This document shows positions 1-64,000 of a stretch of DNA of 64,000 nt, piece after piece. Position numbers and translations under genes: made by a program. This stretch comes from an uncultured Phycisphaerales bacterium (GTDB lineage: Bacteria; Planctomycetota; Phycisphaerae; Tepidisphaerales; Tepidisphaeraceae). Each line of letters opens with the position of its first letter. The stretch's first letter is position 1. The notes below the pieces were generated by a model. That model did not search any database, was not told the origin of the DNA, and saw only the letters and a program-made list of their open reading frames with translations. The stretch is taken from positions 4,256,001 to 4,320,000 of the forward strand of contig CAVWLP010000002.1 in the NCBI GenBank assembly GCA_963755915.1, read 5' to 3'.

Positions 1-1
1 C

Positions 2-2599
2 ATCGAATTAATGTCCTACACTTCGGAAACCGGCGCCTTCACAAGCGTACCGACAATCCCGGGGTACACGCTCGAATACAGCCCGACGGAACTCGAACTC
101 GTCCAGGGCGTCGTCAGCCTGACGTGGAATAACGCCGGCGCGTCCACACCCGACAACGGCACGTCCTGGGACACCACCAACAACAACTGGAACAACGGCG
201 TTGGTGCGACGACATATGCCGATGGCTCGTTTGTCACCTTCAACGACGCCAATAATGCGACCTCCAATGGCGGTACAAATCCAAACGCCTATAACGTGAC
301 GTTGAATGCCAACGTCAGCCCTGGCTCTGTGACGGTTAATAACAGTCTCGGGAACTACACCTTTACGGGCGCGGGCAGCATTGGCGGCACCACTTCTTTG
401 ATCAAAAATGGCACCGGCACTCTTACGATCAGCACCGCCAATACCTATAGCGGCGGAACGCAAATCAATAACGGCGCCGTGGTAGTTAACAACGGCACCG
501 CACTGGGCGCGTCCACCAACGCCGTCTCGCTTGGCACAACCGCTGCAGGGTTGGGAAGCTCCACCACATCCGTGGCGACGCTGACCCTGAACTCGAACCT
601 GACAGTTGGAAGCTTCTCAAGCCAAACCAACAACACTGCGGCCAACGTCATCACAATCGGCCCCAGCGACACCCTCACCGACAGCGGCAACTTTATCGTT
701 GGGCCAGTCAACAACAATACAAACAGCACCAACTACACCGGCGCCCTCACCGCAAGCGGCGGCGGGTCGCTGAGCATTGCGGGCTCACTAATGGTCGCCC
801 AAGCCAGCGTTGGAACCTCCGGGGGCGGCAAAGACACCACCACCGCCAACTTATCAGGGCTAAACAGTGTCAATGTGAACACCACCGGAACCGTCGGCAT
901 CGGCGACTTTGGGAACAGTTCGGGTACCCTCGTACTCGCGGATGCAACGAATGGCGCCACCGCGCCCAGCAACTCGCTTAACGCCTCGGAAATTGATGTC
1001 GGCAATACGCAGGGCCAGAACGATCAGGGCCCCTCCACTCTCACTCTGGGCTCGGGAACGAACGTGCTGCAGGCAAATACCATCAACATTGGGTTCGGCA
1101 AGACTGGAGGCATCATCAATTGGTCAAGCGACTCGACTTCCAGTTCGTCCCTGACCATTGAGGGAACCAACGGAAATGGCGCACTTGCGAACGTCACGCT
1201 CGGCGAGGCGAATGCCGCGACTTACACCACCGGAGAGCTTTCGCAGTTGCTGCTCGCCGGACACAACGTCAATGTTCAGACCAACACGTTAATTGTCGGC
1301 GATGCGACCGGGAACAGTGCCAATGGACCAAACGCGACCGTTACGTTCGACACCGGCACGTTAGATTCCCAGTGGGTCGAGATTTCGGCCGACACCGGTG
1401 GGACCAGTACCGTCGGTCCTGTTGGCGCCATTATTATCGGCGGCGCCTCGCCCAACACTTCCTCCACGGGAGTCTTTACCGTCGGCAGCGAGGGCAGTGG
1501 TGTTTTCAACATGGGCGTCTTCACCGGCAGTGCCACTGCCGACGAAAGTTCAGTGTTCACGATCAACAGCGGCACCGTCAATATCTTCACCAACATCGTC
1601 GTCTATAACACCAGCGCCAATGGAACCGTTACTTCCACGTTGACGCTCGCGGGCAACGGCGTGCTGAATATGGAGGGGAACCGGATTGGGAACAACGAGG
1701 GACAGGGTTCGGGTGATATGCCCATTACCACCGTCAACCTTGCCCCCAACGCGACGGATACACCAAGGCTGGAAAACCTTGGCTCCATCGGCATCAACAA
1801 CGCCGGCCTTACCATGAACGGTTTGGGGACTCTGATCCTCGCCGGAAACAATAGCTATATAGGGCCGACGAACGTCAGCTCCGGAACCCTCCTCGTCGCC
1901 AACGCCGGTGCTCTGCCAAGCGACACCGCCGTCACCATCACCGGTGGCACACTGGAGCTCGGCACGAGCACCGGCTTGGAGACGCTCGCGTCGCTTGCCG
2001 TCTCCGGCAATGGCGCACTGGACCTGACCAACAATCACGTCATCATCAACTACAGCGGCGGTCCGGATCCGATATCTACGATCTATAGCTATCTCGTGAG
2101 TGGGTTCAACGGCGACAAGTGGAACGGGCCCGGCATCATCTCCTCTACCGCCCAAACACTTCACAACGGGCTTCACTATGGCGTCGGCTGGGCAGACGGC
2201 GCGGATGGGACACATGCCGTCGCCGGACTAACCAGCGGCGAAATTGAGCTAAAGTACACCTTGCTCGGTGATGCCAACCTTGACGGCACCGTCAACGGAT
2301 CTGACTTCTCGATCCTGGCGGCGAATTTTGGCCTAGGGGTCACTAACTGGGACCAGGGCAACTTCCTTTACGGGAGTTCAGTGAATGGTTCGGACTTCAG
2401 CGCTCTAGCCGCCAACTTCGGGCAGGGTGACAGCGGCGCCGATGCCTCGGTATCCCAGGCTGATATTCAGGCGTTGGATTCGTTCGCCGTCGCCAACGGG
2501 TTGCCGCTGCCGGCGATCGGAGCTGTGCCGGAGCCGGTTTCGGGCGGTCTGTTCGTGGGCGCGGGATTTGCGATGCTGGCACGACGTCGGCGACGATAA
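2..2599 (+). CDS. PEP-CTERM surface protein with autotransporter-associated beta-strand repeats and dockerin-like module; 5' end lies outside the window
   Basis: Frame is open from the window edge. T/G/N/S-rich repeats (GTGTLTISTANTYSGGT), YTLLGDANLDGTVNGSDF module, C-terminal VPEP + hydrophobic stretch + RRRRR. Confidence 0.9.
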   Translation: MELMSYTSETGAFTSVPTIPGYTLEYSPTELELVQGVVSLTWNNAGASTPDNGTSWDTTNNNWNNGVGATTYADGSFVTFNDANNATSNGGTNPNAYNVTLNANVSPGSVTVNNSLGNYTFTGAGSIGGTTSLIKNGTGTLTISTANTYSGGTQINNGAVVVNNGTALGASTNAVSLGTTAAGLGSSTTSVATLTLNSNLTVGSFSSQTNNTAANVITIGPSDTLTDSGNFIVGPVNNNTNSTNYTGALTASGGGSLSIAGSLMVAQASVGTSGGGKDTTTANLSGLNSVNVNTTGTVGIGDFGNSSGTLVLADATNGATAPSNSLNASEIDVGNTQGQNDQGPSTLTLGSGTNVLQANTINIGFGKTGGIINWSSDSTSSSSLTIEGTNGNGALANVTLGEANAATYTTGELSQLLLAGHNVNVQTNTLIVGDATGNSANGPNATVTFDTGTLDSQWVEISADTGGTSTVGPVGAIIIGGASPNTSSTGVFTVGSEGSGVFNMGVFTGSATADESSVFTINSGTVNIFTNIVVYNTSANGTVTSTLTLAGNGVLNMEGNRIGNNEGQGSGDMPITTVNLAPNATDTPRLENLGSIGINNAGLTMNGLGTLILAGNNSYIGPTNVSSGTLLVANAGALPSDTAVTITGGTLELGTSTGLETLASLAVSGNGALDLTNNHVIINYSGGPDPISTIYSYLVSGFNGDKWNGPGIISSTAQTLHNGLHYGVGWADGADGTHAVAGLTSGEIELKYTLLGDANLDGTVNGSDFSILAANFGLGVTNWDQGNFLYGSSVNGSDFSALAANFGQGDSGADASVSQADIQALDSFAVANGLPLPAIGAVPEPVSGGLFVGAGFAMLARRRRR

Positions 2600-2654
2600 T
2601 AGAGTTAATATTGAGGCTGCCCCGTTCGATGTCCGTTCGATAATCCGGCAGGTC

Positions 2655-3743
2655 ATGATAAGGCCGTTTTCACTTGTCCTCATGGTGGTCGCTGCTGCGA
2701 TCCACTTCGTCTGTCCCGCGCATGGCGCTTCGGTACTGCTGACCGACGCTCAGCGCGCGAACCTCGCAACATTGATTCAGGATGACACTGAGGCGGCGAC
2801 GCTGTTTAAACCGATTCAAAGCGACGCCGACAAAATTCTCAGCGATCGCCCCAATCCCATTCCGCTGATTCAAACCGAAGGGCGCCTCGCCGGCGATCCC
2901 GTAAAGATGCGCACCTGGCAAAGCCTCGACGACATGAACAAACTCCGAAACCTCTCGTACGCGTGGGCGGTCACCGGCGATGCGCGATACGAGAACAAGA
3001 TTCACCAGTTCCTCATCGCTTGGGCAGCCGCAAACCACTCCGCCGGTGACCCGATTGACGATACGAACCTTGAGCCGGTGATTATCGCCTACGATCTCAC
3101 CCGTCAGACCTTTGAACCCCGCCAGAGGGAGATGATTGATCGCTATCTACGCGGTATTTTCGATGCCGAGGCTAAGACCGGCATCGGTCCCGCGCACACC
3201 ACAGTCAACAACTGGAACAGCCATCGCGTAAAGCTCCTGGGCCTCATCGCCTTCACCCTCGAGAACCGCGCGCTCATTGACTTGGTAACGTCCGCCTATC
3301 AGAAGCAGATTCGGCAGAACATTCTTCCGGACGGGTCATCGATCGATTTTCACGAGCGCGACGCTTTGCACTACCACCTTTACGACATTCAGCCGCTGCT
3401 CACCCTCGCCATCGCCGCCCGTAATAACGGCTACGATTTTTACAACTACAGGTCCCCCACCGGCAGTTCGCTGCCCGGGGCCGTCGCCTTTCTACTCAGT
3501 TTCGCCAACGGCTCGCGGACCCACCTGGAATTCGTCAACTCAACAGTCCCTTTCGACCATCAGCGTGCCGCCAACGGCGAGGGCGAGTACAAATCCCATC
3601 TCTGGAACCCCCACAACGCCATCTCCATTCTTGAACTTGCCGAGCAATTCGATCCCTCGTTGCTTCCCCTCATAGGCAAACTAACCGGCTCAACCGCGAG
3701 CCGTTTTCCGACATGGCAAACCGTGCTCAATAGCGTCAGGTGA
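2655..3743 (+). CDS. Secreted alginate lyase family (PF05426-like) protein
   Basis: Signal peptide from ATG 2655 (MIRPFSLVLM...AHGAS); NNWNSH and DFHERDALHYHLY motifs. The ORF-track start at 2427 overlaps the upstream gene. Confidence 0.7.
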   Translation: MIRPFSLVLMVVAAAIHFVCPAHGASVLLTDAQRANLATLIQDDTEAATLFKPIQSDADKILSDRPNPIPLIQTEGRLAGDPVKMRTWQSLDDMNKLRNLSYAWAVTGDARYENKIHQFLIAWAAANHSAGDPIDDTNLEPVIIAYDLTRQTFEPRQREMIDRYLRGIFDAEAKTGIGPAHTTVNNWNSHRVKLLGLIAFTLENRALIDLVTSAYQKQIRQNILPDGSSIDFHERDALHYHLYDIQPLLTLAIAARNNGYDFYNYRSPTGSSLPGAVAFLLSFANGSRTHLEFVNSTVPFDHQRAANGEGEYKSHLWNPHNAISILELAEQFDPSLLPLIGKLTGSTASRFPTWQTVLNSVR

Positions 3744-4887
3744 CCACCGCCTGCTTTGCCGTACCAAAGCCGCTGTGGCGGCGGAATTCTGTCGGCGATT
3801 CGCCTACGTGCTTGCGAAACACCACTCCCAGCGGCGTCGCGCTCGTGAAGCCGGACGCGGCAGCCACTTCCTCGATCGACAGCGTCGTGGCAACCAGCAG
3901 TTGCTTGGCTCGCTCCACGTGTGCCCGGCGAATTTCGGACCCGACCGAATGGCCGATGGTCTGCAGAAACCGCCGCTCCAAAGAACGGCGTGAAATCGAC
4001 AGATGCTCGACCACATCATCCACCTGGAGGGGCCTGGCGCAATTCGACTTGATGAACTGCAAGCTCTCCGCAACATACGAATCATCAACGCAGCTCACAT
4101 CCGTTGTCGCCCGTGGCACAACGTACAGAGGCGCAAGCCGTGTCATCAGCGGGGACGCAGTACCGTTGAGTGATTCTTCCAGCAGCCGCGCCGCCTCGAA
4201 GCCGATCTTCGCCGCGGGGATGGCGATGCTGGAAAGCGGGCAGGCGCCGACCATATTTAATAGCTCGTCGTCATCCACGCCCAGAACCGCTGCCTGATCG
4301 GGCACAGTGATCTCAACCTGCCGCGCTGCCGACAAAAGTCGGTGCGCCCACGCATCGTTGCAGCAGAAGATCGCGATCGGCGTGGGCAGACTCGTCAGCC
4401 ACGAGGCAAGCGTCGTCTTATCGGTATCGCATTGATGACACGCAGCGCCCTTGGCGGCCAGTTTTGACTTGAACGCTTCCCCTCGCAGCCGGCCATATTC
4501 GAAACGCCCCGCCGTGCAGAACCCGAAATGCCTAATTCCCAGCGAGAGAAGATATTCCGCCGCCATCTCACCAATGGCAATATCATCAGGCAACACTGTT
4601 GGCACGGCGTGCTCGATGGCGCAATGGTTCGCCACGTTCACCGCCGGCTTGCCCAGTTCACACAGTTTCATCAATAGCTGCGGCGTACGCGCCTGAGTGA
4701 TCAAGCCATCGACTTTCCAATTTTCAATTTGCGGCGCCGCTTCGAAGGCCCAGAAGCGCGGCTCCATCGTGATCTCCCAATGGGGATTCCGATGGCAAAA
4801 CTCCATTACGCCACGGATCACCTCTCGGCCGTACGAGCCAACTGTGTCGATGTCCAAGCCGATTGCCCGTTTGTTTTTCATGGCCAT
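3736..4887 (-). CDS. XylR-type regulator (periplasmic-binding-fold sensor + C-terminal AraC HTH)
   Basis: YGREVIRGV, PIAIFCCND, AVLGVDDD, SRRSLERRF, GESPTEFR. Confidence 0.9.
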   Translation of the reverse strand: MAMKNKRAIGLDIDTVGSYGREVIRGVMEFCHRNPHWEITMEPRFWAFEAAPQIENWKVDGLITQARTPQLLMKLCELGKPAVNVANHCAIEHAVPTVLPDDIAIGEMAAEYLLSLGIRHFGFCTAGRFEYGRLRGEAFKSKLAAKGAACHQCDTDKTTLASWLTSLPTPIAIFCCNDAWAHRLLSAARQVEITVPDQAAVLGVDDDELLNMVGACPLSSIAIPAAKIGFEAARLLEESLNGTASPLMTRLAPLYVVPRATTDVSCVDDSYVAESLQFIKSNCARPLQVDDVVEHLSISRRSLERRFLQTIGHSVGSEIRRAHVERAKQLLVATTLSIEEVAAASGFTSATPLGVVFRKHVGESPTEFRRHSGFGTAKQAVVT

Positions 4888-4912
4888 TGCGCACTTTTAT
4901 TATACCACAATT

Positions 4913-5068
4913 TGCCGCAAATTCGAGAGGAATCAATCTAATTCCGCCCATTGCAATGTAAGTAGTTATTCAGCAGCATTTTATGGCACAAAACGACAGC
5001 TCGAAGCAAAAGTACACCCGGGACTGATTGGGCTGTCGTAAAATCTAGAAACTTTGGCGATAAATCGC
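4913..5068. promoter_or_regulatory. Candidate XylR/AraC operator direct repeats
   Basis: tgccgcaaattcg (4913), tgtcgtaaaatct (5034) and tggcgataaatcg (5055); the last two are 21 bp apart, in the divergent intergenic region. Confidence 0.4.
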
Positions 5069-5173
5069 GCAGCCGCCTCCCGAATCTGGTGGAATACTTC
5101 ATCACGTTAACGAGCACCAGGCCCAAATCATTTCCAGCCGGATTGCTCTGAGTCTTCCATCGAGGAGAAAACG

Positions 5174-6251
5174 ATGATCACGCGGAGATCAGAGGTTTGC
5201 GGAGAACAATCCAGGAGCTCGACGCCTTCAGCATTCACTTTGGTCGAACTGCTGGTAGTAATCGGCATCATCGCAATCTTGATCAGCCTGCTTCTACCCG
5301 CTCTGAACCGGGCTCGCCGACAAGCGGCCACAGTGGAGTGCGGTAGCAACATGCGGCAGATAGCGCTGGCCGTATTGAACTACACCAACGACAACGGCGG
5401 ACATCTCATGCCCGCGCTCATTTGGCCTGTGCCGCCAGCTCAGAGCGGAGGCCTCAGTCCGTATGCTGATGGATTCTTTTGGGCCGCCGAGCTTGTCCAT
5501 CAGCACTACATCAGCGCCGAATTGTCAGCATCAGCCGCCGCCAAATGAAAACAACGCCGCCCCCCCGCCAAATGTATCCTCCGTCTTTGAATGTCCCGAA
5601 GGCTTTACGCCCGACGAAACCGGCCCCCTCGATAACGGGCAGTCGTTCAACTACGGTACCTATCCTACCGACCCACACAACAACGACTGGTGCTATTGCA
5701 TCGACGACGATCCCAGAGGCGATGGCCAGCAACCTTATGGCACGGCCACATGGTATGAGTTAAATGACCGCCTCACCGGCTACACTTCCAATTACACCAA
5801 CAGCGGCGCTTTCAATTGCCCGTTCGTTTATTTCCAGGCCGGCACCGACAGCCTCGGGCAGACCGAGCTCCAAAATATTCGCAATCCCAATTACAGCCGC
5901 ACCATCAGCATGATCAGGCACAGCAGCATGATGGTCATGGTCTCCGAAGCCGCCTGCATCGACTGGGTAAGCCAGACCCCCTCCACCGTCAATGGAGTTA
6001 CGCATTACGCTCCACGCTTAGGCGCACGGCATGGTCAGAAAACCAAGGACGGAACAAATGCCTACACCAACGTCGCCTATTTCGATGGCCATGTGGAGCT
6101 TATCCCCACATACCCGATTGACAGCGACTCCGGAAACCAGTTGGGAACCGTGCCCGGCCTCCAACCTCTCAGCAGCGGCAGCATAGACGGTATTTCAGCG
6201 CAGTTTCAATCGACCGGCACGATCTTCACTCTCTGGCAGGACCGGCGATAA
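5174..6251 (+). CDS. DUF1559-type prepilin N-terminal cleavage/methylation protein; one frameshift at ~5515
   Basis: [42 protein letters not shown]-terminal RH...NVAYFDGHV. Joins ORFs 5174-5548 and 5463-6251. Confidence 0.85.
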
Positions 6252-6369
6252 ACGCGCGTGCGACATTCTCCCTTTCGCGGGCGGTGGTTAAACCTGTTAA
6301 GCACAGTCGCTTGAGCCGCTTCAGAAACGCCACATTGCGGGGGAAAACGATCGATATCGTGAGCAGCGA

Positions 6370-8567
6370 ATGCATTATTTTCTGAGGTGTCTCTTGATCA
6401 CTAGTGGTGTTCTTTCCGCACTCGCAAGCGATGCAGCGACTGCGCGGGCCGCGCAGAAGCCGGTCTTTGTCGATCTTTCCCGGCCCCTGTACCTCGACCC
6501 GGCGCAGCCGATCGATGCGCGCGTCGACGATCTGCTGGCGCGGATGTCGCTCGACGACAAAATCGCAATCATCCACGGAGATTCAAAGTTTTCGACTGCG
6601 GCGATCCCGCGCCTGGGCATCCCGCAGCGCTGGCTTTCCGATGGCCCGCATGGAGTTCGCGAACAGGTCAGCCATGACACCTGGGACGCAAACGGCGACA
6701 GCGACGATTTCTCCACCTGGCTTCCTGTTCTGCTCAACCTCGCCGCCACCTGGGACCCTTCGCTCGCCTACACCTATGGACAAACCATCGGCGAGGAAGC
6801 ACGCAAGCGCGGCAAACAGATCATGCTTGGACCCAGTGTTAACATCCAACGCACTCCTCTATGCGGCCGCAATTTCGAATATATGGGCGAAGACCCATTT
6901 CTTGCTTCGCGGATGGCCGTCCAATACATCCGGGGCGAGCAATCGCAGGGCGTCTCAGCGTGCGTTAAACATTTCGCCGCGAACAATCAGGAAATTCAGC
7001 GGCACACAATCGACGTGGAGATGGATGAACGTGCATTGCAAGAAATTTATCTTCCTGCCTTCAAAGCCGCGGTCCAGGAAGGTGATGTCTGGTGCGTAAT
7101 GGGAGCTTACAACAAATTCCGCGGGCAATACTGTAGCCAAAACGAATACCTGCTCAACGAAGTCTTGAAAAAGGAATGGGGGTTTCGTGGACTTGTGGTC
7201 TCGGACTGGAATGCCACCCACGACACTCTCGAAGCTGCCCAGAACGGCCTGGATTTAGAAATGGGGACGGAAAACAAATCGTACGATCACTACTATCTGG
7301 CCGATCCCTTGGCGGAGCTGATACGCCGCGGCGAAATCCCAATGTCGATTTTGGATGATAAAGTCCGCCGGAATCTGCGCGTAATGTTCGCCACACACAT
7401 GTTCGATGATCTGGCGGCGTGGGACGCCGCCGGAAGATTGAACACGAACGAGCACCAAGTCACAGGCGCAAGGTTGCCGAAGAGGGAATCGTGCTTCTCA
7501 AGAACGATTCGAATTTCCTCCCGCTCGACCCCGCGAGGCTGAGATCCATCGCTGTCATAGGCGAAAATGCCACCCGAACCTTCGCCAATGCGGGCGGTAG
7601 CGCCAAGATCAAATCGCTGTATGAAATCACGTCGCTCCAGGGCCTTCTGAACCGCGTTGGACAAACAGTTGATATCAACTACTCCATCGGATACTCGCGC
7701 AAAGGTACTGCAGATGAGATGATCGGCCGCGCCGTACACACGGCGTCCGAGTCGGATGTCGTCATACTTGTGGCGGGGTTAAGCCACGATAAATTCCATG
7801 ACGAGGAAGGGAGTGATCGCAAAGACCTGCGGCTGCCTTATCGCCAGGACGAATTGATTGAACAGGTTGTCAAAGCAAATCCGCGAACGGTTGTCGTGCT
7901 CATCGATGGCGGCGCCGTTGAGATGGACCCCTGGATCGATCAAGTCCCGGCCATCCTTCAAGCCTGGTATCCGGGCATGGAAGGCGGTAACGCGATCGCC
8001 GCCATTCTTTTCGGCGATGTAAACCCCTCTGGCAAGCTCCCCTTCACCTTCCCGCGGAAACTTGCCGATTCCCCTGCCCACGCCCTCAAAGCCTACCCCG
8101 GCGAAAACGGTGTCGTTCGCTACAGCGAAGGTTTACTCGTCGGCTACCGGTGGTTCGATACTAAACAGATCGAGCCCCTTTTTCCTTTCGGCTTCGGCCT
8201 CTCCTATACCACGTTCGCCTACTCCAACATGAATATCATTCCCGGCTCCAATCCCTCCGCACCCATCGTGACCGTTTCTTGCGATATCACGAACACCGGT
8301 CATCGCCAAGGGCAGGAAGTCGTGCAGCTTTACATCCACCAAGGGCATCCAAGTCTCGCTCGTCCCGAAAAGGAATTGAAAGGCTTCGCTAAGATCTCAT
8401 TGAGACCGGGCGAAACCGATAAAATCTCAATCCCGCTTACGCGCGAAGCCTTTTCGTTCTATGATCCCGCGCGAAAGGCGTGGGTGGCCGAAAAAGACGA
8501 CTTTACCATCATGCTTGGCAGCTCAAGCCGCGAAATCCGCCTCAGCGACCGATGGTCGCTTCCATAA
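6370..8567 (+). CDS. Secreted GH3 beta-glucosidase/xylosidase with Fn3 domain; one frameshift at ~7467
   Basis: SDGPHGVR, GRNFEYMGEDP, CVKHFAANNQE, VVSDW, SGKLPFTFP, GYRWFD, PEKELKGF. Confidence 0.92.
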
Positions 8568-8757
8568 ACGCTCGTCAACCCATAACTGCTTCCGCCTGTG
8601 CCCACGGAAGTATGAAGCCGAGGCCGGCGCAATCATTGCCTTTGGCTTTGAGAAGCTTCACCTCTACAAAAGGCGATCGTTTTCGCCGACGCGATTTGCA
8701 CGATTACGGGCGACGTTCCGCGCGGCGATTTCTTCGTCGGCGACTAACCAAGCCGCG

Positions 8758-9922
8758 TCATTTCGCCAAATTCCCCAACCGCGCGTCCATCGCGTACCAA
8801 AATCGCCGACCCTCGGGCGTTTGCATATCTGCCATGAGCCATAGGGTTCGCGCGATTGAGGCGTTGTCGATCGCATCGACGGGGGGCTTGTTCGTCCAGG
8901 AATCAAATTCATAATCGGCATTGTTCGTCGCCCGGAGAAGAAAATGCCGATCGCCGGTCGCGCGGAACATTTCCAGATCGGCCTCCGCCATTAAATGGGC
9001 CCATTTCACGGGATCGCGGTAGGCGCCGATGCGCCGATCGAGAAACCAGTCGGCCGAAAACGCCGATTGGCGGGCTTCCGACAAATAGGCTTGATTGCCC
9101 GTGGCGCGATAGAGTCCCAGAAGAGCACGGATCATCAGCGCGGTATTGTAGGTGAGTTTGGCATGATTTATTTTGCTGGAGCTCACGACGATGGAATCGA
9201 AATAGAGCCCGTCACGGTCGCGAAAATGGCGATCGGTCCAGGCAACGATTTGTTCGGCCCTGGCAACGAACCCGCACCGATTGCCGCGGAAGATATGAGG
9301 CGATTCGCAGACAGCCCACGGCCGCGGGTGCGTTGGCGCAGACATTTTTGGAATCCCCCTTGTGGCCAGCGTGCCACCAGATTCCACCGCCGAGCGCGTC
9401 GTCCCATCCAGAGAGAACGAAATCGAGGCATTCCTTTGCCCGGTCGAAATAGCGGCGGTCGCCGGTTAACTGGTAGGCTTCGGTGAAGGTAAGGACCATC
9501 CACGCGTTGTCGTCATAGTATCGGTCGTCGTTTCCGCTGCGCGGCGGCCACGGCTCGAAGCCGGCAGGCGAGGTCCGCGCATCCCAATAGGCGTTGAGGG
9601 CGACGAAGAAGCGATTCATGACGGGCAAATAATCAGCCGGATCATGACGCGCCGCGCCGACCAGGGCCGGGAACATCACCCCGTTGCCCCACATGAAATC
9701 GATGTCGTTGCTGCCGATTTTTCCGCGGTAAAGCCCGCCCGGCAACGCAAAATGATTGTCGATATATTTGGTAACCGTCTGGGCGGCGGCAACATAATCG
9801 ATTCGCTGGTTGGATGGTCTTGTAAGGGCGGTGACGCCGTTTTCGTCGGCAGCCGCATAAGGCGAAGCCGTGCAAATCGCCAGAATAATCAGGTTTCCAA
9901 GCTGGACCATCCGCAGCATCAT
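8758..9922 (-). CDS. GH76 family glycoside hydrolase (alpha-1,6-mannanase-like); one frameshift at ~9286
   Basis: Signal peptide; YYDDNAW catalytic motif, GGGIWW, SKNVCANAP, LTYNTALMI. Confidence 0.85.
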
Positions 9923-10046
9923 CGCGTCTCCTGGGCACTCATCGATCCGCCACTTCCTATCCCGCGCCTATACTTGGCCGCGGGCTATAATATCCGCGTC
10001 TCGCGCGGATGGATTGCAACGGCACGCAAGGATAGGAGTTTGTTGG

Positions 10047-11330
10047 ATGATTGCCGCACCGATTCCCGTTAACGAGGCCGAGCGCCTCGCCGAATTACAG
10101 GCTTTGAAAATTCTCGATACGCCTTCCGAATCGCGGTTCGATCGTATCGTCGAATTGGCTGCCCGGGTCTTTAATGTTCCGATCGCCTACGTCGCGATGG
10201 TCGATGCCAATAGGCAGTGGTTCAAATCGCGCAAGGGCCTGGAAGTGGCGGAAAATCCGCGCGGCGTTTCGTTCTGTTCCCACACCATCCTCCAGGATGG
10301 GCCGCTGGTCATCGACGATGCCCTGCTCGATCCACGGTTTTGCGACAGCCCGCTGGTCCTTGGCGAGCCGTATGTGCGGTTTTATGCGGGGCATCCGCTG
10401 AGGGCGCCGGGCGGCTCGAAAGTCGGCACGCTTTGTCTGGCCGACCACACGCCGCGCACGCTCACCGATAGCGATCTGGAACTTCTGAAGCGCCTTGCCG
10501 CCATGGCCGAGCACGAACTGGGGATGGTGAGCCTCATCCGCTCGCAGCGCGAGCTTCTGGAAACAAAGACGCAGTTGATCGAAGCGCAGACGCGCCTGGC
10601 GCATGAATTGTCCGAAGCGGCCGAATACGTGAAGTCGCTTCTGCCCCAGCCGCTGAGTGGATCGATCCGCTCCAACTGGCAGTTCGTCAGCTCATCGGCC
10701 CTGGGGGGCGATTTCTTCGGACACCGCTGGCTCAACGAGAATTGCCTGGCCATCTTTTTGCTCGACGTCATGGGCCACGGCGTCGGGGCGGCGCTTCTAT
10801 CGACATCCGTCGAATCGGTTCTTCGCGGCGGGCCGATCGCCAACATCGCCCTGGACGATCCGGCGGCTGTGATCAAAACCCTCAACCTCGCCTTTCCAAT
10901 GCAGGACAACGACCAGCGTTTCTTCAGCATGTGGTATGGCGTCTACGACCGCCGCGACCGTACGCTGACCTTTACCAACGCCGGCCATCCGCCCGCCCTT
11001 CTGGTCCACGGACACAAGTCTTCAAGCCCGACGATCCACCGGCTCGGCGCCACCGGAACCATGGTCGGCGCCATCCCCGATTCTCATTTCACGTCCCGGC
11101 GAATCCCTGTTCCGCACCACTCGCGGCTCTACCTCTACAGCGACGGCGCTTACGAACTTACAACCCCGGATGGCGGAATGCTTGCCGTCGAAGATCTCGA
11201 AGCGATCATCACCCGCGTCTCATCGAACGACACCCCGCAGACCGCCGAAATCCTCCGCCTCATCCGGGAGGCCCATGGGCATGCCGAATTTCAGGATGAT
11301 GTATCGCTGCTTGAAGTGGAGTTTGACTAA
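10047..11330 (+). CDS. GAF + PP2C (SpoIIE/RsbU-type) serine phosphatase
   Basis: RBS aggag at 10034; EAERLAEL..ILDT, SFCSHTI, VRFYAGHPL; GGDFF, DVMGHG, NAGHPP, YSDG, DDVS. Confidence 0.9.
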   Translation: MIAAPIPVNEAERLAELQALKILDTPSESRFDRIVELAARVFNVPIAYVAMVDANRQWFKSRKGLEVAENPRGVSFCSHTILQDGPLVIDDALLDPRFCDSPLVLGEPYVRFYAGHPLRAPGGSKVGTLCLADHTPRTLTDSDLELLKRLAAMAEHELGMVSLIRSQRELLETKTQLIEAQTRLAHELSEAAEYVKSLLPQPLSGSIRSNWQFVSSSALGGDFFGHRWLNENCLAIFLLDVMGHGVGAALLSTSVESVLRGGPIANIALDDPAAVIKTLNLAFPMQDNDQRFFSMWYGVYDRRDRTLTFTNAGHPPALLVHGHKSSSPTIHRLGATGTMVGAIPDSHFTSRRIPVPHHSRLYLYSDGAYELTTPDGGMLAVEDLEAIITRVSSNDTPQTAEILRLIREAHGHAEFQDDVSLLEVEFD

Positions 11331-11366
11331 ACAGGAATGCAAAATGATTGCCGTCATTTCTGTAAC

Positions 11367-11405
11367 CCCTCTCCCGGTACTCCGGGAGAGGGTTGGGGTG
11401 AGGGC
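11367..11405. repeat. REP-like palindrome
   Basis: ccctctcccgg-tact-ccgggagaggg perfect 11-bp stem, followed by ttggggtgagggc. Confidence 0.7.
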
Positions 11406-11432
11406 CGTGAGCGAATCACAAAGAAAAATAGA

Positions 11433-11487
11433 TCGCGCAGAGGCGCAGAGCACGCAGAGAATTTGCATCCCAAGCTCCGCGCCTCTG
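11433..11487. repeat. REP-like palindrome (cgcagag type) split by the intron; remainder at 13461-13465
   Basis: Left arm tcgcgcagaggcgcagag. The right arm ctccgcgcctctg|cgcga is complete only after removing the intron; 17 of 18 positions pair. Confidence 0.8.
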
Positions 11488-13460
11488 GTGCGTCAGTGAA
11501 ACCGGTTTTGTCTTGTGAACTGAAAGGAGTTCACCATGGAATGACCCGTTAGCCGTGTAGCCGCCCGGGCGTGACGACGGAGCAATCGGTCGCGCGAAGC
11601 CCCGGAAGGCGAAGGCGCGAGCCGTAGCGTTAAGCGAACCCAAACCAGCCTCGTTACGCCAATGGGAGTGGCCAACCCGTCAGAGAGGGCCAAGCCGGCG
11701 CGGACGATGAAGCAGCGGGTGCGAGCAATCGTCCGGCTCCTCGGGGTCGATGGGGACGGCGCGTGCCGACAGACAAGATCGGGAACTGAGAGACCCCACG
11801 CATCGTTGTGCGGCTCGTTGGAAAGACATAACCAAGGGACGGGAAGCGTGGGGAGTCGGATGGGCTCATAGTAGCTGAGAAGCGGGGTAATGCCCGTGAG
11901 CGGAGGCGAAGCCTGCCGCGAGCCAAGGAGCCCTGACGGTATCGAGCGGAAGTAAGAAGAAGAGAGGCCCGCTTGCAGGGACAACCTGACAGTACGGATG
12001 ATCCGACAGACTTGCCGGAGCACCTGAGGGTGAACTCCAGGGGTCTGCCGGGGAAAGTCTTTCTTCTGAGACAGAAGCTATACCTCAAAGCCAAGCGGGA
12101 ACCGGGGTTTCGGTTTTACACCTTGTACGACCGGATCTGCCGGCGCGATGTTCTGGAAGCGGCGTGGGACCGGGTGTCCGCCAACGGCGGGGCGCCCGGC
12201 TTGGACGGGGTGAGCATCGAGAAGGTGCAAAACTCCGAGCACGGCGTCAGTGGATTCCTGAGCGAGATCGAAGAATCGCTCAAGACCCGCACCTACCGCC
12301 CGCAGCCGGTGAAGCGCGTGTACATTCCCAAAGCCAACGGCAAGCGGCGTCCATTGGGCATCCCCACGATCCGAGATCGCGTGGTGCAGATGGCGGTGCT
12401 GCTGCTCATCGAGCCGATCTTCGAGGCGGATTTCCTGGACTGTTCGTATGGATTCCGTCCCGGTCGCTCGGCTCACGATGCGCTGGAGGCGATCAAGCAA
12501 AACCTCCAGCAGGGCCGAAGGGAAGTGTATGACGCGGATTTGCAGTCGTACTTCGACACGATTCCCCATGAGAAACTGATGGCGTGTGTCCAGAAGCGGA
12601 TCACGGACGGAAGCGTGCTGAAGCTGATCCGGATGTGGCTGAAGGCGGTGATCGTCGAAGAAGGCGAGAAGCCCGGCGATCCACCGAAAGTCACCCGGAG
12701 CAAACAGGGAACGCCGCAGGGCGGAGTGATCTCGCCGCTGCTGGCCAACCTATATCTGCACTGGTTTGATAAATTGTTCCACCGATCCGATGGCCCGCAT
12801 CGCTGGGCGAACGCCCGGCTGATCCGGTACGCCGACGACTTTGTCATCATGGCAAGGTATATAGGCCCTCAGATCAAGCAGTTCGTGGAACGCACGCTGC
12901 AAGGCCGGTTTGATCTGACGATCAACACCGACAAGACCCGCACGGTGAAGTTGAAAGAGCCGGGCGAAAGTCTGAACTTTCTCGGGTACAGGTTCCGGTA
13001 CGACCGGAGCCTGCAAGGCGGGCCGGGGCGTTATCTGAACCTCTGTCCTTCGAGCAAGTCGATGCAGCGTGAGCGGGACAAATTGCGGGAGATGACCGGA
13101 CCCGAAGCAGGCTTTGTGCCCATCCCGGCGTTGATCGTACAGATCAACGAGCACCTGAGAGGATGGGCCAACTACTTCGGCAAAGGCTATCCGCGCAAGG
13201 CGTTCCGTCAGATCAACCGATTTGTGCAGGAGCGACTGGAACGACACCTTAAACGTCGCAGCCAGCGTCCGTTCCGTGTGCGCGGAGCGAGGAGCTGGTA
13301 CGAACAGTTGCAGCGTCTGGGCCTCATCAGCCTGCGACCTGTTCCGACCGTGAATGCTTGAGAAGAACAATACCGTGAGAGCCGGATGCGGGAAACCCGC
13401 TCGTCCGGTTCGAAGAGGGAGAGCTGAGCGGCAATCGGGTCGTTCAGTTCTCTACTCTAC
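11488..13460 (+). mobile_element. Full-length group II intron (endonuclease-less, AGC triad, not class IIC)
   Basis: 5' GTGCG at 11488. Domain V gagccggatgcgggaaacccgctcgtccggttc at 13379-13411. Domain VI hairpin with bulged A at 13454; ends ...ctctAC at 13460. Confidence 0.92.
11973..13361 (+). CDS. ltrA: Group II intron reverse transcriptase/maturase
   Basis: [50 protein letters not shown]-domain LRGWANYF; no HNH domain. Start codon uncertain. Confidence 0.95.
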
Positions 13461-13501
13461 CGCGAAACCTCTTTGTCCTTATAATTCTTGAACTGTCGCC
13501 C

Positions 13502-14638
13502 CTAAAACGGCTGGCTGGCCGCCGTCGAAAAACGATATTCCGTGATCTGCCGGTAAACATCTCCCGGGTGCAGCAACGTGCTCGGGAAATTCGCGTGATT
13601 CACCGAATCGGGAAAATGCTGGCACTCCAGAACCAGCGCCCCATATTGGTTGTAAACGGTTCCCTTCTTCCCTTTATACGAGCCGTCCAGAAAGTTCCCG
13701 GAGTAAAACTGAACGCCCGGCTCGGTCGTCCAGACCTGCATCCATCGCCCCGATTCCGGCTCATAAACGTCAACCGCCTTGGCGAAGGAACCATCCTGGT
13801 TTGACAGGGCCAAATTGTGGTCGTAGCCAACCGGATCGCCCCCCATCGCCTTCAGGTCCTTGCCGATGGGCTTGGGCGAGGTGAAGTCGATCGGCGTGCC
13901 TGACACTGGAGCAATTTCTCCGGTCGGAATCAGCGTGGCGTCCACCGGTGTGTAATGATCCCCATAGATTCGCAGGATGTGGCCGAAAATATCCGATTGG
14001 CCGCCGTCTTTGAGATTCCAATAGGTGTGATTGGTCAGATTGACCGGCGTGGTCCGATCTGTCGTCGCAAAGTACTGGATTTTCACGGCATTTGTGTCAG
14101 TGAGGGAATAGATGACCGTGACTTTCAATGTGCCGGGAAACCCTTCAGTCCCGTCCGGATCGACAAGCTGGAACCGAACCGACGGCCCGTCGGCAGTCAT
14201 GGCGGCATCGGCGTTCCAGACCCGTTTGTCGAATCCTCGAAAGCCGCCGTGCAGAGAATTGGCGCCGTTGTTCACGGGCACGCAATAGCGGGCTCCGTCG
14301 ATCTGAAACATCCCTTTCGCGATTCGGTTCCCGACACGCCCGATGATCGCACCGAAATAAGGGCTTTTGTTTTCGTAGTCGGCAATGTTGTCAAAGCCCA
14401 GGACAACGTCTCCCATGTTGCCATTTTTGTCCGGCACGATCAGGCTGGTGACCGTCGCGCCGTACGTCATCAGGCCAAGCGATGCCCCCTTGGAATTGGT
14501 CAGTGTGTACTGTTGAACGCTCTGACCATCCGCCGTGGTTCCAAAATCACTTTTCTTGATCTCGTCGGCATTCAGCAGATTCGGCAAAATCAAAGGCAAG
14601 CAGAAGCAGACCGCTACGAGGTGCTTTTTGATCATCAT
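13502..14638 (-). CDS. galM: Aldose 1-epimerase (mutarotase) with signal peptide
   Basis: GRVGNRIA, LHGG, NLTNHTYWNL, GYDHN, VQFYSGNFL, LECQHFPD; ggag RBS before ATG 14638. Confidence 0.92.
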   Translation of the reverse strand: MMIKKHLVAVCFCLPLILPNLLNADEIKKSDFGTTADGQSVQQYTLTNSKGASLGLMTYGATVTSLIVPDKNGNMGDVVLGFDNIADYENKSPYFGAIIGRVGNRIAKGMFQIDGARYCVPVNNGANSLHGGFRGFDKRVWNADAAMTADGPSVRFQLVDPDGTEGFPGTLKVTVIYSLTDTNAVKIQYFATTDRTTPVNLTNHTYWNLKDGGQSDIFGHILRIYGDHYTPVDATLIPTGEIAPVSGTPIDFTSPKPIGKDLKAMGGDPVGYDHNLALSNQDGSFAKAVDVYEPESGRWMQVWTTEPGVQFYSGNFLDGSYKGKKGTVYNQYGALVLECQHFPDSVNHANFPSTLLHPGDVYRQITEYRFSTAASQPF

Positions 14639-14689
14639 TTGTTTCTCCATGGACAATGAATTTGATTGGGAAGCCGCTGGAATTTGCTG

Positions 14690-17268
14690 CTATTCATTCG
14701 GGATCACGTTGGCCAGGCCGATATCGATGTCCTGCCCCCCCACCGTCTGATGACAGTGGGCGGCAATCGTCACCGTCTCCCCGGGCTTGAGCAGCGCCCT
14801 GGCATCATCGTTGATCTCCATCGGTTTGTAGGCCGGGAAAAACCCCGCTTCGCTCGTGGCCAAAACACCATTCACGTAAATCTCAATGTCTTCATCGTGA
14901 TAGACGACAAACTGCGCCTTGGCAGGGTCGAGATTATCGGGTAGCCGAACCTGGCGGCGGATCCAGATGTCGTCGGTGTCCCAGCGCGTGCCAATGACGG
15001 TGTTTGGCGTTCCCTGCGTGCCGAAACTCGCGGGCCCGGATTTCCAACCCGAAGCGTCAAAATCGGGCTTGGTCCACGCGTCGCCGCTGGGAGCATCGGT
15101 GGTGTATTGCCAGACTGCCGCCTGCACGCGCGCATCGGGGACAACCTCAAATACCTTCGGCGGCTTGGGCAGAGGGGCCCAATTGCCCACGCTCTGTGTG
15201 TCGCGCTTCGACCATTTCTGCCAGGTCGGTCTATCCGAGAGCAGCTTGATGAACACGCCGCCGATCACCGGCCGCGCGTGCATTCCGTTGCTATCGACGC
15301 TGTCGGTGACGTAGCTGTCGACAAACGGCACGCGCGAGGTGGTCTCGTTCAAATAATCGACGATCGGATCGACAATCGCATGAAAATCCGCCGGCTCGGT
15401 CGCTAACGTCGCGCTCCACAGCGACCAATCTGTCTTTGTTAAATGCGTTCGGCTGTCCAGCGGCAGGCCGTAAGGCTGCAACTGCGTTTTGTAATACGCG
15501 ATTTCCCGGGCCGCCACTTCCGGGGGGAAAACATTCAGGCCAAGAATTTTGTCCCAGACCAGGTTGTATTTCTGGCTCCAGGTCCCCGGCTTATCGAACG
15601 CCAGCAGCGAATGATCCCCCGCATCGGCAACTTGCATCCAGTGCCGGGCGTCGACCTTGGCCATGTCCATGTATCTCTGGGCGGTCGCGCTGTCTCCGGA
15701 CATCTGACAAAGATCACCATACGCGGCCAGCGCCAGAATCGCCTTGATCGAAAGATTGGCGTTGTGCGCCAGATGGCCCATGAAGTCATCCGTGCAAAGC
15801 TGATCTTCCGGATCGAGCCCATAGTTTTCGAGATAGTGGGCCCACTGTGTGAGCTGCGGCCACCACGGCCGAAGCCAATCAGCGGATCCTTCCTCCTGGG
15901 CGACAGCATCGCAGAGAATGATCATGTTGCCGCTCTCTTCGACGGGCATTCCTTCGCCCCCGTCATCGCGACCGCCGACAACGGGATAAGTTCCCAGATC
16001 GTGCGGCGCATTGGGAAACTTCCAGTGCGGACTTGCCGCATACATCAGGTCCGGAACCAGCGACGCCTTCGCCAACGTCGGGCTCAGCAGAATCCAGATC
16101 GGATCCATGGGGAAAATGACGTCGACGGTGGCGATGTCGCCGTTGCTGGTATTTTCCTTGGTAAACAGCAGCGGCTGCCCGTGCGAATCGGCGGCGATAC
16201 CGCAGGCGGCCCAGGCCTGCCGATAGGCGAGGGAAACGATGTTGGCATAACTGTCGCCGCCCATGCGCCGGGCATCGGCGACGAGATCGGCATCGAACTG
16301 CGCATTGCGGCGCCAGACTGGAATAATCAGCGGCCGCTTTCTGGAATAGTTCGGCAGGCGTGTCGCCGCCCCGGCGCCAATACGGCTGCAGCGGCCTGCC
16401 GAAATAGAGAATCGATTGAACTTCGTCGTAAGCGACCATCACCTGCCGGGAAACAGGAGCGGCCGCGACACTTCCGAGATCAAACGCAAACGCGCAGATC
16501 GGTTGGTCATCGCTCACCGCTCGCGGCTGCCGCGTGTCATCGGTGGCAGGAAGATTTCCAGATCCCGTGAATGAATCCAGCAGCTCCGTCATTCCACCGA
16601 TCGCGCAAGTGGATTGATCGGACCGCGCCCCGGTGTACGCGTAACCCCAGTCGATCCGTGTGTCATCACCAGGATTGCTCAGGCGCTGCTGAAGCCGGCT
16701 GCCAACTTTCAGTAGCGTCAGGTCCCCCGCCGACTCGCGGCCCCACGTCACCGCTTCCGTCGGCTTATCAACCGCCAGCTCGGAACTCGTGCTGTAAAAG
16801 AGCTGCACTGAATGCGTCTGCCCATCGACCGATCTCACCTGCCAGGTCAGATACGTCAGCGGCCGGCTCATCACATCAAGATTCTGCGGCAGCAGCGGCG
16901 TTATAAAGGTCAGCGTCACATGCACCCCGGCGCCTTCAAAGTCGTAAACCGTCGTCGTCGGCATCACCGACAGAGAAACCTGCGGCAGCGCAGGCGCCGC
17001 GTGCGGATGACGCCCCATGATGCGATAGGGCCGCCCATCCACGCGAATCATGCTCAGCAGCGATTGGACGTGTCCGGTCCAGTGCGTGGTATTGCGATCG
17101 TTCAGGCGATCGGCCGCCGACCAGATGCTCAGATATGGATCCGTCGTCACCAGCGGCACCGCCGGCGGGCGAAACGGCGCCGACTGCGCAAATCCGCGCC
17201 GCGACGCCGGCATTAACGACCACCAAGATTGAGAAGATCCCGCGCCAACCGAACCTGATAAAATTCAT
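14690..17268 (-). CDS. GtaA/'glutaminase'-like protein (DUF5127/DUF4965/DUF1793-type) with extra C-terminal beta-sandwich; frameshifts at ~17187 and ~16300
   Basis: RPPAVPLVTTDPYLSIWS, KENTSNGDIATVDV, APHDLGTYP, MPVEESGNM, QLCTDDF, WSQKYNLVWD, TKTDW, ARPVIGG; signal peptide from 17268. Confidence 0.8.
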
Positions 17269-17296
17269 TTTTCGCTCGCTCTCTCTCCGAGGGAGG

Positions 17297-19489
17297 CTAG
17301 AACCTGATCTGCACGGGGATCGGATCCACCGCGTTGTCAAAATGCAGCCTGAGCACGCCATCTCCAAACGACCAATCCCCCTCGTTCACGTGCGCGCCGC
17401 CGACAACGACTGATTCGGGCCGATCCGCGCACGCCACCTGAACGATGCACCTGGTGTTGTCGATTCCGCTGACGGCAAACGAAAGGTTGTCCCCGTCGCG
17501 CCGCTCTCCGGTGACGCGTCCCGTGGCGGATGCAACGCACGGCCGCGAATCCACCAGCCGATCCAAATCCACAAGAAGCGCTCTGTGGTTTGGCGGAAGG
17601 ACAACGTGATTCAAAACCGGCAGCGCCGGATCAAAGAGTGGAATGAAATGCCCGCTCAACTCGACCGGATCGGTCGCCGAGGGAAGCACGGCGGCAACGA
17701 CATACGGCCCGCGATGAAGCACGAGTGCCGGGGATTCCTGCCAATCGATTCCCGCGGCAGACGCCCCTGCCTTGCACAAATCGCGCACCCGCTGCGCTCC
17801 TCCGTCTTCCCGTGAGAGCGCCGCCGGCGACTGGGCATCATAAAGCACAATTCCATTGCCCACATGCTGCGGACCGTCAGGCGCCGCCGGCAATCCCAGC
17901 CGCCGGAAAAGATCCAGCCGCGGTGTCGCGTCATGAAAGTCGCCCGTGTTCCACCACTCGCGGACTTTGTTAAACGGGTCCCCGTCGTCGTCAACGACAA
18001 TCAGCACCCCGCCCGCTTTCACCCACTGCACAAGCGCATCGTGCAGCTCCGGCCTCGGCGGCTTCTGACCATCATAACTCAGCAGAAGAATCCGATAGTT
18101 AGAAAGAAACCCGGACATCCCCGCGTCTTCCAATTGCACTGCCTCAACCGGAACCCCGCGATCGATCAGCGGCAGCGCCAACCCAAAGAATTGTCCAAGC
18201 TCAGGATCAGACGCATCCGGCCCCGCCCGCTGGAACATGAGCGTATCGGAAACCAATATTCCGACGCCGCTCGTCCCGCGCCGATCCCAATGCACGGCCG
18301 ATGTGGGCTGCTTCATGTGTCCCAGCGCATGAACAACCGCCTGGAATTCCGTCTGATACTCCTCGCTGATTCCGAAATGCTGCGGGTCGCGGCCGGTGTT
18401 CACCGGGTAATACCCCCGAAAAACCCGCTCCGGCCAGGGGACGATTTCAAACTTATATACCTCCGGTTGAAACAGCGAAGCCGTCAGTGTGCTCTCCCAG
18501 TTATATCGGTAATCCGCCCAGGTGTGAGTCGGATTGTCCTCCACCGGATCGTTCAAAAACCACATATCCCGCCCCGAGGCGCGCACCAGGTTCTGCATCT
18601 GCCCATATTCCAGGAACGCCGTCTCAAACGTCCGCTCTTCTTTTCGGCCGTCCAGGAAATTCGGGCTGCGCGACGTTCCCGTCCAGACCTGGGCGATGTA
18701 TCCATCGCATCCCACTTGCAGCAGCGACGATTCCGGACTGACGATTCCCCAGTCGGAGTAATTAATCAGGCTGTGAGTCGCGACGTAGCACTTGACGTTC
18801 CTGCCGATCTGATGCCCGTAATCGCGAACGAATTTGAAAACATCCGCCAGCGCCCGGCGATACAAAAAATATTTCAGCTTTGACGAGCGATACTGCGCCT
18901 CCGGCGAGCTTTCCGGATCCTGCCAGGGCTCGTGATAATATTGCTGCCATTCCAGCTTGAAGTGCGGCTCATATCCTGCCGCCGTCCAGAACTCCGGCTC
19001 TTCGAGGTAGAGCGCACTGGCGCCATCGTCGATCGCCTGCTTCGCCAGCGTTGAGAGATATGCGCCATAAGTCGGCCCCGGCGACATATAATAGACGTTC
19101 AGCCCATGGCCAAGTCGCCTGCCGCTGCGAGTTGTCTGGGCTTCGTCCTCATGGTTCTTGCCGTCGAAGCGGCCGAAGAGGTAATCCTCATAATCGCCCC
19201 ACGCCACGCCGGTCATGAGGTTGATGATGTAGCCATGATCGCGCCAGCTTTTCATGCGTTCTGCAGTGTCGGGCGTAACGCCGTAAACCATCGCCACGTC
19301 GGCATCGAGATTCAGGCGCGGGTGCCAGGCGACGTGTGTCTGAAAGGAAAGAGTCGGTTCGGAGCCGTCCTGAGGCTGGGGCGCGGCGTCATCTGCGCGA
19401 GCGGCGCTCAAGGCAATCGCCATCGCGGCGACAGTCATCGCCAGCAATCGAAGCAGTTTGTCCACCGAATTCCTCCAAGCCAGCGTCAT
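17297..19489 (-). CDS. Secreted uncharacterised protein, probable glycoside hydrolase (TIM-barrel-like + class I GATase-like domain)
   Basis: Intact 730-aa ORF with signal peptide; aromatic/acidic-rich with LYLEEPEFW; L..WVKAGGVLIVV segment; heads a CAZyme operon. Confidence 0.55.
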   Translation of the reverse strand: MTLAWRNSVDKLLRLLAMTVAAMAIALSAARADDAAPQPQDGSEPTLSFQTHVAWHPRLNLDADVAMVYGVTPDTAERMKSWRDHGYIINLMTGVAWGDYEDYLFGRFDGKNHEDEAQTTRSGRRLGHGLNVYYMSPGPTYGAYLSTLAKQAIDDGASALYLEEPEFWTAAGYEPHFKLEWQQYYHEPWQDPESSPEAQYRSSKLKYFLYRRALADVFKFVRDYGHQIGRNVKCYVATHSLINYSDWGIVSPESSLLQVGCDGYIAQVWTGTSRSPNFLDGRKEERTFETAFLEYGQMQNLVRASGRDMWFLNDPVEDNPTHTWADYRYNWESTLTASLFQPEVYKFEIVPWPERVFRGYYPVNTGRDPQHFGISEEYQTEFQAVVHALGHMKQPTSAVHWDRRGTSGVGILVSDTLMFQRAGPDASDPELGQFFGLALPLIDRGVPVEAVQLEDAGMSGFLSNYRILLLSYDGQKPPRPELHDALVQWVKAGGVLIVVDDDGDPFNKVREWWNTGDFHDATPRLDLFRRLGLPAAPDGPQHVGNGIVLYDAQSPAALSREDGGAQRVRDLCKAGASAAGIDWQESPALVLHRGPYVVAAVLPSATDPVELSGHFIPLFDPALPVLNHVVLPPNHRALLVDLDRLVDSRPCVASATGRVTGERRDGDNLSFAVSGIDNTRCIVQVACADRPESVVVGGAHVNEGDWSFGDGVLRLHFDNAVDPIPVQIRF

Positions 19490-19624
19490 AACCGCAGAGG
19501 CCGCCGCCTCTATCCGACTTTGAGTTTACTTTGTCTTTGTTTTAATATCCAGATTTGAATTTGCATATGTCTTATCATTAGACTGGCGATCCGAGGTGGA
19601 GGGCGATTTTCGCCCCCAAAGATC

Positions 19625-22162
19625 ATGAAATACCTCCCTGTGTCCCTTGGAATTCTTCTCTCGATAGCCCTCCCGGCGGCCGTCTTTGGGGCTGACTACG
19701 CCCCCGCCGTCGCCAATCTCCAGCCTTTGCGCTCCAATCCTTTTATACCCCTGCCCCTGGGAGATGTTCGCCCGGACGGTTGGCTGCTCACAGAACTGAA
19801 GCTCCAGCGAGACGGAATCACCGGCCACGCCGAGCAAGTCATCCCCCATCTCGGTCCCGACAGCGGCTGGCTGGGTGGAACCTCCAAAGAGGCCGAAAAC
19901 TGGGAAAAAGGCCCCTACTACGTCAAGGGCCTGGTCGCCCTGGCCTACACGCTCGACGACCCAGGACTCAAGCAAAAAGCCCAAAAATGGATCGATTGGT
20001 CGCTGGGCAGCCAGAATCCGGATGGATCCTTCGGCCCACAGTCCAACAACGACTGGTGGCCGCGCATGGTCATGACCTACGCCCTGCGCCAGTATGGCGA
20101 AGCCACCGGCGATCCGCGCGTCGTTCCCATGCTGCAAAAATATCTGCACTACATGCTCCGCGAACTGCCCAGCCGTCCCCTGCACGACTGGAGCAAAGCC
20201 CGCGCTGGCGATCAGATCGACACCGCATTCTGGGTTTACAACCGCACCGGCGATCCTGCCATGCTCCAGGTCGCCGACCTCCTGCACGCCCAGGCATATC
20301 CCTGGACCGACATCTACACCAACAGTCGATACATGCAATTCGGCGACGATTTCCAGCCCCGCCACGGCGTGAACGTGACCCAGGCCCTCAAAATGCCGCC
20401 CGTCTGGTATCAGCGCTCCGGTGACGACGCTGACCGCGACGCATTTCGAATCGGCCTCGAGCACCTCCTCCACGGCACCACGTTTCCGCTGGACGTTCTG
20501 ACCGGCACGGAAATGCTCTCCGGCCGATCCGCCATTCAAGGCGTCGAAACCTGTGCCGTCGTCGAGCAGATGCTCAGCGACGAAACCGCCTTTGCGATCC
20601 TGGCCGATCCCGCGATCTCCGACGCGCTGGAACGCACCGCCTATAACGCCCTCCCCGGCGCCATGACCAAAGACCTGAAGCTCTACCAGTATTACACCCC
20701 GACGAACAACGTCATTGCCATCCGCGGCGGCCACGGATTCGACCAGGACTATTCCGATGGCATGATGCCGGGCCCCGTCTCCGGATTTCAATGCTGCTGC
20801 TACGACCTGCACATGGGCTGGCCCATGCTCGTGCAGCACGCCTGGATGGCCACCGCGGATGGCGGCTTCGCGCCGATGATCTACGCGCCAACCGTCGTAC
20901 ACGCCAATCTTCCAAAAGCCGGCGAAGTAACGATCCATGAACAAACCGATTATCCATTCGACGGTAACGTCCGCATCTCCATCTCCCCGGCGCACGCCGC
21001 AACTTTTCCCCTGCGCCTTCGCATCCCCGGCTGGTGCCCAAATGCCCAGTTGTCAGTCAACGGCGAATCCCAGCCCCCGCCCATCGCCGGCGGCTTCGTA
21101 ACCATCAACCGCCTCTGGTCCGATGGCGATCACGTCGATCTTTCCCTGCCCATGCCCCTGGCCGCGATTCCCGGCGTAAACAATTCCATCTCGATTTCCC
21201 GCGGCCCCCTGGTCTTTTCCCTGCGGATACCCGAGCACAAGAAGCCTGTGGCGCCCGGCCCCGATGGATTCGTGCAATTGGAAATCACCTCGCCCGACCC
21301 GTGGAATTTTGCCCTCGCGGTCGATCCGCAGAACCTCGCGGCTAGCGTAGACGTTCAGACTTCGCCGCTGCCCCGCGGAAGTCCATTTCAGCCCGGCGCC
21401 AGCCCGGTAAAGCTGGTCGTCCCCGGCCGGTTGGTTCCCTCCTGGCGAACAAATTGGACCGGCCGAGTCGCCGAAGACCCTCCCCTCAGCCCAATTTCTT
21501 CGGATCAGCCCCAGCAAACCGTCACGCTCGTCCCCTTCGGCGCCCAAACCCTTCGCGTCACAGCATTCCCCTGGCTCGGCACGCCATTGGCTGCTGCCTC
21601 AGAATATCACTGCGATTTCCACGACACCGACGCCCCCGGCTGGGTCGACTACGGCGGAAGCTGGGACGTCGAAAACGGCCGCCTCTGCGCACCCGCTGCC
21701 GCCGGAACCAGCGGCGTCAAAGCCGTCGCCACCAGCACCAATTTTTCCGATTTCACCTACGACGCCGACATCACCCCCGCCTCCTCCGGCGACACCGGCC
21801 TCATTTTCCGCGTCTCCCGCCCAAGCCTCGGCGACAACGCCTTCGACGGCTACTACGTTGGCGTTTACCCAGCCGGCTCCCAGATCGTTCTTGGCAGATG
21901 CGCCGCCGCGGATAATTCCTGGACCCCCATCACCCAAGCCCCATTATCCGTTCAACCGGGAATACCCCTGCATCTTCGGGTCGTCGCCACCGGCCCAAAC
22001 ATCCGCGTCTTCGCCGCCGGCGATACGACGCCCATCCTGACAGCCAGTGACACAAGTTACGCCTCCGGCGCCATCGGCGTCCGCCGCTACGCAACTTCTT
22101 CAGCCACACGCGCTGCCTTCGCCAATCTCTCGATCGTAAGCATTTCCCCACCGCACCCCTGA
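19625..22162 (+). CDS. GH127/GH146-like beta-L-arabinofuranosidase with C-terminal DUF1080/CBM66-like domain
   Basis: Signal peptide; WEKGPYY, HGVN, ETCAVVEQM, CCCYDLHMGWP, TDYPF, LRIPGW, RGPLVFSL. Confidence 0.85.
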   Translation: MKYLPVSLGILLSIALPAAVFGADYAPAVANLQPLRSNPFIPLPLGDVRPDGWLLTELKLQRDGITGHAEQVIPHLGPDSGWLGGTSKEAENWEKGPYYVKGLVALAYTLDDPGLKQKAQKWIDWSLGSQNPDGSFGPQSNNDWWPRMVMTYALRQYGEATGDPRVVPMLQKYLHYMLRELPSRPLHDWSKARAGDQIDTAFWVYNRTGDPAMLQVADLLHAQAYPWTDIYTNSRYMQFGDDFQPRHGVNVTQALKMPPVWYQRSGDDADRDAFRIGLEHLLHGTTFPLDVLTGTEMLSGRSAIQGVETCAVVEQMLSDETAFAILADPAISDALERTAYNALPGAMTKDLKLYQYYTPTNNVIAIRGGHGFDQDYSDGMMPGPVSGFQCCCYDLHMGWPMLVQHAWMATADGGFAPMIYAPTVVHANLPKAGEVTIHEQTDYPFDGNVRISISPAHAATFPLRLRIPGWCPNAQLSVNGESQPPPIAGGFVTINRLWSDGDHVDLSLPMPLAAIPGVNNSISISRGPLVFSLRIPEHKKPVAPGPDGFVQLEITSPDPWNFALAVDPQNLAASVDVQTSPLPRGSPFQPGASPVKLVVPGRLVPSWRTNWTGRVAEDPPLSPISSDQPQQTVTLVPFGAQTLRVTAFPWLGTPLAAASEYHCDFHDTDAPGWVDYGGSWDVENGRLCAPAAAGTSGVKAVATSTNFSDFTYDADITPASSGDTGLIFRVSRPSLGDNAFDGYYVGVYPAGSQIVLGRCAAADNSWTPITQAPLSVQPGIPLHLRVVATGPNIRVFAAGDTTPILTASDTSYASGAIGVRRYATSSATRAAFANLSIVSISPPHP

Positions 22163-22165
22163 AAC

Positions 22166-22202
22166 AAAAAAAGCCGCGGACGCTTGGCGAGTCCGCGACT
22201 TT
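22166..22202 (-). terminator. Rho-independent terminator, probably bidirectional
   Basis: cgcggac/gtccgcg stem with a 7-U tail on the minus strand, between convergent genes. Confidence 0.75.
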
Positions 22203-22234
22203 CAAATCCCTTGGAGGGAAGGGATAGACTTTCG

Positions 22235-23194
22235 TCATGGCAGAAAATCGTGGTTCCATTGCGGAGAGATTTGCCCCCACACAGCGTTGTCGTATCTCCC
22301 AGCGGCGATGTTTGGATTGGCGATATTGTATAGGACCAGTAGCTTCTGAGGCTTCCAGGCAACGTGCCCGTCGGCATACAAAAGATTCGCTCCGCCACGG
22401 TGAATGACTCCCGGCGCCTCTTCTGGATTGCAGGGGTCGAGGTTCATGTTGTAGCCATCTCCGCCGGTGATCGCCGCATTATTATCGCCGATGACGATCA
22501 CCTCCGAGGCATGGTGAACCTGCGACGCCTTTAGCTCTGATGAGATAATGGAGCAACTACCAAGGTGTGAATTGCTTCCAGGACTTGTTGGGGAATTCCA
22601 CAGGTCTGCGCCAAATCCGCGACACAAAAATACTCCCGATTGGGGCCATGGTATGGAGTTGGCCGTTGCCTGCCAGGCAGTACCCAAATTATTGAAATCC
22701 CATGATCCCCAATCGTTATACCCGTAAGACCACCTGCGGCCTAGTTCGGTGAGTAGATACTCGCCAGGGCGATACCCAGAGCCGGAATCACAATCCTCAG
22801 CAATATATGGGGCGCCTGGACCCGGAGTATAGGTCGGAGGGAGGGTCGTCCATTGATAGCTCGAATCCTCCGACGGACAATAGAAGACGTTCTGAACGCC
22901 CGGTTGGTTGCCCATGTACATCCGCAACCGCGTAGGCCACACGGCGAAGTGTGGCGCACCGGTGGACGGGTTATCAGAAGCCCCTTGCCATCGGCACCCA
23001 GGATAGTACGCCGTGTCATCGATGTACATCGTCATCGCAAGGCCCATCTGCCGCAGATTCGAAGCGCACTGCACTTCCTGGGCCTGCTTTCGAGCCTTGT
23101 TCAGCGCGGGAAGGAGCATCGCGATCAGGATCGCAATGATGCCGATCACCACAAGGAGTTCCACGAGGGTAAATGCTCTATTCCGCTTTGCCAT
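22235..23194 (-). CDS. DUF1559-type prepilin protein
   Basis: [48 protein letters not shown]9-DG motif [13 protein letters not shown]. Confidence 0.92.
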
Positions 23195-23227
23195 CTATCA
23201 CCTCGTCTTTGCGCCAAAGCAGCGCAC

Positions 23228-26200
23228 TCATGCTTTGCGACGCCGACGCATCGCCACCAGCCCGCTAACCGCGAGCAGACCGATCGATGCCGGCTCCGGC
23301 ACCGCAGTAATCGTAGGCACGGGCAACCCGTTGGCGACGGCAAATGCATCCAACGCCTGGATATCTGCCGGCGTAATGGACGCATCCGCGCCGCTGTCGC
23401 CCTGGCCGAAGTTGGCGGCCAAGGCGCTGAAGTCAGATCCGTTCACAGAGCTGCCATAAAGGAAGTTCCCCTGGTCCCAGTTGGTCACGCCCAGGCCGAA
23501 ATTCGCGGCCAGGATTGAGAAGTCGGACCCGTTGACGGTGCCGTCGAGGTTGGCATCGCCAAGCAGCGTGTACTTGAGATCGATCTGGCCGCTGGAGAGC
23601 CCAGCCACGTCATGCACGCCGTCATCTCCGTCCGCAAAGCCGACGCCGTAGTGCAGACCATTGGTCGTCGTTTGGGCATTGCTGGAAATGATCCCAAGTC
23701 CGTTCCACGTGCCGTTGTTGAAACCGCTTTGCAGATAGCTGTAGATCGTGGAGATCGGGTCACTGCCGCTGCCATAATTAATGGTGACATGGTTATTGGT
23801 AATATCGAAGGTGGAATTAGCGGCCACGACAAGTGAATCCTGGCTGCTCCCGCCGGTGTTTATGCCAAGCTGGAGGGTTGCCGCCCCGCCGGTGCCCACG
23901 CTCAGCGTGCCGGTGCCGCTGATGTTTCCTGAAACGCTGTTGGCGTTAACCATGAAGTTGGCGTTGTTGACGACCGTGCTTCCCGAAGGCAGTGAGCCGG
24001 GCGTCGAGATGATCAGTGTGCTGCCGTTGAGGACCTTCGTCGCTCCGGTGTAGGTGTTTAGAGGCGAATGCGATCCGGGCGTGCCAAGCTGCACGGTTCC
24101 CGTGCCGGTGATGGTCAGGCCACCGTCAGGAGTGGCGCCCAGCGCGGAATTGTGGGTCAGTGCGGAATTGATGTTGATGTCGCCACCATTGGGATTGATG
24201 ATCGCCCCGCCCGCGGAGACGATACTGGTAACCTTCGCGCCAACGAAGTTGTTGTTCACGTTGCCAGATGTGGTGCTGAGCGTGCCGCCGTTGTAGTAAA
24301 TGTCGGCCGCGCCGCTTCCGCCGCCCTCACCAAGCACACCGTTCTGGGCGGTGAATCCCGTGCCGATCAGCAAACCGCCATTGAGGTTGATCGTTCCAGT
24401 AACGGTGTTGGCGTTGGCGAGGATGACCGCACCGAGGCTGACGGTGCCGCCGTAGATGTTGACCGCGGCCGTTCCGCCGCCGTTTTCACCGATGAGTGTT
24501 TGGCCGGCAGTGAGGCTTCCGCCGTAGACGTTGATAATGCCGGTCGGGTTGCTGCCGTCGCCGCTGATGTCGAAGTAGTTGGTGCCTGCGCCTGGGGCAA
24601 AATTGTTATCAGTGACAGACCCATCGTAAATGTTGAGCGTGCCGTTAGAGTTGCCGCCATTGCCTCGGCCGACCGCGAGCCAGTTGTTTACGGTGAGGGA
24701 AGGAGCTGCATTGACAGGGTCCGTGGGACTGCCGACGTTGACGATGCCCGTACTGCCGCTGTCGCCGACGAACATCTGCGTATTATCGAGTGTAACAACG
24801 CCGGTGTTTTCGACAGTAAACGTGTTGGTGAGGGTACTGCTTTCGCCGACCGAGACAGGATTACCGCCGCTGTTCTGCGTGAAAGTTCCACCAGAGATGG
24901 TGACGGTTCCCTGGCCGCTTTCGCGACCGACGACGAACCAGTTGCCGATATTCACGGTGCCGCCGGTCTGGTTCCAAACGCCAATGCCTGGGTTGCCGCT
25001 GTTGGAGCCTTCGCCGACATAAATTTCGCCGTTTTTGTCCGTGAAGCTACCAGCGCTGAGGTTGTATGTACCCACGGGGCTGCCACCACCTGCGTTGCGG
25101 CCGTCACCAAGGACAAAGCTGAAGTTGCCGTTGCGGTCGATCGTAATGGACCCACCAGACTGATTGATGGTTCCCGTACTGTCGCTGTTAACACCCAGCT
25201 CCGTGAGCTGGTTCCCGTTGGCGTTGGTGTAGCTGCCGTTGCCACTGATGTTCAGCACTCCCACGCCGCCAGCGCTCTTGCCCAGGTAGGTATTACCGTT
25301 CGTGGTGAGGCTGCCGTTGCCGCTAATGTTGATCGTGCACGTTGTATTGGCATTGTCGGAGATGTTGAAGTCATTATTGCTCGTCTCGTCGATCGCACCA
25401 GTGCCGGTAATGTTGACTATCGCCTCATCGGGACCACCCAAGGTGCCCGTGCTGTCTTCGCCGAAGCTGTTGTAGGAGTTGCCGGTCAGTGTAAGAGTTC
25501 CGGTGACATTAACGGTTGGACTGCGAAGGCGAAGACTTCCCATGGAAAGATCTCCGCTGACGTTGATCACGCCGCCGGTAACTCCGCCGCCCTCTGGGCT
25601 CGCCGACCATCCATCCCAGAAGGAGGTGCCGCCCAATGTATCGGTTCCGGAGATGTTCAAAGTGCCGGCGCCGCTGCCGCTGAGGGACCCACCGGTATCG
25701 CTTGCCCCTCCCACGTTCTGGCTGATGGTGAACGTCTCGTTCGGGTCGACGTCGATGCCGCCGTTGAAGGTGGAGTAATTGACATTGAGAGAGCCGAAGC
25801 TGGTTAAGACCCCAGCCACTGGGTGGAAGGTGCCCCCGTCCATTAGAATGTTGCCTGTCGCCCCGCCGATCTCATTGATGGCAGTGACATTCAATTCAAC
25901 GTTGACGCCAATCCCAATCGTTCCGCCCGCAGCGGCGTATGCCGTGTTATCGGCCGTCAATTCGGCATAACCGGCTGTATCGCCGGAGAATTGCAGCAGC
26001 GCGGACGACGGTGTTATATCCGGGCCGATCGAAAGGCTGCTCGCGATCACAATTGTGGAAGTATTCGCGACCACCTGCGCGTCGTTGGAGTCGATCACGA
26101 ACGGGCCGTTAAAGGTCACGGTCTGGCCTACGCCGTCATTCTGGCTGATGATGGCGCCGGGATTGTCGCTGTAATTCGGATCCGTGTAGTCATTGCGCGT

Positions 26201-26981
26201 GATTAGAATTGGATTGCTGATGGTCAGGCTCGAAGGGGCGGTGGTGTTGTTGCCTCCGATTGCGAGGCAACCCAAAGTGCCAATGCTGACAGTTCCCGAG
26301 CCCAGCGCCGCCCGCATCATCGGTGACGATTCCGTCGAGGATGTTCGTGCCACCGCTGTAAGTGTTGGCGGCATTCAGGACGAATGTGCCGTAGGATGAG
26401 TAAGCCGAGTTGTAATTCGCGTTGTTGATGGTAAGCGTAGCCGAACCGCCGGTTTCTACCATTGAATTATCAATTGATAACTCGGGTTCAGGGCCCCCCG
26501 TGTCATTCACTGAAATAATGTGATTGCCGGCGGTCAGAAGCATCGCGTTGCTTAATTGAACGACCAATTCACCCTCGGCAGTCGCCTTTACCAGGTTCCC
26601 CGCGAGAGTGAGCGTTTGCCCCCCGGACACGCCCTGGTCGTAAATGCCATAGACCCCATTATCGGCGGACTCGCCGAGGATAATGTTCTGGGCGGTGATG
26701 TTTGCATTGAGCGAAACGGAATAATTGGGCGGGCTGCCGACGACCGTCGTGTTGGCTGGATTTCCGAACACGGCGGAGTCGCCATTTGTCCAGGTTGTGG
26801 CGCTCGCTCCGTTGTACCAAAGCGATGAGCTTGTATCCCAGTTGCCCGAGCCATCGGTTGGTGGAACCTGGCCGCTCGCGTCCCACGTTAGGGTCTGTGC
26901 ATGAGCCATGTGCGCGGCCCCAAACAGGACACCCGCAACCGCCGCTGAAAGACGCGCATAGCGCAGATAATTCCGCTTCAT
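23228..26981 (-). CDS. Large PEP-CTERM beta-helical repeat protein with dockerin-like module; frameshift at ~26306
   Basis: RBS aggagagg and signal peptide MKRNY...AHAQ; G..G.G..NQSGG repeats; YTLLGDANLDG module; VPEP...RRRRKA. Confidence 0.88.
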
Positions 26982-27644
26982 ATTTCCTCTCCTGGAATGC
27001 GTTTCCGCTCGAATTGAAAAAGTCCCGAATTGATTTTCATCGCTCAGCCTCTCCACTGCTGGAAGAGAAGAACGGTTTCACGATCTATTTGATGCCGACA
27101 TGAGAACCCTGCGAAAGGCAATGCAACTTATTTACCGGCCGCTGTGTGGTCTGCCTTGACCAGAGATGTACGACCTGGAACTCCGCCGGTTTGATCGCAG
27201 CGCCGATTGGAAGCATGCCTTCCTCCGCTTTAGCCAGCTACGCCCGATTCCATATTAGGCCTCGCGGCCGTGGCTGGCTGGGCTGATCCTCGTCGTGGTA
27301 GAGTATCAACTACTGATGCTTTTGCAAGTACATTTTTAATTCTTTTATTGGTCATTGATCCAACGCGGCCTACTCATCGAACATCATCCCACTTGGCGGA
27401 GAGATAGATCTGTGGAATGCTCTCGCCCCTTTCAACTACAGCGCAAATGACTGTCATCAATCGATTTGGAGAATATTTCGTGTTCACAAAATCGGCCGCT
27501 TAAGGGAACCGGATTTTTGCCGCAAAAACGTGTAGAATGGGGGTGATCCCTCGGAATTCGGGCTCAGCACACAAGCACTTAAGTCGTTTGATTGACGTAA
27601 CATTGCCAAAATGCACATGATTGAACAGGCGAATTGTAATAACT

Positions 27645-27673
27645 TTGACTCATCATTGACTTGTTGTTATAAT
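27645..27673 (+). promoter_or_regulatory. Sigma70-type promoter of the GntR-SSS-GH38 operon
   Basis: TTGACT-N17-TATAAT with extended -10 TG, about 30 nt before ATG 27703. Confidence 0.75.
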
Positions 27674-27702
27674 CCCCGCCCGTAGGGTTCACAGGAAACG
27701 CG

Positions 27703-28863
27703 ATGCGTCAACAGGTACAGAAAACCGCGGCGCCCACATCCAAGTCGGCGGACGGGAACGATCGAAGGCCGCGCCACAGGCAGGTCTTCGAAACAATTCT
27801 CGGAGATATCGCCGCCGGACTCTTCCAGCCAGGCGATCGCCTCCCCACCGAAGCAGAACTCGCCAAGACTTTTTCCGCCTCCCGAACGACAATCGCCCGC
27901 GCCATGCGCAACCTCAAGAGCAAAGGCCTCGTCAGCCGACAACGCGGCGCAGGAACTCATCTGGCTATGCGAGAACAAAAACGCGTCGCCCTCTTCGCAC
28001 CCTTCACTCAAAGCCCTTCCGATCTCGGTTTTATCGGTGGGCAGATTCACGTCCATCTCCAGGAGCTCGCCGCCCAGCGCGGTGATCATCTCCGCCTGCA
28101 GATCATCGGCCGCACCGGTGGCAACCGCCTCGAACAAATGATGACCGCCACCCGCGCCCTCATCGAGCAAGGCGTTGCCGGTGTCTTCTATTATCCCGTC
28201 GAACTCCCCAAGGACGAAGCCCACTACAATCAAGCCGTCGTCGACAAGCTCGAATCCGCCGGCATCGCCGTCATCTGTGTCGACCGCGACATCGTCGCTT
28301 TCCCGGATCGAAGCAAGCTGCCGCTGGTAACCTATGACAATCGCCGCGGCGGATATCTCGTCACCCATCACCTCATCCAGCAGGGCTGCAAGCGCATCGC
28401 ATTCATCGGCTCCCCGTTCGTCTCCAGCGCCGCGTCCGATCGTCTGCGCGGCTACTGCGACGCCCTGGAAGACAACGGCCTGACCGTCGATAAAACTCTG
28501 ATCCGCCCTGCTACCCTCGACGATCTCGACGCATCCTTCGCCCAGGCCCTGGTCAACGATTGCAAGGTCGACGCCGTCGTATGCAAGATGGATCACTACG
28601 CCGCACTCGTCGGACGCCATCTCATGGGCATGGGGCTGACGATCGGCAAAGACATTCTATTGGCGGGTTTTGACGACGATCCCCTCGCCGGTCTGCTTCC
28701 CGTTCCGCTCACCACCATTCGATTCATCGCTGACCCGTTTGCCAAGCTCTGTTACGAACGGCTGATGGCGCAAATGGCCGAGCCGTCCGAACCCCTGCCG
28801 GCAGTCACGATGGTCGACGTGGAACTGATCGTTCGCGAATCGACGGCGGGCGCTGGCGTCTGA
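27703..28863 (+). CDS. GntR-family regulator with LacI-type sugar-binding domain (AraR-like architecture)
   Basis: PGDRLPTEAELAKTFSASRTTIARA; DNRRGG..VTHHLI..GCKRIAFI; GFDD; PLTTI. Confidence 0.9.
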   Translation: MRQQVQKTAAPTSKSADGNDRRPRHRQVFETILGDIAAGLFQPGDRLPTEAELAKTFSASRTTIARAMRNLKSKGLVSRQRGAGTHLAMREQKRVALFAPFTQSPSDLGFIGGQIHVHLQELAAQRGDHLRLQIIGRTGGNRLEQMMTATRALIEQGVAGVFYYPVELPKDEAHYNQAVVDKLESAGIAVICVDRDIVAFPDRSKLPLVTYDNRRGGYLVTHHLIQQGCKRIAFIGSPFVSSAASDRLRGYCDALEDNGLTVDKTLIRPATLDDLDASFAQALVNDCKVDAVVCKMDHYAALVGRHLMGMGLTIGKDILLAGFDDDPLAGLLPVPLTTIRFIADPFAKLCYERLMAQMAEPSEPLPAVTMVDVELIVRESTAGAGV

Positions 28864-28957
28864 GTGTCGCCCATCCCGAGGCGGTCGTGCGGCGGAAAAA
28901 AAACTGGCTGGTGGGTCCGGACAAGTCAAAGTTCGCGCGGCCCCGAGGAAACCATTC

Positions 28958-30976
28958 ATGCGTCATCTGTCGACCATCGACCTGACCATCATCGTCGGGT
29001 ACTTCGTGGTGACGCTCTCCGTCGGCCTGGCCATGTCGCGCCGCGCCAGCTCCAGCCTCAACGATTATTTCCTCGGTGGACGTTCACTCCCCTGGTATCT
29101 CCTCGGCATCGCCGGCATGACCAACTGGTTCGATCTGACCGGCACCATGATCATCACCTCCTTCCTCTACCTCCTCGGACCGCGCGGTTTGTTCATCGAA
29201 TTCCGCGGCGGCGCCGTCCTCATGCTCGCCTTTCTCATCGCTTACACCGGCAAATGGCACCGCCGCAGCCGCTGCATGACCGGCGCCGAATGGATGTCCT
29301 ACCGCTTTGGCAAAACCAGATCTGCCGAGGCCTTCCGTGTCGTGCAGGCGGCCGTCAGCATCGTCGCCTCCATCATGATGCTCGCCTATCTCGTCCGCGG
29401 CGCCAGCCTCTTTCTGGGAATGCTTTTCCCCTTCCCGCCGATGTATTCCACCCTGGTCCTCCTGATGATCACCTCCCTCTACACCGTCAGCGCCGGATTC
29501 TACGGCGTCGTTCTGACGGATCTCGTGCAGGGCCTGATCGTCATGTGCGCCTGCGTGATCGTGGCCGTCATCGCGTTTCACATGGTCCCCAGTTCCGCCG
29601 ATCTCTCCGCCACGGCCATGGCCGTCACCCACAACCCCGACTGGACCGCCTCCACCCCCGCGCTTCACGTCTTTATGCCGGAAGACTACGCCCAATACCG
29701 CCTCCTCGTCCGCGCCATGCTCTTCTATCTGATCTGCCAGGTCCTCTACGGCATGGGCAGCGGCTCTGAAACGCGATACTTCGCCGCCCGCTCCGACCGC
29801 GATTGCGGCCTCCAATCCGCCCTGCAGGGAATCACCGTCGCCTTCCGCTGGCCGATGATGATCAGCTTCGCCGTCATGGGCATCTATCTCGTCCACACCG
29901 CCTACCCCGACGCAACCGTAACCCAAAAAGCCGCCGACCTGATTCACCACGCCTATCCCGACCTTCAGCCCGCCTATTGGAGCGATCGCACCAATCGCAT
30001 CATCAACGTCCCCGATGAATATCCCAACGTCGTCCCAGGCCTGAAAAAGATTCTCGGAGAAAACTGGGCGACAAAGCTCCCGCTGGTTGGCTACCACGGA
30101 ACCATCAACCCCGAGCAGATCCTCCCCGCCGTCCTCCTGGGCACAATTCCCTCCGGCCTGCGCGGCATCCTGCTCGTCGCAATGATCTCCGCCATGATGT
30201 CCTCGAAGAACTCGACGGTGAACAGTGCCAGCGCCTTCTTCGTCCGCGATATCTATCAGAATGTCCTTCGTCCCCGCGCCAAGCACTTCGAGCTGATGGC
30301 CACCTCCTATATCGCAACCCTCGGCATCGTGGCCGCCGGATTCTATTTCGGCGTCGCCGCCGGCAGCATTAACGATCTCTGGGGCTGGATCATCATGAGC
30401 TTCAACGCCGGCGCACTCGCCCCCGGACTCCTCCGCCTCTACTGGTGGCGCTGCAACGCCTGGGGAATGTTCGGCGGCCTCGCACTCGGCGGCATCGGCG
30501 CCGTCGCCCAGCGCTTCTACGCACCCACCATGCCCGAATGGGAATCCTTCATCATCATGACCTCCCTCTCATTCATCGGCACCATCGGCATCTCTTTGCT
30601 CACCGCCCCAACTCCCACTCCCGTCCTGCAAAACTTTTTCCGCACCACCCGCCCCTTCGGCGCCTGGGGATGGCTGATGCGCGAACTTCCCGGCGACGAG
30701 CAAAAAGCCCTCCGCAAAGAACATCGCAACGACATGCTTACCGTTCCGTTCGCCATGCTCGCGCAAATTACCCTTTTCCTTATGCCGATGCAGATTCTAG
30801 TGAAAACCTATGGCACCTTCTTCCGAACGCTCCCGCTATTCCTCGTCGGCGCTGTGGGCCTTTACATTTTCTGGTGGCGCGTCCTGCCACCCGCCGAACC
30901 AGGCCCGGCACCGAATCAGACTCCCAGGATTTACCAGAGGCCGCGGTGGCAGGAACCGTCGAACTTCATCGAGTAG
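28958..30976 (+). CDS. Sodium:solute symporter family transporter
   Basis: DYFLGGRSLPW, GVVLTDLVQG, GLRGILLVAMISAMMSS, RDIY; many transmembrane segments. Confidence 0.9.
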   Translation: MRHLSTIDLTIIVGYFVVTLSVGLAMSRRASSSLNDYFLGGRSLPWYLLGIAGMTNWFDLTGTMIITSFLYLLGPRGLFIEFRGGAVLMLAFLIAYTGKWHRRSRCMTGAEWMSYRFGKTRSAEAFRVVQAAVSIVASIMMLAYLVRGASLFLGMLFPFPPMYSTLVLLMITSLYTVSAGFYGVVLTDLVQGLIVMCACVIVAVIAFHMVPSSADLSATAMAVTHNPDWTASTPALHVFMPEDYAQYRLLVRAMLFYLICQVLYGMGSGSETRYFAARSDRDCGLQSALQGITVAFRWPMMISFAVMGIYLVHTAYPDATVTQKAADLIHHAYPDLQPAYWSDRTNRIINVPDEYPNVVPGLKKILGENWATKLPLVGYHGTINPEQILPAVLLGTIPSGLRGILLVAMISAMMSSKNSTVNSASAFFVRDIYQNVLRPRAKHFELMATSYIATLGIVAAGFYFGVAAGSINDLWGWIIMSFNAGALAPGLLRLYWWRCNAWGMFGGLALGGIGAVAQRFYAPTMPEWESFIIMTSLSFIGTIGISLLTAPTPTPVLQNFFRTTRPFGAWGWLMRELPGDEQKALRKEHRNDMLTVPFAMLAQITLFLMPMQILVKTYGTFFRTLPLFLVGAVGLYIFWWRVLPPAEPGPAPNQTPRIYQRPRWQEPSNFIE

Positions 30977-31009
30977 GTTAATTGTTGTATTTCAAAAGTG
31001 ACGTAAATC

Positions 31010-34009
31010 ATGCAGCGACATCCCGACTACACTCAAACGCGCATTCGCCAGGTCGTCCGCCAGATCGGCGCTCGAATCTATGACGAAACCAAACCGATTT
31101 CGGATTTGCACGTCGCCGGCCCGACCGATCGCATCAGCTTTGCCGCCGCGCAAGAGCTGAAACATTTCCGCCCCGCAAAACTCGGCGACCAGTTCGGCCC
31201 CCATTGGGCAACCTTCTGGTTCCGCGCCAACCTCGAAATCCCCAAGGCCTGGAAAGGCAGCCGCGTCGACCTCCTCTGGGACAGCCAATCCGAAGCTACC
31301 CTCTGGATGAACGGCAAAAGCGTTCAGGGCCTGAACATGACCCACGGCGACCGCCCCGACGCCATCCTCCTCGACAACGCCCGCGGCGGCGAATCAATCC
31401 CCCTGCAAATCGAAATGGCCTGCAACACGAAATTCGGCAGCGCCCCCTTCGTCGGCCCGCCGCGCCCCACGCCGCTCATCAGCCCGTTTTATCTAAAACG
31501 CTGCGAAATCGGCCGGTTCAATCCGCACGCCTGGGAGATCTATTTCGACGCCCTCACGCTCATTGGCCTCTACGACGAGCTCGCCCGCGACGGCGACATC
31601 TCCGAGAAAAACTGGGCCGGTTTCCTCCTCTCAGAACTAAACCGCTTCTGCAACGACTTCAACATCGACGACGAATCGACCTGGCCTGCCGCGCGAAACA
31701 TTCTTCGCCAGCTCTACGCCAACGCCAACGGCACCCGTCAGCTCGAAATCAGTTCCATCGGCCACGCCCACATCGACACCGCCTGGCTCTGGCCCCTTGC
31801 CGAAACCCACCGCAAGTGCGAGCGCACCTTCAGCACCGCCACAACCTACATGCGCGATTATCCCGAATATCGATTCGCCTGCTCCCAGGCTTACCAGTAT
31901 TCGATCATCAAAAACCGCAACCCCGATCTCTACCACCGCATCAGGCAGCGAATCGAATCCGGCCAGTGGATCGTCGTCGGCGGCACCTGGATCGAGCCCG
32001 ATTGCAATATCCCCTCCGGGGAATCCCTCTGCCGCCAATTCCTCTTCGGCCAGCGCTATTTCCAGCGCGAGTTCGGCGTCCGTTGCCGCGAATTCTGGAA
32101 CCCCGACGTCTTCGGCTACAACGGCCAGCTCCCGCAAATCATGCACCTCGCCGGCATCACCCGCTTCCTCACCCAGAAGCTTTCCTGGAACCGCTTCAAC
32201 AAGCCCCGCCACGGCACGTTCATCTGGCAGGGAATCGACGGCAGCGAGGTTCTCGCCCACTTCCCCCCCGCCGACACCTACAACGCCATGATGTCCGGCC
32301 CGGAAGGCAACGTCGCCTGGCTCCGCGCCAACGCCGCTCAATTCAAGGACCACGACCGCGCCCACCAGGGCGCCATGCTCTTCGGCTACGGCGACGGCGG
32401 CGGCGGACCCACCAAAGACATGCTCGAAACCCTCCGCCGCTGCACCGATTTGCAGGGTCTCCCGCGCTTCAAGCAGCGCTCCAGCGACGAGTTTTTCACG
32501 CTCATCGAAAAAGACCTCACCGATCCTCCCCTCCAGGTCGGCGAGCTTTATTTCGAATATCACCGCGGCACCTACACCTCGCAGGCCCTGGTCAAGCGCA
32601 ACAACCGCAAGGCGGAGAATCTGCTCCACGATCTCGAATTCCTCGCCACCGCTGTAGCGCCGGCTCCGGCCTATCCCCGCAAGCTGATCAACGAGCTTTG
32701 GGAAGTCCTCCTGCTCAACCAGTTCCACGACATCCTACCCGGCAGCTCGATCAGGGAAGTCTACGAAGACAGCGCCGAGCAATTTCGGAATCTCTTGGCT
32801 GCCGGCGAGCGATTGATCGAATCGATCGCCAAGCCCGGTAAATCGCTCGTTAACACGATTGGTTTCAGCCGCAAGGAAGTCTGCGAGCTCGACGGCAAAA
32901 TGCGCTTCGTTTCCGCTGGACCGTTCTCAACGGCGATCGCCACCAAACCTGTGGGCGTTCGCGCAACCGTCGCCCGCAGCGACGATGGCTTCGTCCTCAG
33001 CAACGACCGGCTCGTCGCCCGTTTGAGTTCCTCGGGAGCGCTCATAAGCCTCGTGCACCGCCCCACCGAGCGGGAAACGCTCGCCGGGCCCGGGAACATC
33101 TTCGAGCTTTACGACGACAAGCCCAACGATTTCGACGCCTGGGACGTCGACCCGTTCCACCTCGAAACCCTCGAAACGGCCAATGGCGCCCACTCGTCCT
33201 CCATCATCCGCGACGACCCTCTGCGGGTTGAAATCGCCTTCGACTATCGGATCGGCAAAAGCTCCACGCTCACGCAGATCGTCCGGCTCGACGTCGACTC
33301 GCCGCGACTGGAATTCCATTGCATCGTCACCTGGCAGGAAGACCAGAAATTCCTCAAGGTCGCCTTCCCGATCAACGTCCGTTCGATGGACGCCACCTAC
33401 GAAATGCAGTTCGGCAACGTCCAGCGCCCCACCCATTTCAACACGATTTACGACCTGGCAAAATTTGAAGTCCCGCTGCACAAATGGTTCGACTTTTCCG
33501 AGCACGGCTTCGGCTGCGCCATCCTCAGCGACTGCAAATACGGGGGCAGCACCTTCGGCAACACCATGCGGCTCTCGCTGCTCCGCGCCCCCCAAAGCCC
33601 CGACTCCACCTGCGATCGCGGCCAGCACCAGTTCGCCTGGGCCCTCATGCCCCACGCCCACGGCTGGCGCGAGGCGGGCGTGGTGGCCGAGGCCTTCCGG
33701 TTTAACTTCCCGCTGCGAACGCTTGGACATGCGCCGGCTGAGAGTTATGCGTCCGTGGACGATCCCAATCTGGTCATCGATTCCATCAAGCGGGCCGAGG
33801 ATTCGGATGCCGTCATCCTTCGCCTCTATGAATGCCACGGCGCCCGGGGCAGCGCAAAGCTTCAGCTTTCCGAGCGGTTCTCATCGGTTTCGCCCTGCAA
33901 CATCCTCGAAGAGCCGATCGGGCCTTCGGAGACGCTGATTGCGGGCCAGCCGCTGCGGATTTCTTATCAGCCGTACCGGATTATCTCCTTGAAACTGACG
34001 CCGGCGTGA
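31010..34009 (+). CDS. GH38 alpha-mannosidase (cytoplasmic)
   Basis: GHAHIDTAWLWP, PDVFGYNGQLPQI, TQKLSWN, GYGDGGGGPT, GELYFEYHRGTYTSQ, NQFHDILPGSSI. Confidence 0.95.
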   Translation: MQRHPDYTQTRIRQVVRQIGARIYDETKPISDLHVAGPTDRISFAAAQELKHFRPAKLGDQFGPHWATFWFRANLEIPKAWKGSRVDLLWDSQSEATLWMNGKSVQGLNMTHGDRPDAILLDNARGGESIPLQIEMACNTKFGSAPFVGPPRPTPLISPFYLKRCEIGRFNPHAWEIYFDALTLIGLYDELARDGDISEKNWAGFLLSELNRFCNDFNIDDESTWPAARNILRQLYANANGTRQLEISSIGHAHIDTAWLWPLAETHRKCERTFSTATTYMRDYPEYRFACSQAYQYSIIKNRNPDLYHRIRQRIESGQWIVVGGTWIEPDCNIPSGESLCRQFLFGQRYFQREFGVRCREFWNPDVFGYNGQLPQIMHLAGITRFLTQKLSWNRFNKPRHGTFIWQGIDGSEVLAHFPPADTYNAMMSGPEGNVAWLRANAAQFKDHDRAHQGAMLFGYGDGGGGPTKDMLETLRRCTDLQGLPRFKQRSSDEFFTLIEKDLTDPPLQVGELYFEYHRGTYTSQALVKRNNRKAENLLHDLEFLATAVAPAPAYPRKLINELWEVLLLNQFHDILPGSSIREVYEDSAEQFRNLLAAGERLIESIAKPGKSLVNTIGFSRKEVCELDGKMRFVSAGPFSTAIATKPVGVRATVARSDDGFVLSNDRLVARLSSSGALISLVHRPTERETLAGPGNIFELYDDKPNDFDAWDVDPFHLETLETANGAHSSSIIRDDPLRVEIAFDYRIGKSSTLTQIVRLDVDSPRLEFHCIVTWQEDQKFLKVAFPINVRSMDATYEMQFGNVQRPTHFNTIYDLAKFEVPLHKWFDFSEHGFGCAILSDCKYGGSTFGNTMRLSLLRAPQSPDSTCDRGQHQFAWALMPHAHGWREAGVVAEAFRFNFPLRTLGHAPAESYASVDDPNLVIDSIKRAEDSDAVILRLYECHGARGSAKLQLSERFSSVSPCNILEEPIGPSETLIAGQPLRISYQPYRIISLKLTPA

Positions 34010-34031
34010 TTGATTCAGGTGAACCGCACAC

Positions 34032-34177
34032 AATCTGACAGAATCTGACAGAATCGGACACTTTTGAAATATATTAGTGAGTGCTAGCTTAGCGCGCTGC
34101 CGTATGTGTTGGTGGGGAAGGAGGTTGGACGTGTTTCGGGGTGTGGACGGGTTTGGCGCTCGGAAAAGTGTCCGATT
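34032..34177. repeat. Three 10-bp tandem repeats plus a 14-bp perfect inverted repeat (MITE-like)
   Basis: aatctgacag x2 then aatcggacac; aatcggacactttt (34052-34065) is the exact reverse complement of aaaagtgtccgatt (34164-34177). Confidence 0.6.
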
Positions 34178-34275
34178 TGTTGGGAATTTGCGGTTTGGGG
34201 TGAGGCGAACCGATTTTTGGGCGGAAAGGCGGGCTATTTATGAGGACTTCTGTGGTTTAGGGTTGCTGATACCTT

Positions 34276-35181
34276 TTAGTTTCCACCAAGGAAGGAGTCC
34301 TTGAGCGAGGCGCCGGGGGGTAGCTGGAAAGCGAAATCGCTTTCTTTCAGATCGGACAAGGAGATTTTTAGCTGGAGTTCGGTTGAGAAGCCTTTCAAAT
34401 TGGCGGTCTGCATGGCCTGCTGCGCCTGATTCATGGTGTTCCTCATTAGTTGCCGGGTGGCGTCGGTCGCCGGCTGTCCGGAGGCCTTGATGGCCTCGTC
34501 AAGCTGCTGGTCGGTCACCTGGGGAAATTTTATTCCTCCGGGGGGCGGCTCGAGCGATCGGGAAAATTTCCTGATCAGGTGGGTGGTTTTCGATATCCAG
34601 TACGTTTCGTTTTTGGAGATGGTCGAGGGTCCGCCGATGACATAGCAATCGTCGCCGTCGATCTGTTCGGAGGCTTGGATCTGAGGGTTAAGGAGCCTGG
34701 AAAAGCAAGCGGGTTGAGTATTGAAGGAGGGCAGAAAGAGTGACGGTATGGTAAATGCGGCACCGCCGGATATGCCGGTGGCGCTGGAGAGGGCCATCGC
34801 GTCGCTACTCATTTTAAAATATGCCTTGGTGAAGCCCATGTATAAATAGGGTTGGGAGCCCGCATTCCAAACCGCGCCGGCCTGCACAAATGTGGGCATA
34901 AATTGGTTGGTCTGATTCCAGGTAATGAGGTATTGGTTCGGCTTTTTCAGTTTGATTGAAAACGTTGTTTGTTGGGTGGTTTTTACGTTGCCGGTATCGA
35001 GATCACAGGTAATTGTTCCTTCTGAGCTATAGGCGGACATCGATTGGTAGCGGGCGATGGTCTGGTCGAAGATTGCACTGGGCTGTGTCGTCTGGGGCTG
35101 TGTTGTCTGCGCGGAGCAGACCCCGGCAAAGAGGAAAAGAAAGGGCAGGAGGAACAGCGGAGCGGTTGACTTGATGGTCAT
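34276..35181 (-). CDS. Secreted LolA-like/DUF2092-like protein
   Basis: Signal peptide MTIKSTAPLF...CSA; FSIKLKKPNQY, EQIDGDDCYVI, YWISKTTHLIRK, FAFQLP. Confidence 0.55.
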   Translation of the reverse strand: MTIKSTAPLFLLPFLFLFAGVCSAQTTQPQTTQPSAIFDQTIARYQSMSAYSSEGTITCDLDTGNVKTTQQTTFSIKLKKPNQYLITWNQTNQFMPTFVQAGAVWNAGSQPYLYMGFTKAYFKMSSDAMALSSATGISGGAAFTIPSLFLPSFNTQPACFSRLLNPQIQASEQIDGDDCYVIGGPSTISKNETYWISKTTHLIRKFSRSLEPPPGGIKFPQVTDQQLDEAIKASGQPATDATRQLMRNTMNQAQQAMQTANLKGFSTELQLKISLSDLKESDFAFQLPPGASLKDSFLGGN

Positions 35182-35344
35182 TTTTCTGGGGTCCGTTGGT
35201 GAAAGCGTAAAGAATTGGGCAGTTTCCTGAGGACATCCTACAGTTGCACCTGGAGCAATCAACTGTCATTCGCGCCGGCCGGTTTTTCCGATCGGGTTCG
35301 GTCCGACTGGTCCTGCCCATTTGAAAAGGGGTCACTTCCTGGCG

Positions 35345-37174
35345 CTATCTTCTGCGGCGGCGTCGAAATGCTCCGATTATCGCCGTGGCGAGGAGCGCGC
35401 CGCAGGCGGGTTCGGGGACATTGGCGAATGCGGGAAGGGGGAGGTTGTTGGCGACAGCAAACGAATCGAGTGCGGCAATGTCGGCTGGGGAGACGGAGAC
35501 GGCCGCACCGCTGTCGCCCTGGCCGAAGTTCGCGGCCAATGCACTGAAGTCGGAGCCATTCACGGAAAAGCCGTAAAGGAAGTTGCCCTGGTCCCAATTG
35601 GTCGCGCCGAGGCCGAAATTGGCGGCGAGGATTGAGAAGTCGGACCCGTTAACAGTGCCGTCGAGGTTGGCGTCGCCGAGGAGAGTGTATTTGATTTCGA
35701 TCTGCCCGGAGGAGAGTCCGGGGACGATGCCATCGGCTCCGTCGGCGTAGCCTATACCATATTCGAATCCGTTGGTTGGCGTCTGAGCGGCGGAAGAGAT
35801 GATACCGGGGCCGTTCCAAGCGCCGTTGTTGTAGCCACTCTGAAGGTAGGAGGCGATTGCGGCAATGGGATCGGAGCCGCCAGCGTAATCGATGATGAAA
35901 TGGCTATTGGCGACGTCAAGCGTTCCGCCTGGATTGATGAGAAGACCGCCAACCGTCATTTGGCCGCCGGGCATAATGAGAAGTCCGCCGGACTGTATCG
36001 TGAGGGTGTTGGATACGTTCAGGGTCTTTTCGGGCGATAAGGTGGTGCTTCCAAGATTTCCCGTGGGGCCGATGGTGAGGCCGCCTACCCCAGTGACGTT
36101 GAGCGTGCCGGCCGTCCAGTTGAGAAGGGAGGGATTTTCCGAGAGGTCGAGTGCGGCGGTGGTGATCGAACCACCGGCGAGGTTCACTGATGTGCCAGGG
36201 GTGTTGTAGACTTTCACGGTCTGCGACACTGTCATGGCGCCGGTTCCTTCGACAGTTAAGACGCCGGTACCCCCACTGCCCCCGTCGGCGGGATCGATTC
36301 CGCCGACATAAGCGTTGCCAGAAATCGATAAGCTTCCCCCGCTGAGGTCGTAGTTCCCGGTCGAACCGCTCGACGCCGCGATGGCGAACAAAAATCGCGG
36401 GTTTTTTGTACCCGGAATAATGGAATTTGTGCCGCCGATCTGCACAAAAGTTCCGGCACCCTGACTTCCGATGACTTCAGAAAAAGCGCTTATTGACCCG
36501 CCGGAAAGCTGGTAAATTCCAGAAGTCCCCGCGCTGTTGCCTAGAGTTAGTCCCACCACGATATTGCCTGATGAGCTGCCAAAACCAGTGGTGCCGCCCG
36601 ACTGATAGATCGCTCCGGTTCCAGAATTTGCGTCGCCCAAAAGCGCAGGGGCAGCAGCGAAATGGGCCTCGTCGCTGACGGACAAGGTACCGGTTGCACC
36701 GTCCCCCATTATCAAGCCTCCTCCAGCGAATCCGAATCCGTTCCAGCCTAAATACCCGGCAGAGGCATTGATGTATCCGTTGCCGCTTGTACCAACGGAC
36801 AAAGTGTAACCCTGGACCTCGGGCACCTGATCCGGGTCATCCGGGTTCGGTGCCAGGACAAGCGTCGCGTTCGAATTGATTCCGATGGTCTGGAAAAAAT
36901 CGCCCTCGCTGTCGCCGTAGTACGTGCAGGTTGCGCTATTTCCCGCCGCCCCGTTTATCTCGACCCCAGAGCTGAAGTTCTCGCCCCCCGGGGCGTACCC
37001 GAGGCTCCAATCGGCGGCGTCTGACCAGTTGCCATTGCCGCCTATCCACGAATTAACTTGCGCTCCAGCCCATTGGGCGCTTATTGAAAGCGTGAGGCAT
37101 GCCGTCGCGGTCGCCGCCGATGCCAGACGTACGCGACGGGCACGGCCTAGCCGGATTGGATTGATTCCTCTCAT
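35345..37174 (-). CDS. PEP-CTERM surface protein with dockerin-like module
   Basis: RBS ggagg; signal peptide; G.Y.LSGG repeats; YTLLGDANLDG module; VPEP...RRRRRR. Confidence 0.9.
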   Translation of the reverse strand: MRGINPIRLGRARRVRLASAATATACLTLSISAQWAGAQVNSWIGGNGNWSDAADWSLGYAPGGENFSSGVEINGAAGNSATCTYYGDSEGDFFQTIGINSNATLVLAPNPDDPDQVPEVQGYTLSVGTSGNGYINASAGYLGWNGFGFAGGGLIMGDGATGTLSVSDEAHFAAAPALLGDANSGTGAIYQSGGTTGFGSSSGNIVVGLTLGNSAGTSGIYQLSGGSISAFSEVIGSQGAGTFVQIGGTNSIIPGTKNPRFLFAIAASSGSTGNYDLSGGSLSISGNAYVGGIDPADGGSGGTGVLTVEGTGAMTVSQTVKVYNTPGTSVNLAGGSITTAALDLSENPSLLNWTAGTLNVTGVGGLTIGPTGNLGSTTLSPEKTLNVSNTLTIQSGGLLIMPGGQMTVGGLLINPGGTLDVANSHFIIDYAGGSDPIAAIASYLQSGYNNGAWNGPGIISSAAQTPTNGFEYGIGYADGADGIVPGLSSGQIEIKYTLLGDANLDGTVNGSDFSILAANFGLGATNWDQGNFLYGFSVNGSDFSALAANFGQGDSGAAVSVSPADIAALDSFAVANNLPLPAFANVPEPACGALLATAIIGAFRRRRRR

Positions 37175-37338
37175 GTCGCCCTCCCGCCTTGACCTTGGAG
37201 CCACTCCAGATAGGCAATGATTAGAGTGCCCGGAATGGAAACACAAATCTACAAGAGAACGATCGGCCGAAGCAAGCATACACGCAAATCTAGAAAAATT
37301 ATGCGTTCGGCCAGGTGCGAGGTCCAGGGACGGATGGA

Positions 37339-37382
37339 TTAAAGGGGACGTGCCTCTCAGATAATCAGGTACGCCCCTTTAA
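37339..37382. repeat. Intergenic hairpin (REP-like or terminator-like)
   Basis: ttaaaggggacgtgcct ... aggtacgcccctttaa. Confidence 0.5.
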
Positions 37383-37745
37383 ATCGATCAGCGGGAAACC
37401 AGGTCCCTCACACCGCCGGCTAGTTTCTCAACTTGAACCCCCGCGCCCCAAACCGCCGCAGGGCGGCTGAGGACGGCTTTAAATAGCCGCCAGCAATTCA
37501 TCCAATTCCCAAACGTGGTCCGTATCCGATGTTTTATTCGCCAGATTGCACCGTCCCTCCATTCTACCCCTCCGCGCGAAAAAGGCCGTTATAATGCCCA
37601 TATGAAGAAAGCCCCAAACCCGATCGAGAAGCATGACCTGGAAATCTCGGGGGTCACTTCACAGACCTATCATCATGATGCATCACTAACCAGCATCGGC
37701 AGGTCCGTCGATGATTAGCGACCAGCAATTTCAAAAGGCACTTTA

Positions 37746-39581
37746 ATGAACACGGACACAACCAGTCGCAGAGAGTTTATTAAGCTGGGTGTGGCTGTTG
37801 CCGCGGCGCCGTTACTGATCTCGGTCGGAGGGACGCGTGCCGCCGATTTACCGCTGACGCCGCCGGCGACGGCAGGGGCTGAGACAAAAATAAGATCTTT
37901 TGACTACAAAGGCGTGAAGCTCCTTGATGGAGCGATGAAAGACCGATACCAGGCCACGCGCGATTATTACTTTAACGTCCCGACCGATGACATTCTCAAA
38001 GGTTTCCGCCGCCGCGCGGGCCTCGAGGCCCCTGGAACGGACATGGGCGGCTGGGCTCAGAAAAACTCCGAGATTGTCTTCGGCCAGTGGCTCAGCGGCA
38101 TGTCTCGCATCTATGCCGGGACCCATGATGTGCCCATCCGCGATAAGGCGCTTGAACTCCAGGCCGAGTTTGCAAAGACACTCACAAATTTCAATTGCCG
38201 CCATTACGGATATGACAAGTTCGTCTGTGGTTTTGTGGATGTGGCGACGTTCGCCGACGATCAAACAGGCTTGCCGACGCTTGAAACGCTCACCCATTGG
38301 GCCGAAAAACATCTTGGCCGCAAGCGATTGCCCGCGACCGACGCTGACTCACAAGGCGGATTTTTCAACGGCGAGCTTGAATGGTATACGCTGCCGGAAA
38401 ACCTCTATCGCGCCTGGCAGTTCACCGGTAATTCACTCTACCGCGATTTCGCGGAGGTGTGGCATTATCCAGCCTATTGGAAAATGTTTGATGGCAGCGC
38501 CGACCCGGCCCCGAACGGGTTCCATGCCTACAGCCATTGTAATGCACTCAGCAGCCTGGCGATGACCTATGCCGTCACCGGCAATGCCTCGCTGCTGAAG
38601 TGCCTGGTCAATGCGCACGACTATTTCCAGAACACCCAGTGTTATGTCACCGGCGGATACGGCCCGGGTGAAAAGTTGATGGCGCCGGATGGGGCGCTGG
38701 GAGAATCGATCGTCATCGAGCCGAACAGGAAATATCTCGGCGGCAACATCGGCCGCTCGTTCGAGACGCCCTGCGGCACGTGGGCCATTTTCAAGGCCTG
38801 CGATTATCTGCTGCGGTTTACCGGCGAGGCGCGGTTTGGCGACTGGATGGAGCGCGGGCTTTACAACGGAATCGGTGCGGCGCTTCCAATGACCGGCCGC
38901 GGAACGACTTTCTACTACGCCGATTATCGTATGAAAGGTGCTGCCAAGAAGTATTTCGGCGCCGCCTGGCCCTGTTGTTCGGGGACATTCATTCAAAACG
39001 TCTCCAACTACCTCAACATGATCTATTACCAGGATGATCAGGGAGTCCTGGTAAATCTATATGCGCCTTCCGAGGTCACGTGGCAGCATGGGGGTACTGC
39101 GGTAACGCTCACCCAACGGACGGAATATCCCGCATCGGAACAGAGCGAGCTGAAGATCAGTGTTGACGCTCCGGTGGAATTCAGCGTGAGGCTTCGTGTG
39201 CCCTCCTGGGCTGAGGGATTGCGACTGAGCGTGAACGACGAGGCGATCAATGTTGCAACCAGGCCCGGCGAATGGGCGACCGTTCGGCGAAGGTGGGCTT
39301 CGGGTGATCGGCTGGCGGTGGTAATCCCTCTAAGGCCACGCCTGGTGCCGATCGACAAGCAGCACCCGGATCGTGTTGCCGTAGCGTGCGGACCGGTGGC
39401 GCTCGTGCATGTCGGCCAGGCTCCGGCGATTGCCAGCCGGGCGGAGTTTGGCAAGTTTGCTCCGGCCGAGGGAACTGCTATCCAATTGGTTTCGGCAGAT
39501 CAAGCGGCCGGCCAATTCATCCCATTCTTTCACGCCGCCAGGGGACAACACTACCGGCTGTACGTCGATCTTCAGGCCTGA
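37746..39581 (+). CDS. Tat-exported GH127-like beta-L-arabinofuranosidase
   Basis: SRREFIK twin-arginine motif; HAYSH, ETPCGTW, ERGLYN, WPCCSGT, TEYP, LRVPSW. Confidence 0.85.
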   Translation: MNTDTTSRREFIKLGVAVAAAPLLISVGGTRAADLPLTPPATAGAETKIRSFDYKGVKLLDGAMKDRYQATRDYYFNVPTDDILKGFRRRAGLEAPGTDMGGWAQKNSEIVFGQWLSGMSRIYAGTHDVPIRDKALELQAEFAKTLTNFNCRHYGYDKFVCGFVDVATFADDQTGLPTLETLTHWAEKHLGRKRLPATDADSQGGFFNGELEWYTLPENLYRAWQFTGNSLYRDFAEVWHYPAYWKMFDGSADPAPNGFHAYSHCNALSSLAMTYAVTGNASLLKCLVNAHDYFQNTQCYVTGGYGPGEKLMAPDGALGESIVIEPNRKYLGGNIGRSFETPCGTWAIFKACDYLLRFTGEARFGDWMERGLYNGIGAALPMTGRGTTFYYADYRMKGAAKKYFGAAWPCCSGTFIQNVSNYLNMIYYQDDQGVLVNLYAPSEVTWQHGGTAVTLTQRTEYPASEQSELKISVDAPVEFSVRLRVPSWAEGLRLSVNDEAINVATRPGEWATVRRRWASGDRLAVVIPLRPRLVPIDKQHPDRVAVACGPVALVHVGQAPAIASRAEFGKFAPAEGTAIQLVSADQAAGQFIPFFHAARGQHYRLYVDLQA

Positions 39582-39629
39582 AGGATCGCAAAAATCGCGA
39601 AACTTTCACTCAGCCGCCGCGTCCAAACC

Positions 39630-40418
39630 ATGACGATGCCACCAACCCATCTCGCACGCAGCGCCGCTCCGCTCGATTATGCGCCTGCGCGGCGAAACCG
39701 CCGACGGATCTATCGTGTGATGGTTGCGTCGTTGCTCCTGGGATTGGCCCTCGTCGCCTGGAAATTTTCTCCCGCCTGGTGGCGGCGAGCGGAAATCCTC
39801 TACTGGCAGCACGAGTGCCTGCAATTCTCCTTGTCGCCGGACACCGTCGTCTACGAGGAAGATCCCACCGGGGCCGCCGCTTTGCTGGCCGGCAATCCCA
39901 ATTATCATCCCTATACCTTCCAGCGGCGCTCCAGTATGCAAGCGCCTCCAAGTCCGGCGACCGCCGCCGCGCTCGGCGTCTCGGACTGGGATAAACTGAC
40001 CAGCATCCTGCCCGGCTTCCATCCGTCGTTAATTAAACCGGCGGTCATTTTTCTGCACGAGCGAATTTCCCCTGCCGGTCATCGCCGCCTCGTGTGCGTC
40101 AGGTACGGCCCTCAGGGCGACGCATTCAGCGCGCAATTCATCCAAGCCCTAAACTGCGACACATTCACCGTGACTCCTGGCACATGGAGCCAGGCGCCCA
40201 TTTATACGCCGCTAGGATGGGCATATGACGTCGAAGTTGGCTGGCCGCGCAGACCACCCCTCGTGCGTATCTTCGCCGGCCAACCCGATCCAAACGATCC
40301 CGCCCATTTCACCATCCGCTACCGAATATGGGGCCAGGAAGATGTGCTGGATGGCCGATTGCTGGACAACGATCGAGTGACGTTAACATTCAGAAAAGAG
40401 CCTCAAGAGAATAATTAA
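39630..40418 (+). CDS. Hypothetical membrane-anchored protein
   Basis: PLDYAP + basic stretch + one transmembrane helix; fills the space after the GH127-like gene. Confidence 0.65.
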   Translation: MTMPPTHLARSAAPLDYAPARRNRRRIYRVMVASLLLGLALVAWKFSPAWWRRAEILYWQHECLQFSLSPDTVVYEEDPTGAAALLAGNPNYHPYTFQRRSSMQAPPSPATAAALGVSDWDKLTSILPGFHPSLIKPAVIFLHERISPAGHRRLVCVRYGPQGDAFSAQFIQALNCDTFTVTPGTWSQAPIYTPLGWAYDVEVGWPRRPPLVRIFAGQPDPNDPAHFTIRYRIWGQEDVLDGRLLDNDRVTLTFRKEPQENN

Positions 40419-40502
40419 TCGTTTGTTCCGCGGAGACGGCATGCGGTTCAGTGTCAGATTGAGTTTGAGGAGCTGGCGTAGGGGATTCCGCCGGTGAGGA
40501 CA

Positions 40503-40556
40503 CGGCTCGACCGTCTTCGACCCTGAGGCTCAGACCCGAAGGGAGCTCGCCGAGGT
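40503..40556. repeat. Short palindromic REP-like element, apparently nested
   Basis: ggctcgacc-[gtcttcgaccctgaggctcagacccgaagg]-gagctcgccgagg; cttcg/cgaag and ctga/tcag stems. Confidence 0.4.
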
Positions 40557-40596
40557 CCGGCGGCACTTAGGAGAGCGATGCCGGGCGGGAGAATTT

Positions 40597-41214
40597 TCAT
40601 TCGCAGACAGGCAAGACCTCATGCCCGCACTCCGGACAGCGCTGGGGCGTTGCCCGCAGATCGTAGCCGCAGTTTGCGCAATAACCGGGATGCGCACGCC
40701 GATAGCGACGCCGCATCGAACCCCGAACAAATCTGGCGGGGAGGATCAGGCCGATGAGGATGATCGCCCAATCGGGGACGGAAACGGTTTGATAGGTCGC
40801 CTGGAGTACGTCATTGCTGGGAAGCCGTATCCAGGCTTTTCGAGCACTTTGAAGGAAGGAAGTTTTCATCGAGCCGAAGCCGCACCAGCACCACCCCTCG
40901 CCGGCAAGCAGGGTTTCCTCGTGACTGATGATGCTCGCCGCCTGGCCCGGGAAAAGATGGTGAAACTCATGCTGGATCGTCGTTGTGGCCGCCGAGGGAT
41001 CCAGCCGCAGATGCCGCGATGAATCCCGCGAAAGCACGATCCGTCCGCCGACGGATTCGATCATGCTGCTGGTGTCCACGAATTCAGACGTCTGGAAAAG
41101 CGTCACCCGATCCCACCAGCGGACACTTCGCCCCCAGAGCACAACCATCCCGATGCTCACCAGCAAAGAAAAGCTAGCGACAATCGAAAAAATAACTTTG
41201 GAAAAGCGTTGCAA
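40597..41214 (-). CDS. Membrane protein with C-terminal zinc ribbon (Phycisphaerae-type)
   Basis: Two transmembrane helices; CANCGYDLRATPQRCPECG. Confidence 0.8.
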   Translation of the reverse strand: MQRFSKVIFSIVASFSLLVSIGMVVLWGRSVRWWDRVTLFQTSEFVDTSSMIESVGGRIVLSRDSSRHLRLDPSAATTTIQHEFHHLFPGQAASIISHEETLLAGEGWCWCGFGSMKTSFLQSARKAWIRLPSNDVLQATYQTVSVPDWAIILIGLILPARFVRGSMRRRYRRAHPGYCANCGYDLRATPQRCPECGHEVLPVCE

Positions 41215-41242
41215 GGGAAGCTTATTCTACCAGTAGGAGAGG

Positions 41243-42252
41243 CTACGGATTTACCGAAAGGGGCACCGGCGGCGCGAAAGTCCCGGAATACGCGCTCCAT
41301 CGCAAGGTCCACAGCTTTTCCAGCGGCACCGTTTCCACATGTTCATCCATGAAAACCATGTTCACGGCATTTCCATGCCGGGCGATGCAGAATCGTCCCA
41401 TCTGCCCCCAGTTGGGCCCGCGGGAGCCGATGCAGGTGTCGTAGCGGGCGCCTTCGCTCAGGTTCGTCGGCGGGTAATCCAAAATTGCGACGCCATTGAT
41501 TCGGCAATTCAGCGGCCAGGCTTCGTGCCAGTTGCAATCGCCCAGAACGGGAATCCGCGCGGATCGGCCGGCGGATGATGGCGGGTATCGAGGAAGAGCG
41601 ATCGCGGATCGACGCCGGAATAGTATTGAATGCCGCTGTAATAGATCGGGACAGGAACTGAGCCGACGGTTCCGGAGGCGTCGAGGTCGTAGAGCCAGCC
41701 GTTCATTCCATAGCTGCCGGCGATGAAATTGATGTCAGGATAAGTGCCGGGGCCCCAGGGCATATTGGCGCTGCCCCAGGCGCCGCCTTCGGCGCTGCTG
41801 CCACCGGTTGGCTCGCCCGGACCAATATTCGACGCGGGCGCTTCGGGGCAGAACCAGATCGACGGCAGGTTGGGCACGTAGGAAATCTGCTCGGCATAGG
41901 AGGGGTTTCGCGGGAGCCGATTGGGGGAATAGGGATTGGTGAATCCATTGACATACTGGCCCAGGGCGATCATCCAGAAGCCGCTGGGGTTGCCGGAGTC
42001 TCCCATCGCCATGCGGCGATGATCAGTGATAAAAGACTGGTAGGCCCACCCAAGCTGATGAAGGTTGGAGATGCAGCGGGTGGTGTTGGCGCTTCGACGA
42101 GCCTGACTGACGGTGGGGAGGAGGACGAAACCGAGGACTACCGCGACGAAGAGGATGACGACCAGTTCGACGAGAGTGAACGCTGGCGTGAAAGCGGGGG
42201 TTAAGCCGCGTGGGCGGTCAAGCCGGCATTTCCTCTGGCGCCAGAATTTCAT
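41243..42252 (-). CDS. DUF1559-type prepilin protein, degenerate paralogue of 47732-48796; frameshift at ~41558
   Basis: [67 protein letters not shown]. Confidence 0.8.
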
Positions 42253-42388
42253 GGCGCTGCTCCGAGCTGGTTCGACCGGGGATCATTTGAGATCCGGGGG
42301 ATCACTTGGGATCCGAACGCTTTGACGTGCCAGATCGCAATATCCCGGTCGGAAAACCTGAATCCATACTAACCCTTAACGAGGAATT

Positions 42389-42414
42389 ACGTAAGAATTT
42401 TCTTGGATTGGACA
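42389..42414 (-). promoter_or_regulatory. Putative ECF-dependent promoter of the DUF1559 gene at 42252
   Basis: TGTCCAATC-N13-ACGT on the minus strand; one of four copies. Confidence 0.65.
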
Positions 42415-42464
42415 GGAAATCGGGAAAAAGTTGGGAATTAGAGGGATTTGTGGGGGCGGGGGAC

Positions 42465-42488
42465 GCCCCGCAAGCGGGGCCGCTAAAC
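42465..42488. repeat. Short REP-like hairpin
   Basis: gccccgc-aa-gcggggc followed by cgctaaac. Confidence 0.4.
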
Positions 42489-42545
42489 ATGGGGGAGGGG
42501 GTTCGGGGAGCTGAGGAATTTCCTTTTTGATTTCGCGCGATTTTG

Positions 42546-42571
42546 TGTCCAAATCATCTCCCATCCGCCGT
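42546..42571 (+). promoter_or_regulatory. Putative ECF-dependent promoter of the PEP-CTERM gene at 42653
   Basis: TGTCCAAAT-N13-CCGT. Confidence 0.7.
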
Positions 42572-42652
42572 TGGTATCGTGTGGGCGTTCGCGACATCCG
42601 GATGCCAGGATGCGTCGAACTTCCCCGGCAAAAACAATTCTTTGGAGGCGAT

Positions 42653-43495
42653 ATGATCAAATTGGAGGGAAAGCTGGGGGTGAAATGGGGGGGAAAGCTC
42701 GCTTTGGGGACTTCAGTGCTGGTAATTGTTGGATGGACAGGCGTTTCCCACGGCCAGGTGATTAGCTGGGAGGAGGACGTTTACGGCACCGTCCCATCCA
42801 ACGGCTACGCCGGCGTCGTCAGCGTCGATAACTGGACCGATTCCTATCCGGCCAACCAGACCACCAACCTGCCTGACAACACGGGCGCTGCCACCACGCT
42901 CGATTTGCAGGAAGTTTCGCCCCAAAGCCTCACTTGGGCGATTCAGTTTGCCCACCCCGGTCAGGACGCCGACGGGACCTACAACAAGGAAATGCTCAAC
43001 GGCTACCTGAATGGCGGGCCCGCCGAATGGAATCCCAGCCCGCCGAACAATGGGGTGGTGCTGACGAATATCCCCTACTCCGAGTATGACATCTACGTCT
43101 ACATCTCCTCCGACACGGCCGGCCGGACCGGATGGGTCACTGATGGCGGCGTCACCCAGGGCGGAGCCGCCAACGGCGACGCCACCATGAGCACCTTCAC
43201 TCCCGACGGCGCCACCACCTACGATTTCACCACCATCGGCCCCGCCGAAATCAGCACGCCTGACGCCACCTTCCTTCAAACTACTGACACCCTCGGGCTA
43301 TACCCCGCCGCCGACTACGCCGAGTTCACCAACCTGAGCGGGTCGAGCCAGACGATTACGGTTCAGATGCTCGTCAACGACGACTGGGCAGGCGTCGCCG
43401 GGTTCCAAGTCGTCGCCGTGCCGGAGCCAATGTCGCTTAGCTCATTGGCCGTGGCGGGTGCGCTTTTGAGCCTGCGGCGTCGGAAAGCTAATTGA
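42653..43495 (+). CDS. Small PEP-CTERM protein without dockerin-like module
   Basis: ggagg RBS; signal peptide; acidic beta-sandwich-like domain ending GVAGFQVV; VPEP...RRRK. Confidence 0.88.
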   Translation: MIKLEGKLGVKWGGKLALGTSVLVIVGWTGVSHGQVISWEEDVYGTVPSNGYAGVVSVDNWTDSYPANQTTNLPDNTGAATTLDLQEVSPQSLTWAIQFAHPGQDADGTYNKEMLNGYLNGGPAEWNPSPPNNGVVLTNIPYSEYDIYVYISSDTAGRTGWVTDGGVTQGGAANGDATMSTFTPDGATTYDFTTIGPAEISTPDATFLQTTDTLGLYPAADYAEFTNLSGSSQTITVQMLVNDDWAGVAGFQVVAVPEPMSLSSLAVAGALLSLRRRKAN

Positions 43496-43522
43496 GCTGA
43501 TCGCACAGAAATATGCCAAGAC

Positions 43523-43555
43523 AAGCCCCGGAAAACTACCGGGGCTTTTTGTTTT
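43523..43555 (+). terminator. Rho-independent terminator
   Basis: aagccccgg-aaaacta-ccggggctt followed by tttgtttt. Confidence 0.85.
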
Positions 43556-43621
43556 AGTGGGTCAATTTGAGAGCGATGACGCGTTGGGTAAATTCCCACG
43601 GCAGCGCCGTGGGCGTTCAAT

Positions 43622-46272
43622 TCAAAGAGCAAATTGAGTCACTCGTTTTTTTGTCCTGCGCCTTCGCCAAGCCATTCCCGCCAGCATCGCTGCCCCAATT
43701 CCCATCGTCCCCGGCTCGGGCACTTCGTCCAATGCCAGCGTCCATTGCGACGCAATCGCCGGCGACAATTGCGCCGCCTGCGCTGACGTCAGCGGCTGGT
43801 CAAAATTCTCCGCCACCGCGACTAAATCCGCAAAATCCACCAAGCCGGTCGGATCATTCGTAAAATTCCCCTCCGCCCAGTCGTTGCCGGTGGTTTGCCA
43901 ATGCTGGGCGACGATCAGAAGATCGTTGAATCCGACCACTCCCTGCAAATCGGCATCGCCGAGAAGGGCATACTTGACGACAATCTGATCTGGGCCCGCC
44001 GGCGTTCCCGTGTCTGTGCTCCCATCTGCATATCCGATTCCGAAATGCGTTGGGTCGGCCATCGCGGCGCTGCTGGTGATCCCGGTGCCGTTCCAAGTGC
44101 CGCCGTTAAATCCGGAGATCAGCGCTTCCCGGATCGAAGCGATTGGAGATTGCCCGGCGGCATAGTTAATGACGAGCGTATTGGCCCCCACATCCAGCGT
44201 GCCGCCGGTAAGCGCCAGATCGTTCACGCTGAGTACCGTTTGCGACCCGGTTGCCAGCGACGCCTTCGCATTCGCCGGCAATTGCAGCGTATTGACGTTT
44301 GCCGAACTGGCGAAGGCTACGCTGGCGTTTGACCCGATATTGATGATCGACTGGTAAACCACATTCCCGCCGCCCGTCTGGACGATCGACATTCCCGAAT
44401 CGATCGTAATCGGATTGGCGATGATCAACTGTGCCCCCGTTGAAACATTGATCGTGGTATTGCTGGCGATGGTCATCGGCAGATTGATCTCCTGTGTCCC
44501 CGCCTGCACGATGATTTGCGCCGAGCCGGTGCTGGCCTGAAGCGTAAGCGAGCCCGCCCCGGTGATCTGATAGGTATTGGCATTATTGAAATTTAAGGTT
44601 CCGAGCGTCACCGGCGTGTCCGTATAAACCGTCGTTGACTGGGAGACTGCCCCAAAGAAATCCGCCTCGGCGCCTGCGGCGTTGGGGGCCGCGCCGCGGA
44701 GCCAGTTGTTTTCTTCGTTCCAATCGCCCGAGGCGTTTAAACCCCACTGCGGCGCCGGTGGCGGACCGGCGATGACAACCTCATACATCCCGGATGCGTC
44801 CGAATTCAGCGTCTGCGTGAATGTTCCCTCCCAGTTTCCAAGATCTGCGCCCGTCCATAGGTTTTTTACGTCATAGGCCGTTGTTGCGGAAAGACCGAGG
44901 CTGGCAAAGCTTACGCTCACCGACCCTGATGACGAGCCGGTGTTAAAGAGCGCCACATAATCGCTCGCGGAATTCGGGACCGCGGCTTCCCAGACGACTT
45001 GATTGTTGGCATTGGAAACCTGGTGATTCCCCAGGCTCGACTGATCTACCGCGAGTATCGCGCTGTTCGTTAGCAGTGAGGTCGTGAACGAATCGCTGGC
45101 CAGGCTGGGTAGATCTCCCCCCATAATCAGCGGCGAGCGGATGATCGACCAGAGGGTCATCACCGTCTGCTGCTGGTCCTGAGTCAGATCGCTGGAGCGC
45201 GCCGTCCCTACCGGTGGATTCAGAAAACTCCCCAGAGGCAGCATGTCGGCATCCGGCCAGTTGCCTGAGCCGGTGTTCGGATTGATCCCCTCATATTGCT
45301 CCCAGCTCGCCGCGGCCGCAAAGGCTGAGCTCACGTCGCTCCAGTTGTCCCACATGTCGTTCAGCATGCGCCACATGTTGGCGTCCTGTGTGAGTTGGCT
45401 TGCCTCGCTGAGCGGAGCCGGGCCGGGCGAGAGGCTGAGAACCATTGGCCGGCCTGACTGCGCAATGGCTTCCGCAACCCCGGCGACGTCCGCCGAGTGG
45501 TAGGTGGTGCTGAGCATGTCGTCGACTTTTACATAATCCACGCCCCAACTTGCGTACTGGTCGAAGATGGCGTCGTAATAATCCTGCGCACCCTGCGTGA
45601 GCTGTCCATTCGACCCGACATCAAGCCCCTGCATCTGGTTGAGCCACGGCGCTCCGGTGCCATTGCCTGCGGCAATTTCATCGGCCGTTACCGTGCCATT
45701 TGTTCCGGCGACCGGATCGTTGGCAAAGACCGCCTGCTGCGGAATTCCGCGCATGACGTGAATCCCAAAATCCAGGCCCAGGCTATGGCAATAGGCCGCC
45801 AGGTAGGCCATCCCATTGGTGTAATCCACGCCGTCCACGGTCCCGCCCGGAAACCGAGTCGGATCAGGCTCCAGCTCCCCGTTGGAATTCATCTCCAGCG
45901 GCGGGCTTGCCGTCGTCACGCCATGCTTCGTGGTAAACGCCTGCTGAAGATATCCCGATCCCGTTGTCCCCGACCCAAACGCCCCCTGCTGCGCCTGGGT
46001 CCAGGACCAGTCGTAATCGACGATGATGTATTTGTATCCGTACTGCGCGAGGTTCGCCGCCATGTAGTTGGCTTCCGACACCACTTCCGACTGCGTCACA
46101 AACGCGCCGTAAGAATCGTAACTGTCCCAGCCCATCGGCGGCGTCAGCGCTACCTGCGCCGCGCACCCGTCCCAAAAACCAACGAGAAAACCGCCGCGGT
46201 TAATAAACGCTTGCGCGGACCTGGAGAACCCGCCCCGCCTTTACCAGAAAAAATTCGAGCATCCAAAAACAT
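43622..46272 (-). CDS. GH27 catalytic domain fused to stalk, divergent dockerin-like module and PEP-CTERM; frameshift at ~46160 at the end of the signal peptide
   Basis: LTPPMGWDSYD, FGIHVMRGIP, DYVKVDD, ANMWR, WPDADMLPLG; VPEP...RRRR. ATG 46272 gives MFLDAR...RKRLLTAAVFSLVFG. Confidence 0.85.
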
Positions 46273-46293
46273 AACGAGACACTCGCACTGCCA

Positions 46294-47706
46294 TTATTCG
46301 GCGGAAAGCCGGAAGAGCCCCGCCCCGTGAAACCGAATCCCCGGCGCAAACTCGCCGTGAAATTCCCCCAGATCGCTATGCTTCCAAAGATCCCGCACGC
46401 GCACGCCGCCGCTGAATCCCAGATCGCTGAACTGCACCGGAACCTTCGCATCCGGCGGATCAACTGCCGCCACGACCGGATCCTGCGCGTTGAAGACCGC
46501 CAGATATTTATCCCGCGACCCCGGCACATCCGCCACCCAGGCGATCAGATCATCATGCCGAAACACCTGCCTCCCCGGCGTATCCCTCTGATCCACCGCA
46601 ATGACTTCATCATTGGTAATCAGCGATAGCGTAAACGCATCATTCTGCGGCAAGTTCCCCCCAAACATCAGCGGCGACCGGCAGATCGCCCACAGCGTCA
46701 TCACCGTATACTGCTCATCCGGCGTAAACTCCGTATGCCCCTGCCGGGGGGAACGAATCGCCCCCAGCGGGAGCATATCCGCATCCGGATAATGCCCCAC
46801 GCCGCAATACGGCACCCAATTCGCGCAGCGCTGAAATTGCTCCTTCAGCGGCGGCCAACGATCCCAGAAATCATCCGAAATCCGCCAGAGATTCGCATGC
46901 GTCGCAATATGCGCCCCGTCCGACAGCGGCGTCGCCCCTGGGGAGGTGCTGAAAACCATTGGCCGTCCGGAATGATCGATGGCGTTGCGAATCGCCTCGA
47001 TCTCCCCCGTGTGGTAGGGCCGGCTCAAATCGTCCACCTTCACAAAATCCACGCCCCACTGCGCATACTGCGCAAACAGCGAATCGTAATACGCCTGCGC
47101 CCCCGGCTTGGACGTATCGACTCCGTACATATCCGGATTCCACGGGCAAGTGCTGTTGATATTCGCGATATCCCGCGCACGAAGCGAGGTCCCCATCACC
47201 GGCGTATTCAGCTCCACCGCCTGCCGCGGAATCCCCCGCAACATGTGAATCCCAAACTTCAGCCCCAGCGAATGAACATAATCCGCCAGACCCTTGAACC
47301 CATTCCCGTTCCCCGCCGATGAAAACCGATTAGCCGCCGGCAGCAGCCTTCCATATCCGTCCATCTGCAGCCGCGCATTGGGGCGATAATCCCACCCATT
47401 CGCCAGCGGCTCATACCACTGAATGTCCACCACAATGTATTGCCATCCATGCTGCTTCAGATTCTGAGCCATGTAATCCGCATTGGCCCGCACCTGCGGC
47501 TCAGTCACCGCCGCCCCAAAACAGTCCCAGCTATTCCACCCCATCGGCGGTGTGGTTGCCCATTGATAAAACTGCGGTGAATCAGTCGCCATTTGATCGC
47601 CTGCCATAGCAGAATCAGTCAGAGCCTGGCAACAAATCAGCCCTACAGCCAGCGCCGCAAGGCATCGGCGAAAGTTTACCGGAAAACCCTCAAACGACTT
47701 AGGCAT
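46294..47706 (-). CDS. Secreted GH27, resembling beta-L-arabinopyranosidases of the Geobacillus Abp type
   Basis: TPPMGWNSWDCFG, IVVDIQWYEP, MDGYGRLLPA.NRF, CPWNPDMYG, GVDFVKVDD, PDADMLPLG. Confidence 0.88.
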   Translation of the reverse strand: MPKSFEGFPVNFRRCLAALAVGLICCQALTDSAMAGDQMATDSPQFYQWATTPPMGWNSWDCFGAAVTEPQVRANADYMAQNLKQHGWQYIVVDIQWYEPLANGWDYRPNARLQMDGYGRLLPAANRFSSAGNGNGFKGLADYVHSLGLKFGIHMLRGIPRQAVELNTPVMGTSLRARDIANINSTCPWNPDMYGVDTSKPGAQAYYDSLFAQYAQWGVDFVKVDDLSRPYHTGEIEAIRNAIDHSGRPMVFSTSPGATPLSDGAHIATHANLWRISDDFWDRWPPLKEQFQRCANWVPYCGVGHYPDADMLPLGAIRSPRQGHTEFTPDEQYTVMTLWAICRSPLMFGGNLPQNDAFTLSLITNDEVIAVDQRDTPGRQVFRHDDLIAWVADVPGSRDKYLAVFNAQDPVVAAVDPPDAKVPVQFSDLGFSGGVRVRDLWKHSDLGEFHGEFAPGIRFHGAGLFRLSAE

Positions 47707-47731
47707 GATTTAAATCATTCCAGCCTATTGG

Positions 47732-48796
47732 CTACTGCTTTGGAAGCGGTGCAGGCGGGCTAATCCCAACCGCCGACATCGGGCTCCATTGCAGCCCCCA
47801 AAGGTCCGGCAGATTCACCGTCTCTGCATGACCATCGAAGAACACCACATTGATCGCACGGCCGTGGCGCGCAAAACAGAATCTCGTCATCATTGAAAAG
47901 TTTGCCGACACGGAGGCGTTGTTCTTAAAGGAAACAGGCGTTTCCGAGCCATCCAACACGCTGGGCGGATAATCAGTACAAGGTTGCAGTTGGAAACTTG
48001 GATTCGTACCGAAGTTGCACGGCCACCCCTCGTGCCAAGTGGAATCCGTGAAGACAGGAACACGTGACGCGTTCATCACCCGCTTGGGGTTGTGAAAAAA
48101 GTTGAACCATGTGGTAAGCGTCTTCGCCGTGCTCCCGTTATATGGCCCCTTATATTGCAGACCACTCCAATAGATCGGCGCGGGATAACCGCCGACAATC
48201 GGCGCGTGCACCGCATCATAAAGCCATCCGTTCATTCCATAGCTGCTGGCCATGTACACGACATCGTCAAACGTGCCGGGCCCCCAAGGAACATTCTCCA
48301 TGCCGAAGTATCCGCCCTGCGGATTGACTCCATATTGGGTAATTGCAAAAGCAGGCGCCGGGGTAATATTGCCGTACGGGGCTTCCGGGCAAAACCAAAC
48401 CTGCGGCAGTCTCGGCAAAAATCCAACCTGATCCGACCATTTCGCTGCGCTGAAGACCGGAAGCCCGCTGCTCGGGTCGTACGGATTAACGAATCCCTGC
48501 AGATATTTCCCAATCCTTACCATCCAATAGACAGGCTCAGTTGAATTCGGCAATGTTGGGTTGTAGCCGTCATTAATGGTCGGCTCCTCGTATCCATTCT
48601 CCTGCAGATACATCTGGTGAGCCTGCCCCAATTGCCGCAGATTCGACAGGCACTCCAGCGTATTGGCCTGCTTCCGCGCCTTTTGAAGCGCGGGGAGCAG
48701 GATGCCGATCAAAATCGCTATAATCCCAATCACCACAAGCAGTTCCACGAGCGTAAACCCCCGCCCGTGTGTCAACCTATCTCTTTTCGCTCTCAC
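47732..48796 (-). CDS. DUF1559-type prepilin protein
   Basis: gaggag RBS + GTG 48796 (ATG 48856 is an alternative); [36 protein letters not shown]. Confidence 0.9.
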
Positions 48797-48902
48797 GCCG
48801 ACGTCTCCTCGTTGCCGAATGGAATGAACGCTGCTCCGTCGCTGAACGCTGGGCATTGTTGGCTCTCCAGAGGCGGCGCGATTTGGCCTCCGCCGAATGG
48901 CA

Positions 48903-48928
48903 ACGGTTCCCGGCTGGGAAATTGGACA
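48903..48928 (-). promoter_or_regulatory. Putative ECF-dependent promoter of the DUF1559-GH27-GH27 operon
   Basis: TGTCCAATT-N13-CCGT on the minus strand. Confidence 0.72.
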
Positions 48929-48999
48929 TGCTTTTCGCGGATTTCCTTGCTCCCAGCGGACTTGAGCGGGCTCGTCTTCCTTCAATTTCTATGAAAATC

Positions 49000-49025
49000 T
49001 GTCCAATTCCGATTCCCCCTGCCGT
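49000..49025 (+). promoter_or_regulatory. Putative autoregulatory ECF promoter
   Basis: TGTCCAATT-N13-CCGT, about 50 nt before the sigma start. Confidence 0.72.
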
Positions 49026-49076
49026 AATCAGCTGCCGCCGGACCCTTTGCTATGCCCGCGCGGCAAGGGAACCGTG

Positions 49077-49628
49077 ATGGATCAGTCAATGGACCCCCAA
49101 GCGAATGACCCGCAGGCAAGGGCGGACGAATTCATTCAGCTATTCACGGCCAATGAATCCAGTTTGCGGGCTTATGTCCTCTCCCTGGTCCCCCGCTGGA
49201 CGGATGCCGAGGAAATTGTCCAGCAGTGCAGCGTCGTTCTATGGAAAAAATTCTCCCAATTCCGGACTGGCACCAATTTCTTCGCCTGGGCCTGCCAGGT
49301 CGCCCGGCTGGAAGTAAAGGACTACCGCCGCCGGCAAAAACGCGACCGAGTCGTCTTCAGCGACGAGTTCATCGAAGCGATCGCCGACGACGCCCTGGCA
49401 AGCCAGTCCGAACTGCTGGTTCGCCTCGGCGCCCTTCAGCATTGCGTGGAGAAGCTCTCGCGGGATCAGCGCGAGCTGCTTCGCCTCCGATACAACGACA
49501 GCGGGTCGATCGACTCCGTCGCTGCGGCCGTCAATCGTTCCGTCGACGCCGTCTACAAGAGCCTCAGCCGCATTCGCCAGGCCCTGCACGATTGCATCAA
49601 CCGGACCCTGGCAGTTGGAGATATTTGA
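49077..49628 (+). CDS. ECF sigma-70 factor (Rhodopirellula/Verrucomicrobium-type)
   Basis: LRAYVLSLV...DAEEIVQ...LWKKF..F..GTNFFAWA; YKSLSRIRQALHDCI. Confidence 0.92.
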   Translation: MDQSMDPQANDPQARADEFIQLFTANESSLRAYVLSLVPRWTDAEEIVQQCSVVLWKKFSQFRTGTNFFAWACQVARLEVKDYRRRQKRDRVVFSDEFIEAIADDALASQSELLVRLGALQHCVEKLSRDQRELLRLRYNDSGSIDSVAAAVNRSVDAVYKSLSRIRQALHDCINRTLAVGDI

Positions 49629-49641
49629 GCAAAGGTCATCG

Positions 49642-51351
49642 GTGAGCAACGAGAATCCCCAACAATCTTCATCGCCAACTCCTCCCCCCGACGAAATCGC
49701 CGCCGCGACGCAGTTGATTCTCGCGCTCTGCGACGAGCCGCCACCCCCGACCAGATCGCCGAGTTGGAGCGCCTCATCCGCCAAAACCCTGCCGTCCGCA
49801 AGCTCTACTTCCGGATGATGCAGCTTCACGCCGGCCTGCATTTCTACGGCTCCGCCCTGGGCATCAAGGACCCCGGCGACGATTCCGGATCCGATCCCGG
49901 ATTTGGCTCGCGCGCCCGAGATTTCCAGAAGCAGGTACTCTCTTCAATTCGTTCCACAATGGGAGTCTCAGGGACCCCCTCCGGCGCAACCTGGCGACGA
50001 CCAACCTTCAAATTTCGGCAGGCCGGTTAACTTCGTCTGGCGAATAGGCCTGGCGCTGGCGGCAATCCTCCTCCTTGCCCTGGCCCTCTCCAAGCCCTGG
50101 TCGTGGCGCAATGCCCAGCAGGGTGCCGGCGCAGGCAATTCGAGCCAGCCCGGCCTTGCCGATCTTAACTCCGCCAGCGTCACCGCCGTCGCCGGCTCCG
50201 GCTCCATCTTTCAATCCGGACAGAAACTTCCCACCGGCCAACTCTTTGAGCTTGAGCACCAGGACATCCAGTTCGAGCTCGCCGGTGGTGGACGCGTTAC
50301 CATCGCCGCCCCCTCCCAGTTCAAGCTCGATTCCGGATCGGAGCTGTTCCTCACCCGTGGCAACGTCGAATCGCGCATCCCCGGCGGCGGCTTCGTCGTT
50401 CGCACCCCCACCGCTGTCATCACCGACCTCGGCACCGAATTCGGCGTCTCCGTCGCCAGCTCCGGCGCGACTCACGTTGACGTATTCGAAGGGAAAGTCG
50501 CGGTAACCCCCGCGAACCCATCGCCAAATTCCCCCGCCGGCCTCCTTCTCTCCGCCGGCCAGGCCGCCTCCGTATCCGCCACAACCATCGCCATGGATCC
50601 CGCCGGCGCAATCGCCCAACGCTTCGTCTCACAACTTAACAGCTCCCTCGATTCCCTCGACCTCGCCGACCTCGTCTCCGGCGGCGACGGCTCCACCCAC
50701 CGCCGCGGCAACGCTATCGACGCCCTCACCGGCCAAACGGGCGTCCTCAAAGTCGTCGGCGCTCGTGACGGCGACTACAAATACCATCGCGTCGCCACCC
50801 TCCCCGTCATCGACGGCGCCTTCGTCCCCGATGGACAGCGCGGCCCCAGTCAGATCGACTCCCTCGGCGACCGCTTCCAGTTCCCGAGCACCTCCAATCT
50901 CAGCTTTAACCGCATCTGGACCGGTGGCCCAATTCCCTGGACCAGCGAGCGCGGAATCTCCAGCGTCCTGGGCGACATCGACTACTCCACCCCCGAACAC
51001 TCGATCCTCTGCATTCACAGCAACAACGCCCTCACTCTCGACCTTGCCGCCATTGGCCGCCTCTACCCCGACCGCAAAATCTCCGCATTCCAATGCACCA
51101 TCGGCAACAGCTACGTCAACGGAAGCTCCGACGAAACCGGCGTAAATCCCCGCGCCGATGTATTTGTCATCGTCGACGGCTCCGCGCGATTTGAAAAACA
51201 GCGTTTCATCAACCAGGACGGACCCTTTAAGGTCGATGTCTCCCTCAACCAGGGGGACCGATTCCTCACCCTTGCCACCACCGACGGCGGCGACACAATC
51301 AACGACGACTGGATCCTCTGGGTTGATACGACGCTTCGAATCTCGCCATAG
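49642..51351 (+). CDS. FecR-type anti-sigma factor with C-terminal NPCBM-like domain; frameshifts at ~49738 and ~49912
   Basis: LERLIRQNPAVRKLY anti-sigma helix; one transmembrane helix; FVVRTPTAVITDLGTEFGV, VDVFEGKV; IHSN..LTLDL, RFLTLATTDGGD..NDDW. Confidence 0.8.
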
Positions 51352-51450
51352 CGGCCGCGTGTGCCGTCAGATGAGACGTCTGGGCGAATTGTTTAGTTGA
51401 ATTGTCACAGCCGCCCTTTTGCAGGCGGCCATATCTTCAGGAGGTGTATT

Positions 51451-53265
51451 ATGGGAGCGGGACGAACGAGGTCCATCATCATGCTGGCTTGCGCAGGCGT
51501 GGCCGGAATTACCCTCAAGGCCCACGCGCAAAACACAGTCGAAAATCCAAACTTCCTGACCCCCAGCACGGGCGGCTACATCGACGACAGCAACGCCGAA
51601 ATCAACACTCCCGGCACGACAAATTTCTGGGACTGGGGCTACTATTTCGGCCAGACCGGCACCGCCGACAAAGACGCCGGCGTCCAGGCCAATACCAACG
51701 CCCAGCTTACCAATCCCCCCAGCGGTTCCAGCCAGAGCGGCTGGGTGAACGGCGCGGATGACTATCTCTATCAGGACGTGGGCGCCCTCGCCGCCAACAC
51801 CACCTACGACCTCACCGTCTCCGTCGCCGCCCCCGGCGGAACCGCCTACGGCGGCGTCGGCGCCGGCAACAACCAGCCCACCGATCTCATCGCCCTGCTC
51901 AACGGCGACAACGTCCTCACCACCACCAACAACGTCGCCGCCAACGGAACGGTCCTCAATTCTCTGAACGTCACCCCCAACAACGGCACCTGGACAGACT
52001 ATTCCGTCAGCTACACCACCGGCTCCTCCGTGAGCGGCGACCTCACCATCCAGCTCGAGGAAACCGCCTCCGGCGCTCACGAGCAGGGCAACTTCGGCGA
52101 CGTTCGCCTGACCGTCAACGGCGTCACCCCGCCCAGCCAATGGGGCGTCAACTCCTCCGGCGACTGGAACGTCGCCTCCAACTGGACCAACAGTACCGTC
52201 CCCAACGCCGCCGGCGCTGAGGCCGACTTCTTCAGCGCCATCACTTCCAACCACACCGTCTTCACCGACGCCGCCGACACGGTCGGAACGATCAATTTCA
52301 ACAACGCCAACATGTACGAAATCACCGGCACCGGCTCCCTCACCCTGCAAGCCGCCACCGGCAACGCCCAGGTCATCGTTCAGCAGGGGTCGCAGGAAAT
52401 CAATCTCCCCACCACCGTGGCGAGCAACACCGTCTTCAACGTCTCCAGCGGCGCGACCCTCACCATCGGCAACCCGCTGACGATCGATTCCGGCGTGACC
52501 GTCACCCAAACCGGCAGCGGCAGCGTCGTCTACAACTCGATCATCAACGTCGGCAGCAGCGCCTCGATCGCCTTTGCCGATTCCACCCACGCCCACGAGC
52601 TTTCGGTTGCGTCCGGCGGCACAGCCTCCATCACCAGCCCCAGTGGCGGCGTCGTTCTCGAAGTAGACAGCCTTGCCAACTCCGGCACCGTCAACGTCGC
52701 CAACAACGAGCTGCTGATCAACTACGGGGCCAGCACCAGCCCACTTTCCACCGTCATCTCCGAGCTGAAGACCGGCTACAACAGCGGCGCCTGGAACGGA
52801 CCCGGCATCGACTCCACCTCCGCCCACGCTCACGCAGGATACGGACTCGGTTTTGCAGACGCTGCAGACCAGGGCAACCCCGCCCATCTCTCCTCCGGCA
52901 CGCTCGAAGTGAAGTACACCCTCCTCGGCGATGCTAATCTCGACGGCACCGTCAACGGCACCGACTTCTCGATCCTGGCTGCGAATTTCGGACTCGGCGC
53001 CACCAACTGGGACCAGGGAAATTTCCTATTCACGTCTTCCGTCAACGGCTCCGATTTCAGCGCCCTGGCCTCAAACTTCGGGCTCGGCGCCAGTGGCGCC
53101 GCCGATGCCGGCGTTTCGACCGCCGACATTGCCGCTCTTGACGCTTTTGCCGCGGCGAACGACTTGGCGGTGCCGGCGGTTAACTCTGTGCCGGAACCGG
53201 CATCGCTCGGCTTGCTGGCGCTGGGTACGGTCGGCATTTTGTCGCGTCGCCGACGAACGCAATAA
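51451..53265 (+). CDS. PEP-CTERM protein (CBM-like head, stalk, dockerin-like module)
   Basis: aggagg RBS; signal peptide ...KAHAQ; VENPNF head; YTLLGDANLDG; VPEPASLGLL...RRRR. Confidence 0.92.
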   Translation: MGAGRTRSIIMLACAGVAGITLKAHAQNTVENPNFLTPSTGGYIDDSNAEINTPGTTNFWDWGYYFGQTGTADKDAGVQANTNAQLTNPPSGSSQSGWVNGADDYLYQDVGALAANTTYDLTVSVAAPGGTAYGGVGAGNNQPTDLIALLNGDNVLTTTNNVAANGTVLNSLNVTPNNGTWTDYSVSYTTGSSVSGDLTIQLEETASGAHEQGNFGDVRLTVNGVTPPSQWGVNSSGDWNVASNWTNSTVPNAAGAEADFFSAITSNHTVFTDAADTVGTINFNNANMYEITGTGSLTLQAATGNAQVIVQQGSQEINLPTTVASNTVFNVSSGATLTIGNPLTIDSGVTVTQTGSGSVVYNSIINVGSSASIAFADSTHAHELSVASGGTASITSPSGGVVLEVDSLANSGTVNVANNELLINYGASTSPLSTVISELKTGYNSGAWNGPGIDSTSAHAHAGYGLGFADAADQGNPAHLSSGTLEVKYTLLGDANLDGTVNGTDFSILAANFGLGATNWDQGNFLFTSSVNGSDFSALASNFGLGASGAADAGVSTADIAALDAFAAANDLAVPAVNSVPEPASLGLLALGTVGILSRRRRTQ

Positions 53266-53363
53266 AACACCTGGATTTCGCAGTGTGACATGCCCCGGAA
53301 CGGCTTTTATTCAGACTGAAAAAAAAGCGCTCCGATTCGCACGTGGCATGATACAATGGCACC

Positions 53364-56300
53364 ATGCGCGAGGCAGGCGGAGGAATAGCTGATCTCACCA
53401 CGCGCCGCAGCGCAATCATCCAGGCCGCCGGCGCGGCCCTCCTCAGTCTCTACGGCCTCAATTGGCCCGCCTTCGCGGTAGACGCGGTTGATTTCAGCGC
53501 TTCGACCCCGGGCACGACCAAATCCATCAACCAATGGGGCGTTGAGGTCGTCGACGGCAATTCCCTTGGTCTCGCCCAGAGCATCGCCACGATGGGATCG
53601 AACCTCACCATCGCGGCGACTTACTTCGACCTCGACAACGCGCTGAATTCCAACGGTACCCTCTCCAGCCCGCAGCAGCAGGACATCAACAATCAGATCA
53701 ATGAGATCCTCGCCGGCGACACCACCGGCCAAAAGTTGATCATCTCGATGGGCCCCAGCGTCAGCGGCAACAATTCCGAATACACGACCAACAACAGCGC
53801 CAACGTCGTCGAGTGGGCCCAGGCGATGATCGCGTCGAAGGAATATTGGGTCTCCCACGGATACACCGTGGGCTGGGCCGGGCCGTACACGGAGCCGGAC
53901 TATTGGGGAGACGAGGGATCGGCCGAGCAGGGCGCGCAGATCATGGAGGCCCTTCAAGCCAACCCCGCGTGGGGCACCGGCACGGAACTGCTGGGCGCCT
54001 CGACGCTGGACGCCGACAACGCGGAATCGTGGTATCAGCCGCTTGAAGGGATCGCCAACGCGGGATCGACGCACATGCTGGGCGGTTCCCTTACCTCGTA
54101 CATCAACTTCATTCAAGACGTCCAATCCAGTGGCGGGCAATTTGCCGCGCCGGAAATGCACAGCCTCGGCGAAGCGATCGTCAGCGCAAACTACGGCGCG
54201 ATTCAGGGCGTGTGGTGGGGTCCGGCGCTGCTGGCGCGGCGCGTTCGTGCAGGCGTCGAACGGCAAACAGATTGGGTATACGCAGGATCTCACTGACCAG
54301 ACCGCCGCCGCCGTCTATCGCGCCGAGCGGACAGACCTACGCGTTTGCCGGGGGGCTGGAGAGGTTTGGATCTCCGACGTCTTACGAATTCACCAGCGAT
54401 CGTAACGCGTATTTTAACGGAATCGGGCCGCTGAAGACCTACACGCTTCAGGCGAATTACGATAACAACCCCGCCAACACGCCCGGCAGCAGTAACGATT
54501 TCTCAAACTTCGGCGCCTACTTCGACCAGGGCGCTTATGCCCCCATCGATTACGGCGCCGCCAGTGTCCCCGCGCTCGACGGCTACCGCTGGACCATCCA
54601 GAACGTCCAGACGGGCCAGGTGCTGACCGTCGCCGGCAACAGCACCAGCGACGGCGCGGCTATCGATTCAACCCTAAACACCGGCTCGCTCAGCCAGCTC
54701 TGGAACATCACCCGCACCCAGGACGGGTACATCGAGCTTTTCAACGCCAACAGCGACCTTACCGTCGGAGTGACCAATGCCTCGACCAGCGCCGGCGCTA
54801 CCGCCGTCCAGTATGGAACCGCCGGCACGCAGGACGAGCAGTGGTATTTGAATCCCGCCGGCAACGGCAACTTTTACATTCAGGACGGAAACAGCAATCT
54901 CTATCTCACCTCCAGTTCCTCCAACTGCACCCAGCAGAATCTCAGCAACGTGACCCCCGGCTTGCAGGAATGGAAATTCGTCCTGGCCAATCCCACCTCG
55001 CCCGCGATTGCCAACTATAAATTCGCGGGGAACGGCAACGACAGCACGGGAACTTACAACGCCACCGTCAGCGGCACCGCCACCTACGGCACCGGGCCGA
55101 CGGCGGGGAGCCAGGCGCTGAACTTTGACGGCTCGACGACCTACGTCACCCTCCCCAGCAGCCTGACCCCCACCGCATCCAGCAGTACTGGCCTCACCTC
55201 CGCGGTCACCATCGACACCTGGGTTAAGTGGAACGGCGGCAGTCAATGGCAGCGAATTTTCGACTTCGGAACCGGCACCAACGACTACATGTTCCTGACG
55301 CCCGACTCCTCCGCCGGCACCATGCGCTTTGCTATCACCACCGGCGGGAACGGGCAGGAAGAAGACTTTGACACCACCGAGCTGGCCACCGGCACATGGG
55401 TGAACCTGGCCGTCACGCTCGGCGGACATTCGGTCATCATGTATGTCAACGGCCGGCCGGCCACTGCCGGGCAGATTCTCTTCAATCCATCGAGTGTCTT
55501 CTCCGGGGCGTCTACGATTAATGATTACATCGGCAAGAGCCAGTTCTCCGGCGACCCACTCTTCTCCGGAAGCATGAGCGGCTTCCAAATCTGGAACTAC
55601 GCCCTCACCCAATCCCAGGTCGACGACCTGATCGACAACAACCTCACCTGGGTCGGCGGCCAGAACGGCAATTCCTGGGATGCGAGCACAACGTCAAATT
55701 TCAAGCTGATGAACACCGGTGCCTCCTCTGTCTTCACCCAGAACGACCGCGTCACCTTCGACGGCACCGGCACCTCCACCGTCTCCATCACCGGTACCGT
55801 CTCCCCCTTCTCCATCAACGTCACCGCCAGCTCCAACATCAGCTTCACTGGGGCCGGCTCTATCACCGGCTCGCAAACGCCGCTCACCATGTCCGGCACT
55901 GGCACACTCACCATCGCCAACACCGGCGGCAATTCTTATACGGGCGACACCTCCATCAACTCCGGCGTGATCTCCATCAGCGCTGACAACGACCTCGGCA
56001 CTGATGCCGCCAATCTCGACCTTGATGGGGGCACGCTCCAAACCACCAGCACGAGTGCCATGTCGTTCGGCCATTCGATCCTCATCGCTGTTGGCGGCGG
56101 GGCTCTGAACATCATCGGCAACGGCTCCGCCAACACCACCGATGCCGACCGCATCATATTGAATTCCTCCAACCTCCTCGTCGGCTCGGGCTCGCTTACC
56201 ATCACCGGCGACGGAACATTGGCCGGCGCAGCCCAACACCACCAGTTCTGGCGCGGGCGCACTGGTGCTCAATGCCTCCAATACTTTCGCCGGCAACATC

Positions 56301-58124
56301 ACCCTCCAGAACGGCGGGCTCCTTGAATATGCCGCCGCCAGCGCCCTCGATCCCAGCGCGACCATCACCCTCGGCAACGAAGGCGAACTTGCCGCCAGCG
56401 ACGGCAGCAACGTCCCCAATGCCATCACCGTCAGCGGCGGAACCGACAGCTACCTTAGCTTCACCAACATCGCCGGCACGTTTTCCGGGCCGATTACGCT
56501 CAATGCCAATCTCACTGTCGGACTTCGCAACTGGTACAACTACGCAGGCGTCGTAAACGGCACGATCTCCGGCCTCATCTCTGGCACAGCCGGCCTGAGC
56601 ATCAATTCCGGAACGGGCACCGGCGGAATCCTCACCCTTTCCGGCACGAGCACCTTCACCGGCGGGACCACCGTCAACTCCGCAACCGTCTCCATCAGCG
56701 CCGACGACAACCTCGGCGCCGATTCCTCAACTCTCACACTAAACGGCGCCACCCTCCAAACTACCAGCACCAACTCGATGTCCTTCGGCCACACCATCGA
56801 CGTCGCCACGGGCGGCGGCACGATCAGCATCGTCGGCAATGGCCAGAGCAACACCGGACAAGTCGACAAAATCACCCTCACTTCCACCAACGCCCTTACC
56901 GGCAGCGGTCCCCTCACCATCACCGGCGGCGGAACTCTCGACGGCGCTTCCCCCAACACCAGCACGTCCGGCGCCGGCGCGCTCATCGTCGACGACGCTG
57001 GCACCTACACCGGCAACATCACCCTCCAAAACGGCGGCCTGCTCGATTTCGCCGCCGCGGGTGCTCTCCCCGCTGGCGCAACCGTAACCCTTGGCAACGA
57101 AGCCGAGTTCTCCACCGCCAACGGCGTCACCGCCTCCAACAGCATCGTCGTCAACGGCGGCACCAACAGCATCATCAGCTTCAGCAACCTCGGCGGCGCC
57201 GCCGACGCCGGCCCCATTACCCTCAACACCAATGCCACCATCGCCCTCCGCGATTGGTTCAATTACGCCGACAATCGCAACGGCGCTATCTCCGGCGCCA
57301 TCTCCGGTCCCGGCGGCCTCACCATCAACTCCGGCACCGGCTCGGGCGGAACCCTGACCCTCACCGGCCCCAACTCCTACGCGGGCGGGACCACGGTTGT
57401 CTCCGGCGCAAAGCTTCTCCTCGGTGCTGCCGGCGCTTTCCCCTTTAACACCCCCCTCACCCTCAGCGGCGGAAACGCGGTTCTGGCCCAAAACGTAGGC
57501 ACCGTCACCTTCAGCTCCCTTTCAATCACCGGCAATTCTCTCCTCGACATCAGCAACAACCAGATCATCATCACCTACGGCAGCAGCGACCCCATCGCCA
57601 CCATCCGCGGATATATCGTCTCCGCCTTCGACACCGGCTACTGGACCGGCCCCGGCCTCGGCTCATCCCTCCTCATCTCCGGCGGCAACTACGGACTCGG
57701 CTACGCCGACGGCGCCGATGGCATCGTCTCCGGCCTCTCCTCCGGCCAGATCGAGGTGAAATACACGCTTCTGGGTGATGCCAATCTCGACGGCGTCGTC
57801 AACGGCTCCGACTTCTCCATCCTTGCCGCCAATTTCGGTCTCGGCGTCACCAACTGGGACCAGGGCAATTTCTTCTTCACCCCCTCGGTCAACGGTTCGG
57901 ATTTCAGCGCGCTGGCGCAGAATTTCGGCCAGGGTGATTCCGGCGCGGATGCCACAGTTTCAGCCGTCGACATCGCCGCGCTCGATGCGTTCGCAGTCGC
58001 CAACGGTCTGCCGTTGCCTGCCATATCCTCGGTACCGGAACCGGCATTCGGCGCGATCGTGCTCATCAACGTCTGTCTCGCCCTCCCGCGGCGACGGCGC
58101 GGTTTCAAAGCGCGCGCGAGTTAA
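53364..58124 (+). CDS. Very large PEP-CTERM protein: putative GH domain + ricin-B lectin + LamG + repeats + dockerin-like module; frameshifts at ~54236, ~54321 and ~56228
   Basis: PYTEPDYWG and PEMHSLGEA; QLW/EQW/QEW ricin motifs; WQRIFDFG..YMFLTP LamG motif; YTLLGDANLDG; VPEP. Confidence 0.82.
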
Positions 58125-58172
58125 CTGGTTTTACGTACTCGTGATTTTGCTCGGCGCGCCCTCGGATTTGTC

Positions 58173-58201
58173 TTGACATCCGGGAACCGGCGGGGCGTAA
58201 T
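58173..58201 (+). promoter_or_regulatory. Sigma70-type promoter
   Basis: TTGACA-N17-CGTAAT upstream of ATG 58329. Confidence 0.55.
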
Positions 58202-58328
58202 GGCGCGGCAACCGAATCTTGCTCAGTTGTTAAAAAAGGGGGCGGGTCGGGCCCGCCCGGGGAAGGCCGGGAAGGTGCTCTTTTTTTCGGCGAGTTTGTA
58301 TTCACGCCGCTGCGGAAAGGAGAAAAAA

Positions 58329-61300
58329 ATGCGATCGCGTCACCGTTCGTCCGTGGCGTTTTTTTCGGCGATCAGCTTCGCCTCGGCCATCGTCTGTGCC
58401 ACCATCCCTGCTTTGGCGCAGAATAATCTTTCTGGAACGGGCACGGCTGGGGCGAATGGGGCCAATGGGCAGGTGATCGATCAGGACGGCTTGATCGGCG
58501 TCACCAATGGGCAGGACGGGGGCACAGGCGGCAATGAAAGTATCACGGCCGAGTCCACCGATTCTGAAAACTCCGCCACCGCCACCGGGGGCGCTGGGGG
58601 CACTGGCGGAAATGGAACCGAGCTCGGCGCCATGGCCAGCACCGCGGGCAACGGCGGCGATGGGGGAAGCGCCTTTGCCGATGCCCAGCCGAATGACGTT
58701 CAGTCGAGCGGATGCACCTCCACGGCGATCGCGACGGGCGGCGCCGGCGGAACGGGCGGGGTCGGCGGTCACACCGATTTTGAAACCGGCGCCGGCGGCG
58801 ACGGTGGAAATGGGGCGTCTGCTTCGGCGGACGCGTATTCCTTTGCAAGCAGTGGACAGTCAACTGCTGAGGCGACCGCGACTGGGGGCGCCGGCGGCAA
58901 TGGCCAGGGCGCTGACGGGGCGGGGGCGCGGGCGGTTCCGGCGATATTGGCAGCGTCTTTGCCGATGAATCCGGATCTACGCCGGGCATTAACACGGTTG
59001 TCAGCGGCACGGCGATCGGCGGCGCCGGCGGCAGCGGCAGCGAAGGGGGCGCGGGTGGAAACGGCGTTTCGGAAATGCTCAGTAACGTCGTCAGCTTCAC
59101 CACGTCGCAGGCGGTTGAGCTAACACAAACCGCGCAGGGGGGAGCCGGCGGCGGCAGCAACGGGGGAACTGCTGGGACCGCCGGGTCGGCCACCTCAAAT
59201 TATTCCTATTCGGCTTCCCCCGGAATTGGCGGTTTGACGGTTACTTCCGCGGCGATCGCCGGGTCGGGCGGTACGTGCGAAAACACCACCGGCGCGACGG
59301 CCGGTGATGCCAACGCCACCGTCGATATTTCCTCGAATTGCGGTATCAGCGCCCAGGCGGAAACCAACGACGTCAGCATTGCAAACCTTCCCCACGGCGG
59401 CAACATCGACTCGGGAACCGGTAGCGGCGGCGACGGCGGTTTCTCCAGCGGGTCCTGCGATGTCGCCAGCACGGGATCCAGCGGCAACGGAGGGGCGAAC
59501 GCCGCCGCCTACGTGAACGCGTCAAACGGGGGTTCTGTCCTCAGCGGCGCTACGGGTAGCGGGGGTTATGGGGGCAGTAGTACGGCCGCGGTTTCGGTTA
59601 CGAATTCTTCGGCCGACAGCATTTATGCGGCGGCCGATCCATCCGGAGGCACCGGCGGGCAGGGGGAAGGCTCCGGGAATTCCGGCGGCAATGGGGGCGG
59701 CGCTGCGATCGCGGTCGGGGGTGTTTCGGCTTCTTCCAGCGGCGGCGGAGATATTCTGGTCATCGCAAATGTACAGGGGGGCAACGGCGGGTTTGGGGAT
59801 ACCGGCGCTGCCGGAGGAGAAGGGGCTTCCGTCCTGGTCACGAACGCGATCACGGGCACGACTTCGGGATCTTTGAACGTCACGCAATCGGCCTACGGTG
59901 GAGATGGGGGGAGCAGCAACGGCGGTCTGCCGGGCGGCGGGGGTTTTGCGACTTCAAGCCTGACACTCAGTCAGAACGGGCTTTCGTCTCTGACCATCCA
60001 AAGCCTTGCGGAGGGTGGGGCCGGCGGATCGATCGAGAATGCCGACGACAATGCCGGTCAGGGCGAAGCCGCTGTTTCCTTCGCGAGCGGCACGACGAAT
60101 AACGACGTGGACGTCATCGCGCGAGCGAATAATCTGACGAACGGCGGCGGCCACCTGGACAACATCCTGGGCGTCTATACCGGCGACGGCGGGAGCATCC
60201 AGAGCGGAACGACCGCCAATGGCGGCAACGGCGCGACCGCGACCGCAACCGCGGTGGCGGATTCAACCGGGACTGCTTCGGGCAGCAGCGCGGCCACGGC
60301 GCAAAGCATTTCTTACGGCGGCGATGGGGGATCGGTTGGCGGGGGAGCAAGCGGCGACGGCGGAAATGCGGCCTCGGCGACTTCAACCTCAACCGCGAGC
60401 AGCTCGGGGCAGGATGCGGTAAGCGCAAGCGCCAATGCCGTGGGGGGCAACGGCGGGTCGGCGCGGGGGCGGGAAATTTCTCCGGCACGGGAGGCAATGC
60501 TTCCGCTTCGGCGACGGTGAATTCATCGTCAACCACTTCCGTTTCCACCGCCACTGCCGACGCGACCGGCGGCCCTTCTTCCGCGCCCACGTCGTCGGCG
60601 ACTGTCGGGGTTGGAGGCTCGGCCAGCGCCTCGGCAACGGCCAATGGCGTGACCGTTCTCCAAAACGTAAACCCCGGCCCGGACGGCGCAGGTGGCGTCG
60701 CGATTGCGACCACAACGTGGAGTGCCGCGGGCGGGGCGACCGTCAGCGTCGGCGTCGATAATGTGAACGGGGGAGCTGTCACCGTCACCGGGCCCTCCGC
60801 CCTCATCGATGGCATCACCGGCCCGGGAACGCTTACGGTGGGAAACGGCTCGAGTCCAACACTGCTCAAGTTGTTTCCCTCCAGTGGCGGCAGTTCGGAA
60901 TCGTCACTCACAATCCAAACCAATTCCACGCTCGACATCGCGAACAACCATTTTTATATCAACTACGGCACAAGCTCCGACCCGGTTTCCACAATCGTCG
61001 GATACCTCAGGAGCGGATTTAACAATGGCAACTGGAATGGAACGGGAATCATCTCCTCGAGCGCCCAGACGCCGACGAATGGATTCAAATACGGAGTGGG
61101 ATGGGCGGATGGGGCGGACCGGACGGGGAATGTCGCGAATTTATCGTCGGGACAAATTGAATTAAAATATACGCTGCTTGGCGATGCCAACCTTGACGGA
61201 TCGGTGAACGGCTCGGATTTCTCCATTCTCGCGGCGAATTTCGGGCTGGGGGTGACGAACTGGGACCAGGGGAACTTTCTCTATGGCTCGTCCGTGAACG

Positions 61301-61512
61301 GCTCTGATTTTTCGGCCCTCGCGGCCAATTTTGGGCAGGGGGACAACGGGGCTGACACAGCCGTCTCCCCCGCCGATATCGCCGCCCTCGACTCATTCGC
61401 GAATGCCAACGGCCTTCCCTTGCCCACATTTGCCTCTGTCCCCGAACCCGCATCGGCTGGATTGCTCCTCGCCGGAATTACCGTCACGACCCGCCGCCGC
61501 CGCCGAAATTGA
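58329..61512 (+). CDS. Glycine-rich (GGxGG repeat) PEP-CTERM protein with dockerin-like module; frameshifts at ~58925 and ~60464
   Basis: Signal peptide ...PALAQ; repeated ATGGAGGxGG...GGDGGxA units; YTLLGDANLDG; VPEP...RRRRR. Confidence 0.85.
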
Positions 61513-61584
61513 ATCGTGACTTTCCCCATTGCAGCTTCGAATTACGCGAACTTTATCGGCCGACCCCGCCAAACCCCCACTTTC

Positions 61585-61611
61585 TGTCACACACCCTCAA
61601 ACACGCCCGAC
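61585..61611 (+). promoter_or_regulatory. Putative autoregulatory ECF promoter
   Basis: TGTCACA-N16-CGAC, one mismatch from the ECF41-type consensus TGTCACA-N16-CGTC, 28 nt before the sigma start. Confidence 0.55.
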
Positions 61612-61639
61612 TTACCTGTGATATCCTCACAGGAGCCCC

Positions 61640-63083
61640 ATGACCGCGACCCCGTCAATGACCGTATCCCATAACGACGCCGATCTCGTCGCCGCCAGCC
61701 GGCTTGGCGACCGCAGCGCCTTCGGGCAGATTGTCTCCCAATACCAGGCGATGATCGCCGGCCTCGCCTACGCGAACTGCGGCAACCTCCACCAGAGCGA
61801 AGACATCGCCCAGGAGACCTTCGTCTCCGCCTGGAAAAGCCTCTCCGGCCTGCGCGACCCCTCCAAACTCCCCGGCTGGCTTTGCCAGATCGCCCGCAGG
61901 CGGCTCTCCGACCTCCTCCGCAAAAGCTCCACCAGCGAAATCCCTTTCAGCCAGGCCTTCGAATCCAACGAGCCCCCCATCGCCGCCGAAACCCCGGCCT
62001 CTTCCGCTGAAGAGGCCGAGCTCCTCTGGCGCACGCTCTCCAAAATCTCCCAGCCCTATCGCGAAACGCTTGTGCTTTATTATCGCCAGGAGCGATCGGT
62101 CACCCAGGTTGCCGCCGCGATGGAGACCACCGAAGCCGCCGTGCGTCAGCGTCTCGTGCGCGGCCGCGAGATGCTTCGCGAAGAGCTCGCCGCCTCTATC
62201 GAGCGGCATCTAACTCGCACCGCGCCGCGCCAGCAGTTCACCCTCCAGGTCGTCGCCGCTCTTCCCGCAATTCCCATAGTGGCCGCCCAGACCGGCGGAA
62301 TCGCCGCCACCGCCAAAGGCGCCGCTCTGGCTAAAACCAGCGGCGTGACCGCAATTCTTCTCAGTTGGCTCGCCCCTCTCGGCTGCCTCTTCGGCCTGGT
62401 CTTCGGAACGGTTCAGGACGCGCAACGCCCGATCGCCTTGCCAGCGCGCTTTTGCCATCTTTCTTGGTGTCGCCCAATTCGCCGTCATCGCGCCCATGGT
62501 CGTCGCCTACCACTATCTCCCCGCCTTTGCCCGCCAAGGCGATTGGCCCTTCTCCTCCCTTTTCGATTGCTATGCCGTCGGCACCTGCGCCTTCGCCGCC
62601 GTCTTCTTCACGCTCATTGCCTGGGGAAGATGGCATATGGACAAACTCCTGCGCGAAGTTAACTCCACCGAGCCTCCCTTTCCCACGATGCCCATCTGGC
62701 AGCGCCTGATCTTCACCGCCCCCGTCGTCACCATATTTTTGGGATGGATGGTGGAACCGGCCATCAAAGCCCAGGACCACGTCGCCGTCTCAATCATCTC
62801 CGCCCTCATCGTGGCACAAAGCCTCTGGTACGCGTGGCGTCTGCCCCAGCTTCAACCCGACCGCACGATCCAGCAGACATTCGAAACCCTGTCTCTGGCC
62901 CTGATCTCAGTTGTCGTGATGCTCAACTGGCGTTTTGAATTGTGGCTGCCGCAAACCGAACAGAGCATCTCCCTCTGGCCCCTCAACATTTCTGCCGCCA
63001 TTCTCCTGATATGGATGGGAGTACCCGCCGCCTGGGATTTCTCTGCTCGCTCCAAACCCCGCTACACGCCTTCGCCGGTTTGA
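61640..63083 (+). CDS. ECF sigma factor with C-terminal multi-pass membrane extension; frameshift at ~62420
   Basis: GDRSAFGQIV, EDIAQETF..AW, YRETLVLYY, AVRQRLVRGREML, followed by several hydrophobic helices (ORF 62496-63083). Confidence 0.8.
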
Positions 63084-64000
63084 ACCGACAGCTTCGCCGC
63101 CTCCCACGCGGCGATGCCCCCCGCCAGTTCGCACACATCGCTCAGTCCGTGGCTTTGCAGCATGCTGGCCGCAATCGACGATCGGTATCCCCCCGCACAG
63201 TAAACCAGCACCGGCCGGTCCTTCGGCAGCCCCGGCACATTCTCCCCCAGATGATTCAGCGGAATCCCCACGCTCGCCGAGATATGCTTCTGCCCGCGCT
63301 CGCGCGGCGAGCGAACGTCAATCAGCAGCGGCGGCTGGGGCGACGCCAAAATCTCCCGCGCAAACAGCGCGCTCAGCCGCTGGGTCGTCACGGTCAACTC
63401 CGGATGCGCCACAGGCTCTCCAGGCCGTCCTTCAAATATCCGGCGACATGATCGAACCCGATCCGCCCCAATCGAAGCGCCGCCTCCTTCTCACGGCCCG
63501 GCTGCGCGATGATTACAATCGGATGCTTCCGGTCCAGCAGCGTCCCCGCCCACGTCGCATACTGCCCGCCCAGCCCGATGTTCACGCTCCCCGCCAGATG
63601 CGCCGCCGCAAATTCCGCAGGCTCGCGCGTGTCCAGAAGCTGCGCCCCCTGCCCTTTCAGCTCCATCACTTTCTCGAGCGAAAGCGGATTCATCTCCCGC
63701 GCCAGGGCCTCGTCCAGCGTTGGACGCTCCTGGCTGTTCAGCACCGCGTCATAATTAAAGTACGCCGGCGCTTCCGGCTGATCCGCCGTCACCACCTGCA
63801 CAAACGCCTCCCGGCTCATCGGCTGCAGTGCATAGTTCACCCGCCGCTGCTCACCCAGCGTCGATACCGTCTCCTTGCTCAGCGCCCTCCCGCACAGCGA
63901 GCCGGCCCCATGCGCCGGATAAACCAGCGTTTCATCGGGCAACACCATGAGCTTCCCATGCAGCGAATCAAAGAGCATCGCCCCCAGGTCAGCCGCCGAC
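63062..64000 (-). CDS. MBL-fold hydrolase/rhodanese fusion (persulfide dioxygenase-sulfurtransferase type), 5' truncated; frameshift at ~63408
   Basis: VYPAHGAGSLCG, LLDTREP..FAAAH, LIDVRSP.E, VYCAGGYRS. Confidence 0.88.

Follow-up and report, generated by a model that had tools for sequence, protein, structure and literature searches.

The repeated element and its placement

The question raised by this locus is whether a short bipartite element, TGTCCAAWY-N13-MCGT, repeated around the gene of an ECF sigma factor, is the promoter at which that sigma factor acts. The DNA analysed is a stretch of 64,000 nucleotides (hereafter the window) from an uncultured lineage related to Tepidisphaeraceae; its genome is referred to as G000, and G001 and G002 are congeners that also carry the sigma gene. 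The initial annotation had reported four copies with identical spacing, and exactly four matches were found in the window, while 0.02 were expected (100 dinucleotide shuffles, none of which reached four). The heptamer TGTCCAA alone was not enriched in the window (8 occurrences vs. 5.8 expected; 23 of 100 shuffles reached 8), and among these heptamers a CGT located 16 nt past TGTCCAA was limited to the four intergenic copies. The further statement that every copy is intergenic and points into the next gene proved correct for all four, the CGT lying 42–136 nt ahead of the likely start codon. No sigma-70-like promoter match was detected in either of the two intergenic regions. An A/T-rich tract immediately 5′ of TGTCCAA was also conserved, and the divergent copies formed widely spaced inverted pairs with 71–131 bp between them.

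In the whole genome (6.63 Mb, both strands), TGTCCAA-N16-CGT occurred seven times, and alternative spacings of 8 to 25 gave 3–16 copies each in the same count. The N16 total falls within the range of the other spacings, thus the enrichment is purely local. Four of the seven copies cluster within 6.6 kb at this locus and face genes, but the total is at background level.

We consider it very probable that the repeated element is the promoter of the ECF sigma factor encoded at 49068..49628 (+), and that the sites belong to an autoregulated regulon with a glycan-linked FecR switch. TGTCCAAWT would be the −35 box and (C)CGT, 16 nt past TGTCCAA, the −10 core. The motif and its placement, conservation and co-occurrence with the sigma gene are computational observations, from which we infer that this sigma factor binds the element. 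In ECF promoters of the classical autoregulated kind, such as those of SigW and RpoE, about 16–17 nt separate a short −35 box from a CGT-containing −10 box, and a small set of target genes is close by. The sites described here share this bipartite layout, one copy being ahead of the sigma operon and a small regulon nearby, but their −35 box, TGTCCAAWT, is peculiar to this clade, and TGTCCAA is unlike the GGAAC/AAC type found in many ECF groups.

When the genome was scanned with a weight matrix built without the G000 sites, ranks 1 to 4 were taken by the sites of the sigma gene, PEP1, a distal PEP-CTERM gene and pilA2. The top-scoring site (26.7 bits), the predicted autoregulatory promoter of the sigma operon at 49000..49025 (+), reads TGTCCAATT-N13-GCCGT, and its CGT lies 42 nt before the ATG at 49068. 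Divergent from it, the predicted promoter of the pilA2-GH27-(GH27-PEP) string at 48903..48928 (−) scored 21.1 bits; its CGT precedes the ATG at 48856 by 46 nt or the GTG at 48796 by 106 nt, and the site is kept in G001, G002 and the metagenome contigs L124 and L125. The predicted PEP1 promoter at 42546..42571 (+) scored 23.6 bits, with the CGT 81 nt before the ATG at 42653, and is kept in G001 and G002 with a differing spacer. The weakest copy, the predicted pilA1 promoter at 42389..42414 (−), has ACGT in place of CCGT and stayed below 14 bits; its CGT lies 136 nt before the ATG at 42252, and the G002 ortholog of pilA1 retains TGTCCAA-N16-CGT. The rank 3 site, a fifth copy, is located outside the window, upstream of the distal PEP-CTERM paralog at G000:C2:3779508-3780338. 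The predicted regulon, first delimited by the four window sites, has to be extended by at least this one member.

Conservation of the element in relatives

All four sites are present in G002, whose sigma factor is 77% identical. Between G000 and G002, 40 of 40 box positions were identical, as were 27 of 64 spacer positions and 209 of 548 remaining intergenic columns, although the alignments may be box-anchored. These figures bear on the proposal that the copies are inert relics, left when pilA1/pilA2 and the PEP paralogs were duplicated along with their upstream DNA. Paralogy is indeed found at the locus, between pilA1 and pilA2 (42–45% identity) and between the N-terminal domain of PEP622 and the distal PEP-CTERM gene, but relics would be expected to decay evenly, yet the boxes are intact beside near-random spacers, and the motif is also carried by the sigma gene and PEP1, neither of which is paralogous to the pilin-like genes. 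We regard this explanation as extremely improbable. The block of sigma and pilA2 is inverted in G002 relative to G000 and each motif is still found with its own gene. The sites of G000, G001 and G002 share common ancestry, hence they do not count as independent.

The motif was also found 28–53 nt before the start of sigma orthologs in five further lineages (59–86% identity). Searching the 141 family genomes at E ≤ 1e-45 gave 13 sigma matches in 12 genomes, and the exact motif was located upstream of five of them (G000, G001, G002, G142 and G141). The sigma gene of G083 has a TGTCAAA variant at the same spacing, and the motif was missing upstream of seven of the 13, each with at most 52% identity. 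In G142, the gene divergent from sigma, which codes for a PL4 lyase, lacks a motif copy. Divergent sigma/pilin pairs with both motifs present were found on two metagenome contigs, L124, where the sigma identity is 86%, and L125 (64%). The sigma-fecR pair of L054, which belongs to another class and has a 43% identical sigma, carries TGTCCAATT-N13-GACGT about 40 nt before the start; no pilin neighbour was found there, the only neighbours being EF-P and fecR. The homologous loci with sites are those of G001, G002, G141, G142, L124, L125 and L054.

The L054 locus is also informative as to whether the motif, instead of being a sigma promoter, could be bound by some other transcription factor, whether activating or repressing, that was co-inherited with the locus. 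The inverted arrangement of the divergent copies would suit such a factor, the A/T-rich tract could be part of an operator, and the link between sigma and motif is a comparative one. However, the geometry is that of a promoter and not that of a dimer operator: the short boxes keep a constant 16-nt spacing while the sequence between them varies, and they invariably lie on the coding strand, 28–136 nt before the start. Apart from sigma and FecR, no regulator turned up in a scan of 13 ORFs at the locus, and the motif accompanies the sigma gene into L054, with EF-P and fecR as its only neighbours. A separate factor is accordingly rated as very improbable.

Five congeners without a sigma match at E ≤ 1e-20 (88–93% complete) contained 3–7 scattered motif copies, as many as in the reversed control (3–7), and none of them was paired. 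Clustered copies occurred in three of three congeners having the sigma and in none of the five without it. This distribution is difficult to reconcile with the assumption that the sites are promoters of another ECF sigma, of which the adjacent sigma would merely be a target. Candidates are not lacking, as 32 ECF-like matches were obtained in the genome at E ≤ 1e-10, the window includes a second ECF gene (61640-62662) 12.6 kb downstream of this one, and ECF cascades are known. Nevertheless, the clustered copies were seen only with the present sigma, the motif precedes its orthologs in eight lineages, L054 included, and the region upstream of the second ECF gene lacks the motif, which makes control by another ECF sigma very improbable. 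Neighbouring TIGR02989 clades use other boxes, for example AAACGG-N16/17-CGT in 5 of 80 loci. The claim that the copies form the regulon of the adjacent sigma, its own promoter included, is supported, as far as sequence comparison reaches, by the conservation of boxes and not of spacers, the persistence through the inversion, the motif before sigma orthologs, the background counts in the five sigma-less congeners and the weight-matrix ranking.

The sigma factor and its FecR-like anti-sigma factor

The sigma factor matches the Pfam families Sigma70_r2, Sigma70_r4_2 and Sigma70_ECF and belongs to TIGR02989, the Rhodopirellula/Verrucomicrobium family (167.3 bits, cut-off 124.55); among the 32 ECF-like proteins of the genome it is the sole match above this cut-off. 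Directly downstream, fecR (49675..51351, +) encodes a FecR-like single-pass anti-sigma factor, the only FecR match of the genome, with a single strong transmembrane segment (Pfam FecR and NPCBM). In G002 the fecR ORF begins at the sigma stop codon. The ectodomain ends in an NPCBM module (33.2 bits), which is present likewise in the G142 and G017 orthologs, while Laminin_G_3 gave no Pfam match in it at E ≤ 0.001. The N-terminal part of fecR in G000 (49675-49903), where the anti-sigma domain is encoded, shows two frame changes compared with the intact 566-aa ortholog of G002. If these and the split of pilA1 are real and not assembly indels, they would alter signalling in this strain.

By analogy with FecR systems, the anti-sigma factor would hold sigma at the membrane, and binding of a glycan to the outer NPCBM part would be the signal that releases it. 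As GH27 enzymes are in the regulon, this glycan probably has alpha-galactoside-type linkages. The freed sigma would transcribe its own operon, sigma-fecR-PEP622, resulting in positive feedback, as well as the divergent pilA2-GH27-(GH27-PEP) string, pilA1, PEP1 and the distal PEP-CTERM paralog.

The closest described groups are ECF46 and ECF240. In the group descriptions of Casas-Pastor et al. (2021, PMC7826278), ECF46 occurs in Planctomycetes and Verrucomicrobia, has a proposed role in carbohydrate sensing in the periplasm, and is accompanied by glycan-degrading neighbours and, directly downstream (+1), by a single-pass FecR-like anti-sigma factor bearing the extracytoplasmic carbohydrate-binding domain Laminin_G_3; it is described there without a conserved promoter motif and possibly without autoregulation. 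Judged by that description, the present system shares with ECF46 the FecR-like anti-sigma factor at +1 with one transmembrane helix, a carbohydrate module and glycan enzymes nearby, but its ectodomain is NPCBM instead of Laminin_G_3, and in this clade a motif upstream of the sigma gene itself is sharply conserved. ECF240 of Bacteroidetes is described in the same source as PUL-linked, acting in glycan scavenging with a FecR-type anti-sigma factor and without a conserved promoter motif, and FecI-like groups as not autoregulated (PMC7826278). The pairing of an ECF sigma with a FecR-domain anti-sigma factor that controls adjacent uptake or degradation genes is common to FecI/FecR/FecA, ECF240 as described there, and the present locus. 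In contrast to these, none of 13 ORFs scanned from 37746 to 56326 matched Plug or TonB_dep_Rec, as a TonB-dependent transducer would, at E ≤ 0.001, none matched DUF4974 in the Pfam scan, and SusC/SusD was not found among them; the anti-sigma factor itself bears the carbohydrate module, and the predicted targets comprise pilin-like proteins, PEP-CTERM proteins and GH27 enzymes. Unlike the FecI-like groups, as that source portrays them, this sigma appears autoregulated. For an ECF sigma of the Rhodopirellula/Verrucomicrobium family, the locus offers a concrete candidate promoter together with a small, delimited set of predicted target genes. It also suggests that clear autoregulation can occur in a sigma whose partner is a FecR-type anti-sigma factor, while the group descriptions of ECF46 and ECF240 report no conserved motif.

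Genes of the predicted regulon

PEP622 (51397..53265, +), which begins 45 nt past fecR, probably comes third in the sigma operon; it codes for a 622-aa PEP-CTERM protein (26.1 bits on TIGR02595, cut-off 16). The distal PEP-CTERM gene is 70% identical to G002 PEP622. In G083, a PEP622 homolog with its own motif copy directly follows a homolog of GH27-PEP, which sits within the sigma-fecR gene string.

The divergent string begins with pilA2 (47732..48856, −), a pilin-like gene with a prepilin cleavage/methylation motif (N_methyl PF07963, 27.6 bits; TIGR02532, 23.8 bits); its product has a hydrophobic helix at residues 10-41, and this N-terminal helix resembles pilins in the PDB. Its paralog pilA1 (41243..42252, −), with an H-X9-DG-like C-terminus, is divided between two ORFs in this assembly (41509-42252 and 41243-41482) and is intact in G002 (351 aa). 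The N-terminus of pilA1 reads AFTLVELVV, with an N_methyl score below the threshold in G000, and its C-terminal ORF reached 17.6 bits on TIGR04294 (cut-off 19), with DE where the family has DG. The DUF1559 label given to these genes at first could not be kept: pilA2 (16.9 bits) and the intact G002 pilA1 (9.9 bits) are both below the PF07596 cut-off of 23.3, N_methyl being the only match. The pilin-like gene beside the more distant G017 sigma passes PF07596 at 25.9 bits.

A GH27 glycoside hydrolase (46294..47706, −) follows 25 nt after pilA2, and next to it lies the GH27-PEP enzyme (43622..46135, −), both with Melibiase_2 and Melibiase_C; by these matches the two are predicted to be enzymes of the alpha-galactosidase family. 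The C-terminal half of GH27-PEP is related to PEP622 and its PEP-CTERM tag is borderline (20.4 bits vs. 20.7 on Pfam). Its 5′-end is uncertain, and no signal peptide was found at the called start.

These gene products allow a broader, tentative interpretation, which we regard as possible but rather unlikely: the locus could play in planctomycetes the part that a polysaccharide utilisation locus plays in Bacteroidetes, with other components for equivalent tasks. The CBM-bearing FecR would sense the glycan directly, and substrate-specific HX9DG / DUF1559-type pilin-like proteins and CBM-like PEP-CTERM surface proteins would replace SusC/SusD as the capture apparatus. A passage in PMC5394234 describes glycan-binding fibres seen on planctomycete cells, and the pilin-like and PEP-CTERM proteins might form or decorate such fibres. 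If this interpretation were true, the very large families of pilin-like and PEP-CTERM paralogs in Planctomycetota and Verrucomicrobiota would serve as capture modules for particular glycans, each induced by its own substrate. Independently of it, the predicted promoters would subject pilin-like proteins, a widespread PEP-CTERM family and two GH27 enzymes to one common glycan-linked switch, and co-regulation says more about function than the proximity of genes does.

That PEP-CTERM family is represented by PEP1 (42653..43495, +), a 280-aa protein (TIGR02595, 19.9 bits, cut-off 16) whose body has no Pfam domain and of which Planctomycetota and Verrucomicrobiota contain at least 150 homologs. According to its AF2 model (pLDDT 87), the predicted fold is a CBM-like beta-jelly-roll; in VIA-align, the top Z of 10.4 was given by the C-terminal domain of a beta-glucuronidase, and many named CBMs followed at lower Z. 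The gene is followed by a terminator-like hairpin (43523..43547, +) with a 9-bp stem, including seven G-C pairs, and a T-tract.

Gene content of the locus

The ECF sigma gene at 49068–49628 (+), whose product scores 167 bits against TIGR02989 (cut-off 124.6), is followed on the same strand by the anti-sigma gene fecR (49675–51351), which encodes FecR and NPCBM domains and a single strong TM segment, and by PEP622 (51397–53265), which encodes a PEP-CTERM protein of 622 aa. The minus strand carries pilA2 (47732–48856), GH27 (46294–47706), with Melibiase_2 and Melibiase_C domains, and GH27-PEP (43622–46135), a GH27 gene whose product is akin to PEP622 in its C-terminal half. Next to these lie PEP1 (42653–43495, +), a further PEP-CTERM gene followed by a terminator-like hairpin, and the pilin-like pilA1 (41243–42252, −), which is split into two ORFs. 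The pilA2 product contains the N_methyl domain; the DUF1559 label that the initial annotation had given to this pilin-like protein is sub-threshold, with a score of 16.9 bits under the cut-off of 23.3. The reading frame of pilA1 is interrupted at 41482–41509, while the ortholog in the congener G002 is intact (351 aa), and the segment of fecR encoding the N-terminal anti-sigma domain (49675–49903) shows two frame changes relative to the intact G002 gene. These breaks may be either assembly indels, which is plausible given the 3 contigs and 81% marker completeness of the source genome, or a real disruption of the sensor. The locus is flanked by genes for a GH127-type beta-L-arabinofuranosidase (37746–39581) and for a protein of 704 aa that combines ricin-B, Laminin_G_3 and PATR domains (54212–56326), neither of which is preceded by the motif described below.

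A bipartite motif precedes four genes of the locus

Four intergenic copies of one promoter motif, identically spaced and aimed at the adjacent genes, had been described in the initial annotation, and this was borne out by direct reading and a pattern search: TGTCCAAWY-N13-MCGT occurs exactly four times in the window, at 42389–42414 (−), 42546–42571 (+), 48903–48928 (−) and 49000–49025 (+), against 0.02 copies expected, and none of 100 shuffles contained four. Every copy is oriented into the adjoining gene, with 42–136 nt between its end and the likely start, and no sigma-70-like match was found in either motif-bearing intergenic region. Since the pattern was composed post hoc from the data themselves, independent tests were sought. 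The heptamer TGTCCAA by itself shows no enrichment across the window (8 vs 5.8 expected), and CGT follows it at 16 nt in the four intergenic copies only. When one mismatch was allowed, only two sites were gained (16484 and 26787), and the resulting six window matches against 3.2 expected correspond to background, thus this search gave no additional promoter ahead of PEP622 or the ricin/LamG gene. In the whole-genome scan proposed in the initial annotation, TGTCCAA-N16-CGT is present seven times in the 6.63-Mb assembly, within the range of the alternative spacings (3–16 each), so the signal lies in the extreme clustering at the locus and not in a genome-wide excess.

Conservation of the motif

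All four copies are present in the congeners G001 and G002, whose sigma factors are 98% and 77% identical to that of the source genome, respectively. The spacers of G002 differ, yet the motif–gene pairing is unchanged for every copy: between the source genome and G002 the boxes are identical at 40/40 positions, the spacers at 27/64 and the other intergenic columns at 209/548. The block comprising the sigma operon and the pilA2–GH27 genes (43622–53265) is inverted relative to the G002 locus (L022, on G002:C63), hence the pilA1/PEP1 pair stands on opposite sides of it in the two congeners. The five congeners lacking a sigma match at E ≤ 1e-20 contain 3–7 scattered copies each, similarly to the reversed-pattern control, and none of them has paired copies.

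A search of the family's 141 genomes gave 13 sigma matches at E ≤ 1e-45, distributed over 12 of them. The exact motif is located upstream of the sigma gene in G142 (62% identical) and G141 (60%), while the sigma gene of G083 (60%) is preceded by a TGTCAAA variant with unchanged spacing. In the latter genome, TGTCAGA-N16-CGT precedes the divergent pilin-like gene, and an exact copy lies between the homologs of GH27-PEP and PEP622. The motif is absent upstream of the seven matches with ≤52% identity. At the G142 locus (L034, G142:C1:1026500–1046400) the sigma–FecR–NPCBM ortholog retains the predicted autoregulatory motif, and the neighbouring genes encode a PL4 rhamnogalacturonan lyase and an aminotransferase, neither GH27 nor pilin-like proteins; consequently, regulon content varies among genera. 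A metagenome scan for the divergent motif pair returned eight stretches, three of which pair a sigma gene with a pilin gene: L124 (86% sigma identity), L125 (64%) and L130 (G002-like). The others were dismissed: L126/L128 and L127 as low-GC coding DNA, and L129/L131 as chance matches in a long near-perfect inverted repeat of 72% GC DNA.

In 80 loci of sigma relatives from species-representative genomes, the exact motif was found solely with relatives of at least 60% identity and at L054, a sigma–fecR pair from a record titled Planctomycetaceae, where the motif is upstream of a sigma gene 43% identical and no pilin neighbour was found. Five relatives of another clade (L083, L095, L099, L106 and L118; 39–43% identity) are preceded by AAACGG-N16/17-CGT, and other clades have different −35-like boxes with CGT at unchanged distance, which suggests that within this sigma family the −35 boxes would be clade-specific and the CGT −10 element common. 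The consensus of 19 sites consists of an A/T-rich tract, TGTCCAATT, N and g.gCCGT. A number of comparative tests, in part interdependent through shared ancestry, support the proposal that the motif is the promoter recognized by the sigma of the locus, including that of its own gene, and on this sequence evidence we consider the assignment highly probable.

The predicted regulon in the source genome

A weight matrix was built from seven sites of genomes other than the source genome. Its four best matches in the whole source genome were the sigma, PEP1, C2:3780430 and pilA2 sites, although this ranking is incompletely independent, as the sites taken from G002 for training are orthologous to sites ranked here. 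The C2:3780430 site lies 92–158 nt upstream of a PEP-CTERM gene (C2:3779508–3780338), whose product shares 70% identity with the N-terminal domain of G002 PEP622. About 1 kb from this gene, a 462-aa ORF (C2:3781356–3782744, +) looks, by its translation, like a group II intron reverse transcriptase/maturase. Matches of lower rank fall within ORFs or a dispersed repeat. The motif match at C2:583982 was discarded as internal to an ORF, and that at C2:3748085 (15.2 bits) is 405 nt from a LacI-like gene; its flanking genes were judged GH16-like and LacI-like from translations alone. A 26-nt stretch starting TGTCCGATTCC scored 18.8 bits and occurs in six identical copies (C2:149411, 276777, 1386878, 1813030 and 3857948; C3:1157574); it probably belongs to a dispersed repeat or an insertion sequence and, with its CCGA end, was rejected as a promoter site.

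Of the 32 ECF-like matches in the genome, the sigma of the locus is the sole one to exceed the TIGR02989 cut-off, and FecR occurs once, which is consistent with a single sigma serving a small regulon of its own. The alternative that each of many sigma–FecR pairs has a private motif is inapplicable to a genome with a sole FecR protein. A second ECF-like sigma in a 340-aa ORF (61640–62662, +), possibly fused to a C-terminal extension, scores 81 bits against TIGR02989, below the cut-off, and the motif is absent upstream of it.

A proposed glycan link and comparison with known systems

NPCBM is a carbohydrate-binding module and is placed outside the membrane on the anti-sigma; a sequence search for solved relatives of FecR found none. 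PEP1 is a member of a PEP-CTERM family with at least 150 proteins in Planctomycetota and Verrucomicrobiota, the body of which lacks a Pfam domain, and a PDB sequence search gave no meaningful match. Its model is a beta-jelly-roll (pLDDT 87), for which the best VIA-align match was the C-terminal domain of a Bacteroides beta-glucuronidase (Z 10.4, rmsd 3.2, 139 aligned), followed by many CBM families (Z 6–8); Foldseek alone gave weak CBM-type matches (E ≥ 4.8e-3). The modelled fold thus appears CBM-like, a likeness that is no proof of function. A glycan would trigger release of the sigma from the anti-sigma, and the freed sigma would induce the putative capture proteins and the GH27 enzymes; this glycan-sensing account seems to us somewhat favoured.

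No published account of the motif or regulon was found in the literature searched. A search for anti-sigma factors paired with NPCBM gave nothing related (one unrelated Streptomyces study), and one for Verrucomicrobia ECF/anti-sigma genes with glycoside hydrolases and prepilins gave gut and rumen work with no matching system. One study describes pili-like, dextran-binding fibres on planctomycete cells (PMC5394234), which motivate, without testing it, the rather doubtful reading of the pilin-like and PEP-CTERM proteins as a glycan capture apparatus. FecI-like and PUL-linked ECF240 sigmas have TonB-dependent transducers and are described as non-autoregulated (PMC7826278), whereas the scan of 13 ORFs at this locus showed no such transducer. 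Among the group descriptions consulted, the nearest is ECF46 of Planctomycetes and Verrucomicrobia, with a FecR-like anti-sigma and a lectin-type ectodomain (PMC7826278). Like ECF46, the present system has a FecR-like anti-sigma with a carbohydrate-binding ectodomain, but this ectodomain is Laminin_G_3 in ECF46 and NPCBM here, and conserved promoters are said to be absent from ECF46 (PMC7826278), whereas the motif is conserved at the sigma studied here.
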